Source: Octopus sinensis (lineage: Eukaryota). From it: DNA of 64,000 nucleotides. Shown here in pieces: positions 1 to 64,000 of the stretch. The notes beneath the pieces are model-generated. The model was not told the DNA's origin. It saw only the letters and a program-made list of their open reading frames with translations, and did no database searches. The stretch spans positions 2,418,001 to 2,482,000 of the forward strand of contig NC_043026.1 in the NCBI RefSeq assembly GCF_006345805.1. The letters run 5' to 3'. The translations under genes and the position numbers were made by a program. The first letter of the stretch is position 1; every line of letters begins with the position of its first letter.

Positions 1-33
1 ATATATATATATTATATATATATATTATATATA

Positions 34-102
<69 letters not shown>

Positions 103-350
103 CATATATGTATACATATATATATATACATATATACATATATATATATATACATATTTATATGTTTATATATATATGTGCGTATATATATGTATATATC
201 AATGTATATATGTATATATCAATGTATATGTATATATATATAGGTACATATATATATATGTATGTATACATACATATGTACATACATACATATATATAGA
301 CACACACATGCACATATATATATAGAGAGATAGATAGATATGAACATGTG

Positions 351-393
<43 letters not shown>

Positions 394-420
394 CACATAT
401 ATATAAGCATTAGCAGATGA
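1..420. repeat. (TA)n / (TATG)n compound microsatellite
   Basis: Directly visible dinucleotide and tetranucleotide tract; source of the YIYI ORFs. Confidence 0.95.
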
Positions 421-465
421 GATAGATTGTACAGATGTCTTAATATGCTTTTACATATAATCATT

Positions 466-501
<36 letters not shown>

Positions 502-835
502 TATTCATCAATTGAGATAATGATGCCATAATCCTTTTTATTCTATTAATTGTCAACTGATTTCTCTATGTAAGTTATTGATCACAATCTCTCAATCCAT
601 TATTATTCTGAACAAGAAAAATGGTTCACCGCAAACGCACCCTTTTAAGACCAGCATAAACAACACACACATACATACACAATTATACATACATTGCAGA
701 TACATACATGTCTATGTGTGTGTTTGTATGTATGTATGTATGTGCTTGTGTGTGTGTGTGTGTGTATACCTATAGGTATACATATACACATATATCTATA
801 TACACATACAAATATGTATATATATATTTGTATGT

Positions 836-1140
836 GTGGATGGCTGTGTGGTAAAAAGTTTGCTTCCCAACCACATGGTTCCAGGTTCAGTTCCACTGTG
901 TGGCACCTTGGCCAAGCATCTTCTAGCACAGCCTTGTGAGTAGATTTGGCAGACAGAAGCTAAAAGAAGCCTGTCGTGTGTGTGTATGTGTGTGTGTGTG
1001 TGTATTCTTCAACACCACTTAACAACCGTTGTTGGTATGTTTACATCCCCATAACTAAGCAGTTCAGCAAAAGAAGAACTGGGGCTCTTTTCATTTGATT
1101 AAAATTCTTCAAGGAGCCATTCCTTAGCATGGCTCCAGTC
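836..1140 (+). mobile_element. Degenerate SINE family A copy (tRNA-derived head, internal TG tract, CR1-like tail)
   Basis: tggctgtgtggtaa A-box-like and ggttcagttcc B-box-like motifs, gaagcctgtc, internal (TG)n, tail agcatggctccagtcaaacgactgaaac; aligns with better copies at 55872 and 31986. Confidence 0.8.
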
Positions 1141-1654
1141 AAACGACTGAAACAAATGGAAGATATACGTAGACATATATGATTATTCTGTTTTATTTCA
1201 AGATTTCCAGCCAATAGAGAAAGAGCTGGTTTCCAAACTAGATCCAAGACTCCTTTATTGGAATCTCAGCAGCACCTTCAGGGCATTTTTATATGTATGT
1301 ATGTATGTATGTATGTTTGTATGTATGTATTTTCATGCATATCTAAACATGCTCATATATATTTTTATGATAAACTTCTGGAAAGTTTTACAGATGTTTA
1401 CAGTTCCAGTGATGGATTGGATCTACAATCTTCGAATCAGCTTTCCCCTTTCTGGTTTTGAGAGCCCTAATTTCTCAAGATTGGCATTTAGGCAGTGTGT
1501 TACATATCCCAGTATAAACCTGAACTTGTAATCTAGGTAAAGTAACTCTATATTTCTCAATAGTTCAGCAGAGGTGTTTTCTATTTCACTGATCTTTAGC
1601 CTTATGTTAACCACTGGACAGCTGTTTGTATGTGAGCATGTATGTATGCTTTAA

Positions 1655-1685
<31 letters not shown>

Positions 1686-1696
1686 GTTTGTATATA

Positions 1697-1936
1697 ATCA
1701 TCATTTAATGTCCGTTTTCCATGCTAGCATGGGTTGGACGGTTTGACCGGAGTCTGGGAAGCCAGAAGGCTGCACCAGGCTCCAGTCTGATCTGGCAGTG
1801 TTTCTACAGCTGGATGTCCTTCCTAAGGCCAACCACAATGTGAGTGTCGTGGGTGCTTTTTACATCCCACTGGCACAAGAGCCAGGGGAGGCTGGCAAAC
1901 GGCCACGATCGGTTGGTGCTTTATACATGTCACCGA
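1697..1936 (-). mobile_element. RTE LINE 3'-UTR fragment, (ATG)n tail
   Basis: Reverse complement of the 3' UTR that follows the RTE ORF end at 50996-51650 (ccaacccatgctagcatgg...gatgatg). Confidence 0.85.
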
Positions 1937-2331
1937 CATACATATGTATGTATGAATATATGAAAATATACAAAATTCTATTTTCACAAGTAATTGTGAC
2001 ACAAAGAAAGAAAATTACATTTTACTGAAAAGTTTTCAGATAAAAACACAGGAAAAAATGGAACTCAAAGCACAAATATATAAATGCATATTTATTATTA
2101 ATATTCATCAGAAGCAACAGAGTGACTCAAAGGCCCTGAGTTTCATGCATTAGCTTGATAAGTACTAATACATGAAACTATTAACGCTTGAGTCACTTTG
2201 TTACTTCTGCTGAATATTAATTAAGTATGTGTGTGCATGTGGTGTATGTGTGTACATACATACATACATACATATATATATATATGCTTGTGTGTATATA
2301 TATATATATATATATACACATATATACATAT

Positions 2332-2371
<40 letters not shown>

Positions 2372-2372
2372 G

Positions 2373-2417
<45 letters not shown>

Positions 2418-2437
2418 GTATATATATACATATATAT

Positions 2438-2482
<45 letters not shown>

Positions 2483-2613
2483 TATATATGTATATATATA
2501 TATATTATATAGTTAATCCAAACATGAAAAGACAAAGAGAAAACACAACAATGCGAGGATTTGGGGCAAGTATAGTGTTATTGCACACTCAGGAAAGGAA
2601 AGAAAGAAGGAGG

Positions 2614-2648
2614 ATTTAACGTTTCGAGCGGAGCTCTTCGTCAGAAAC
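2614..2648 (-). ncRNA. Minimal type-I hammerhead ribozyme motif in a repeat next to (TA)n
   Basis: Minus strand GTTT-CTGACGA-A-GAGC(tcc)GCTC-GAA-ACGT-T-AAAT: CUGANGA and GAAA core, 4-bp stem II, palindromic ACGT stem III, stem I gttt/aaat. Confidence 0.7.
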
Positions 2649-3244
2649 ATAGAAAAAGGAAAGGTCCAAGGAAGGAAGACAGAGAAAGAAAATCGCGGTC
2701 ACATATTGATGGAGCGTAATAGGTAAAGTGATGGAACGGAATAAAGTGTGCATATATTTCTTAGCTAGCTGAATCTCTGCTGCAAACAGTTATGCTATGA
2801 GGGCTGCTCAATGTACCTAATCATCAAGCTCAGATTAGTTTAATTAATGAAGGTTACATATCATATATTACATACACTGTCCATTCTTTGTTCTCTGTTT
2901 CTGCCGTCACTGCTTGAAGCTTACAGTCTTCCTACTCTTGCACTGTACCCCTATATAAAAAAGTGAAACCAGTCAAGTCAATAAACATCTTTAAAAGACC
3001 TCTGCCTTTTCAAATCCTCTTCACTCTATATTTTCACTCATCTGGTACCTTCCAATTCGACTTTGTTATATATATGGATGCAGTTAAATATATATCTAGT
3101 CACAGAGTGACAAATGGTTTCATATCCATAAAGTGCCTGGCTTTATAGACAATTCATCAGACTCTAATAGTAAAGGGTCACTCTATGGCTGGACACACTT
3201 AACTGCATATAAATACATTACTGTTCTATCTTTATATATGTGTG

Positions 3245-3276
<32 letters not shown>

Positions 3277-3447
3277 TATGCCACTTTGTTCAAGGTGTTA
3301 CCATGTGGATAGGTGAAGCGAACTTATATGCATTTTGCTGATTTAATATAAATCAACTAAATGCACTTAACTGTTACCTGAAAGGAGACTAGGACACTTA
3401 TCCAGAAGAAACTCGTCAGATTAGAATTTGGTGAAAACAATATTTTA

Positions 3448-4677
3448 TTGGGTTGTCCGGAAAGTTTGTGCCAATTTATAGTAGCTTACCTTTCGACTTA
3501 GTTCAGAACATGGTTGTGTCCATAAAGTAGGATTTGACTACACCTCCATTTAGAGCACAGTTTAAGCTATCTTTTCGTGGAAGAAGGTTTATGTTCCTAT
3601 AACCTGTGTTAATTCTGTAACCCTTTAAAATGGAAGAAAGTTCATTTTCAATACTTGATGGTTTTCTTTTACCGTAAAGGGAAAATGCTTCACAAGCAAC
3701 CAAAGAAATATGCGCAGTTTATGGTGATGTTTCTTTATCTGAAAGAACTGTACGGAAGTGGTTCACAAGGTTCCGAGCTGGAGATTGTAGCCTTATTGAT
3801 AAAGAGCAATCAGGCAGACCATCCACTACAGATGATGACCAAATCAAGTCATTAATTGAGAATAACCCACATTGGACAACCCGAGAATTGGCAGAAAGCC
3901 TCAACCTATCAAAATCCGTTATTCATGAGCACCTGGTAAAGTTTGGGTACACAAAACGCTACGACGTTTGGGTACCACAAGAGTTGAGTGAGAAGAATCT
4001 TTTGGAGTGAAAATGCGTCTTTTTTAAAGCAAATTGTGACAGGTGATGAGAAATGGATTATCTACTGAAATGTTCAGAGAAAGCGATCCTGGAGTAAGCG
4101 ACATGAGCCACCCTTAGCGACCCCCGAAGTGCGTCTTCACCCTAAAAAAGTCTTACTTTGTATCTGGTGGAATTGGAAAGGAATTCTGTACTATGAACTA
4201 CCAGACAATAAATTCTGAGGAATATTGCTCACAACTGGACAAGTTAAAAGCAGCAATTCAAGAGAAACGTCCAGAATTGGCCAACAGGAAGGGTGTTGTT
4301 TTCCAACATGATAATGCAAGACCGCACGTTTCTTTGGAAACCAGACAAAAATTGCTGCAGCTTGGCTGGGATGTGTTACCCCCCCTCCATATTCACCAGA
4401 TATTGCTCCTTTGGATTTCTACTTATTCAGGTCTCTGCAGAATAGTCTTAATGGTAAAAATTTAAATTCCTTGGATGACATAAAAAGACCTTGATGAATT
4501 CTTGGCCATGAAACCACCTCACTTCTGGGAAGAGGGTATTTTCAAGTTAAAGGAAAGATGGAGACGCATTGTGCAACAAAATGGTTCATATTTGGTTCAT
4601 TAAAAATGTAAATGGCAAGTATTTATTGACCTTTTACTTTCCTTTAAAAATCGGCACAAACTTTCTGGACAACTAAA
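3448..4677 (+). mobile_element. Full-length degenerate mariner (DD34D) transposon
   Basis: About 30-bp TIRs ttgggttgtccggaaagtttgtgccaattt / aaaaatcggcacaaactttctggacaactaaa with TA on both flanks; frameshifted transposase with WVPQEL, IVTGDEKW, FQHDNARPH, PYSPDIAP. Confidence 0.95.
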
Positions 4678-4925
4678 TAACAAATAAATTATGAATACGT
4701 ATAATTCTCCATTCTTCTCTATAATGTCTTCATTATATACTCTGCATGTTGACTGAAATCTCATGAAATGAACTCAAGATTTACCTAACGAATGAAGGAC
4801 AGTTTAATCGTTTATCTTAAATGATTCTAAAGGCTCTCTAATATTCAATGTAGTTAGTCAAATCTGGATAGTATCACAGTGCTCATAAGGTACCTGCCTG
4901 GATTTCAAATCCCTATTCCTTTATG

Positions 4926-4962
<37 letters not shown>

Positions 4963-5334
4963 TATATACACACATATATATACATATAGATATATTTAGG
5001 GAAGAGGATTTGGAGCTGCAAAGGTCTTTTAAAGATGTTTATTGACTGGACTGGTTTCAATTTTTAAAAACAAATTTTAAAAATAAAATGCAAGGCTCTG
5101 AGTAGCCTTGTGGTGTTAAAAAATGGTTAACATAGATTCTTTAAAATACAGTGATAGAGTCTCTGACAATGATATGAAATTGTTTCTTAACAATTTCATA
5201 TCATTGTCAGAGACTCTATTTTATTATTAAATGCAGAGCCTTGCATTTTATTTTTAAGACCTTTGCAGTTTTAAATACTCTTCCTTATATATTTTCACTC
5301 GTGCAATACCTTCCAATTGTACTTTGTTATATAT

Positions 5335-5335
5335 T

Positions 5336-5412
<77 letters not shown>

Positions 5413-5465
5413 AGATAGGTAGGTAGATAGATAGATAGATAGATATAGATAGATAGATAGGTAGG

Positions 5466-5517
<52 letters not shown>

Positions 5518-5521
5518 AGAT
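5335..5521. repeat. (ATAG)n microsatellite
   Basis: Direct observation. Confidence 0.95.
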
Positions 5522-5820
5522 GTTTGTTCCTTCTTGAGCCACGCCTGGCTCATAAGGGCCGGTTTCCCAGTTTCCTTGGCATATAGGTTACCTACCTGGA
5601 CGGGACGCCAGTCCGTCGCAGGTGAGCTGCAAGATGCAGGAGGAGAGAGTGAGAAAAAGTTGTGGCGAAAGAGTCAGCAGAAGTTCGCCATTACCTTCTG
5701 CCGGAGCCATGTGGAGCTTAGGTATTTTGCTCATAAACACACATCACCCGGTCTGAGATTCAAACCCGTGATCCCTCGATCACGAGTCCACTGCTCTAAC
5801 CACTAGGCCATGTGCCTCCA
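5522..5820 (-). mobile_element. tRNA-derived SINE with V-domain-like core (family V), near full length
   Basis: Minus strand tggcctagtggttagagcag (A box), gggtttgaatctc (B box), central cctgcgacggactggcgtcccgtccagg resembling the V-SINE domain; related copies at 46597, 48498, 54205, 61098, 19905. Confidence 0.8.
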
Positions 5821-6411
5821 CAGATAGATAGATAGATGCAATTAAATATATGCCCAGTCATAGAGTGACCAATGGTTTCACATCCATAAAGTGCCTGGCT
5901 GGACATATACTTAGCTGCATGTAAATACATTACTGTTCTATCCTTTTAGAGTTTGTTTCTTTTCAGATATGTGATGATGTGTGTGTGTGTGTGTGTGTGT
6001 GTGTTTTAAACGAAATTATGAGTGCCAAGTGTGTTGGTATTCTACAGAAAAGAAAGGAATTCTTGAATGCAGGGTGGCTGTGGTGATAGTTTAGAAAATT
6101 GGATAAATACCGTTTTTAGAAGATGGGAAAAAAAGTGGCCAGCAATCGTGTACAGACAATCAGACCGTATACCTTTCAACTGCCAGCTGAGCACTGGGTA
6201 CCATTAAGCCAAGAGATCCCTGGCAACAATTACCATCTTCGGGCAATGCTAATTAATAGCTCTTGGAATGTAAGATCGTTTTGTAAACAAACGTAGAAGC
6301 ACTGAATGTGCTGGTATTTCACAGAAAATAAAGGAATTCTCAAAAGCAGGATGGCTGCGAAGATAGCTGAGACAATAGGGTAAATAGCCTTACTGTTATA
6401 TATATATATAT

Positions 6412-6478
<67 letters not shown>

Positions 6479-6569
6479 GTATATGTATATGTATATATGT
6501 ATATATGTGTATATGTATATATATATATATGTATATGTATATATGTATATGTATATATACGCACATATC

Positions 6570-7380
6570 ATTGTCATTTAACATCTATTTTTCAATGCAG
6601 TCGTTCCAGATGTGACCATCCTGCCCCGTGTTCATTGTCATTGTTTAATGTCTGTTTTGCATATATGTGAATTGTGTATGAGTTATGTAAAGAAAAAAGA
6701 AAAGAGACCCATGGCTGTCTCTTGTAAACAAGTTTGGCTTTGTACGCTGCACCATGCTTTCACCATCCTGTCTCATCCAGTCATAGTATACCAAGGGTTA
6801 CATTTTCTAATGTAATCTTTGTTATTGTTGTTGATTTAGTTCTTCAGGTCCTCTCTGATTGCATTGGTTTTTATGATTGAAGGTTTTTTTCCACCTGTGA
6901 CCATCCCATCTTTTATTCAGACATAGTGTGCCAAGGACTACACTATTCAATGTGACATTTATTTTCATTGTTATTCTTGCTTGGTTGTATAGTCTCAAGT
7001 CAGTTTTGATCGAGTGTACTTATAATTAAAGACAGTCCAGCTGTGACCATCCAGTCTTTTACTCAGATTAGTGTATGTAGGACCACATTGTCTAATATGA
7101 CTGTTGTTGTTGTTGTTGTCCCTGCTGCTCTGCTTATTCAATCTTGATTTAGTTTACCTATAATTAAAGACAGTCCAGCTGTGACCATCCTGTCCTATGT
7201 TCAGAAACAGTGTATCTCGGTTTACATTAACTAATGTGACATTAGTTGTCACTTTTTCTGATCGTTTAACCTCAAATGAGTTTATCAATTATTAAAAAGT
7301 GCTCCAACTGTGACCATCCTGTCGTTTGTTCGTTACTTGATGTGATGTTTGTTGTCACTGTTTTTGTTGTTCTGGTTGTG
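6570..7380 (+). repeat. Degenerate tandem array of about 140-150-bp units
   Basis: Recurring ccagctgtgaccatcc motif at about 6605, 6895, 7037, 7176, 7305, often preceded by taattaaagacagt; dispersed relatives at 60430-60500, 60680-60740, 61390-61460, 61960-62030. Confidence 0.7.
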
Positions 7381-7499
7381 TAGACCCAACAGCCCTACCT
7401 TAGCCTGCTCTTAATCTTTCATAAGGATAACATGAGTATCCGAATATGTTATGCGATACTCCTTCAAGTCTTCTCTAACAATAATAATATTAGTATTTT

Positions 7500-7737
7500 G
7501 ATGCAGCACCAACCGAGCGTGGCCGTTTGCCAGCCTCGCCTGGCCCCTGTGCCGGTGGCACGTAAAAAGCACCCACTACACTCATGGAGTGGTTGGCGTT
7601 AAGAAGGGCATCCAGCCGTAGAAACACTGCCAAATCAGACTGGAGCCTGGTGCATCCTCCTGGCTTCCCAGACCCCGGCCAAACCGTCCAACCCATGCTA
7701 GCATGGAAAACGGACGTTAAACGATGATGATGATGAT
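7500..7737 (+). mobile_element. RTE LINE 3'-UTR fragment
   Basis: ggagtggttggcgttaagaagggcatccag...ccaacccatgctagcatgg...(gat)n tail. Confidence 0.85.
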
Positions 7738-7771
7738 TCTTTTTTCGCACTGAGGAGGAGACAGTAATATA

Positions 7772-7981
7772 TACTCTTTTACTTGGTTCAGTCATTTGAC
7801 TATGGCCATGCTGGAGCAGCACCTTTAATCAAGCAAACTGACACCCAGGACTTATTCTTTGTAAGCTTAGTACTTATTCTATCAGTCTCTTTTGCCAAAC
7901 CGCTAGGTTACAGGGACGTAAACACACCAGCATCAGTTGTCAAGCGATGGTGGGAGGACAAACATAGACACACAAACATAT

Positions 7982-8012
<31 letters not shown>

Positions 8013-8177
8013 CGACAGGCTTCTTTCAGTTTCTGTCTACCAAGTCCACTCACAAGGCTTTGGTCAGGTCAAGGCTATAGTAGAAGACACTTGCCAAAGG
8101 TGCCACGCAGTGGGACTGAACCCGGAACCATGTGGTTGGTAGACAAGCTACTTACCACACAGCCACTCCTACGCCTA
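7772..8177 (-). mobile_element. SINE family A, full length
   Basis: Head taggcgtaggagtggctgtgtggtaag, internal (TA)/(CA) tract, tail ending gtaaaagagta. Confidence 0.9.
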
Positions 8178-8659
8178 TGTAATTAATTTAATTTTAATTA
8201 AATTAATTTCTAATTTTTCTCCCATGTTATTTACTGCTGTTTGAAATGATTATATGCATGGATTACATTCATTTACAATTTTTCACACTTTCTCTTCTCC
8301 ATCTTTAACAGTTTGTTGGGTTTCTATAGGATACGTGTTCTATAAATACTCACAACACACCTTATACTTGTAGCATTTTCATATTCACAAAATTCTTACA
8401 ACAGTAAGCTACCAATGAAATAGGAAGTAACTTTATTAGAAATCGACTTTTGGAAGCCTCCAAAGTAAAGGATGAAACAGAACTCAACCTTTTCTCACAG
8501 ACACACACACATATAGGTGCAGGTGTCGCTGTAGGATAAGAAATTTGCTTCCGAACCATATGGTTCTGGGTTCAGTCGACTGTGTAGCCCCTTGAGCAAA
8601 TGTCATCTATTATTGCCTCCGACTGACTGGATTTGGTAGATGGAAACTGAAAGATGCTT

Positions 8660-8703
<44 letters not shown>

Positions 8704-8707
8704 ATAT

Positions 8708-8788
<81 letters not shown>

Positions 8789-8799
8789 CATATTTTGAT

Positions 8800-9348
8800 T
8801 TTAATAATATAGGGTAAAATCAGTAATAATTTTACCAGGTAGCCAGTACGTATATAAAAACCTTTTAGGTAAATTTTACAAATTATTCTATAATTATGTA
8901 TAAATATTATAAATAGATGAGTGTATTTTTACCTTGTTAACAATTAACACAGAAAAAAAAAATAAATAGTTACCAGGGCAGCAAAAATCTCACAAGTAAA
9001 GGTGTTGTAACTCCTTGTTTATAAAGGTAGAAACTTCGTGTTTACGTTGAATATTTTGAATAATATGAATAAAAAATATTAATATCCCTACTCTTTCTGT
9101 TAGCTACTTATGACGTTATATCATATAACGTTTTTTTAAACAATATTAATAGCGTTCTGTCTATCGCTATACAAATCCATCATTTTTTGCTAAAATGTCT
9201 TATTGATGAGTTTCGTTTTTTTCACTTTCCTGAGGAGAAGATTGCATTGTTTATACCATTTATTCTTTTGAATAGTATCAGTGGAATTTTCGAAACATGT
9301 GTCGAAAGTAAAAATATTTGATTACACCTGTGTTAACTCCATTTTTTA

Positions 9349-9350
<2 letters not shown>
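8800..9350 (+). mobile_element. Non-autonomous repeat between (TA)n tracts carrying a hammerhead (Penelope-like remnant)
   Basis: Blocks 8905-8996 and 9270-9345 recur reverse-complemented at 13740-13915; contains the hammerhead at 9224-9309. Penelope assignment is inferred from the ribozyme type. Confidence 0.6.
9224..9309 (+). ncRNA. Type-I hammerhead ribozyme with intact core and extended stem II
   Basis: ACTTTC-CTGAGGA-G(aagattgcattg...cagtggaatttt)C-GAA-AC(atgt)GT-C-GAAAGT: 6-bp perfect stem I, about 13-bp stem II, GUC cleavage triplet ending at 9303. Confidence 0.85.
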
Positions 9351-9394
<44 letters not shown>

Positions 9395-9740
9395 ATCAGC
9401 AACAATTTAGATTCAAATGAATATGGTACTTAATTTAGATGCACCAGAATTTTGTATGGTGTTATCCATAAAAATATGCGTGGTGATTATAATAAAAAAT
9501 AAGCAACAAGAATGAATCCGGTAATTTAGTACAATTGTTTCATACTACAACATTTTTTAAAAGCTGTAAATATTACAGCAGATTTAAGATGCTGAGTAAT
9601 CTTCAGCTGATTTATATAGGTTTTCCAATAATATAAAAGTTTTCAGATCATCTTAAATCTGCTGTAATATTTGCAGCTTTTAATAAAATGTTGTAGTATG
9701 AAACAATTGTACTAAATTACCGGATTCATTCTCGTTGCTT

Positions 9741-9846
<106 letters not shown>

Positions 9847-11399
9847 TATACATACACACACATGCACACACACACACACACTTCTCCTTTGTCTTCGTCT
9901 CCACTTCCTTACTCCCTTCTGCCTCTTCTGCCTCAGACATTTTCCAACTGTTGACCATCACCATAAGCAACCCTTACTTTCAGTATGATGACTTGGTATT
10001 CAAACAGATTCTAGAGATGACCGTACGTAAAGGAGATGCTGACAGAATGTCTCCTTTTCAACACCACACAGTTGCCTTACAAAGAAGAAGCCAAAATACA
10101 TGGAATAAAAGAATGCCAGTGCCAAGGAAGAATAGAGAAGACCGCACAACCATTAAAGAAGAAAACTTTATTTACAGATGCGTACATAAGAGCGTGTATG
10201 AGTGCTAGCAGAGTGTTTGTCTGAGTGCGTGCGACAAGTGTGTGTCTGTGTGTTCGTGAGTGTAGTCAGAACAATAGGAAATGAGTCTCTCAGGATACAA
10301 ATGAATGTTCAGACAAGATGTTGATAAATACCGCTTCAGTGTAAGACACACCATGGCAGTGGTTCTGTATCAATGAAGTTGGTGGTAAAGTGGAGAGCCA
10401 GTTGAACCCATGTGGTGTAGTGGTTGAGGCATCAATCCTATGCCAGGTTGCTTTGGTACAGAAGGTCTCACAGGTAGAGCTTGGTGAATATTCACAACAG
10501 CATGAAGTTAAACCTGGGCGATGGCTGCGTACATATTGTTGAAGTCAACGGTGGTGATGGCGACGTTGAGGTGAAGGCAATGGAGGTGGAAAACGTCCTG
10601 AGATACTGCATGTTGTTTTTGGTGTCGTCGCAGGAACATGGCTGGGTCACTGGAACTGGCTGTCTGGTTTAGATGCTCCGTGGTCAATGGTCAAGGACCA
10701 AAGACGAACAATTCACTGGATCACTGGGTTTTTTATACGTAACAGTAGGCTCAAATTGGATTGTGAACTAGCTGTCTTACATGATCTTATTCAGGGACTC
10801 TGATTGCATATTGGCGTGACAGAGTAAAAGACAAATTGCACCAATACCAACCAATCAGAGTGGTGGACACAACAGGGTCCAAATTGCAGCCAAAAGTTAG
10901 CTGTTATCTGCTACGTCCGTATTTGTGTTATATATGTCAGAGAGAGAGGATTTCACTAAGGGTACGCTACAAGATCTTGGCTCTGTCTATGGTATGAAAC
11001 CAGTCAGGTCTGCTGGCTATTGACCAGCTAAAGTGCAGACCATTTAACACTTCCTACTCGTGTGTTTTTCCTCTCCAGGTATGGGGATGACATCTAAATG
11101 CTGACTTCCTCTTGTGAGGAGGACATCAACATGTGTTCACTGTGAATTACTCCTAACCTACCAACCCAGAGTCACAAACATACTAAATGAACTTTCTCAA
11201 TCGTGCAACAGGTGTAATGAGGTAGAATTTAAAGCAAGCTTGGGCAACCTTTTACAAGATGTGGGTTGCATAAGATATGGCTTATTAACAGGTGGGTTGC
11301 ATTGCTAAATTAATTTAATGTAGTTTCTTACTTGGTGTTCCATTCAGAAAATCCCCTGATTCATGGTTTGCGGGGGACTGATAGAAATCACCAACACCA

Positions 11400-11725
11400 A
11401 ATAAGAAGCTTCCTTCCCAACACATGGTTCCAGGTTCAGTCCCACTGCATGGTACCTTAGCCTCATGCTGAACAAAGCCTTGTGGATGGATTTACTTGAT
11501 GAAAACTGAAAGAAGCCCATCATATGTGTGTGTGTGTGTTGTGTGTGTTTGTGTCTGTGTTTCTCCCCCACCACAGCTTGACAGCCAGTGTTCGTGTGTT
11601 TACATCCCTATAATGTAGTGGTTCATCAAAAAGAGAGCAAAGGAATAAGTACCAAAAACAGATACTGGGGTATGTTCATCCCACTAAAAAATTCTTCAAG
11701 CAGTGCTCCAGTATGGCTGCAGTCT
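11400..11725 (+). mobile_element. Degenerate SINE family A copy
   Basis: gcttccttcccaacacatggttccaggttcagtcccact head, internal (TG)n, tail gtgctccagtatggctgcagtctaatgact. Confidence 0.8.
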
Positions 11726-12199
11726 AATGACTATGTACAGACAAATATATGAATCAGAAAATACCTGGAACACACCCATATTCAGGACTTTGTGGTTGTT
11801 ATTAAGACAGCAGAGCATAGCATGAAAAAAGTGGGAAACCCTCCTCATAAATAAAATGAAGCCATTGATCAAAAGCAGATAAGAGTTTGCACGGGGTCGA
11901 TTGCTTGTTGTCACAGGGTTGTCCAGAACACATCATTGACCACATTCCCTTCCTATAGATCTGGAAAAAAGCTACCAACTCAACATCATTCTCTACTTCT
12001 TCATGATGAAGGAATATTCACCTCAAAATATAGAAATATAGAAACACAGACACAAAGACACACATACACACACAAACACACACACATATGATGGGCTTCT
12101 TTCAGTTTCCATCAAGGTAAAGTACAAGCGGTTCTTCTCTCTTCCTCACTTCTGCTTTCACTTCTAAAGGTTTTTGAACAATTTCAATCTTAATTTTAA

Positions 12200-12419
12200 C
12201 CCTTTAGTAATTAAACCAGTGATGTCTGGCCCAAATATTCTTCATGTTTTAAGTTCAAACTGGTCAGATCTGGCCTGTCACACCCATCCTACAATGTCAT
12301 TCTAAAAATATAGAATCACATCATCAAAATTTCAAAGCTATGAGATAAAGCAGGATTAATTCAAAGCAATGTGAAAAAATAAGCAGAACATTTAACAGAG
12401 TAATCTGAATGCTAAAGGG
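12200..12419. mobile_element. piggyBac-like MITE
   Basis: TTAA|CCCTTTAG ... CTAAAGGG|TTAA; related copies at about 14215-14445, 26455-26650, 59620-59790. Confidence 0.75.
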
Positions 12420-12465
12420 TTAAATATCAAAACAATAAAGGCTTCTTTCAAACTACACCCTGCTA

Positions 12466-12507
<42 letters not shown>

Positions 12508-12710
12508 TTTCAAGCAGCTGGATTTGGCTCCATGCAACTTGAAGTTTTGTCGGCCTCTAACAGAAGTCCACCAAACTTTAAGTCATATGTAGCTGAATCA
12601 AACTATTTTAAATAATATATATGACTCCTAAATAATATATGTAATGCCTACTAAATGTGTTGACTACCTGTTCCTTTTGTTTGTTCACTCACTCTTTATA
12701 AATATAAATA

Positions 12711-12755
<45 letters not shown>

Positions 12756-12760
12756 TATAT

Positions 12761-13480
12761 ATACAAAATAAGAAAATGGAGGAATACACTTTAATCAATA
12801 ATCAACTACCAGGTAATACCCATTTACATAATTTATTAACCAACTACATAGGAACATCAAGATCAAACACAATAATACAGAACAAAACAGTGCACATCAA
12901 TGAGTAATATGATACAATAAGTACAATACGTATAAATAAATATAAATAAATATAAATATAAATATAAATTAGATCTTACAGCTGTTTCAGCCATGTAGAT
13001 ATGAATATCTCATTATGCTCATATTAGCCAGGTGTGTTAAGGTAATATGTGGTTATAAATGAGATACTTATATATATATCCCAAGGCCTCTTCAGAGATT
13101 ATAAAGTACAATTCAAATATGAATATAAGAGAAGGTACACATATACAAGAATGAGTACATATACATAATATGTAATATATACATACATATAAGTGTATAT
13201 ACACATGCACCTACATATATATAAGTATATACATAATAATATACATACATATAAGGTTACAGTTAGTCAAATCAATATATTAGAATATACATTCTATTGT
13301 GTTTGATCTTGATGTTCCTATGTAGTTGGTTAATGAATTATGTGAATGGGTATTATCTGGTAGTTGATTATTGATTAAGGTGTATTCCTCCATTTTCTTA
13401 TTTTGTATTATGAATTTGAGGTAAAACATTTTACCTTTGCCCATATAATACAATAAATGAATTAATTGCATCGCAATTAT
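12761..13480. mobile_element. Penelope-like non-autonomous element: about 113-bp inverted repeats around a hammerhead
   Basis: 12761-12874 is the reverse complement of about 13293-13407; hammerhead at 12973-13099; homologous blocks at 51650-52030 and 56790-57230; both ends lie in (TA)n. Confidence 0.65.
12973..13099 (-). ncRNA. Type-I hammerhead motif with about 100-nt stem II insert
   Basis: Minus strand ATCT-CTGAAGA-GGCC...GGCT-GAA-AC(agct)GT-A-AGAT; palindromic AGCT loop, GUA triplet, G-U wobble at the base of stem II. Confidence 0.7.
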
Positions 13481-13515
13481 ATATTATGTATATATATATG
13501 TACATATATATATAT

Positions 13516-13571
<56 letters not shown>

Positions 13572-14467
13572 CAACTAATAAGGGTGAGAAAATTGGATAC
13601 TAATTTAATAGTACCATCAATTTAACACCAAGTGGCTTAGTGCATAAAAACCAGGAATACAATAAATTTTATACGTAAATATAAGAGAGTAACCACTATA
13701 TATATATATATATATATGTATATATGAATAAATAAATGAAGTTAACGCAGGTGTAATCAAATATTTTTACTTTCGACACATGTTTCGAAAATTCCACTGA
13801 TACTATTCAAAGGAATACTTGTGAGATTTTTGCTACCCTAGTAACTATTTATTTATTTTTTCCATGTTAATTGATAACAAGGTAAAAATACACTCATCTA
13901 TTTATAAATAAATATATACACACACACACACACACACAAATTTGCACCCAATTTCTGTATACTAAACTCCCATACAAAGTCTTGCTTAGCCCAGGGCTAT
14001 AGTAGAAGACACTTGCTCAAGGTGCCACACAGGGGGACTGAACATGAGACCATGTATTTATAAACCAAACTTCTTAGCTACACAGCCACACCTGCACCTA
14101 CAAGGGGAAGTAAGTATGCAAAAAGACGTTACAGAAAATCCAAATTAAGCCAAAAATGGCCAAACATTCTTCTTTCAAACAGCTCTGAATGGAATTTCTT
14201 TCTTTAAGTTAATTTCACCCTTTAGCATTTAAACTGACCTTTTCCAGCTAAAATATTCTACCTGTTTAATATTTAAACAGACCAGATCTGACCTTTCATG
14301 CCATCTTTGCAATATCATTTTAAAAATTAACATTTGCCTCTACAAAATCTCAAAGCTACAAGATAATGGAGGATTAATACAAAACAATGGAAATAGATAA
14401 GAATTACTTTTGACAGAATAATATGAATGTTAAAACGTTAAATGCCTCTAAATTTCTTTATTATTAA

Positions 14468-14576
14468 CCTTTAGCACACTGCATTTGTCTTTAAAATTGT
14501 TTCCCCTGCCACTCTCCTGTTACTACAGGGGAGATAACTCATATAGTGACGTAATGCACTATGAGTGTTCTAAAGG
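14468..14576. mobile_element. Short piggyBac-like MITE
   Basis: TTAA|cctttagcacact ... agtgttctaaagg|TTAA; 13-bp TIR with 1 mismatch. Confidence 0.7.
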
Positions 14577-14589
14577 TTAATTTTCTAAA

Positions 14590-14805
14590 ATAATCCTTTC
14601 TACTAAAGGCACAAAGCCTGAAATTTTGGGGGAGAGGACCGGTCAATTATATTGACTCCAGTATGTAACTGGTATGTAATTTATCAACCCTGAAAGGATG
14701 AAAGGCAAAGATGACCTCAGCTGAATTTGAACTCAGAATGTGAAGACAGACAAAATACCACTAAGCATTTCGCCCAGTATGCTAACGATTCTGCCAGCTC
14801 ACCAC
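14590..14805 (-). mobile_element. tRNA-derived SINE family E
   Basis: Minus strand gagctggcagaatcgttagc...ttctgagttcaaattc...ctttcatcctttc; further copies at about 22230, 26700, 43555, 47670, 49545. Confidence 0.8.
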
Positions 14806-15319
14806 ATTTGCCACCTTTTCCAAAATATTCATCATCAGCAGTCAATAATTGCAGGGGCCTGACTAGCTGCTGCCAGTTTGTACTAGTTACTGTTGAGGCA
14901 TCAGGGGTTTCTAAAACCCTGTGTGACTGATCTCCTCTGCAAAATCAGGATAACAGTGGCCCGTCTGAGAAATGACCCCTGTATGGCAGAGAGGCTGTTG
15001 CAGTGAAAGCTGCTGGCCATTCTCCACAACAACAGCATCACAGTGATTACCGAGGGACATGGTTGAGCACACCATTTGTTCAGGAGGTGTATGTGACCCC
15101 ATTGCCTCTTCTCGCTCCATCTTCTGCTGCTTTACTCCCCACCCTTTTTCTTTTCTTCCCTTTCACCCCCACTCCATTTCTTTCTCTTTAAATGTTATAA
15201 ATAAATAAAAGAAATTTTATACAAAGAAGAGAAAATCATGCAAAACTACATCAAAAGGACATTTTTTGAAAAAAATTTTTAGATTAAAATTTGTGGTGGA
15301 AGAAAATGAGACACCTTCA

Positions 15320-15900
15320 TTCGATGATTCATGATGCCATTCAGGTTGAGGATCTCTCATTTTTCCGAATATAGTAATAAGATATTATTCTTTACAAACA
15401 AGTCTTGAGGCATAATTTCAAGTGGCTGATACTTTCACAAGTTTTCTCATGGTCATTTCTTGATTCGGAGCATGTGTTTTTATTGTAGAATGTTTCAAAA
15501 GGGCTGATTAATCCATTGAAAGTCAAGAAAAAATACTTTGCATTGACTTATGTGTATCATCGCTTGAGATAAAACTAGATTTAGTTTGTGGGCAAAACAG
15601 TGTAAGAGAAAAATAGTTGAATCCTCCTTGTTACATTGTTTACGCAGGTCATTTAACTCATTCAATTCTCTTGCTATAACAACAACACCATCGTACATAT
15701 GAGTAACTGGTATAATTTCACATTGATATGTTTGTGTACGATTTGTGACAAATGGCTAAAGCACTTCAGCTGTTCTTTTTGTAAAGACAGTATTTTAACC
15801 CTAAGAACCATTCATGTATTTTTTATCCAACAACTGACTTCCAGTGATTGTGTCAGGGATTTTACGAAGCATTACAGACATGAATTTTGAAGGCTGGATT
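15320..15900 (-). mobile_element. hAT (ZMYM1-like) transposase fragment
   Basis: YDGVVVI...HCFAHKLNLVLSQA...SAT*NYASRLV matches the hAT motifs YDGA / HCxAHxLNL / TRWNxxxRL; disrupted by stops and frameshifts. Confidence 0.75.
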
Positions 15901-16127
15901 TGTCTTTCTCCTTTTGTCAAATACAAAAAACTAACGCAGATGGTATGGGATTGTTTTGTTAAGCGTTTTACTGCAAGATTTAATTTTCATGCTTATTAGG
16001 GGCAGGCATGGCTGCGTCGTAAGAAGAAATTTGTTTCCCAATGGCTCTGAGCTGAGTCCCACTGTGTGGCACTTTGGGGTGGAGTATCTTTTATTATAGC
16101 CCTGAGCTGATAAAAATCTTGTGAATG

Positions 16128-16510
16128 GTGGTGGTGTTGGTGATTGTGGTGGTGGTGGTGGTGGTGGTGGTGGTGGTGGTGGTGGTGGTGGTGGTGGTGG
16201 TGGTGGTGGTGGTGGTGTGGTGGTTGTGGTGGTGGTGGCAGTGGTGGTTGCGGTGGTGGTGGTGGTGGTGGTGGTTGTGATGGTGGTGGCGGTGGTGGTG
16301 GTGGTGGTGGTGGTGGTGGTGGTGGTGGTGTGGTTGCGGTGGTGGTGGTTGTGGTGGTGGTGGTGCTGGTGGTGGTTGTGGTGGTGGTGGTGGTGGTTGT
16401 AGTGGTGGTGGTGGTGGTTGCAGTGGTGGTTGTGGTGGTGGTAGTGGTTGCAGTGGTGGTGGTGGTTGCGGTGGTGGTGGTGGTGGTGGTGGTGAGGAGG
16501 AGGAGGAGGA
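16128..16510. repeat. (GGT)n trinucleotide tract
   Basis: Direct observation; produces the poly-Pro/His/Gly/Val/Trp ORFs. Confidence 0.95.
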
Positions 16511-17051
16511 CAATAATGTTGGTGGTAATGATGATGATGCTGATCCGCTGAGACTTGTAGCATTGTCAACGAAGTCTCTTGGCTGCTCTCTTTCCATCAT
16601 ATTTGCTTAGCAAACTCAACAAATTTGACCCTTTGACCCCTGTTTACTGATCCAATGCTCTCATCGTGGCCCTTTAAATCTCTGCTCTGTTTTTACGGAC
16701 AGACTGTATCAATGTAACATTTCATGAGGTCCCTGTTTCTATTAAGAAACTATTTTGATTGGCACAAACTCCCTTTTTATCACTCAACATATTCTCAGCC
16801 CCTAGCTTTACCAAAAGTTTTTAACCCTTTAACATTTAAACCAGCCATATCCAACCAAAGTAATTCTTTTATTTATTTCAGTCATTTGACTGTGGCCATG
16901 CTGGGGCACCTCCTTGAAGAGTTTTACTTGAACAAATCGACCCCAGGATTTTTGGGGAAGTTTAGTACTTATACTATCCGTTTCTTTTACAGGGACATAA
17001 ACACATCAACACCAGTTGTCGAGTGTCCATGGGAGGACACACACACTCACG

Positions 17052-17558
17052 GTAAAATCTATTTGCCAACATAAGGTGGCAGTCCTGCATAGGACCACAT
17101 TATTACCTTTTAACCCCAGAAAAGCATCTTTTCCAGCTAGTTATCAACACACCATCTGTGTCTGAAATATAGTGTGAGCAATGGAGCACACTGTTTCCTC
17201 GAAGCCACTAGCAGCGCTAACAGACCAATGGTTTCGGAGTAATTACCCGTCCTTGGTGCAGGACAACCGCCAGCTAGAGACAGCAGCTTACTCAACCCTC
17301 CTCACAGTAGTGACACAGTCACTGATCTCATAATGAGGAAAACAGCAAGTTTTGAATCTCTGAATGAGATTTAAGTAGTAACTATACTGTTGGTACTGCT
17401 AGTGGCTGGGAGGGAGTAGTACGTTCCCTTGCTCACACTGTATTTCAGACACAGATTGTGTACCAATAACCAGCTGGAAAAGATGTTTTCCTGGGGTTAA
17501 AAGGGAGTAACATGGTCCTACACAGGACTACCACCTTACATTGGCAAATAGATTTTAC
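17052..17558. mobile_element. MITE with about 170-bp terminal inverted repeats
   Basis: gtaaaatctatttgccaa...ccactagcag mirrored by ctgctagtgg...ttggcaaatagattttac. Confidence 0.8.
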
Positions 17559-17615
17559 TAAGAAATAATTAGAACTAAGATCTCATTCAGAGATTTAAAT
17601 CTGGCTGTTTTACTC

Positions 17616-17654
<39 letters not shown>

Positions 17655-17864
17655 AGGTTATAAGAGGTAATGGTGTCATTGAGACCCAAAGGTGTCAGGT
17701 AATGCTGAATAAGTGCTATAGACAGACCATAGTTAAGTTCCAGATTTGGTGATTTTGAGAAAAAGGGGTTCAATGCCTGTCATATGTCAGCGTGTGTACA
17801 TAAGAATTTTTTGTGTAATGAGATAAAAAAACCCAAGGCTGTGTAGATATGAGAACATTTATAG

Positions 17865-18200
17865 ATAGAAGGTCTTACAGCTGCTTGTAGGATATGTATT
17901 GATTATATCCCTTCATCGGAGACGGTGTGAGAGGATGGTTAAGTAATAATTAATTTAGATGGGATATAAAATAGAGAGTGAGGTGGAGGAAAGAAAATAG
18001 ATGTGAGATATGTAGGGATATTGCATTTGTAGATCCATTTTTTAGGCAGAATGGTATATCTGTAAGATTCCAATACCTTATGAGTAAAATCCAACAGTAT
18101 TTAAAATTGGTCGTTTCAAGTATAGAGTTTATACACAGTGTTGTAGAGTGAAAGGTTTTTATTTAAGGTGACCTAAAAGTAGGGAATGTATTGGTAGGGT
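17865..18200 (-). mobile_element. Possible Penelope-like 3' end with degenerate hammerhead
   Basis: Minus strand TLYLKRPILNTVGF resembles the PxLN C-terminus of GIY-YIG; downstream gtct-CCGATGA-agggatat...atatcc-tacaagc-agct-GTA-agac has a damaged core. Confidence 0.35.
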
Positions 18201-19299
18201 CAAATCGAAAAGAGGAAGATAGGAACAAAGAAAGAGAAAAAAAGGGAAAAGAGAGAGAAGAAAGTAAGAAGGAAAGTAATGGAATAATAAAGTAATTTTT
18301 TAAATAAAAAATAAGAATAAAAAACCAGAAGAGAGGAATAAAGGAAAGAAAGAAAAAAGAAACATGAAGATATAGAAAGTAGGAGTGGAGAGATGAAGGG
18401 TGAAAGAAAGAGAAGAAAGGTATTAGAGTGTAAAAAGATAGAAGGAATGGAGAAGGTGGGGTACAGGTAAAGGAGTGATAAATGCCACTCCTTTACCTGT
18501 AACCCCCCCCTTCTCTTTTGCTTTCACATGAGTCTCATGGTCATGCGAGGAGCGGTGTCATTCATTTCCAATCTTCCACAAAAACATGTTCTGCCATGAG
18601 GAAATATTACCATATTAACAAGAGGAGGGGCATCTGGCTATAGAAACTCTGTCTCAGCAGAGTTCTGTGATGTATGTAACCCCTAATGCTTAGACTGTTG
18701 CACTCACAATCGCCACATCCTGGCACTGATTTCCTGAGTGGGCAGCACACTGTGTTCTTGAGCAAAACACTTCATTTCATGTTGCTCCAGCCCCGCTTTT
18801 GATCAGGGGGGTGGGGAATGTTGGCCTGCTTACCTAGCCAGTGGGGTGGCATCATTTGAAGGCTGAAACACTGCAAAAATGCATTGTGACCAGCGATGTG
18901 GTAACAACATGTGATAGCCTGGTCAGTCACATGATATATTCCCTCCAGCATGGGACCTCCATTCTATCATGGGGTTTACACATTTTGCCATATGAATGGG
19001 CTGGGTTGACAGAATTATTGATAAAAGTAAGTTCATTATTTACTGACAGAAGTAACTTCAAACATTTCACTTCAATCTTGAGTTAATTTCCCTAAAAATT
19101 TCTTATTTACTTTTGCAACAGTTTTGTGTTTCTCAGTTTTTAATGGCTTTTTCTGGTTCTTTCGTTCTTTCATTTCAGCCCATACAGTTCTTTATTTTCT
19201 GTAAAAATTTCTTATTTACTTTTGGCCCATTGTATTAAGAAATATAATTTCCATTACTTTCATTGTTTATCTTCTACACCCGTGTATTTCTGTATACTT

Positions 19300-19905
19300 A
19301 TGTAACCATGCCTAGAAGGAAAGAAATTTGTCTGCAATGTCAAGGTCAGCCAAAAGAATGTCTCTGTGCAGGGAAAGAGAGACAGCTGCAGAAAGAGAAG
19401 CATACCAAGAAACGAACAGACCGTGCACTACAAAAGCCAGAGCATCTCAAAGTGATGAACAGAGGTATGCATGGCTGACAAGGAATAGGATCTCCACTGC
19501 AGAACGAAGAGCAGTTGCAACAGCTCAGAGAAGCAACTTCTATGAAGCAGCTTTCAATTATGATCCAGCAGTTCATTGTGCAGGTGACACTAGAGTTTGC
19601 ATTGGTGCAATGACAGCTGAGTGCATCCACTGCAGAGCAAGGAAGTAGCCTGGAGAGACACCTGCACTGTGCTGCAGTGGTGGAAAGGTTCAACTCCCTG
19701 CAATCCCCCAACCTCCAGAGCCAATGAAGAAACTGTTGTCATCAACTGACCAAGATTCCAAGCAATTCCAAAACAAAATTAGACAATACAAAGCTGCACT
19801 ACAGATGACATCATTTGGAACCACAAGAGATTTATCTGATCCAGGATTCAAGCAAACTTTCAAGATCCAAGCTCAGATTTATCGTCGGATTGGCTCTCTA
19901 CAACC
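19300..19905 (+). mobile_element. Helitron RepHel N-terminal fragment
   Basis: IGAMTAECIHCRARK*PGETPALCCSGGKVQLP...PPEP...IRQY...QMTSFG...TFKIQAQIYRRIGSLQP; truncated by a V-type SINE at about 19905-20010. Confidence 0.85.
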
Positions 19906-20059
19906 TCTGCCACTCAGCTGGCAAAAATGAGTAATGCTGCGATGGACTGGTGACCCGTCCAGCTGGGGAACACATACGCCATAGAAACTGGGAAACCGGC
20001 TAGGCTTTAAAGAAAGGGCGCATTTATTTTTATATATATATTTTTTTTCTTTTATTGGT

Positions 20060-21200
20060 TTCAACTCAAAACTAAGGCCTTTTGGGGGCACCACCATTCT
20101 GCTACACTGTTATTATTGAGAGCCTCCTCTGCTATGTGGCATTTGGTGAATAAGGGAGTTAGATGTCACAGCCCTCAATTGCACCCCCTGCTATGAGGTA
20201 GTTTCATCTGGGACTCTTCACAGGAAGAGAGCCAATTCTGTTTTGAAAACACCTACATCGACTTTGTGTAGGTCTCTCAGGCTCTTTGGGAGAATATTAA
20301 AAAGCTGTGGGCCCTTAAAACACAGGTTATTGCAGTAACTAGTCCAGTTTTGGGATCTTTAGCACGGTGCAGTGGTGACCTGTTTTGGCATTTGTGTAGC
20401 TTTTAATGCCAAAATTCAGTCCAATCCCTTCCAGAACCTTCCAGATGCATCTTATTGCATACCTCTCCTGCCTTCACTCCAGTGAGTAGAGTCTCAGCTG
20501 TTTCAGCCTTTCCCACTAGCTGAGCAGTTGCAGTGAGATGATCTCCTTTGTGTAGCTTCACTGGATTGCTTCAAGGTCTGCTGTTAATTTTACACTGTGT
20601 GGTGGCCATAATCGGGAGCAGTAGTCTAGGTGACTGAGGACAAATGTCCTCCAGGAGACTATAGTGGTTTCCTCTGAAGGACAGATGTCCCCCAGAGGAC
20701 CATCAGGGTTTCCTTCACTCTCTGGTTCTGAAGGTTCTCAGGATCCAGCCAGCCAGCTGTCTGCACTTTGTCACCATCTTGTTAATGTGAGCCTGGAAAG
20801 AGGTATCATCACTCATGTCTATACCCAAGTCACACACTGATTTAGGTTTTGGGATTGTAATCCCCGCTAGGCCAGTGTACACTGTATGTTTTTCATTCAG
20901 TTTTGAGGGCTGGTAGCATAAGGCTTGGAATTTTCCAGCATTAAACTGCATTTTATTGTCCTCAGCCCATCTGTAAATTGCATCCAACTCCTTCTGCAGG
21001 CATGCAACATCACCAGGGTTTAGTATTTTGTGTAAGATTTTTGTCTCGTCTGCATATCTAGCAAGGGTGGCTATCTGGGCAGCTGGGGGCATATCTGAGA
21101 GGGTCACTATGAAAAGCAGTGGTCCTAAGACAGTGCCCTGTGTAACACCACTCATTATTTGTGTTTCCTTTGAGGTGGCACCATTGGTCACCATTGCCTG
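20060..21200 (-). mobile_element. CR1-clade LINE, 5'-truncated (RT C-terminal half and 3' UTR)
   Basis: SGVTQGTVLGPLLF...YADE...MQFNAGKF...DLGI...WILRTF; GPQLFNILPK near the 3' end. Confidence 0.9.
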
Positions 21201-21329
21201 ATTTTTATCTTTCAGGAAGTCATGTAACCACTCTACAAGTTATCCAGCTATGCCAAGATCACACAGTTTGGGGCATATCATACCATGATCAACTTTATCA
21301 AAATATATATATGTATACAGAGATATTAT

Positions 21330-21565
21330 CATCATCATCATCATCATCATCATCGTTTAACATCCATTTACCATGCTGGCGTGGGTTGGATGGTTTGACT
21401 GAAATCTGGAGAGCCAGTGGCTGCCCCAGACTCCAATCTGATCTGGTAGTGTTTCTACAGCTGGATGCCTTCCTAACGCCAACCACTCCAAGAGTGTAGT
21501 GGGTGCTTTTTACATGCCACCAGCACAGGAGCCAATTAACGGGTACTGGCATTGGCCACGTTTGA
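21330..21565 (-). mobile_element. RTE LINE 3'-UTR fragment
   Basis: (cat)n followed by the reverse complement of the RTE tail. Confidence 0.85.
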
Positions 21566-21575
21566 ATATGTATAC

Positions 21576-21679
<104 letters not shown>

Positions 21680-22708
21680 AAAGTAACTAACTGAGAAAAA
21701 GAGATCCTTGAAAGGGATGTGTTAAACATCCAATTCACTGGTACTTCAGTTGAATACCATTTAAATATTGGTATATGCCTGCATGTATGAATGAATGTAC
21801 ATATGTATGTATGACAGGCTTCTTTCAGTTTCTGTCTACCTTATCTACTCACAAGATTTTGGTAAGCCCGTGGCTATAGAAGATACTTGCCCAAGGTGCT
21901 ATGCAATGGGACTGAACCCAGAACCATATGGTTGGGAAGCAAACTTATTACCACCCAACCATACCAGCACTTACCAGATTTAAGGAAATGTTTATCCAAT
22001 GCAAAGAAAGATTTTCTGGTATTTATGGATCTTACGTGTAATCCGAACACCAGATTAATCCATAAGAAGCTACCTTTATTAGACTTATTATCACGTTTAA
22101 TGTAATTGTTACCATTCTTGGTAGATTATGCAGATTAAAGGAGGAATTTCTATTCCTATTTCGATCTTCCTTACTATTTGGATTTCTTTTCATTTCACTG
22201 CTACTTTATCAAACTTGAAAAGATGAAGAGCAAAATTAACCTTGGCAGGATTTGAACTCAGAATGTAAGGAGTCAGAGGAAATACCACAAGGCATTTTTC
22301 AGATGTCCTAACAATTCTTCCAATGCTGCCATGATCATAAAGATCTTAAATTTTTATTTCACTATCAGACATTTTAAGTTTACATCTTTCCCTTCCCCAA
22401 TGCTCTCCCAATGATTTTCACCTTTTTTATGTTCACTAACATAATTAACTCAATACCTTTTTGCTCTTTCTTTATTTTCATTTTTTCATTGATTAGCTAT
22501 ACTATCATTAAGTTTATATCTTTTCCGTTCATTGTATTCACTACTGGCCAATGAAGCATTGAAGTACCCAGGAGGGGAATTAGATACTGCTTCAGTTGCA
22601 GACTACTTGCAAATTCTATTCAACACGCTTTCTATTATTCTTCTAAATAATGGATGCAAAGTGATTGGATTTTTTATTCATATACCTTAGATTTTTGAAT
22701 ATATATAT

Positions 22709-22709
<1 letters not shown>

Positions 22710-22740
<31 letters not shown>

Positions 22741-23045
22741 TTAACGTCCGTTCTCCATGCTAGCATGGGTTGGATGGTTCGACCAGGGTCTGGTAAGCCA
22801 TGGAGGCTGCACCAGGCACCAGTCTGATCTGGCAGTGTTTCTACAGCTGGATGCCCTTCCTAACGCCAACCACTCCGAGAGTGTAGTGGGTGTTTTTTAC
22901 GTGCCACTGGCACAGGGGCCAGATGAGGCTGGCAAACGGCCACAATCGGTTGGTGCTTTTACGTGTCATCGACATGGATGCCAGTCAGGCGGCGCTGGCA
23001 ACTGCTACGTTCGGACGGTGCTTTTTACATGTTACTGGCACAGGT
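22710..23045 (-). mobile_element. RTE LINE 3'-UTR fragment
   Basis: (cat)n ttaacgtccgttctccatgctagcatggg... with the repeated gtgctttttacgtg sub-units. Confidence 0.85.
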
Positions 23046-23072
23046 ATATATATATTCTCTCTCTCTCTTTCG

Positions 23073-23172
23073 NNNNNNNNNNNNNNNNNNNNNNNNNNNN
23101 NNNNNNNNNNNNNNNNNNNNNNNNNNNNNNNNNNNNNNNNNNNNNNNNNNNNNNNNNNNNNNNNNNNNNNNN
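23073..23172. other. Assembly gap (100 N)
   Basis: Run of N. Confidence 1.
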
Positions 23173-23898
23173 GATATACCTATTATAATGGGTAATACTA
23201 CATGTGCTTTTCATATCTTTTATGTTGTGATGTAACTCTTTGGACTAACATATATACATTTATATATATCATCATCATCATTTAACGTCCGTTTTCCATG
23301 CTGGTATAGGTTGGATGGTTTGACTGGGGTCTGGCAAGCCAGGAGGCCACTTCCGAATTCAAACAGACGAATGAGATCTCGTATTCTCCCTCACCCACCC
23401 ACGTGTGTTATTGAGTAAAATTCTACAGAAAAACTGTAGTTTACTATCAGCAAGAGAATTATATTATCAATAATAATAAACAGTAAAATTAATTAATTAA
23501 TTAATAATTAATAATTTTACCAAGTAGTTTGGCATGTTAAAAGAGCCATTTTCGGTAAAACAAAAATTTTTATAATTATGAGTATAATTATAATTAGGGT
23601 TCAGCAAAAAATTCGCTTCACCACATACCGAAATTTAGAAATAGCAGTCAAAACTGGCTATTTCTCTACCATAAGAAAATCTCCCAGACAACAATACTCA
23701 ACAACCCACCTAGGCAAAGAGAAAAAAATAACGAATTCACCCGGCTTTGATTAACTGCAGACACGTTTTGGAGTTATATAGATAAATGCCAGAGCAGATT
23801 TCTGCCCTGACATCCAAAACTTGGAGTTTTATTATGGCAACCAAATAATTGTCACATATTATATTACAGATTTATATATATATATATATATATATACA

Positions 23899-23934
<36 letters not shown>

Positions 23935-23964
23935 CATACATACATACATACATACATACATGTA

Positions 23965-24650
23965 TAAAATCCTTAAATCCTTAAAAATGTTCTAGCCCGA
24001 AGGCCGCGGCCATGCTGGGGCACCACCACTGAATGATTTGTGGCCCTTGGTCAGCAAGGGAGTTCGATGCCGCTACCCGCATCGGTGCCTCCTGTCGTGA
24101 GGTAGGTTCATCTGGGATCCCCAACAAGAAGAGATCCAGTTTCGTTTTAAAGAAACCCACATCCACACCATGCAAGTCTCTCAGGCATTTAGGGAGGATG
24201 TTAAAGAGCTGTGGTCCTCTGAAACCCAAGCCGTTGCAGTATCTGGTCTGAATTTTGATGGTGATGCTGGAATCTTTGGCACCATGCAGTGGCGCCCCGT
24301 TCTGCGGTTGGGGTGGTAACTTTGAATGCCAAGTTTGGGACAAGACCCTCCAGGATTTTCCAGATGTATATCACCGCATATCTCTCGCCTCCGCTCTAGG
24401 GAGAAGAGCTTTAATACTTTCAGTCTTTCCCAGTAGCTGATATTTTGCATTGAGACGATTTTCTTTGTGTAGCTTCTTTGAATTGCTTTGAGTTCTGCTG
24501 TTAGTTTTATATTGTGTGGTGACCATAGTTGGAAGCAGTAGTCCAAGTGGCTGAGGACGAAAGTTTTCCATAGGACCATCAGTGTCTCCTTCTCTCTTGT
24601 TCTGAAAGTTCAGAGAATCCATCCAGCTAGCCGTCTGCATTTTATCACCA
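23965..24650 (-). mobile_element. CR1-clade LINE 3' fragment, less decayed copy
   Basis: LWKTFVLSHLDYCFQLWSPH...IQRSYTK...YWERLK.L.LFSLERRRE; GPQLFNILPKCLRDL; tail (ttaagga)n. Confidence 0.9.
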
Positions 24651-24654
24651 GATT

Positions 24655-25039
24655 AGTATACTCTTTTACTCTTTTACTCTTTTACTTGTTTCAGTCATTT
24701 GACTGCAGCCATGCTGGAGCACCACCTTTTAGTACTTATTCTATCGGTCTCTTTTTGCCGAACCGCTAAGTGACGGGGACGTAAACACACCAGCATCGGT
24801 TGTCAAGCAATGCTAGGGGGACAAACACAGACACACAAACACACACACATATACATATATATACATATATACGACAGGCTTCTTTCAGTTTCCGTCTACC
24901 AAATCCACTCACAAGGCATTGGTCGGCCCGAGGCTATAGCAGAAGACACTTGCCCAAGATGCCACGCAGTGGGACTGAACCCGCAACCGTGTGGTTGGTT
25001 AGCAAGCTACTTATCACACAGCCACCCTCCTGCGCCTAT
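24655..25039 (-). mobile_element. SINE family A, full length
   Basis: Head, internal microsatellite and (aagagt)n tail all present. Confidence 0.9.
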
Positions 25040-25281
25040 GTATACATATATATAAACTTACTTCAAAATGGATGCATGGTGTTCAATTAAATAATGATAT
25101 AAATATATATATGGTGTGTGTTATATATATATATATATATAATTATATATATAATATATATATATATATGTATATGTATGTGTTGTGTATATATATATAT
25201 ATATATATACATATATGTATATATAGGTAAAACTTACTTGGAAATGGATGCATGGTGTTCAATCACATAATAATATAAATA

Positions 25282-25316
<35 letters not shown>

Positions 25317-26829
25317 TATAATATATATTCATATATACATAACATATATGTCAATACTTACATATATATGTATATATATGCATATGTGGGTACAGGACGT
25401 CATAGAATGTAAACAATATGAAATACAAACATTTTTTGCAAACAACAAAAGAAACAAATAGAAAAATAAGACAAGCAATATAAAGAACGACCCTTCATCA
25501 ATTGTTAGCTGTTTTTCTACTTGGTATTTTGAGCAATTCATGACAAGATATGATTTCACCAAAACATTTGCTCCTGCAAAGCAAAAAATGTAAAATTTGG
25601 CATTGGTAACAAAAACAGGACAGTGAAACAAACAGAAAGAGCTGCTAAGCCTTAATGAGGTGAGGTGGCAAAAGCTGGAGGAACAAGCTTTGACAGGGGA
25701 CAGGCAAGAATGCATCTGGTCTCTGCTGCTGATTGGATAGAAAGAAAGAAACTCAAGTTAGGAAAAGAAGGATGGCCGATGGTCACATGCGAGCAACGAG
25801 AGAGCAAAGGAAGAAGAGTGAGGGAGAGAGAAGGACAGACCCCTTCGTCGTTCTCTTTCTGTTCCTCTCTCTCCCTCACTCTTCCTCCTTTGCTCTCATT
25901 GCTTGCACATGACCTTGTTTACCTAAATTGAGTTCCTTTCCTTCCGATCAGCAGCAGAGATCAGACGCATGGCAAAATATGTGTGTGTGTGTGTGTGTGT
26001 GTATCTGTCTGTCTGTCTTTATGCCAGTGTTTCTTCCCTACCATTGCTTGACAACCAGTGTTAGTGAGTTTATGTCCTTGTAACTTAGCAGTTTGTCAAA
26101 AGAACTGATAAAATAGGCACCAGGCTTTAAAAAAATGAGTCCTGGAGTCAGTTTGTTCAAGGTGGTGCCCCAGCATGGCCACGTTCAACTGACTGAAACA
26201 ATTAAAAGATAAAAGATATCTGCAAACTAAGTATATACAGTCTACTCTAATTGTATTTACTTAGATGATTTCTCTATAAACAATCCACTTAGTGAATGTT
26301 CTATATCCATCCTTATGATGTGTTCTCGGCTGCACAGCTGAATGCTCTTTGATCCTCAAATATTCTCAGGTTTGTTGTTAGATCTCCACCTCTGCTGATA
26401 ACAACATATAATTGTCTATGTGTGAACAGTGGACTCAGAAGACACAATCTGCACCTCTTTAGCTCTTTAGTATTCAGATTACTCTGTCGAATGTAATGCT
26501 TATCTATTCACTTCATTTAGAATTAATTATGCCATTAGTTGATACTTTGAGATTTCAATAATGTAATTGTTTAGTTTTAGAATGACATTGTAGGATAGGT
26601 GTCAGAGGTCAGATCTGGCTGTTTTGGACATAAAACAGGTTGAATTTTTGTGTTGGAATTGTTTTGTATCATTGACTGAAAATTTTGGCACAAGGCCACC
26701 AAATTCAGGGGATGAGGTAAATCAATTGCATCAACCCCAATGTAGAGCTGGTACTCATTTTAGGAGCACTGAAAGGATGAAAGGCAAAGTCGGCCACGGA
26801 AGAATAAAAAAAAATGGATGTCATGAATC

Positions 26830-27366
26830 TGTTTCCTGAAATCCAGTTGTATTCATATGGACCATAATTTTCTCAAAGCACGAGATTTGATATTTTGTAG
26901 AAGTTGTTACTGCTTCAGTTTGAAAACTCATCACAATTATCTGTGGTAGTTTGATTAGCATGGAGGTCTCTTGAAATTTCTTCCCATTGAAGCTAAATAT
27001 CACAAATAATGTTAGTTTTCCAAATTTTATGATGATAGCCATTACATCATAGTTGTGTTCTGCCATAGATCTTGGACAGCTCACTGATGGGTTTGGGAGG
27101 ACATATTAATTCCAGTCTGACCAGTATCACCTGCAATGATTGCATTATACAGGCCTGCTCATAGGGCCTGTTGATTCTTTCTGATATACTGCAACTGAGC
27201 AACCTTGGACCTTGGTCCATTAGTCTACACAAAATTGACGGAATAGACGATGTCTATGATGCAATATATTATCTGATTCAGCTTTCTTTGTTATCTGAAA
27301 AGAATAAAGTTAAAATGGTTGTTGCTTGTTGGACTTGCTATTACAGCAGTGAGTGAGTGAGAGAGG

Positions 27367-27409
<43 letters not shown>

Positions 27410-28340
27410 AAGTGGGAGGTGGGATAGGTTAAAGACATAACTTTTCTATTGTCTCTTTGTTTTAGTATATTGTGATGCTGTCCATCTAAGCCACCAAGAA
27501 AGCTATGGATACATCATGACATAATTGGCTCAACGAGAGTTGCTACTATTTGAAGGCTTTGCTGATTGTTCTCCAATTGAAACTTGCTTACCAATAGTCT
27601 ACCAGCCTAATGAGTTTCTTCATCATTACTTGATATCAATACAGCAACCTCACTGGATGTGGACAATCTTTCTGGAGTGTTTTCCATCTGGCTTTTTGTC
27701 AGCATCCAATAGAAATATTTTCTGATGTTGTGCCAAACAGGAATGATTGTAAATAAGTGTTGTTAACTGAAACTGTAGCAGAATTAGAATCTATGCAAAA
27801 GAACAACATCAATATTTTCCTCTTCTATTATCTGCATCCACTGTTGAATTTGTCTTCAGGATTGTAAGTTTGCAGACAGAATGACGCATCTGTAACAGCA
27901 TTTCTTGGTACTCCAAAAAATCTATAAACTGTTCTGCGAATTCTGGAAGTAGGAAGGCCTCAAGCAATTGTAGTATTATTTATTTTCATGCTGCACATAG
28001 CCGTAGCACTGTTGAACATTTGAATGTGTTTTCTGAAATATTTTGCTTCTGGTGAATCAAGTATGTACAATTGATGTAGCTTATCAGATAAATGTGATAC
28101 TTCTGGAATACAGATTAAACCAGATGTTCAGCAAATACCAAAATCAGGATCGGCCGATGTTCTTGCAGAGCCCTTTGCCACGAACATTATTAGTTTGTTG
28201 CAAAATCGGCATTTTGTATCCATTAAGCCAGTGGATCCTAAATAGTGTGGCCTGCCTCACAGGTGTGGTGGAAGAGGAAAGCAGGTGAGGCAAAATGATT
28301 GAAAGACAAATATTTAGAAACAGTTTCAAAAAATTCATAT
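26830..28340 (-). mobile_element. Second Helitron RepHel N-terminal remnant (different family)
   Basis: GLMDTKCRFCNKL...FGIC*TSGLICIP...EAKYFRKHIQMFNSATAMCSM...RIRRTVYRFFG...CLQTYNPED; later HNYDVMAII resembles the HxxYDPMxYP motif. Confidence 0.75.
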
Positions 28341-29387
28341 GCCAAAAATAGAAAGGATTTCGAAATTTAAAATATTATAGATTACTTATAATTGCATGCA
28401 TGAGACTCAGTACAAATAGTTATAAACAATTATTGACTGATTTTATCATTGTAATATTTTTGCATTATATCAAGAATTAAGAGTATAGTAATTAGGGTCC
28501 ACAAATTAGAGGAAATCCATGGTTATTGCTCTTTAACTCCTTGGACCTTTGGTGAGGCACAAGCAAATTTTCATTCTGAAAATGCAAGCCAGAGAAAAAA
28601 GTCTCGGAACTCCTATCACACTGGTTTAAAGTGTGATAGGAAAGGAACAGATCTGATGTTGCAGAGGTGGTACATGGCCACCCTACCTTATATGTGAGCT
28701 ACTGGAGGGGAGCTGAAAAGAGCAATAAAGATAGTGGTGACAAGATGCTAAGAGAGGACCTTCAGAGGAAAAGAAGAAAGTGTGAGGGCAGAAAAGTGGG
28801 AAGGAGGTGTTTCAGGAGAATGATAGGGTGAGAGTGAATGTAATGAATTGAGAACATGGGTGGTGGGGTAGTTGATGGAGGGAAGGTAGGAGAGGAAGTG
28901 ATGCCTGGAGAAGAATGAAGAACAGCAGGATGATGATAATAGTGGAAATCCTTACCTTATTGAGAAAGGATATTGATTGCAATAGTCAATAGAATAGAAA
29001 TAAAGCTGAAATTTCCCCTTCTGTGTGGCCCAGTACCAAATGTTCCACAGCTGCTCAATGGCTGGGGTCCCTTGCTCTACATGACAGAACATCTTCATAT
29101 CTGTCCCTACTGTAAAAAGGGAATGTTTTCAAAGGATGGGTTCCTGTTGTTCTAATTAACAGAACTATCCACTTATTGTATTAATGTGCTATTAAGGCTG
29201 TAAAAGGGAGAGTAAGTCATTCTTTCCATCCATAGGCACCATGGGTAAGTGCTGGTAAACCCTTTGCTCTCCTGTGCCAGGGGTGTGGTGAAGATGCATG
29301 CAGCAGGACATTGGATGACTAACAAAGCAGAGGGGTCACTGGACCAATGGCTTGAAGGTTATTATGGTCAAACAGAAGACCTGTACC

Positions 29388-29584
29388 ATCAGCACAAGTG
29401 TAGTTAGAGTGTGTGCCACCCAGGGTGGCCCTTCGATTTGCTGCCCCAGGACCCCACAAAAATACATATTGCCTACAGCAAGCACAAAAATGGTGTCACC
29501 CCTGGGCCACCACAAAGAATACATATTGTATACAGCAGACCCAAAGATGGTGCCACCTCTGCCCCACCTCTAGCTATGCTAGTG
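29388..29584. mobile_element. Possible hAT-type MITE
   Basis: Degenerate ends resembling cagtggcgtagctagag / ctctagctacgccactg; internal duplicated acatattg..tacagca unit. Confidence 0.4.
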
Positions 29585-29639
29585 ACTGACAACAGTTTGA
29601 GTGTCAACAAGCAAGGTGCTACAGTGGGGTAGCCTTGTC

Positions 29640-30000
29640 ATTGACCATGTTCGGTGCACTCTTGTACGCCACTTGGTATTTGGCTTGGCGGCCCAAGAGG
29701 CAGTCTGGTGGTGAGGGTCAGTGCCAACTGTGTTACTGCGTTACTCACAGAAGTGGGGAACCTTGAAAGGATGTAGTAAATGTGACAGCAGTGGTTGTAA
29801 GTAACTGGGAGGGGCTAGCAAGAGCTCTGCACACAGGCAGCTTGCTCCAGTGGTTACAGTGAGTGCTGGTTGAGTATTCCACAGACACTTTGTACTTGTA
29901 GTTATATGAGGAGAGGGTTGTATATGGGAAGTAAAATAATCTAGATGGATGAGGAAAGAGGGAGTCTGGAAGACGAAATGGAACCAAGACATTGACAGAC
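29640..30000 (-). mobile_element. Possible Penelope GIY-YIG remnant
   Basis: Weak: FYFPYTTLS... then IYYI...SVSNAVTQL, loosely like IYxFxC..YVGxTxxxL. Confidence 0.25.
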
Positions 30001-30050
30001 ATTGACTGTTGCTGTCCATGGACTGAAACAGGGAAATGATGATTGACATT

Positions 30051-30462
30051 TACTCTTACTCTTTACTCTTTTACTTGTTTCAGTCATTTGACTGCGGCCA
30101 TGCTGGAGCACCGCCTTTAATCGAGCAACTCGACCCCAGGACTTATTCTTTTGTAAGCCCAGTACTTATTCTATCGGTCTCTTTCGCCCAACAGCTAAGT
30201 AATGGGGACGTAAACACACCAGCATCGGTTATCAAGCAATGGTGGGGGGACAAACACAGACACGCAAACACACACACACATACATATACACATATATACG
30301 ACGGGCTTCTTTCAGTTTCCGTCTACCAAATCCACTCACAAGGCATTGGTCGGCCCGAGGCTATAGTAGAAGATACTTGCCCAAGGTGCCACGCAATGGG
30401 ACTGAACCCAGAACCATGTGGTTGGTAAACAAGCTACTTACCACACAGCCACTCCTACGCCT
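30051..30462 (-). mobile_element. SINE family A, full length
   Basis: Near-consensus head, body and tail. Confidence 0.92.
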
Positions 30463-31024
30463 ATTGATTACTTACCCTGAATCAATTCGTTATCCTGTCA
30501 CCTGGCAGGTCAATAATGGTGGATTTTGTTGCATTGTCTATGTTTATTGTTTGTCTTCTGCAACATAAACAATCTTCAATATAATTGTCCTAAATCATGT
30601 TATTCCACCCACTTTGCTTTCCTCATCCCTCCAGCCTATATTCTTCTTCTAACACTCACATAACCGTTCTACTTAGATGTATTAATTTCTCTTAATTCCT
30701 CTTCAGTTAATTGCTCTTCCTCAATTTTCACCTTTACCGTTATTTTGGTTCAAATTTACAAGCGACGACAGCTAAGGGGCGATAATTCCCCACAAACATA
30801 GAAGAGTTACCCCCCTTGAGGGAAATGTCAGTTTGAAGAAACGTAAATATCTAAATTTGTTCAATCTGTTCAAGACTGGAGTCGAGACTGGAGGCCTGAA
30901 GTAGCGGCGTGGGACCAGGGAAGCTGAGGGAAGACACCACCTTATGACGACTCATACCGTTTAACGAATATTAATGCATCACTTCATTTATTATAATTCT
31001 TTTGTCATTTTTGATATTAATTGA

Positions 31025-31094
31025 TATCTATCTTTCTATCTGTCTGTCTGTCTATCTATCTGTCTGTCTATCTATCTGTCTGTCTGTCTATCTG

Positions 31095-31129
<35 letters not shown>

Positions 31130-31200
31130 GTCTGTCTGTCTATCTGTCTGTCTATCTATCTATCTATCTATCTGTCTGTCTATCTATCTATCTATCGGTG

Positions 31201-31241
<41 letters not shown>

Positions 31242-31292
31242 GTCTATCTATCTGTCTATCTGTCTATCTATTTATCTATCTATCTACCTATG

Positions 31293-31340
<48 letters not shown>
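31025..31340. repeat. (TCTA/TCTG)n and (TA)n microsatellite
   Basis: Direct observation. Confidence 0.95.
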
Positions 31341-31343
<3 letters not shown>

Positions 31344-31586
31344 TCATCATCATCATCATCATCATTTAGCGTCCGTTCTCCATGCTAGCATGGGTTGGAT
31401 GGTTCACCTGGGGTCTGTGAAACCAGAAGGCTGCACCAGGCCCAGTCTGATCTGGCAATGTTTCTACGGCTGGATGCCCTTCCTAACACCAACCACTCCG
31501 TGAGTGTACTGGGTGCTTTTTACGTGCCACCGGCACGGGGGCCAGGCGAGGCTGGCAACGGCCACGAACGGATGGTGCTTTTTACG

Positions 31587-31590
<4 letters not shown>
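31340..31590 (-). mobile_element. RTE LINE 3'-UTR fragment
   Basis: (cat)n plus reverse complement of the RTE tail. Confidence 0.85.
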
Positions 31591-31638
<48 letters not shown>

Positions 31639-31898
31639 TAATTAGATAGATATACAGTAACATGCAAAAGTCTTCATCTACTTTAAACTCGTGTAAATTT
31701 CTACCAATTGCCAACCTATAAGTCGATGTTTCACATTGTGTTTTTTACAGATGAAACATTGGCCCTGTTGGAGTCATTTCCATACCTAATCCTTATATTT
31801 TGTAGTCGGGGTTCTGAATGAGAGGCGAAGATGCGAGACGACCACCAAAAACGGTCATGCAAAAGTTTTCAGCCACCTCACAGAAACCAATCAAGATA

Positions 31899-32812
31899 CA
31901 GTGTTTGAAAACAGAAAAATGTCTATAATGAAAATTTATTGCATAATGTTCATTTCAGAAATTTACTGAACATTGTTAATATCTTGTAGCTTGCTTACCA
32001 ACCACATGGTTCCGGGTTCAGTCCCACTGCGTGGCATCTTGGGCAAGTGTCTTCTGCTATAGCCCCGGGCCGACCAATGCCTTGTGAGTGGATTTGGTAG
32101 ACGGAAACTGAAAGAAGCCCGTCATATATATGTATATATATATATGTGTATGTGTGTGTTTGTGTGTCTGTGTTTGTCCCCCTAGCATTGCTTGACAACC
32201 GATGCTGGTGATTTTACGTCCCCGTCACTTAGTGGTTCGGCAAAAGAGACCGATAGAATAAGTACTAGGCTTACAAAGAATAAGTCCCGGGGTCGATTTG
32301 CTTGACTAAAGGTGGTGCTCCAGCATGGCCGCAGTCAAATGACTGAAACAAGTAAAAGAGTAAAAGAGTTAAGAGAGTATCTCGTGTGGCTTCCTTTAGC
32401 TTGAAAAATTGCTTCAATGTACCTGAGAAGAGATGTGTACAAATCCTTCACCATCTTCACAGGTATGAGATGCCATTCTCTGTGGCTGATCTCCCACAAC
32501 TCTTCAAGATTGCATGGATTCTTCTGACAAACACTTCTCTTCTGTTCTGTCCACATTTGCTCGATGATGTCAGGGCTCTGAGCTGGACAATCTTTAAATA
32601 ACGGTAACACCTTCATCAGCCAGACTCTGTAGTGTTGAACATAATCTGTGGCACAGACCTCTGTCATGCTGAAAAATCTCACCTTCATCCAAGTCTTGTA
32701 TCAAATTGTCCTTCAGCAACTGAATGTATTTGGCATTGTTCAAGTTATCGTCAATTTTAACTAACTTTCTCGAACCATCAATTTTTGTGTATCCCCAAAG
32801 CATCATGTAATG
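31899..32812 (-). mobile_element. Tc1 (DD34E) transposon 3' half, interrupted by a SINE
   Basis: MLWG...FQHD...CPAQSPD-IIEQMW...AKGSHTRY*; probable terminal TA|CAGTG at 31897-31903. Confidence 0.8.
31986..32368 (+). mobile_element. SINE family A inserted into Tc1
   Basis: Near-consensus body with slightly truncated head, ending gtaaaagagtaaaagag. Confidence 0.92.
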
Positions 32813-32870
32813 TGGATCATTTTGCTTTCCTGGAGGCCTTCTAGCAAGTTCTCACTTATTATATATATAT

Positions 32871-33917
32871 ACTAGCATTATGACCCGTCGTTGCCGGGTC
32901 ATAGTGCTAGTGCATGTATATATGTGTATATATATGTGTACATATTACAAGTACATTTATATATATACATCTACACATAAAATACAAAATACAAAGTTAT
33001 ATCTTGATATCGCTAGTAATAACAATACTCAAAATATATAACAGATTGGAATTGTAGGCCCGTCTCTTGCAATTTCGATCAATTGTATCTTGTCCTACCT
33101 CTTGTATAGAAGTGTGGCTACAATCCAGCCTACCTCTACTTCTGGGGGGGGGGGACATTTTAAATTTTTTTCCGGGAAGTCCTACATCCCAGATATAAGG
33201 GTAAAAATAAAATATTTCCACTTTACAAGGTTCGAGTCGATTACTTCCTTGCACGCTCCGTTGACTCGAACCTTGCTTCAATTGTGGCAAATTTACCGCC
33301 TCTGGTTAGATACTTGATATCTTTCATAGTCGCACCAAGACACTTTTCAATGGTGCTTTACTCCAGGTGTTCAAATCTTTTTTCTCTACATTGTATACTT
33401 TATAGACAATAGGCTTTTCTTTAATTTAATTTTTTATTATCCATCTGGACTATTCCATTTCTGCATGCTAATTTTATTTTTAATTTATTCCCATTCATGT
33501 GAAACCACTTATTCAAGTTCAAGTCATTGATGCAATTTTATACCAATTGCTATTTTTACTTTTGTTATGTTACGATTATATTATACTTTAGTTTGATTTT
33601 AATTATTACTTACTACATATAATTCAATTGTTATTATTATCTCTAATTTTTATTGTTAAAGTGAAAGTATCTGACATAAAATAGAGAAATGTTTTTGTTT
33701 CACTTTTAACACATAATACTGAAATAGTGGAGAAGATATGATATTGCTATGGGCTCGCTGTAGGCAAGAAGTTGAACATTTTTTTTGCCCATGAAACTAC
33801 ATGGACCCTAAGTAAGGCATGTGTAAAATTTGAATGAAATTGGTTGTGTAGTTCTCAAGTTTTAGGGAAACACACAGACAGATAGACACACATTCTCAGT
33901 TTTATATATAGAGAGAT
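32871..33917 (+). mobile_element. Non-autonomous Helitron-like element (ACTAG...acagacag...tatatagagagat type)
   Basis: 5' ACTAGcattatgacccg/cgggtcatagtgctag hairpin; 3' aaatttgaatgaaattgg...acagacagatagac...ttttatatatagagagat, the end pattern of Lep1-like Helitrons. Confidence 0.65.
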
Positions 33918-34388
33918 ACACACACATATACATACATACATACATACATACATACACACATAAACATATATATAAATACATATATATATATAAATATATA
34001 TATGTACATACATGTATATGTGTATATATATATGTGTGTGTGTGTATGTGTGTATGTATGTATGTATGTGTGTGTATGCATGTATGTGTGTGTGTATGTA
34101 TGTGTGTGTGTGTGCATGTAAGTATGTATATATGCGTGTGTGTGTGTGTATGTGTGTGTATGTATGTGTGTGTGTATGTGTGTGTATGTATGTATGAATG
34201 TATATATGTATGTGTATGTATGTGTGTGTGTATGTATGTATGTATGTATGTGTGTGTGTGCATGTAAGTATGTATATATGCGCGTGTGTGTGTATGTGTG
34301 TGTGTATGTATGTGTGTGTGTATGTGTGTGTGTATGTATGTATGTATGAATGTATGTATGTATGTGTATGTATGTATGTGTGTATGTA

Positions 34389-34428
<40 letters not shown>
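33918..34428. repeat. (TA)/(TG)/(TATG)n compound microsatellite
   Basis: Direct observation. Confidence 0.95.
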
Positions 34429-34585
34429 AAATTCCACTCGTTACTCAACCCGAACCTATATTAGAAGACACTTGTCCAAGGCGCCACACATTTGGGTCAA
34501 AATCAGCTTTCAAATCACAGCCAGGACATTACTTGTTGTTGTTGCTGTTGTTGTTGTTGCTGACTTGTCGTTCGTTTTTAAACGT

Positions 34586-34611
34586 ATTTCCTTTTTTTTC
34601 TTTTAATCTAG
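34586..34611 (+). other. Probable splice acceptor of the giant exon
   Basis: atttccttttttttcttttaatctAG polypyrimidine tract; in-frame stop at 34815 before ATG 34845, so 34612-34844 would be 5' UTR. Confidence 0.5.
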
Positions 34612-34844
34612 ATTCAAGCCTGATTTGAAACCCATTCACTGTTCATTGTATTGACTGCTTGGAGAGGGAGAGAGAGGGAGAGAGGGAGAGAGAGAGAGAA
34701 AATAATAGAAAGAAGCGAAATACAATAACAACAGAAGAAAAATAAACAACAAACAAACAAAGAACAAAAGAGCAAAATCCAAAACTATCAGGAAAGGCAA
34801 AAAATATAATACGTTGATTCCTTAACAATTTGCTAATTGAGATA

Positions 34845-37730
34845 ATGAAGCCGTCGTCGACTGAGAGAAGTCTTCAAGACACAAAAGACAACTGGGACAA
34901 TGTGAATGATGCCGACAGCGACGGTGAGATTGCAGAACTTGGTAACGATGACGATTTACTTGCGGATCCTAGCAACCTCGGTCGGATGCTGCAAACTATT
35001 CCTAAAGGCAAATACTCAGAAACGCAGAGGGACGCTGAAATTTACTGCAGCAGCCAGCAGTATATGTCGAAGGAATTTCTGACACAGACCGACGGGGCCA
35101 AATGGCAGATATCGGGTCAAATCGATGACAAAATTAACACCAACAATGCCTTGCGTGATTGTTTGGGTCTTTACAAGTCACAAGAAAGCATTTGGCAGAA
35201 TAGTGACGAGGACCTTGTTGATAGGGAGGAGGAAGAAGAGGAGGATAGAAGCCAGAACCCTAATTATACCCCGACAGCCGTTGACTTTATTCACGAACCT
35301 ATCCCACATATTTGGGACCTTTCTTCTTGTGGTTCTACAAATCTGACAAACAGGGTTGATTTTAACATTCCGAACTCATCGGATGACTCTGAAACGTGCA
35401 AGGGTAAAAGCCCGGACTCAATCGAAATAATGGCACCAGATTCTCAGCTCCAAAAATTTGCTCCGTGTTTTGTCACAAGCAGTTTGGATGATAGGGACGA
35501 TGCCCCTACATCCACTTTGAACTCACCGTTTAAGATATTTCAAAGTCACGTTAAACCCTGCGAGGATTTAGATTGTAACAGGCTCCTACACCAGCCAAGT
35601 GTTACTCATCGATCTAAAGACAGGGAATTGCAAGATTCACCGAAGAAGAATACACCTAACCAGAACAGATTCGATCACGAGTCTTGTGATGGTTCTAAAC
35701 TCGACTTGGACGAAGTTTGTGAGCTGCCATTTAGTGAAGGTAACGCCGAGGCGTGTGGTTATCAAAATTCATACTCATCTTGCATTACTGTGAGTAGTGA
35801 TGATGAAAATACTTACGACAGTTCGCTCAAATCACACCATTACTATAGCAACAGATATTCACCATCTGTCGATACGCTCCAGAGAAAGTGTCATTTAAGT
35901 GAAACCGATATCACTACTCCCACCCCTGATCTTCCAGATAATGTGCTGCAAGTTTCTTATGAAGGCCACCAGAAAAATGAACGCGATCACAAGCACCAAC
36001 ACGACGACCTCATTGTAGTAAATAAATTGGAAGCTTACAAAGAGACGTTTGTGTTGAGTCACGGGACTAGTAATGAGACATGCAGAAGTTTTACACCAGA
36101 AACACAACACCAATCTCAATTGTGCAACATTGTAAAACCCTCACAGCATCCGGGTCTCAACCACTTATCTGTATTTCGCCCTCGAACCTCTCCTCCTCAG
36201 AGCGCCAGTGTCGTTAACTGTGTTGCTACGCTGCCTTCGCTTCCTCAGTCTATTGTTCGTTGGGACAATGCCTCGGGTTGCAGTTCAACAGACGACATGA
36301 AAGGAAACAGCAAGCCAGTATTTAAAAACCTGAATATTTTGGATGACCGACCAACCTATCCAGGAATAACAGACTCTTCAGAAAAAATAACCGAAGAGTC
36401 TTTAGGCAGACCAGAAAACATCGGTAATATATTAGTAAAAAATCCTCAGCTCGTAGCAAACACAAACAAAGATACATCTACATCCGCATGCACAAAAGCA
36501 TATGCACACACAACCACAGATCTAGATACAAATACAATCATAAATACAAACACTGACCGGTCCACAGTTAAGACTGGCAAAAGTGAAACGCAATGTAGTC
36601 TGCCAAGATTTTCTACTACAGAAAAAACGCAGAGATTTCCGAATCAAGTCGACAACTCCTCCCTGAACTCAAACCCGAGGGACTATCGAACTATCCCCAA
36701 CTGGGACCCTGTTGCTGTTACAAGAAATACTGTTATTACAGGGGACAATCGTAGCATGAAGAAGCTCCCCGAAGAGAAAACCCCTCACAGCGAGGGCAGA
36801 ATCGTGAAGGTTGTTCAGCGAGACACTGACGAAACTGATGCAAGTGAAAAATGTATTAATGATAATAACTTACTAAATGTCGATGAGAAGTATCATAGAG
36901 AGGATGTATATAATGATGTATATAATGATGCCACTACATTATATGGATCACAGGATGGTAAAGATATCAAAAATAAAACTATTCGTCATAACCAATATAC
37001 CGATAACACGCTTACATGGGGAGATGCATGTAAAGTTATCAACCCCTTGTATGAAACATGGGATAATAAAGATATGGAAAACGGAAGATGTACAAACCTC
37101 GGCTGCAAGAATAATGAAAGTATTCCCTCGAAAGATAGATATAAATCTAAAAGCGAAATCGAGAAAGAAGACAGAAGCGAAGAAAAGGAAGAAGAATCGG
37201 TTAAAAGCAACAGCAACAATAATAATGAAGATGCTGATGAATGTAATAATGTAGAAGAAACCGAAGAAAAGTGTGACCTCGTTGATACTCTGTCTCTCAA
37301 CGCAGAATCTAGAGACAGTGTTAATCATTCTGGTGTTTGTAGTCTGAAGTTGGATAAGAGAAACTACTTCAGAAACAGCGACGATGATTTATTAGCTGTG
37401 ACCGTTGGAGAAAAGAATTATTCTGATGCCATCGTCCCGTCTTACTATACTGCAGCGGCTGTAGTAAGTGTGGGAAGGGACGATTGTCAGATGTACGGTT
37501 CACAGAGGGAGGGGGACAGCTACAGCCAGAGTAATAGTAGTAGCTACATCTTCGATGACTTTGATTGCATGAATTCAGCCTCGCAGAACGAGACCTTTCA
37601 TTTTAAAACTCAGACAGAGGAAAACCAATTGAAGAAGAAGAAGAAGAAGAAGAAGAAGAAGAAGAAGAAGGAAGAAGAGGAGGGGGAGGAGGAGAATCTA
37701 CAAAACCCCATACAAGCAACAATGTTTTAG
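34845..37730 (+). CDS. N-terminal part of an uncharacterised, probably disordered Asp/Ser/Asn/Glu-rich protein
   Basis: 2.9-kb stop-free non-repeat frame, first ATG at 34845; no recognisable domain; overlaps the open -1 frame of the next ORF from 37607. Confidence 0.85.
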   Translation: MKPSSTERSLQDTKDNWDNVNDADSDGEIAELGNDDDLLADPSNLGRMLQTIPKGKYSETQRDAEIYCSSQQYMSKEFLTQTDGAKWQISGQIDDKINTNNALRDCLGLYKSQESIWQNSDEDLVDREEEEEEDRSQNPNYTPTAVDFIHEPIPHIWDLSSCGSTNLTNRVDFNIPNSSDDSETCKGKSPDSIEIMAPDSQLQKFAPCFVTSSLDDRDDAPTSTLNSPFKIFQSHVKPCEDLDCNRLLHQPSVTHRSKDRELQDSPKKNTPNQNRFDHESCDGSKLDLDEVCELPFSEGNAEACGYQNSYSSCITVSSDDENTYDSSLKSHHYYSNRYSPSVDTLQRKCHLSETDITTPTPDLPDNVLQVSYEGHQKNERDHKHQHDDLIVVNKLEAYKETFVLSHGTSNETCRSFTPETQHQSQLCNIVKPSQHPGLNHLSVFRPRTSPPQSASVVNCVATLPSLPQSIVRWDNASGCSSTDDMKGNSKPVFKNLNILDDRPTYPGITDSSEKITEESLGRPENIGNILVKNPQLVANTNKDTSTSACTKAYAHTTTDLDTNTIINTNTDRSTVKTGKSETQCSLPRFSTTEKTQRFPNQVDNSSLNSNPRDYRTIPNWDPVAVTRNTVITGDNRSMKKLPEEKTPHSEGRIVKVVQRDTDETDASEKCINDNNLLNVDEKYHREDVYNDVYNDATTLYGSQDGKDIKNKTIRHNQYTDNTLTWGDACKVINPLYETWDNKDMENGRCTNLGCKNNESIPSKDRYKSKSEIEKEDRSEEKEEESVKSNSNNNNEDADECNNVEETEEKCDLVDTLSLNAESRDSVNHSGVCSLKLDKRNYFRNSDDDLLAVTVGEKNYSDAIVPSYYTAAAVVSVGRDDCQMYGSQREGDSYSQSNSSSYIFDDFDCMNSASQNETFHFKTQTEENQLKKKKKKKKKKKKKEEEEGEEENLQNPIQATMF

Positions 37731-40700
37731 CAGAAACAGAACCAAAGCATGAGCCCATCAGCGAGCCATCTTATTGCAATAGTCTTACTAGTGAAAAAGC
37801 AAACTTCCTTCATGCAAGCAATTCACAGATGGATTTATTTAACGTCTGCAGTGACCTTTTGCCAGATTATAGCCCCACGAAAAAAGGTGAGGCAAGAAAT
37901 GGTCGATTTTATCCTAATATCCTGGATGTCGGGGAGAACCAAATAAGTGAAACAATAGAAGAGCAAGTAGAAAGCAATAACATTTGTTTAGCAAAACCAA
38001 CACCTATTTGTCAGCCCATTAATATTCTTCCCGAATGCGAAAATACCATCAAACGTAGCTCAGAGACGAATACTCTAAACCGTAGCCAAAAAAATATTGT
38101 CGAAACGTGCTCGAATGATTTTCGCAATTTCTGCAATAATGCGTGTGTTCTCGTCAATGAAGAAGAGGAGGTTAAAATAACAGGTCAATCCTCAAAGAAT
38201 ATGAACTCTGATTATAAAAACTTGGACGTAAGTCGAAATCTGATGGGCGCATGTAACAGTAATTCAGATGTAGGTGAGAATCGGCCAAACACAAATTACG
38301 GAAACTCAGGTAAAAGCGATAACAAACAAGAAGTATCATACAAAAGTAAAAGTAGTTTAACTGAAACAGAACCAACATGCCAACCCATTGAAGTTCTATC
38401 TTATTGCGATGATGCAGCCAACAAGAAGATAAGCCTTCCTTATACAAGTAGTTCACAGACGAGTATCTTCAACGGCTGCAGTGACGTCTCAGACTATAGT
38501 AAAAACAATAAAGATGTAATCAGAACTGATCGATTTTATCCCCAAATCCAGGTTGACGAGGAAAACCGAAAAAGTGAAAACAAAGAGAAGTACGTGGAAA
38601 GCAATAACAATTGTTCAGCAAAACTAGGGTTGAGGTGTCAACCCATTGTTATTCCACCTAATGACAGAGATGCCGTCATATATAATTCACAGGTAAATGT
38701 CCTTAACTACAACAGAAGTGATATTGTTGAAGTGTGTTCGAAAAACGTTCGTAATAATGTTCCTGTTGACGACAATGCAGAAGAAGGGGATAACGAAGCG
38801 AGCCACTCTACAAACATGAACACAAATTATAGGACTTTAAGCGTTAAACGAAATGCAACTGACGAAGATTACAGTAACCCTGATGGAATGCAGACGAATT
38901 CCAGGAGGGGAAATTCAGATGAAAGTGAAGATCCAATGAACGCCAATCGCAGTAAGACAGACGTAAAGGGAAAGTGGACAAACACGAATGTTCGTGGAAA
39001 CTTAATGAATTCGAATTATGTAAATTTGCATATAAGTGATAATTGTTTGAATGAAAATTGCAGGAACTCAGAAGTTTGCGGAAATCAGACGAACACGAAT
39101 CACAAAAAGGAGAAGGCAGAGGAAGAGAGGGAAAAAGAAGAAGATGAATCTATGAAACCCGACAACAGCACGAGTGGTTTAGCTGAAACGGACCCTAGAT
39201 GCCAACCCACTGAAGTTCCATTTCTGTACTATCCTGCAGCCAGCGAGAAAGAAAATGTTTATCACAGAAGCTGTTCCAAGATGAATAATCTTAAGGGTTG
39301 TTGTGAGGCTGAATTAGACGATGAACACACCAATAAAGATGTACTCAGAAATGATGAATTTTATCTTAAAATCCAAGTAGATGAGAAGAGGAGGAATGAA
39401 AAGAAAGCAGGGAGTGTGGAAAGCAATGACTGCTATTTAGCAAAATCACAGTTTATTAGTCAATCCGTTGTTGATTCACTTAAAAGCAGAGATGTCCTGG
39501 AACACAGTAGAAGTGACGCTGGTAAAACATGCTCGAATAACGCTAGCAGTTTTTACAATGATAGAGCTGTCTTCACCAATTCAGATGAGGATTATGAAAG
39601 AGCCGAATCCTTAATGAGCACCAACGTGAATAACAGAAATTCTGACGTAAGTGGAGAACAAACGATGAGAGTCAATCACGGAAATTTGTACGTAAGTGGA
39701 GAACAAACGATGAGAGTCAATCACGGAAATTTGTACGTAAGTGGAGAACAAACGATCCCAAATTACGGAAACTTGGATGTAAGCGGCCAACAACAAAACG
39801 GAGACTCAAACTTGAACGGAACTCGAATGAAAACAAGCTACAATAAACCTGAAGGAAAAGAAGAAGAAGAAGAAGAAGAAGAAGAAGAAGAAGAAGAAGA
39901 AGAAGACGACCAACAAGGACAAGAATGTTTGGAAGTCGACGATAGAAAGAAAAGTTTAGTTGGAATGGAATGTCATCGTGATGTCGTTCTGTTGACGTGT
40001 AGTGATGCAACCATTGAAAGAACAAGCGTTTCTCACACAAGCAGTTCACAGATGGTCGTCTTTAACGACGGCACTAACGCTGTCTCAGATTATGGTCCCA
40101 CCCACGAAGATGTGACAAGAAATGATCGATTTCACCCTACAATCCTGGCTGGCGAAGAGGATCGAAGAAGCAAAACTGAAGGGGAGGAGTGTGTGGAAGT
40201 CGATAACAGCAGCATACGTTTAGAACCAGCAGACTCGTGTAAAGGTGTCACATGTAGATCACAGGCGAATATCCTTAACCAGAACAGAAATGATATTATC
40301 GAAGCGTGTTCAGGTGAGGTTCACAATTTCTGCAATGACGTCCCTATCCTCAAAAATGTAGAAGAGTTCAAAGAAAAAGTCCAATCCTTAAAGCGTACGA
40401 ACTCAGATTATGGAAATCCGCACGCAAGTCAAAATCCGACGAAAGAAAATCCCAACAACCCAAATGTATGTGGAAATCGAATGAATGCTAATTACGGAAC
40501 ATCAGGTGTAAATGGAAATTTGACAAACAAAAACTGTGGAAAGTCAGACATCACTAAAATTCCAACAACAGAAGAAAATTGTGGGAAATCGAAAGAAAGT
40601 GGCAAACTGGTCGACGCAAATTTCAATGAGTTAAACGTAACTACAAATCAGATGAACACAAGTTATAGAATCTCAGAAGTAAGTGGAAAACTAACGAAGG

Positions 40701-43538
40701 AAAAGCTCAGCATCACGGAAGACGGCAACGATGAGGAAAAAGAAAAATCTAATAAAATTCACAAAAGTACGAAAAATTTAGTTGAAACGGAACGGAAGCG
40801 TCATCTGGTTGAAGTTTCGTTAATGTGCAATGAATGCAACGGGAATGCAAACTTTTCTCACACAAGCAGTTCACAGACAAAGATTGTTAATGGCTGTAGT
40901 TGCACCAATAAAAATGTTGTCAGAAACGACGAGGAGAAGCAAAGAAGACAGAAGGTCGAAGAGCACGAGAAAAACAATAAGAGAAGAAAAGCAGAGTGGA
41001 AGTGTCAGTCTGTTGTAAGTCTATCCAGAGACAGAGATGTTAGCATACACGGCTTACAGACGAATATCATGAACTGTGGCAGAAACGGTTTTGTCCAAAC
41101 GTTTGCGAATGATGTCCTTAATTTCTGCAATAATGTCCATGCAGTCGGCAATGTAGAAGAAAAGGAAAACGAATCAGGGCATTGTTCAGCGAGGATAAAC
41201 TCAAAATATGGAGATTCAGGCGTTTGTCGAAACCCGACGAACGCAGACGTATGTGGAAATTGGAATAACACAAATGATGGAAACTCGGTAAATTCAAAAT
41301 GCAAAAAATCAGAAGCGAACGGGAGTCAGACAAAAGCAGACGACAAAACCCCAGAAAAAGGAGATAAGGAAGGAGAAGGGAAACTAGTAAGGAAAATCCT
41401 CAAAGGCAACGGTGAAATAGAAACAGACCGTCACACCATTGAAGGTCATTACGGAAATAATGCAGCCAGCGACAGAGCCAACATCTCTTACAGAAGCAAT
41501 TCACAGATGGATAGATTTAATGGTGACACCAATAGTGACGTCACCAATGATCGATTTTATCCCCAAACCCAGGAAGACAAGGAAGCCCGAATAAGCCGAA
41601 AAGAAGGAGGGCATACGGAAACTGATAACTGCCGCAGCTCTTTAGCAAATCTTGGTTCCCTATGTCAACCAGTTGGTATTCCACTTATTTGCAGTGATGC
41701 CATAAGCAGCTTGCAGACGAATGTCTTAAATCAGATCAGTAATGACCGTGTCGAAGGGGGTTCAAATAACGTTTACTCTTTTTGCAATAATGTCCCTGCT
41801 CTCATCAGGGCACAAGATGACGAAACAAATCAAAGCTCAAACAGGATGAATGCAACTAACGGAAACTTGGATGTAAATCGAATTACATCCAATTGCGGTA
41901 AGTCAAACGACATTGGGAAGCGGACGAATTCCATCTGCGGGAAATTAGAGGCAGAAGAAAATCGGGTGGACGCCAGTTGTGGAAACTGGAATGTAAATGG
42001 AAAAAGAACGAGTGAATATTGTGAAAATATGCACGTAAGTGGAGATCAACCGGGAAACGCAGACGTAAGGGAACATTCTAGAAATTCGAATTACGTTTAC
42101 TCAGATATAAGCGGGGATAGAGTGAATTTATATCACGGAAAATTAGAAAACGGAGATAAGGAAGGAGAAGAAATGTCAATGAAAATCCACAAAAGCAACA
42201 ATGATTTAGTTGAAACGGAACCGGAGCGCCATCCAAGAGAGGTTCCATTTCCATGCAATATTACAGGAAACGCGAAAGCAAACTTGTCTGAGGTAAACAG
42301 CTCAAAGGTGAATAGCTTCAACGGTTGCAGAGACGTTGTCTCAGATACTGGCCTCGTCATTAAAAATGCAACTAGAGATGATCGATTTTATCTGAAAACC
42401 ATGCCTGGCGATGAAGATGAAAGGGAAAAGGAAGTGGAAGTAGAATACGTGAAAACGTTCAATAGCAACAGTTCTTTAGCAAAACTAGAGTTAAGATGTC
42501 AGCCCGTTGATAATTCAACTCTGGATTCGCATACCACAGTACATAAGTCACAGGAGGCTAGCTTAAGCAACAACAGCAGCAGTGATATCGTCGTTGGACG
42601 TTCGAATGTCAGTCGAAATTCTGGCAGGGCTATCCCTTTTCTTAACAATGCGGAAGATAATTCACCAAGAAAGTTCTCAAACGGAACTAACCCAAATTAC
42701 GGAAACTCAGACGTAAATGGAAATTTAACGAATAGAAATTACGGAAATTCGGAATATGAAGATAAGGATCAAGAAATATCTAAGAAAATCGACAACAGCA
42801 ACAATTATTTAGGTGAAGCGCAACCTAAGCATAATCCCACGAAGGTCCCATTTCTGTGCAATGCTGCAACAAGCAAGAGGACAGACTTTCCTTACACAAG
42901 CAATTCACTGATTCACAACTCTCATGGCTGCACTGATGTTGTCTCAGATTATAACCTCATTGAGGAAGATGTGGCCAGAGATGATCGATTTTCTCCTAAA
43001 ACCCAGGCAAACAAGGAGGCCCGAGGAGGTCAAAAGGAAGGAGAGTATGTGAAATCCGACAAGAGCAGAAACAGCTCTTTACCTACAATAAGTCCTGTTT
43101 GCCAGCCCGTGGCTAATCCACCTGGATGCAGTGATGCCATAAATTGCTCACAGAGCAGTAATGATGCTGTGAAAAAGAGTTCGAATGACGTTCGTAGTTG
43201 CCGCAGTAATACTCTCTCTGTTCTCGACGATGCTAACGACGGTGGCTTAATAGGAGAGATATCGAACAGAACGAATAGAAATTGCAAAACCATGGATGCG
43301 GATGGAAATCGGACGAATGTAAAGAACCTCGCTCAAGATTCAAGTGGAAAGTCGACAAATGCAAGTTACGGAATCTCAGACTTAAATAGGAATCACGCGA
43401 ATACACCGCTATTCCGGATTGAAAATCCCAATTGCTCCGATGATCAGCGTGTACCTGCGGCCAATGACAAGACAGCCTCCTTCCCGATCATCCTCTCAAT
43501 CGATCAGCAAGAATCTTTCTATTCTGATCTCCCACCAA
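37607..43538 (+). CDS. Repeat-rich C-terminal part of the same protein (about 8 diverged 200-280-aa units)
   Basis: Frame open from 37607 (upstream of the listed Met 37829) to 43627; recurring ETExxCQP, SSSQ..FNGC, RxDRFYP, CSNxxxxFCNN and NYGN motifs; GTAAGT donor at 43539. Confidence 0.9.
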
Positions 43539-43544
43539 GTAAGT
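43539..43544 (+). other. Splice donor (phase 1)
   Basis: CCA CCA A|GTAAGT consensus donor; the remaining ORF codons run into a SINE-E remnant. Confidence 0.7.
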
Positions 43545-43554
43545 ATTATTATTT

Positions 43555-43690
43555 TGGCTGTCTTTACGTTCTGAGTTCAAATTCCGCCTTTCACCCTTTC
43601 GGGGTCGATAATGTAAGTACCATTTGAGCACTGGAGTCGATATAATCGATTTACTCCCCTCTCCTCTAATGCTGGCCTGACACCAAAATT
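43555..43690 (+). mobile_element. SINE family E remnant in the intron
   Basis: ctttacgttctgagttcaaattccgcc...cctttcggggtcgataatgtaagtacc. Confidence 0.8.
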
Positions 43691-43811
43691 TGAAAAGCAA
43701 AATATTGTTGTTGTTGTTCTTGTCATGTCAAGCGCATTTGAATCCCTCCACGTTTCCCTGCGATCCATTATATCTGGAACTCATTTTTAAAAGCTTTGTA
43801 TCCTACAACAG

Positions 43812-43867
43812 ATGCTGCACATACGCTAGACAATGTTTCTTTTTCTGTCACATACTCGTCCCTATAG
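43812..43867 (+). CDS. Candidate short terminal coding exon (…N-AAHTLDNVSFSVTYSSL*)
   Basis: tttgtatcctacaacAG acceptor at 43811 is phase-compatible with the donor at 43539; weak pyrimidine tract, so speculative. Confidence 0.25.
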
Positions 43868-44134
43868 TCATAATTAACGTCCAATTTTATCTTTTCTTCG
43901 CCAACACTGCCCGACAGACGACGGGCTTCTTTCAGTTTCCGCTTAGCACATCTTCTCACAAAGCTTCAGTCGGCCCTGAGCTATACTAGAACACACTCGC
44001 CGAAGGCGCTGCGCAGTAGCACTGAACCCAATGACCACAAGATTGAAAAGCAAACTTCTAACCACACAGCCACGTCTGTAAATAGTTTCTTCTTCATTGA
44101 TTTTAGAAGAGAAATTCGTGTGTGTGTGTGTGTG

Positions 44135-44690
44135 TGTGTGTGTGGTCAACGATGACGCTTATAGCAGCGACGACGGGAGTATTAACTCGTGTCCGAGTAA
44201 CTAATCTGTAGCGAGTGATTAAACCTCTTCATCCTGAAGGGTGCGAAGAGTGCCGGTGCCTGAGGAGGCTGTTAAGGCCAAGTGTTGTATAGAAGAGCCG
44301 GGGGGCGGCATATATTGCAGGGGAGGGTTGGTTGGGAGAGGAAGTGCGAATCGCTCTTTGCGCCTTCGACATCCTATTTCTTCCTCTCGTCTGTTATATT
44401 CCATCTTGTCCGTTCCCTTCACGATGTCATGCCGCTGTTTTGGCGGTCACTTGGCGAGTGTCTCCCAGGTATTTGGACTAATGGAGCAACGGAAGAGAGT
44501 GGCCTTGAGCTCGTCTCGAAAACGGAATTCACAAATGGCCTTCAGGTGATATTGTTTAGGGTGGATCATGTATTGCGATCATCAGAACCAAGCACTCGGT
44601 CATCCGCCTTCATCAGCGGCACCCTTGGCATTGGTGACATGCTGGACCTGGTTACAGGTGTTGCAGTGGATTGCCGGATGCTTCAGGTAT
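44135..44690 (-). mobile_element. RTE (BovB-like) LINE 3' end
   Basis: Across frameshifts: RFRDELKATLFRCSISPNTWETLA-SDRQ..RHDIVKG..MEYNRR...RRKER...CNICR..LFYTTLGLNSLLRHRH; ends in (CA)n. Confidence 0.75.
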
Positions 44691-44699
44691 AATCGAGAT

Positions 44700-44706
44700 C
44701 TATCTT

Positions 44707-44788
<82 letters not shown>

Positions 44789-44822
44789 GATCTATCTATC
44801 TATCTATCTATCTATATATCTA

Positions 44823-44872
<50 letters not shown>

Positions 44873-44877
44873 AGTCA

Positions 44878-44912
<35 letters not shown>

Positions 44913-45906
44913 AGTCTGTCTGTCTGTCTGTCTGTCTGTCAGTCAGTCTGTCTGTCTTTCTGTCTGTCAGTCAGTCTATCTGTCTGTCTGTCTGTCTGTC
45001 TAGCTAGCTAGATGCCTAGCTAGCTAGATGCCTAGCTAACTTTTATACACCCCCCCCCACACACACACTACATATGTGGGAAATTTTGATGAAACTTGAC
45101 ACGGGAATAGAACTCATGCCTGGAAACCTCATGGCATACTCAGATTGTTGAAAAAAAATCGTTGCTAAGGCCCCTGGAAGGTATCCTTATATATATCGAA
45201 TGTATTTCATTTTAACAGCCAAGGGAAATAACCCATTCATTTTTCCGAAATCATTTGATATAAATCAAATTGTGTATACTTTATTTCTTAGTATTTGAAA
45301 TGTGAGAGTTATTTTCACAATTTCTCCAGTACAACCCTTAAACAAGTAAATAGTAGTTTTCTTAACAATAGATCCACTCATTTCAGTTAGTGACTTATTC
45401 ACGAATATACCAACACTAGCGCTGCTGAGGGTAATATTATCTGCGAATGCACAAAAGCTCTTTTCAGAGTTATTTACTATGAATTGTTATTATCTCATAT
45501 CTGATTAGCCTGTTATTACATAACATGCCTCAAGATTTTAGTATACATACCTTATTGGTATTTCCCCCTAAGTTAAAGTCCTTTCTTGTATATAGCCCTT
45601 TCTGGGTCAACAATACTTGAATTCTTACTATAAGGTAACTAATTTCATGTTATAATTCTTATTATAAGGTAACTAATTTCATGTTATTATATAACTGACT
45701 TCACAATTTGCATATTCATAACTTATTAGGAATTCCTAAAAGCAAGGTCCTGTGTAAGACAGTTCGGTATTCTCTGTAAATGCACAAAAGCCATTTTAAG
45801 GGCTACATACTTTGTATTGTTGTTATTGGATTAGCGAAACAGTTATGAGAACGGAACTAAGAGATAAGCCCTGCTTTCCCGAGAATTCCCGGGTACGTTA
45901 GCTAGT
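44700..45906 (-). mobile_element. Non-autonomous Helitron-like element, opposite orientation
   Basis: Minus-strand 5' ACTAGctaacgtacccgggaattctcggg; 3' side gtgtcaagtttcatcaaaatttccc followed by expanded (AGAC)/(AGAT)n. The 3' boundary is uncertain. Confidence 0.55.
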
Positions 45907-45918
45907 ATGTATATGTAT

Positions 45919-46479
45919 ATTGCACCTCCCCACACACACGCACTGACAGGGAAGCTATCCGCCCCATGACCGTCTTTGGAATGTACATATATATATATAT
46001 ATATAAAAAGGAAATGAAGAAAATGCTGACAAAATAATTTAAGTAAGGGAGAGTGTATTTAATTAGGTGAAAGTTCTTTTCTTTAAACAAAAAAAAGAGA
46101 AAAATTGGGTTAGAATACAATGTACATTTTTACCGGTTGCGCATTTGTTATGCTTATCAAAAGATATTTTGAGTGAGATAGAGTTCCTTTCTGATTGATT
46201 TTTTTCTCTTATCTGACTTTTGATAAGATAAGTCAGATAAGAGAAAAAAATCAATCAGAAAGGAACTCTATCTCACTCAAAATATCTTTTGATAAGCATA
46301 ACAAATGCGCAACCGGTAAAAATGTACATTGTATTCTAACCCAATTTTTCTCTTTTTTTGTTTAAAAAAAGAACTTTCACCTAATTAAATACACTCTCCC
46401 TTACTTAAATTATTTTGTCAGCATTTTCTTCATTTCCTTTTTTTATATATCACAACTCGTGTTCCACATCTCCTTTTTT

Positions 46480-46543
<64 letters not shown>

Positions 46544-46609
46544 ATTTTCCAAAGACGGTCATGGGGCGGTTAACTTCCCTGTCAGTGCGTGTGTGTGGGG
46601 GAGGTGCAA
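45919..46609. repeat. About 690-bp palindrome with near-perfect 220-bp inner arms
   Basis: 46001-46219 mirrors 46230-46450 across a 10-nt spacer; outer arms 45919-45985 / 46540-46609. Confidence 0.92.
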
Positions 46610-46927
46610 TGGTGCAGTGGTTAGGGCAGCGGACTCGCAGTCGTAGGATCGCGGTATCGATTCCCAGACCGGGCAAGTGTTTATAGAGCAAAAAATCTAA
46701 AGTTCCACGTGGCTTCAGCAGGGGGTGGTGGCGAATCCTGCTGTACTCTTTCGCGTATGTATGTATGTATGTATGTATGTATGTATGTATGTATGTATGT
46801 ATGTATGTGTGCGTGTGTGTGTATGTATGTATGTATGCATGCATGCATGTATGTATGTATGTATGTATGTGTGTATGTATGAATGTATGTATGTATGTAT
46901 GTATGTATGTATGTATGTGTGTATGTA

Positions 46928-46958
<31 letters not shown>

Positions 46959-47275
46959 ATGTATGTATGTATGTATGTGTGTATGTATGTATGTATGTAT
47001 GTATGTATGTATGTATGTGTGTGTGTGTATGTATGCATGTATGTATGTATGTATGTATGTGTGTGTATGTGTGTGTATGTATGTATGTATGTATGTATGT
47101 GTGTGTGTATGTATGTATGTATGTATGTATGTATGTGTGTGTGTATGTATGTATGTATGTATGTATGTATGTATGTATGTATGTATGTCTATATGTATGT
47201 ATGTGTGTATGTATGTGTGTATGTATGTATGTATGTAGGTAGGTATGTATGTATGTATATATGTATGTATGTATG

Positions 47276-47309
<34 letters not shown>

Positions 47310-48374
47310 TGTATGTATGTGTGTGTGTATGTATGTATGTTTGTATATATGTATGTATGTATGTATGTATGTGTGTATGTATGTGTGTGTGTATGTATGT
47401 ATGTATGTATGTATGTATGTATGTATGTATGTGTGTGTATGTGTGTGTGTATGTATGTATGTATATGTATGTATGTATGTATATGTATGTATGTATTCAT
47501 GCATGTATGCATGCATGTATGTGTGTATGTATGTATGTATGTATGTGTGTTTGTGTATGTGTATGTATGTGCACGCGCGTGTGTGTGTGTGTGTGTTTTA
47601 ATAGCTATGACGACTTTTCCACGTGAAAACTGTTTCGTTTTTATCAACAATCTTAAATTAATTCTGTTGCTAAGCAACTAACGAATTAGCGGAGTCATTA
47701 GGACAAATCGCCTGGATCTCTGTGCACTGAGTTCAAATCTCGCTAAAGTCAACTTTATCTTTCAGAACAGATGAGAAACCACCAGTCCCGGAAGGTGGAC
47801 TCAATACGTGGGGCCACATATTAAACTCGGTACTTTGTGGTTTCTGAGTTTTTCAAATTCCTTACCTGGTTTAACAAATACTATTTTACTCTTGGCTGAC
47901 TTTAGTGGAAATCGTTTTGTGCCACCATTCTTTTCGCCACTCTCTCAGACTCAAAAAAAATTTTAATTAGTAAAAAAAGAGGCGGTGTTATCCTCCTATC
48001 GCTAATTAAACGAGTAAAACAAAAAAATATACATATTTACATAAAATATTTTACTGAAGCTAACAAGGGAGGCAACCCTTCAATAACCAGTCATACTCGA
48101 CATTATTATTATTGGGCTTATGTTGTTACCTCCCTTGTACATATCTTACTTGTTTCGGTCTTTAGACTGCGGGTCATGCTGGCCACTGTCTTGATGGTTC
48201 GAGTCCAACAAATCGACCGCAAGGCTTACTTTTTCTAAGCCTGGTACTCATTCTGTTAGTTTTTTAAAAAAAATTTTTTGTCGAACCATTGAGTTACGAG
48301 TATGTAAACCAACCAAACTGGTTGTCAAGTAATAAGGCTGGGAGGACAACCACAAAAACACACACACACACACA

Positions 48375-48444
<70 letters not shown>

Positions 48445-48815
48445 ATTTTCCAAAGACGGTCATGGGGCGGTTAACTTCCCTGTCAGTGCGTGTGTGTGGG
48501 GGAGGTGCAATGGTGCAGTGGTTAGGGCAGCGGACTCGCAGTCGTAGGATCGCGGTATCGATTCCCAGACCAGGCAAGTGTTTATAGAGCAAAAAATCTA
48601 AAGTTCCACGTGGCTTCAGCAGGGGGTGGTGGCGAATCCTGCTGTACTCTTTCGCGTATGTATGTATGTATGTATGTATGTATGTATTATGTATGTATGT
48701 GTGTGTGTGTATGTATGTTGTATGTATGTATGCATGTATGTATGTATGTATGTATGTGTGTATGTATGAATGTATGTATGTATGTATGTATGTATGTATG
48801 TATGTGGTGTATGTA

Positions 48816-48846
<31 letters not shown>

Positions 48847-49164
48847 AGGTATGTATGTATGTATTATGTATGTATGTATGTATGTATGTATTATGTATGT
48901 ATGTATGTGTGTGGTGTGTGTATGTATGCATGTATGTATGTATGTTGTATGTGTGTGTATGTGTGTGTATGTATGTATGTATGGATGTATGTATGTATGT
49001 ATGTATGTATGTATGTATGTATGTATGTGTTGTGTATGTATGTTGTATGTATGTATGTATGTATGTATGTATGTATGTCTATATGTATGTATGTGTATGT
49101 ATGTGTGTGTATGTATGTATGTATGTAGTATGTATGTATGTATGTATATATGTATGTATGTATG

Positions 49165-49198
<34 letters not shown>

Positions 49199-50270
49199 TG
49201 TATGTATGTGTTGTGTATGTATGTTGTATGTATGTATGTGTATGTATGTATGTATGTAATGTATGTATGTATGTTGTGTGTATGTATGTATGTATGTATG
49301 TATGTTGTATGTATGTATGTGTGTGTATGTGTGTGTGTATGTATGTATGTATATGTATGTATGTATTGTATGTATGTATGTATGTATTCATGCATGTATG
49401 CATGCATGTATGTGTATGTATGTATGTATGTATGTGTGTTTGTGTATGTGTATGTATGTGCACGCGCGTGTGTGTGTGTGTGTGTGTTTTAATAGCTATG
49501 ACGACTTTTCACGTGAAAACTGTTTCGTTTTTATCAACAATCTTAAATTAATTCTGTTGCTAAGCAACTAACGAATTAGCGGAGTCATTAGGACAAATCG
49601 CCTGGATCTCTGTGCACTGAGTTCAAATCTCGCTAAAGTCAACTTTATCTTTCAGAACTGATGAGAAACCACCAGTCCCGGAAGGTGGACTCAATACGTG
49701 GGGCCACATATTAAACTCGGTACTTTGTGGTTTCTGAGTTTTTCAAATTCCTTACCTGGTTTAACAAATACTATTTTACTCTTGGCTGCCTTTAGTGGAA
49801 ATCGTTTTGTGCCACCATTCTTTTCGCCACTCCCTCAGACTCAAAAAAATTTTTAATTAGTAAAAAAAGAGGCGGTGTTATCCTCCTATCGCTAATTAAA
49901 CGAGTAAAACAAAAAAATATACATATTTACATCAAATATTTTACTGAAGCTAACAAGGGAGGCAACCCTTCAATAACCAGGTCATACTCGACATTATTAT
50001 TATTGGGCTTATGTTGTTACCTCCCTTGTACATATCTTACTTGTTTCGGTCTTTAGACTGCGGGTCATGCTGGCCACTGTCTTGATGGGTTCCAGTCCAA
50101 CAAATCGACCGCAATGCTTACTTTTTCTAAGCCTGGTACTCATTCTGTTAGTTTTTTAAAAAAAATTTTTTGTCGAACCATTGAGTTACGAGTATGTAAA
50201 CCAACCAAACTGGTTGTCAAGTAATAAGGCTGGGAGGACAACCACAAAAACACACACACACAGTTTTATA
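46541..50270 (+). repeat. About 1.9-kb direct tandem duplication
   Basis: Unit starts gtaattttccaaagacggtc at 46541 and 48442; each holds a V-type SINE head, about 850 bp of (TATG)n and about 700 bp of near-identical unique sequence. Confidence 0.95.
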
Positions 50271-50326
50271 TATATATATATGTATATATATATACATATG
50301 TATATATATATTATATATATATATGT

Positions 50327-50369
<43 letters not shown>

Positions 50370-50370
50370 T

Positions 50371-50402
<32 letters not shown>

Positions 50403-50423
50403 CATATACATTTATATATATAC

Positions 50424-50480
<57 letters not shown>

Positions 50481-50484
50481 AATG

Positions 50485-50539
<55 letters not shown>

Positions 50540-50995
50540 TATATATTATATATATATATAAATGTATATATATAATATATATATATATATTATATATATA
50601 TATATATATATTATATATAGATAGATAGATAAGAAAGTTTGTTTGAGAAAGCACGTGGGTGAATATATAAGAAAATAGTAAAGAGTGAAAAAACGACAGA
50701 AGGCTTAAATGTTAAAGAATATATATATTTGTGTCAAAATGTCTGGAGAATATTGGAAAAATTTTTTTCCCTCCTTATAATGACATAATTTTATAATTTT
50801 TAAAGAAATACCGGTTTCGCAGTTAGCACTTCAAATTTCTTGTGACTTAATGTTTATTTTTAATAGCGTAATCCTTGTATTTTTGCTACGAAGAGTTCTA
50901 AATAAGGGAAGGTAGTGAGTGATTTCTTCCGGTGTAAGGGAGATAATCGCTTAAAAAAATTTATGCATATATATATACATATATATATACATATA

Positions 50996-51650
50996 GAGGG
51001 AACCCGTGGAAGAGGTAGACCCAGGAAAACCTGGGACGAGGTGGTGAAGCACGACCTTCGAACTTTAGGCCTCACTGAGGAAATGACCAGCGACCGAGAC
51101 CTTAGGAAATATTCTGTACGTGAGAAGACCAGGCAGGACAAGTGAGCCCAGCCCACTTATGAATGCCTTTCCTCCCTTGGACACAAAGACCTGTTGAGGC
51201 AAGCGAAGTTGATATAGAACCTCATCCGACGATAGGCACCCATGCCAACCCCCTTTGCTTGCGAAGACATGTTGGGGCAAGCGAAATCGAAATCGAAACC
51301 GAATTGAACCAGCCAGGATCCCTGGTCTGGTGGTACGTAAAAAGCACTATCCGACTCGTGGCCGATGCCAGCACCGCCTCGACTGGCTTCCGTGCCGGTG
51401 GCACATAAAATACACCAATCCGACCGTGGCCGTTGCCAGCCTCGCCTGGCACCTGTGCAGGTGGCTCGTAAAAAGCACCCACTATACTCACGGAGTGGTT
51501 GGCGTTAGGAAGGGCATCCAGCTGTAGAAACATTGCCAGATAAGACTGGAGCCTGGTGCAGCCTTCTGGCTTCCCAGATCCCCGGTCGAGCCGTCCAACC
51601 CATGCTAGCATGGAGAACGGACGTTAAACGATGATGATGATGATGATGAT
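50996..51650 (+). mobile_element. RTE LINE 3' end: ORF C-terminus plus complete 3' UTR
   Basis: EGTRGRGRPRKTWDEVVKHDLRTLGLTEEMTSDRDLRKYSVREKTRQDK*, then about 500-nt UTR ending ccatgctagcatgg...(gat)n. Confidence 0.9.
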
Positions 51651-52030
51651 ATACAAGATAAGAAAATCGAGAAATACATCTAAATCAAATATCAATTACC
51701 AGATAATACTCAATCACATACTTTATTAAACCACCACATAAGAGACTGTAGGGTTAAATATAAAAAGCAGAACAAATCAGTGTACATAAAGGAATGTACA
51801 TAAAAAAGTGTACATAAAAGAGTAATGTTGTATAATAAGTAGAATATATATAAAAGAGAATATAAATACAAGTAAATATAAATATAAGTATAAATTAGAT
51901 CTTACAGCTGTTTTGGCCTTGTCGATAATTATGTCTCATTTTACCAATATTAGCCCTTTATGGTTGGTCAATATATAGATATAAATGAGACATTAACAAA
52001 AATATCACAAGGCCTCTTTGGAGATTATGT
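51650..52030 (-). mobile_element. Penelope-like element related to 12761-13480, with decayed hammerhead (51899-52025)
   Basis: Minus strand ATCT-CCAAAGA-GGCCTTGT...ACAAGGCC-AAAAC-agct-GTA-AGAT; core mutated, stems retained. Confidence 0.6.
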
Positions 52031-52981
52031 AATATAACACAGTCTACACATATACCCACATGGGTGTGGATGCGTACCCACAATACAACATATATATATA
52101 CATATGAGTGCATATACTCACACTCCTATACATATAAAAAAATATACATTTACATAATGATATAAATAAATAATATAAATTAGTAAACATATATATGTGT
52201 TCCACACCCAATGTCTCAGTTTTTCGACTTAATATTGTGATAATAAACATACACAAATTAATACCTAGATGTAAATATACATAGTCAATAGTACATTATA
52301 TTACTTCATAATAGTTTCCAAAGTGTCATTAAAGTTAGTATCATTATCGTTGTCAATATAATTAATGTTATCATTGTTATCATTCATAATATTATTAATA
52401 ACTCTTACATTATGATCCAGAGCAGAATATATGTATGTCCGTGTTCCAGTTAATAATTTTCCTTATGGCATAAATATACTATTGGATTTGAATTTAAAGT
52501 TATCATTATCTTCCTCACGGTTGGTCAATTGAGAACCGCCCGACCTCCACCACACCATACTAGCAAAACATACACATCCACATCTAACCCTAAACCCATA
52601 CATCCACACAGAAACTCACACACACATGTACACACACATGAATACACCCCGACACATCTCTCCAATAAATTGGAGAGTGCATTTCTGTCATTGTATTGCT
52701 TATAGACATATCAGTACAGGCAGCAGTGTCTAACACTAACACACACACTCACACGCATATCCGCATACACGCATAAATATTAATACACACACACACACAC
52801 ACAACAGGCTTCTTTCAGTTTCCGTCTACCAAATCCATTCAGCTCTGATTTGAAACTGGAATTATGTGGTTGGGAAGCAAAGCCCTTACCACACGGCCAA
52901 GACCTTACCTACCAGCCACTCCTGTGTCTGTTCCTTTAAGGGAATACCAAGTTCAAGCCCATGTTCTTTTCTCTCTTTATA

Positions 52982-53869
52982 CATTGGTCTGATCAATAAG
53001 TATTCGAACATGTTGTCATAGTAACGAAGCTAAAGCACACAGAAGCACACGAAGCTAAAGCCACTTGGTACATATTGACCTTGAACTCTGCTGTGCTTGC
53101 ACACTAAGTTTTAACGTTCTAGCTCACTTCCGCTGTTTATAGCAGTGCTTGGAAGGACGGTGTGTAGCGTGTGATTGTTGCAACGACCACAACAGAGAAA
53201 GTTGGGCAGAGAATCTGCATCAAATTTTGCCAAAAGCTTAGCGATCCCTGCTCAGGGGCCTGCACAAAGTTTTCAAAAAGTTCTTATTGTTTCCGACACA
53301 ATGAAGAAGATCTGCAACTGAAACCTGGGTGGTTTTTTTTTTTTGTCAATTGAAAGCAGTTTTGGCAGAACCTTAGTAGACATGCACCTCATACCCAAAT
53401 CTTCAGTGATAAAGGACTGAACTGAACTAGAACTAATCCGCACATCCTCTGATAACTCTGGATGGTGATTCGATGGGTTCCCTCCTCGGCTGCATACACT
53501 GTCATGTTTTTCTCTGTTCGACTGGTTGCGGGTCTCCCAGAATGCTCGTCAATAAGGACATTTTTTCAGCCATCTTGGAAATGTTTCAACCACTTGTAGA
53601 CCTGTGTTTCCTTCATACACTCCTCTCCATACACTTTCTGCAACTTTGTGTAAGGCCTCTGAGCAGGTATCACCATGACAACTTTCTCTGTCATGGTCAA
53701 TGCAATGATCACACACTACACACCTTCCTTCCAAGCACTGCTGTAAACGGTAGAAGGGAGCTAGAACGTTAAAACTTAGTTCACATGCACAGCAGAGGTC
53801 AAGGTCAATCTGTACCAGGTAGCATTAATTTCTATGGCAACGGTCTGGATACTTATTGTTCAGAACTTG
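52982..53869. mobile_element. Mariner derivative made of two inverted 5' ends (about 240-bp TIRs)
   Basis: TA-flanked; + strand TEKVGQRICIKFCQKL; - strand TEKV...KVYGEECM..TQVYKW...SGRP...EDLGMR; no catalytic domain. Confidence 0.8.
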
Positions 53870-54419
53870 TATAGGTGTGAGTGAATCTGTGTGTGTGTGT
53901 GTGTTCCTCGAAATTGCAGGCCTTGTGCTAAAATTTGAAATTTTACCCTTCCCCTTCTTATTTTTACTATCTTCTTACTTTTTAGAGAGGCATTTCAACT
54001 ACAAAGGGAACTTTAGATGGAAGAAACCTTTAGAAGATTGTTCTGTGACTGTGAGGACGAATTCAGCAGAAACAGGTAAACTAAAGCAGTATGATTACCA
54101 TTGTTGTTTGACCTCCTCATCAGGCTCGCCTTGGCTGTGGCCTTCTCATCATTTATTTAGATTTAGCCTTGAGATGAATTGTTAAGAAGATAAGAATGTC
54201 CTTCAGTGGCTTAGTGGTTAGGGTGTTGGATTCACGACCGTAAGATTGTGGTTTCCATCCCTGGACTGGGTGAGCCATTGTGCTCTTGAGCAAAACACTT
54301 CATTTCACATTGCTCCAGGCCACGCAACTGTAGATATGAGTTTAGCCCGGGGAGAGGGATGGGCTCTGCCAGGCTTTCTCACCCCAATGACAGCCAAGGG
54401 GTTTAGGGACTTGGCATTG

Positions 54420-54990
54420 TCATTACCTTGTCAGTAGCCCAGTGAATAAGAATACCTTGCTGCAGGGTTATCATTATCAGGGAGAGAACTCATGACAAGA
54501 AAGACCCTAAACTGAGAGACAGGATCTGGCAGTTATTGCTCCCAAGAAGACAAAAAGTCATCTTCCTCAAAGCAACAACTGAAAGTGTGCTATTTTAGGG
54601 ATCTGAAAGTTGGACCCTAACAAAAATGTTGCAGGAACTTCTAGACAGATGCTACACCCACTAACTCTGACGTGTACGAAAATATTGAGTGGCAACAGAG
54701 GGTGACCAGTAAAGACCTCTATAGGAGACTTTCCCCTGATAGCAAAGGTGGTCAGAGCTGGAAGACTGTGTTTTGCTGGGCACTGCTACCAGGCCAGAAG
54801 CGAATGCATCAGGGATGTGTTACTCTGGTTACCAACACATGACCAAAGAAGCAGAGACTGACTGGCCACAACATATGTTAACAGACCAAGGGGCGACACT
54901 GGCTCATCGGTTTCCAAGTTCAAGTCAGCAATGGAAGGCAGAGACTCTTGCAAGAATGCCTGTGCAGATGAAAGAAACTCAATCTAAGAG
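54420..54990 (+). mobile_element. RTE/RTEX-type LINE RT C-terminal fragment
   Basis: ATTESVLF*GSESWTLT...IEWQQRVTSKDLY...RLCFAGHC...LLWLPTH...DTG...AMEGRD. Confidence 0.8.
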
Positions 54991-55871
54991 GTAGACTAGC
55001 ATTTTAGAAATAAAGATCCCTAGTTCAATTTGTGTCTGGTACCCTGTACCTATTAAGAGATAGGAATCAGCATGGATGTGTGGTAAGAAGCTTGCTTCCC
55101 AATCACATGGTTTGGGGTTCAGTCCCACTGCATGGCAGCTTGACCAAAGCCTTGTTTTGAATTTGGTATGCAGAAATTGAAAGAAGCCTATCATGTATGT
55201 ATTTATATACATACATATTTATAAACAAGGTGCAGGTATGGCTGTGTGGTAAGAAGCTTGCTCAACCACATGGTTTCAGGTTCAATCCCACTGCATGGCA
55301 CCTTGGTCAAGTGTTTTCTGCTATAGCCTCAGGCCTTATGATTGAATTTTGTATGCAGAAGATCCTGTCTGAGTCCCTGTAGAGGTCTTTATTGGTCACC
55401 CTCTGTTGCCACTCAATATTTCAGTGCATGTCAGAGTAGCATCCATCTTGTAGTTCCTGCAACTTTTTTGCCAGGGTCCGAGTTTCAGATCCCTAAAATA
55501 GTACACTTTCAGCCATCGCTTTGAATATCATGACTTTTTGTCTTCTTGGGAATGGTGACTGCCAAATCCTGTGGTGTGAAAGTTCTTGTACCACCTAACA
55601 GACAGGTGAGAAAAAACATTTGATAACAATTACAATCAGGTATTTGGCCAGTCAAAGTGTAAAATGTACAATAATCTATGTTTTAAAAGAAAGTTTGAAC
55701 TTCAGTCTGGTACTATATAAAGACCCAAGAGTGAGACGCATGGATTCTAGAACAAAATGATGAAATCAGAATATAGGGTGGATGTAGATATTATAACTGT
55801 GCATACTTAACTGGTACACTTAAGTTTAAATATAAAGGCAGTGAGTTCAAGTCCATTCTGATACTGTGTAT

Positions 55872-56228
55872 AGGCGCAGGAGTGGCTGTGTGGTAAGTAG
55901 CTTGCTAACCAACCACATGGTTCCGGGTTCAGTCCTACTGCGTGGCATCTTGGGCAAGTGTCTTCTGCTATAGCCCCGGGCCGACCAATGCCTTGTGAGT
56001 GGATTTGGTAGACGGAAACTGAAAGAAGCCTGTCATATATATGCATATATATATATGTATGTATGTATGTGTGTTTGTGTTTGTCCCCCTAGCATTGCTT
56101 GACAACCGATGCTGCTGTGTTTACGTCCCCGTCACTTAGTGGTTCGGCAAAAGAGACCGATAGAATAAGTACTGGGTTTACAAAGAATAAGTCCCGGGGT
56201 CGATTTGCTCAACTAAAGGCAGTGCTCC
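55872..56228 (+). mobile_element. SINE family A, tail replaced by an (ATG/ATA)n tract
   Basis: Consensus head and body to gtgctcca, then (atgata)n to about 56370. Confidence 0.9.
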
Positions 56229-56790
56229 ATAATGATGATAATGATGATATATGATAATGATGATAATATGATAATGATGATAATGATGATAATGATGATA
56301 ATAATGATAATGATGATAATGATGATATGATGATATATGATAATGATGATGATGATAATGATGATAATGCCCAACACAAAATGGAGATTTGGCCTCTGAT
56401 GTCGCAACAAAATTGAATTCTTCTTTGTTGGTTTACACACACAAACACATACATGTATAGAGAGAGAGAGAGACATAGAGTATGATAGCACACACACACA
56501 CACACACAGGGTTGGCCGGAAGTCACTGGACAGTAATCAAATTCCATAAATACTTAATAATCAACTTTTATTTATTCCTTCCAATTATGAATGTTTAATA
56601 ATTTTGAATCCTGTCAGATAAAATCACTGCTTTTTTGTTTTCCACATTTGTCTATTTATTAGTGAAGTCTCATATAAAATCATTTTTTGTCTTAATCTTG
56701 GAATTTTGATTTACTGTCAGGTGTACATGTATGTATGTATAAATGTATGTATGTATGTATGTATGTATGTATGAATGTATGTATGTATGT

Positions 56791-57230
56791 AATATAAAAA
56801 GCAGAACAAATCAGTGTACATAAAGGAATTTACATAAAAAAGTGTACATAAAAGAGTAATGTTGTATAATAAGTAGAATATATATAAAAAAGAATATAAA
56901 TATAAGTATAAATTATATATTTATATTTACTTACATTTATATTCTCTTTTTTATATATATTCTAATTATTATACAACATTACTCTTTTATGTACACTTTT
57001 TTATGTACATTCCTTTATGTACACTGATTTGTTCTGCTTTTTATATTTAACCCTACAGTCTCTTATGTGGTGGTTTAATAAAGTATGTGATTGAGTATTA
57101 TCTGGTAATTGATATTTGATTTAGATGTATTTCTCCATTTTCTTATCTTGTATTAGTAATTTGTGGTAAATCATTTTACCTTTGCCCATATAATGCAGTA
57201 AATGAATTGATTGCATCGCAATTATTAACA
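56791..57230. repeat. Fold-back of the 51650-type element (about 125-bp arms, 56791-57047)
   Basis: aatataaaaagcagaacaaatcagtgtacat... mirrored by ...atgtacactgatttgttctgctttttatatt; continues as the reverse complement of 51650-51770. Confidence 0.85.
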
Positions 57231-57564
57231 TTTATGTATTAACTTTGTTGGGTACTTCACTAGCAGTATATTGGATATATGTTATTCCATGGAGGTTTGC
57301 ATTTACAACCCCTATCTCAATTTGTATATATACATATATATATATATTGAAATGGATAAATGAATTATCTTGTTACGGATTATTCAAATGATAACCGATA
57401 CCTGGGTAGCAAAAATCACAACAGAAAAATCACGGTTGTGCTTACGACCATGGGGCATAAAAACCGTGCCATAGTGCGGAAATTTGAAGTTTTATATATT
57501 TAGTGAAGGAAGAAATAAAAAGGAATTTTGTTAAATCTTCGTTCAGCTCCATTTCTTCCTTCAC

Positions 57565-57610
<46 letters not shown>

Positions 57611-57907
57611 GGTTTGGAGGTGGTGTACAGGTATTATATATTAGAAGAAATCTGGATGGTTTTATATTTACAGATTTTTATTAATGTCGCATGTTTTCAT
57701 AAATCATAGATTAGTGGTGTATAAAACCATCCAGATTTCTGAGTTCCTTATTTCTTCTAACATATATATATATATATATACACATATATATTACTTTTTT
57801 CTAATTTATGTATGTATGTATATATGTGTGTGTGTGCATGTGTGTGTATGCATGTGAGTGTATGCATGTTTCTATATATATGTATGTGTTTGTGTGTGTA
57901 TATATAT

Positions 57908-58289
57908 ACTCTTTACTCTTTTACTCTTTTACTTGTTTCAGTCATTTGACTGTGGCCATGCTGGAGCACCACCTTTAATCAAGCAAATCGACCCCAGTAC
58001 TTATTCTATCAGTCTCTTTTGCCGAACCGCTAAGTAACGGGGACATAAACACACCAGCATCGGTTGTCAAGCAATGCTAGGGGGACAAATACAGACACAC
58101 AAGCACACACACGCATGTATATATATACATATATACGACGGGCTTCTTTCAGTTTCCGTCTACCAAATCCACTCACAAGGCTTTGGTCAGCCCGAGGCTA
58201 TAGTAGAGACACTTGCCCAAGGTGCCACGCAGTGAGACTGAACCCAGAACCATGTGGTTGGTTAGCAAGCTACTTACCACACAGCCACT

Positions 58290-58292
<3 letters not shown>
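57908..58292 (-). mobile_element. SINE family A, full length
   Basis: Near-consensus. Confidence 0.92.
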
Positions 58293-58375
<83 letters not shown>

Positions 58376-58649
58376 AAAGACACTAAGGTGTAATTTGAAG
58401 GAAATCCAGTAGCTATTTCTGGCAGGATGAGTGACCACATTGACACAGTAATCAAATATAGTGCAGATGTAAAAAAAAAACAGACAAAAATAAGCAGAGA
58501 AATAAAGGTTTGTAGTTCAAATAGAGTTGGGTACCCTGTAAACACCCAGGAATAAAACATAAAGTGCTTATAACGACAGAGAGATGTAAGTATTAAGAAA
58601 TCCTCCATGTTGAGGTTTATGACAAGTCCTGAAAATGTTCAAGTTTAAT

Positions 58650-59250
58650 GCCTGTGTGGTGACATGTAAAAGTACCTATACAGTGTCACATAAAAGTGCC
58701 ATGAAAAAGTGTCATGAAAAAGTGTCAATGTGGTGTCACATAAAAGTGCCCCTGTTATACCATGTGAAAGCAGCCATGTGGTGCCATGAAAAGTGTCAAT
58801 GTGGTGTCACATAAAAGTGCCCCTGTTATACCATGTGAAAGCAGCCATGTGATGCCATGAAAAGTGTCAATGTGGTGTCACATAAAAGTGCCCCTGTTAT
58901 ACCATGTGAAAGCAGCCATGTGGTGACATGTAAAAGTACATGTACAGTGTCACATAAAAGTGCCATGAAAAAGTGTCTATGTGGTGTCACATAAAAGTGC
59001 CCCTGTTATACCATGTGAAAGCAGCCGTGTGGTGCCATGAAAAGTGTCAATGTGGTGTCACATAAAAGTGCCCCTGTTATACCATGTGAAAGCAGCCATG
59101 TGGTGCCATGTAAAAGTACCTGTACAGTGTCACATAAAAGTGTCATGAAAGAGTGTCATGAAAAAGTGTCTGTGTGGTGTCACATAAAAGTGCCCCTGTT
59201 ATACCATGTGAAAACAGCCGTTTTGGTGCCATGTAAAAGTGCCTTTGTGG
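58650..59250 (+). repeat. About 70-bp minisatellite running into an RTE 3' tail (to 59420)
   Basis: gtggtgtcacataaaagtgcccctgttataccatgtgaaagcagcc repeated at least 5 times with alternating sub-units; contiguous with gtggttggcattaggaagggc...ccaacccatgctagc. Confidence 0.9.
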
Positions 59251-59939
59251 CACTACATACAGAACCCAGCACACCCTGTAAAGTGGTTGGCATTAGGAAG
59301 GGCCTCATCCAACCATAGAAACCAGATCAGACTGGAGTCTGGTGCAGCTCCCCAGTTTGCCAGGTCTAGTCAAACCGTCCAACCCATGCTAGCACGGACA
59401 ATGGGCATTAAATGACGATGAATAACCATAAAATTTGTTTCTTGTCTTCGGCAGCAATTGTTGATTCTCCAACAATGAATATTAGAAAGATTTTACGCAT
59501 TGGGCTTTCAAAGCGACAGAAAATACCTGCACTACATCCATATATTAAGAGAAGAAGAATTGATGATGAGTGATGTATACAAGAGTTCTGTTGTTTATAC
59601 TTTATACTTTTTATACCTTTTAGCACTTACGTTCAAAGTGTCCAGATCTGATCTCTCACACTTATCCTACCATGTCATTCTAAAAGTAAGCAATCACATC
59701 ATCAAAATCTTGAAGCTTCAAGCAATTGCATGATTCATTTAAAGTAATATAAATACATTCGACAGAGTTACCTGAATGCTAAAGGGTTAAGGAAAGAGTA
59801 GTGGTGATGGTGGTGGTGATGGATTTGTGGAGTATTTTAGGGTTTTCAGTTTTCTATAGCCCCAAGATGACCATAATTTGTTAGTGGATTTGGTAGACAG
59901 AAACTGAAAGTCTCCTGTAGTTTATAAATATGTGTGTGC

Positions 59940-59986
<47 letters not shown>

Positions 59987-60309
59987 TGTGTGTGAGTATG
60001 TATGTATATGAGTGTAAGTGTGCATGTGTGCGTGTGAAAGTGTGAGTGTGTGTATGAACATGAGTGTGTGACTCTGTGTGACTCTGTGTGTATCTGTGTG
60101 CATGCGTTTCTGTCTCTTTGTCTTGATATTGCATGAGACTCGTAAACGAGTGTCACTGTCGTACAAGCAGTGTCATTCATTTCCAGTATTCTGTGAGAAC
60201 ATGGCTGACCATAGGAAAATGCTACCTTGCTTGGAAGGGCAGCTGGTTATAGAAAATCTGCCTCAGACTCTGTCCAATCCATGCAAGCCTGGAAAAGTGG
60301 GCACTAAAC

Positions 60310-60352
<43 letters not shown>

Positions 60353-61097
60353 GTTGCTGTTGTTGTTGTTGTTGTTGTTATGGTGGTGGTTGCCTGACCC
60401 AAAGTTAGCCTTGCTGAATGAGACATTCCATCAAAGACATTCCTACCATGACCACCTTGCCATTTTGTGTAGCCAAGACTACATTATTCAAGGCGTCCCT
60501 CCATTTTTTTTTTGAGACATGATGATGCGATTTCACTGCCAATTGTAGCAAGTCAAGCCACCACTTAGAAGTTCCCTTCAAATGACATGGCAAGTTGTGG
60601 GGGAAAAAGACCAAAATACTCCAGATCTGTTAATGTTAAATTAAAATTTTGTTGTTGTTGTTGTTATTGTTTAATCCTGTCTTTTATTCCGGCATCGAGT
60701 CTCTAGGACTACATTATCTAATGTGTCATTTCTTCTTCTTTTAAGATATAAGAGCTGTGTGTCATGTTCTTGAGCAAGACTCTTTATTTTCACCTTGCTC
60801 CAGTTCACTCAGCTGTAGAAATGAGTTGCAACATCACTGGTTTCCAGCTGTATCAGCCCCTTTGCCTTTCCCTTGGACAACATCAGTGATGTGTAGAGGG
60901 GAGGCCGGTATGCATGGGTGACTGCTGGCCTTCCACAAAACAACCTTGCCCAGACTTGTGCCTTCATCAGTGAAGGGGGATCTTTACACAAGAAAGCAAT
61001 GTGATTAAGTTATCGTTACTATTTCCTACAAGTGGCCACATAAAGCTGCTTTGTTAGTTTCTGGTGCTGCCATTCAAGTGGAGGTGTATGACCTCTA

Positions 61098-61325
61098 GTG
61101 GAGGTGCATTGCTTAGTGGTTAGGGTGTTGGACTCATTCACAACCATAAGATTGTGGATTCAATTCCTGGACTTGAGCAAAACACTTCATTTCATGTTAC
61201 TCCAGTCCACTCAGTTGGCAAAAATGAGTTATCCTGTGATGGACTGGTGTCCGGTCCAAGTGAGGAATTTATACACCCTGGAAACCAGGAGACTGGCCCT
61301 TATGAGTTGGCCTGACTCAAGAAGG
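61098..61325 (+). mobile_element. V-type tRNA-derived SINE, internally deleted
   Basis: gcttagtggttagggtgttggactc head; cctgtgatggactggtgtccggtcc core; ctcaagaagg tail. Confidence 0.7.
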
Positions 61326-61599
61326 TAACCTTCAACTAAGTTTACTTATCTCCAGAGTGTGCATCTAAGCCTATATTGCCTAAGTTCCAATTCGGACCTA
61401 TAATCAAATAGAGGTTCCAGCCATAGACATCCCATCTTTATTTAGTCAGCGTATCTAAGAATACTCATTGAATACATTTAGGGGTTCATTCCAAAGTTGG
61501 TCAGAATGGTTTCTTCTGGTCAGTGTCATAACACATTAAGGATTCTTCTGGGTGGGTCATTGGTCCTCCACAGAATAGTCAGGTGATAGGGCAGCTATC

Positions 61600-61850
61600 C
61601 TGATGATGTGCTGTGGGTCACCATTTGTCTGGGACCTCGTCAGAACACCAAGAATACCAGAACACCCAGGGTGGCCCTTGCCAGGAGCAAAACTCCAGAT
61701 GGTAGTGCTCTCTTGGATCTATGGAGCATGCAAAGCCCCGTCACTATGACAAGAGCAGAGCCAGGAGGGAGATGCAGAGAGGTTGGCACAGAATTACCAG
61801 CGATGGAGAGCACTGGTCAGCTGTACACATGATGATGCCTCTGGGACCAG
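61600..61850 (+). mobile_element. Old RTE-type LINE C-terminal remnant
   Basis: VLSWI...AERLAQNYQRWRALVS resembles the RTE SW...AQDRxxWRALV motif. Confidence 0.4.
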
Positions 61851-62178
61851 CATCCTGGGATGACCCCAGCCCCTTTAAGCAAGCATCTAAAAATCCATTA
61901 TTCAATGTGTCATTCCTTGTTGGCATCAACTTTGACAAAACAATTCTATGATCAAATAGATGTTCCATACATGACCAACCTGTCTTTATTCAGACATAGC
62001 GTTTATGGAAGACTACATTATCCTTTCTTCTTAAACAGTTAGATGCCATTTTAGGGAAGCTTGGCTGTTGTTTCTTTTTCAGCAGACTGAGTGATTAAAT
62101 AAAACTTCATGTACAAGTGTTAAGGGTGTAGTGTTGTGGTTGTGTTATATCAATAACACACACACACACACACGCATT

Positions 62179-62215
<37 letters not shown>

Positions 62216-62719
62216 ACTCATACACTTATGTATGCACATACACACACATAGGCACACACACATACACACATAACATACACACATACACACATGCACATAC
62301 ACACATGCCCACACACATGCACACATAACATACACATGCACACACACACACACACACACAAGCACACACACACACACACAGAGGTTGAGTTCTGAGATGA
62401 GAAGTTAAGCCAGCCCTCTTCCTTCCAATCAATTCATCACAACACATTTTTTTCTCTCCCCATTTTTTCCCCTCTCAATCCTTCTTGTGGAAGAGCAGAG
62501 GCACAAAACATCAAAGACATTTTCAGTCTTCCTGGGCATCAAACTAATACACCTGATTGCTGTTCCTTCACCTGTCTTTGTCTTTTGCTTTCTATAAATT
62601 TGAACCACACACACATACTCTCTCACTCTCTCTCTCTCTATTTCACCCTCGCCCTCCTTCCCTTCTCCATCTCCTTCCCTATCTCTCTCTCCCTCGCTCT
62701 TTCTCCCCCCTCTCTCTGT

Positions 62720-62970
62720 GCCACATAAAAAACATCCAGGCCTCACTGTGAAGTGGTTGGCATTTGGAAGGGCATCCAGCTGAAAATCCATGTCAAAAAT
62801 ACCTCACCTGTACTGGTGCCATGTAAAGAACTTTCAGTTCACTCTATGCCATAAAAACCCTGCCAAAACAGACACAGTAGCCTGGTGTAGTCTTCTGCCT
62901 GGTTGGTTCCTGTCAAACCATTCAACCCATATCAGCATGGAAGACAGATGTTAAATGATGATGATGATAT
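62720..62970 (+). mobile_element. Degenerate RTE 3'-UTR fragment
   Basis: gtggttggcatttggaagggcatccagctg...caacccatatcagcatgg...(gat)n. Confidence 0.75.
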
Positions 62971-63694
62971 ATATATACACACACATAGATAGATAGATTT
63001 TTTTAGGAAGTTGATTGTTATGGCTGGTCAGAGGGTAACCATTGGTTTCACACCTATAAAGTGCTTGGCTGTATAGGTGACTCGTCACACTCAAATGGCT
63101 GAAGGCACATAGTCTTTGTAGAACCGGAGGAAGGAAGACATCATGGTCAGTTAGGTTTGTAAACAAAAAACATACAACTAAAAAGGCCATGCAGTAGGTG
63201 TTTTCAGACAGGACAGGGTTATACCAGTTACATCAGTTCCAATCGTTGTGATATTCAAAGTTGTTGTTGTGGCTCAATTTGGTGAATGAGGAATTCCATG
63301 CTTGTAACAGAAAATGTGTCAGATGAGAACGTTGACTAAATACCTCTTTCCTGGAGTTTAAAAAGGCTCCAGGTTGAGTAAGTTTTTTGTAGGATTCTTG
63401 CTCTCTCTCTGCCAAGCAAAGCTGACATCATTTGCTCCCATTTATATATGTCCCCGGTTCAAGGAACTTCCATTTTATTATGTGTAGGGTGCCCTCTTCT
63501 AAGCCCCATATGTGGCTGGCCAGGGGCATGATGTTGCACCTGTATTACTGCTCTGATGTTTTATAGTGCTTCTTTTATGGATATATGAACTACTGATGAT
63601 AGATAAGGGTTAGGGTTACATACAGACATACATACATGCACACACATACACACACACTCACACACACACACACACACACAGACACACACACACA

Positions 63695-63735
<41 letters not shown>

Positions 63736-64000
63736 AAAAATAGCAAAAGATTAAAGGGCAATATTTTTTGTTTCCTATAAAAAAAAATTTTTTTATTCAT
63801 TTCAGTTTTAATATAAATAAAAAGAAAAAAAATCGTTTTTTCTTATTCTTGTTGTTGTTGTTGGCTGTTGTCTGTTATTAAAATGAAAATAAAAACAAAG
63901 TTCAATATGAATAATAAAAACTCTTTCAACTGTTCAGCTGTTGTCATAATTATTGTTGTTGTTGTTGTTCTTTAGTCAGTTGGTCATCTCTGATCTGGGA

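What the first reader, a model, noticed from the sequence alone, without database searches (positions are those of the whole stretch)
34612..43538. About 8.9-kb single exon encoding an unrecognised protein of about 2,900 aa
Nearly 8.7 kb of coding frame with one break cannot arise by chance in AT-rich DNA. It is free of the SINEs and microsatellites that saturate the flanks, has plausible splice signals at both ends, and shows no domain I recognise. Composition (N, S, D, E, K with spaced Cys) suggests a large, mostly disordered, acidic and possibly lineage-specific protein. CpG is visibly common here, unlike in the decayed repeats.
Basis: partly seen in the sequence, partly recalled or inferred. 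Interest (0 to 1): 0.8.

Follow-up and report, generated by a model that had tools for sequence, protein, structure and literature searches.

The report
Giant-exon RAD51AP2-like gene in octopus
The 8.9-kb open exon is real and is the first coding exon of a 2,975-residue, fast-evolving, disordered octopus protein that ends in the short motif the vertebrate meiotic proteins RAD51AP1 and RAD51AP2 use to bind the recombinase RAD51, so it is probably an unreported invertebrate relative of RAD51AP2.

Summary
Window 34818-43627 is open apart from one frame change at 37627-37628. A second assembly copy of the locus, 515 kb away and inverted, lacks that 1-bp deletion and reads 2,944 codons without a stop.

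The two copies form a 46.5-kb contig-end overlap bounded by N gaps, most likely unmerged alleles. They differ by 9 synonymous and 9 non-synonymous changes (pN/pS 0.25).

The exon splits into a unique 955-aa N-terminal part and eight diverged tandem modules of 200-270 aa. It is acidic (pI 4.9), predicted disordered, and has no Pfam, PDB or paralogue match.

The gene does not stop at this exon. An Octopus bimaculoides predicted protein (82% identical over units 4-8) shows that the GT donor at 43539 splices to two small exons inside the window, 53986-54075 and 59455-59573.

The last exon carries a RAD51-interacting motif (Pfam PF15696, sub-threshold). All four residues shown by mutagenesis to be essential are present at the right spacing, along with the RAD51AP2-type Tyr-Ile-Lys.

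Human RAD51AP2 has the same layout: one huge exon followed by two short ones, the last encoding the motif. Octopus RAD51AP1 lies elsewhere, on contig C7.

Verdict: a RAD51AP2-like gene, a new member of a known kind. Expression and RAD51 binding are untested.

The parts
34612..43538 (+). Giant first coding exon. 34612-34844 looks like 5'UTR with no ATG; CDS starts at ATG 34845.
   Evidence: Acceptor AG at 34610-11, in-frame TGA at 34815-17, ATG at 34845, donor GT at 43539-40. ORFs. The intact counterpart is 2,944 codons.
37625..37631 (+). Site of the frame break. CCAATTG here, CCAAATTG in the second assembly copy: one A is missing from an A run.
   Evidence: Pairwise alignments.
34845..37708 (+). 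Unique N-terminal region of about 955 aa, ending in a poly-Glu run encoded by (GAA)n at 37631-37678.
   Evidence: The unit HMM finds no repeat unit here. No Pfam, PDB or library match. AlphaFold2 pLDDT 31.
37709..38338 (+). Repeat module 1
   Evidence: Self-BLAST and alignment A1.
38339..39160 (+). Repeat module 2
39161..39937 (+). Repeat module 3. Contains the 45-bp x2.8 tandem repeat at 39629-39756 and the poly-Glu (AAG)n at 39858-39906, which is 24 nt shorter than in the other copy.
39938..40759 (+). Repeat module 4. The O. bimaculoides model XP_014790363.1 starts at its Met.
40760..41395 (+). Repeat module 5
41396..42187 (+). Repeat module 6
42188..42790 (+). Repeat module 7
42791..43537 (+). 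Repeat module 8, with a divergent tail ending ...ESFYSDLPP
43539..43544 (+). Splice donor GTAAGT. The open frame continues for 29 more codons into a 5'-truncated SINE and is intronic there.
   Evidence: Sequence. SINE alignment. The orthologue leaves the frame exactly here.
53986..54075 (+). Coding exon 2 (90 nt, phase 1 to phase 1), encoding (K)RHFNYKGNFRWKKPLEDCSVTVRTNSAET.
   Evidence: AG at 53984-85 and GT at 54076-77. Matches the orthologue's tail. The joined CDS stays in frame.
59455..59573 (+). Terminal coding exon (39 codons including the split one, plus TGA at 59571-59573).
   Evidence: AG at 59453-54. The last 34 aa are identical in O. bimaculoides.
59493..59546 (+). RAD51-interacting motif core, LRIGLSKRQKIPALHPYI. 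It overlaps a basic KR-x10-KRRR cluster that resembles a bipartite nuclear localisation signal.
   Evidence: Pfam PF15696, E 0.0086, 16.7 bits. BLASTP to the octopus RAD51AP1 motif, E 8e-9. Critical residues from PMC1636435. Pattern test.
23173..64000 (.). Part of a 46.5-kb block present twice in the assembly. The second copy is inverted at G000:C30:2944764-2989631.
   Evidence: 98.2-99.9% identity. Each copy abuts a 100-N gap at opposite ends.

Best explanation
This is the main exon of an octopus RAD51AP2-like gene. The gene has three coding exons in the window: 34845-43538, 53986-54075 and 59455-59573. With the intact copy of the first exon they give a 2,975-residue, 333-kDa, acidic protein that is predicted to be disordered. 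Its extreme C-terminus, encoded wholly by the short last exon, carries the RAD51-interacting motif shared by vertebrate RAD51AP1 and RAD51AP2. By inference, this motif docks the protein onto RAD51, as it does in those proteins, and the overlapping basic cluster would bring it into the nucleus. The large body is a unique 955-aa region plus eight diverged 200-270-aa modules that repeat the same four or five short conserved blocks. It evolves fast and would act as a flexible, multivalent platform at RAD51 sites, most plausibly in meiosis as for RAD51AP2. What the modules bind is unknown. The frame break in the window copy is a 1-bp deletion that is absent from the second, probably allelic, assembly copy. 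It is either a consensus error or a null allele, not a feature of the gene.
For: Shown: the open frame and its improbability. Purifying selection: 9 synonymous against 9 non-synonymous differences between the copies, pN/pS 0.25, binomial P 0.0045. Median dN/dS between modules is 0.62. Neutral change of 0.1 per site would create about 26 stops in the repeat part. Orthologue: XP_014790363.1 of O. bimaculoides, collinear with units 4-8, 82% identity over 1,279 columns, with only in-frame indels. Columns conserved among the eight modules are also more conserved between species (88% against 80%, P 3e-4). Splicing: the orthologue's tail is encoded by two window exons with canonical AG/GT sites, and the joined CDS is in frame. 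Motif: PF15696 is the only meaningful Pfam hit. BLASTP to the motif of the octopus RAD51AP1 orthologue on C7 gives E 8e-9. The four residues whose mutation abolishes RAD51 binding (RAD51AP1 R316, L319, L328, H329; RAD51AP2 L1134, L1143, H1144) are present with identical spacing. The RAD51AP2-specific Tyr-Leu-Lys after LHP appears as Tyr-Ile-Lys. That a-priori pattern occurs in 10 of 20,000 shuffles of the protein. Gene layout: human RAD51AP2 has one exon of 1,083 aa plus exons of 27 and 49 aa, the last encoding the motif, with 11 of the 49 residues found only in primates. Octopus has 2,906 + 30 + 39 aa. Like RAD51AP2, the body has no domain and the C-terminal tail is basic (pI 10.5). Inferred: RAD51 binding, nuclear location and a meiotic role.
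Against: The Pfam score (16.3-16.7 bits) is below the family's cut-off of 25, and the similarity covers only about 18 residues. I could not obtain a vertebrate RAD51AP2 sequence, so neither the large exon nor exon 2 was compared with it. Orthology rests on the motif plus gene layout. The splice pattern comes from a computational gene model in another species and from splice-site logic, not from transcripts. No expression data were available. The first 1,700 residues have no annotated counterpart anywhere. Nothing shows what the eight modules do. The window copy itself is frameshifted.
Confidence: 0.7

Rival explanations
1. An octopod-specific orphan gene that is not descended from RAD51AP2. 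It either acquired a RAD51AP1-type terminal exon by exon shuffling, or resembles the motif by convergence. It might still bind RAD51, but it would not be an orthologue.
For: The body has no homologue outside Octopus. Motif similarity is short and sub-threshold in Pfam. RAD51AP2 was described as vertebrate-specific. The modules arose by lineage-specific amplification, with dS of about 0.87 between units.
Against: The whole three-coding-exon layout matches human RAD51AP2, including the sizes of the two short exons. The motif has the AP2-type Tyr-[Leu/Ile]-Lys rather than the Thr-Val-Lys of the octopus RAD51AP1. It is only 47% identical to the octopus RAD51AP1 motif, so it is not a recent copy. 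RAD51AP2 bodies are known to turn over quickly: the human and mouse proteins differ by a 154-aa block.
Confidence: 0.2
2. A decaying pseudogene or non-functional ORF. The frameshift in the window copy would be real and the locus dispensable.
For: The window copy has a 1-bp deletion that would truncate the protein after about 930 residues. There is no transcript evidence. The constraint on sequence is weak (dN/dS 0.62 between modules).
Against: The second copy is intact over 2,944 codons. There is an excess of synonymous differences between the copies. The O. bimaculoides counterpart is open over 1,278 residues with only in-frame indels. Even 0.1 neutral substitutions per site would give about 26 stops. 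The last 34 residues are invariant between species.
Confidence: 0.04
3. A secreted acidic, Asn/Ser/Asp-rich matrix or adhesive protein of the kind common in molluscs, with Cys-containing modules.
For: The composition is N 11.6%, S 10.9%, D+E 16.8%, Cys 3.1%, with pI 4.9, 50 N-x-S/T sequons and a modular repeat structure.
Against: There is no signal peptide and no hydrophobic segment: the maximum Kyte-Doolittle 19-residue mean is 1.18. An in-frame stop lies 27 nt before the ATG. The C-terminus is a basic NLS-like cluster plus a RAD51 motif. AlphaFold2 finds no fold that conserved cysteines could stabilise.
Confidence: 0.02

Closest known systems
RAD51AP2 (vertebrates; Kovalenko et al. 2006, PMC1636435; Ma et al. 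2022, PMC8754306)
   Same: [quoted passage not shown] The motif residues needed for binding (Leu, Leu-His) sit at the same spacing, followed by Pro-Tyr-[Leu/Ile]-Lys. The C-terminal tail is basic. The body has no domain or homologue and changes fast between species.
   Different: It is 2,975 aa against 1,159 (human) or 976 (mouse). The body is acidic and contains eight tandem 200-270-aa modules not reported for vertebrate RAD51AP2. It is found in a mollusc, whereas the family was described as vertebrate-specific. Binding to RAD51 and meiotic expression are untested here.
RAD51AP1 (octopus orthologue at G000:C7:~19.39-19.40 Mb)
   Same: It shares the core motif R-I-G-L-S-[KR]-x-Q-K-x-x-x-L-H-P at the extreme C-terminus, encoded by a short last exon.
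   Different: RAD51AP1 is small and built from many small exons. Its motif scores 42.6 bits in PF15696 against 16.7 here. It has Thr-Val-Lys, not Tyr-Ile-Lys, after LHP. There is no similarity outside the motif.
BRCA2 exon-11-type BRC repeat arrays
   Same: Analogy only: a RAD51 partner with a giant exon holding about eight tandem repeats in a disordered region.
   Different: The modules are not BRC repeats. There is no PF00634 hit. hhalign of the module motif against ten octopus BRC repeats gives probability 0.08%. Octopus BRCA2 lies on contig C7.
XP_014790363.1, 'putative uncharacterized protein DDB_G0282133' of Octopus bimaculoides
   Same: It is the orthologue of units 4-8 plus the two small exons, at 82% identity.
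   Different: It is a 5'-truncated computational model of 1,278 aa, named after a compositional resemblance to a Dictyostelium Asn-rich protein. No function or RAD51 link is annotated.

Membership tests
RAD51AP1/RAD51AP2 RAD51-interacting motif (Pfam PF15696) | Match to the family profile above its curated cut-off (25 bits) | tested here: not met
   The score is 16.7 bits, E 0.0086, covering profile positions 22-39 of 39. It is the only relevant Pfam hit but lies below the cut-off. The octopus RAD51AP1 scores 42.6 bits.
RAD51AP1/RAD51AP2 RAD51-interacting motif (Pfam PF15696) | Residues shown by mutagenesis to be required for RAD51 binding, with their spacing: Arg, Leu at +3, Leu at +12, His at +13 (RAD51AP1 R316/L319/L328/H329; RAD51AP2 L1134/L1143/H1144) | tested here: met
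   In R-IG-L-SKRQKIPA-L-H-P all four are present at identical spacing. The pattern occurs in 10 of 20,000 shuffles of the protein.
RAD51AP1/RAD51AP2 RAD51-interacting motif (Pfam PF15696) | Motif at the extreme C-terminus, encoded entirely by a short terminal exon | tested here: met
   The motif is at residues 2951-2965 of 2,975, within the 39-codon last exon 59455-59573. The paper states the same for both human genes.
RAD51AP2 | [quoted passage not shown] | tested here: met
   Here 2,906 + 30 + 39 aa with canonical splice sites. The splice pattern is supported by the O. bimaculoides model, not by transcripts.
RAD51AP2 | [quoted passage not shown] | tested here: met
   The sequence is LHP-Y-I-K (Leu replaced by Ile). 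The octopus RAD51AP1 has LHP-T-V-K.
RAD51AP2 | Sequence similarity of the large exon to vertebrate RAD51AP2 | not tested
Whole-library searches with the N-terminal 970 aa found nothing.
RAD51AP2 | Physical binding to RAD51 through the C-terminus | not testable with these tools
   This needs a pull-down or two-hybrid experiment.
RAD51AP2 | Expression restricted to meiotic tissue | not testable with these tools
   No transcript data were available. CpG observed/expected of about 0.9 only suggests an unmethylated gene that is not broadly or highly expressed.
BRCA2 (BRC repeats) | Repeat units match the BRC repeat profile or the FxTA core | tested here: not met
   There is no PF00634 hit at E<=10 in any unit. 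The locus is absent from the genome-wide BRC hits. hhalign probability is 0.08%. The BRCA2 OB fold lies on C7, not C30.
KNL1 (kinetochore scaffold with MELT repeat arrays in a giant exon) | Multiple M-[DE]-[ILVM]-[ST] motifs and N-terminal SILK/RVSF motifs | tested here: not met
   There are no MELT-like motifs, no SILK and one RVDF. Knl1_RWD_C was not found anywhere in the genome, so that part is uninformative.

The most novel reading that the evidence does not exclude
RAD51AP2 is not a vertebrate invention but an old bilaterian gene. Only its gene layout and about 20 C-terminal residues survive, while the body is rebuilt in each lineage. In octopods the body has been rebuilt by amplifying a 250-aa module eight times. 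This gives the largest known family member, and its repeated conserved blocks form a multivalent platform for a still unknown partner at meiotic RAD51 sites.
Probability: 0.45. Interest if true: 0.6.

Novelty: new member of a known kind. Interest (0 to 1): 0.5.

Why it matters
RAD51AP2 was described as specific to vertebrates and to meiosis. In mice it is needed for efficient X-Y recombination (PMC1636435, PMC8754306). A mollusc gene with the same exon layout and the same binding motif would push the family back to the bilaterian ancestor. It would also give a clean example of a protein recognisable only by a 20-residue anchor and its gene structure. It offers an eight-fold natural repeat of conserved short blocks to mine for the unknown function of the RAD51AP2 body. 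In practical terms, the O. bimaculoides protein now named after a Dictyostelium Asn-rich ORF could be re-annotated. The work also flags a 46.5-kb false duplication and a probable indel error in this assembly.

Tried and rejected
- **BRCA2.** The idea came from eight repeats in a giant exon and the resemblance of F-S-H-T-S-S-S-Q to the BRC core. It was rejected because the BRCA-2 OB1 fold and at least ten BRC repeats map to contig C7, Pfam finds no BRC repeat in any unit, and hhalign gives probability 0.08%.
- **KNL1.** Rejected because there are no MELT motifs. The RWD domain search found nothing anywhere in the genome and is uninformative.
- **Transposon or virus.** There are no terminal or long terminal repeats around the exon, only microsatellites and SINEs. 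There is no relative in viral contigs or metagenomes and no catalytic domain.
- **LC8-binding TQT/IQVD motifs.** There are 5 matches against about 2 expected. This is not significant and they are conserved in only 2 of the 8 units.
- **Further exons.** I looked for coding exons among ORFs of at least 45 codons in 43540-64000 and at least 60 codons in the 30 kb beyond the window. By eye nothing was convincing. The two real small exons became recognisable only through the orthologue.
- **Structure.** AlphaFold2 gave pLDDT 37 for module 1 with the 8-row alignment and pLDDT 31 for the N-terminal 920 aa as a single sequence. Neither showed a fold, so no fold search was run.
- **PDB sequence searches** found nothing.
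- The search for homologous proteins with a region; the genome search with an alignment; two machine errors; Pfam on a translation containing stops; the search for related loci with the unit alignment; exact look-ups of the protein.
Full report
**1. The observation.** On the + strand there are two stop-free stretches, 34818-37730 (970 codons) and 37607-43627 (2006 codons). They are one base out of register and overlap by 124 nt. A T-rich tract ends in AG at 34610-11. The next 233 nt contain no ATG. The first ATG is at 34845, 27 nt after an in-frame TGA. A consensus donor GTAAGT starts at 43539.

The other five frames of the same DNA carry 122-309 stops per 2,943 codons. Shuffles never gave an open run longer than 217 codons. 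CpG observed/expected is 0.91 in the exon against 0.39-0.45 around it. One claim is wrong: the exon contains two coding (GAA)n runs and a 45-bp tandem repeat.

**2. The break and the second copy.** A search of the window's own genome (2.72 Gb in 13,516 contigs; window = contig C30:2418001-2482000) found the same sequence again. It lies 515 kb away on the opposite strand, inside a frame open for 2,944 codons.

Over 9.8 kb the copies differ by 18 substitutions, a 24-nt (AAG)8 length difference, and one base. The window has CCAATTG where the other copy has CCAAATTG, at 37625-37631. That single base is the whole frame break.

The repeated block is 46.5 kb long. It runs from window 23173 to 5.6 kb past the window end, and matches C30:2989631-2944764 in inverted orientation. 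In the window the block starts immediately after a 100-N gap. In the other copy it ends immediately at a 100-N gap, while the opposite ends run on into unique sequence.

This is the signature of two contig ends that overlap but were not merged. The likeliest cause is two haplotypes, given 0.1-1.8% divergence and microsatellite length differences. A recent inverted duplication is not excluded. Either way an intact version of the gene exists. The deletion is either a consensus error or a null allele.

**3. Evidence for selection.** Of the 18 substitutions between the copies, 9 are synonymous, although only 20% of sites are synonymous. This gives pN/pS 0.25 and binomial P 0.0045. Simulated neutral change of 0.1 per site creates about 26 stops in the repeat half alone.

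**4. Anatomy of the product.** The first 955 residues are unique. The rest is eight tandem modules of 200-270 aa that are 30-45% identical to one another.

Each module repeats the same short blocks:
- L-x-E-T-E-P...E-V-P..C
- A-N-[FI]-S-H-T-S-S-S-Q-M..F-N-G-C
- K-D-V-x-R-N-D-R-F-Y-P
- C-Q-P
- N-F-C-N-N-V...E-E

These are followed by a variable Asn-rich tail (N-Y-G-N-x-D-V-x-G-N) and an acidic linker. Between modules, identity at codon positions 1, 2 and 3 is 0.61, 0.59 and 0.565. Median dN is 0.55, dS 0.87 and dN/dS 0.62, so constraint is weak but real.

The protein is acidic (pI 4.9) and very hydrophilic (GRAVY -1.07). It contains N 11.6%, S 10.9% and Cys 3.1%, and has no hydrophobic segment. 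AlphaFold2 gives pLDDT 37 for module 1 with the eight-row alignment, and pLDDT 31 for the N-terminal 920 aa as a single sequence. Neither shows secondary structure. This is consistent with disorder, with the caveat that the alignments are shallow.

There is no Pfam family for the body. There is no PDB relative and no paralogue in the genome. Viral contigs and metagenomes gave nothing. The 1.84-billion-protein library gave only a spurious bacterial hit for the N-terminal 970 aa.

**5. The orthologue and the rest of the gene.** The word-indexed search with the 2006-aa ORF returned one protein, XP_014790363.1 of Octopus bimaculoides. It is 1,278 aa long and named 'putative uncharacterized protein DDB_G0282133'.

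It is collinear with modules 4-8, with 82% identity over 1,279 columns and nine in-frame indels. Columns conserved among the eight modules are also better conserved between the species (88% against 80%, Fisher P 3e-4). The longest identical runs are the module blocks listed above.

After ...ESFYSDLP the orthologue leaves the window's open frame exactly at the GT donor. It continues with about 70 residues that are encoded further down the window by two exons with canonical splice sites:
- 53986-54075, with AG at 53984-85 and GT at 54076-77
- 59455-59573, with AG at 59453-54 and TGA at 59571-73

Joined to the intact first exon, the CDS is 8,928 nt. It is in frame and encodes 2,975 aa (333 kDa). 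Both small exons are identical in the second assembly copy.

The 29 codons that stay open beyond the donor belong to a 5'-truncated SINE. The O. bimaculoides model starts at a Met inside module 4, so it is 5'-truncated. Searches with the N-terminal ORF and with the full 2,944-aa ORF found nothing.

**6. What the tail is.** The last exon's only Pfam hit is PF15696, 'RAD51 interacting motif'. The match is E 0.0086 and 16.7 bits against a cut-off of 25, and covers the core LRIGLSKRQKIPALHPYI.

The same profile finds a strong match elsewhere in the genome, at C7:19402885-19402983 (40.8 bits). It ends a gene of many small exons, including ...LDDKLFERELKLAMEMS.... I take this to be the RAD51AP1 orthologue. 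BLASTP of the two tails gives 15 of 32 identities and E 8e-9.

Kovalenko et al. 2006 (PMC1636435) report the following:
- RAD51AP1 and RAD51AP2 share only this C-terminal motif.
- In both genes a short last exon encodes it.
- R316, L319, L328 and H329 of RAD51AP1, and L1134, L1143 and H1144 of RAD51AP2, are needed for RAD51 binding.
- RAD51AP2 of human, mouse and chicken share Tyr-Leu-Lys after Leu-His-Pro, and RAD51AP1 does not.
- The human RAD51AP2 ORF is one very large exon (1,083 aa) plus two small exons (27 and 49 aa, the last 11 residues found only in primates).
- The RAD51AP2 body has no motif or homologue, and the tail is strongly basic.

The octopus sequence R-I-G-L-S-K-R-Q-K-I-P-A-L-H-P-Y-I-K keeps all four essential residues at identical spacing. 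It has Tyr-Ile-Lys where the octopus RAD51AP1 has Thr-Val-Lys. It lies 10-25 residues from the C-terminus, in a 39-codon last exon that follows a 30-codon exon and a giant exon. Its tail has pI 10.5. The a-priori residue pattern occurs in 10 of 20,000 shuffles of the protein. The last 34 residues are the longest stretch identical between the two octopus species.

**7. Interpretation.** The gene is best read as a RAD51AP2-like gene. The C-terminal motif would dock on RAD51, and the overlapping KR-x10-KRRR cluster looks like a bipartite nuclear localisation signal (my own knowledge, untested).

In mouse, loss of the C-terminal 22 residues, or of four motif residues, removes RAD51AP2 from chromosome axes and impairs X-Y recombination (PMC8754306).

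The exon shows no CpG depletion. This fits the class of octopus genes that lack gene-body methylation, which are silent or variably expressed across tissues (PMC9476566). It is compatible with restricted expression but does not prove it.

The function of the eight modules is unknown. They are not BRC repeats, and the protein has no MELT motifs.

Shown: the gene structure, selection, the orthologue and the motif residues. Inferred: RAD51 binding, nuclear and meiotic role, and orthology with vertebrate RAD51AP2.

**8. Limits.** The Pfam hit is below threshold. No vertebrate RAD51AP2 sequence, cephalopod DNA other than this genome, or transcript data could be reached. The splice pattern rests on a computational model plus splice logic.

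The species is an octopus other than O. bimaculoides. From memory the assembly statistics fit O. sinensis, but this is unverified. If so, the split from O. bimaculoides is about 34 Myr old.

No paper in the searchable library links RAD51AP2 to invertebrates.

**9. Verdict.** It is not a wholly unrecognisable protein. It is a new, very large, modular member of the RAD51AP1/AP2 kind in a mollusc. Interest is moderate.

Noticed in passing
window 23173-64000 and G000:C30:2944764-2989631: A 46.5-kb block is present twice on the same scaffold in inverted orientation at 98.2-99.9% identity. Each copy abuts a 100-N gap at opposite ends (window 23073-23172; C30:2944664-2944763). This is a dovetail overlap of two contig ends, most likely unmerged haplotypes and a scaffolding error.
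   Followed up: yes
window 46476-48444 and 48376-50333: A tandem duplicate of about 1.9 kb full of (GTAT)n arrays, at about 96% identity. The stretch 50370-52773 has no long counterpart in the second assembly copy, so the two copies differ structurally here.
   Followed up: partly
window 46079-46219 / 46230-46370: A 141-nt inverted repeat, 97% complementary with a 10-nt spacer. It forms a near-perfect hairpin of unknown nature, possibly a MITE.
   Followed up: no
window 3678-4465 (+), 20715-21239 (-): Remnants of a Mos1/mariner transposase (HTH_48, Transposase_1) and of a reverse transcriptase (RVT_1). No other host gene is evident in the 64 kb.
   Followed up: partly
window 11001-30000 and 54001-64000 versus 35001-44000: The flanking DNA is strongly CpG-depleted (observed/expected 0.1-0.5), while the exon is not (0.7-1.1). 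A published octopus methylome (PMC9476566) reports that transposable elements are not methylated, so the cause of the flank depletion is unexplained.
   Followed up: partly
G000:C7:52625770-52628823 (locus L044), minus strand; G000:C8852:25112-26212: Octopus BRCA2 has at least ten BRC repeats in one 1,315-aa open exon. Eight of them are near-identical tandem units (DETVEKLQGFSTAKGQKIQINQKSLQKAQNLL), a recent amplification. A partial second copy (a BRC repeat plus OB1 with an in-frame TAG) sits on an unplaced contig.
   Followed up: partly
G000:C7:19391932-19402983 (loci L045, L046, L031): The probable RAD51AP1 orthologue of this octopus. It has many small exons and its last exon ends ...GGIRIGLSRNQKVKSLHPTVKAQH (PF15696, 42.6 bits). 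RAD51AP1 is often called vertebrate-specific.
   Followed up: partly
window 15931-16606: A simple repeat that reads as long His, Thr and Pro homopolymer runs on the minus strand. It is open in several frames purely because of its composition.
   Followed up: no
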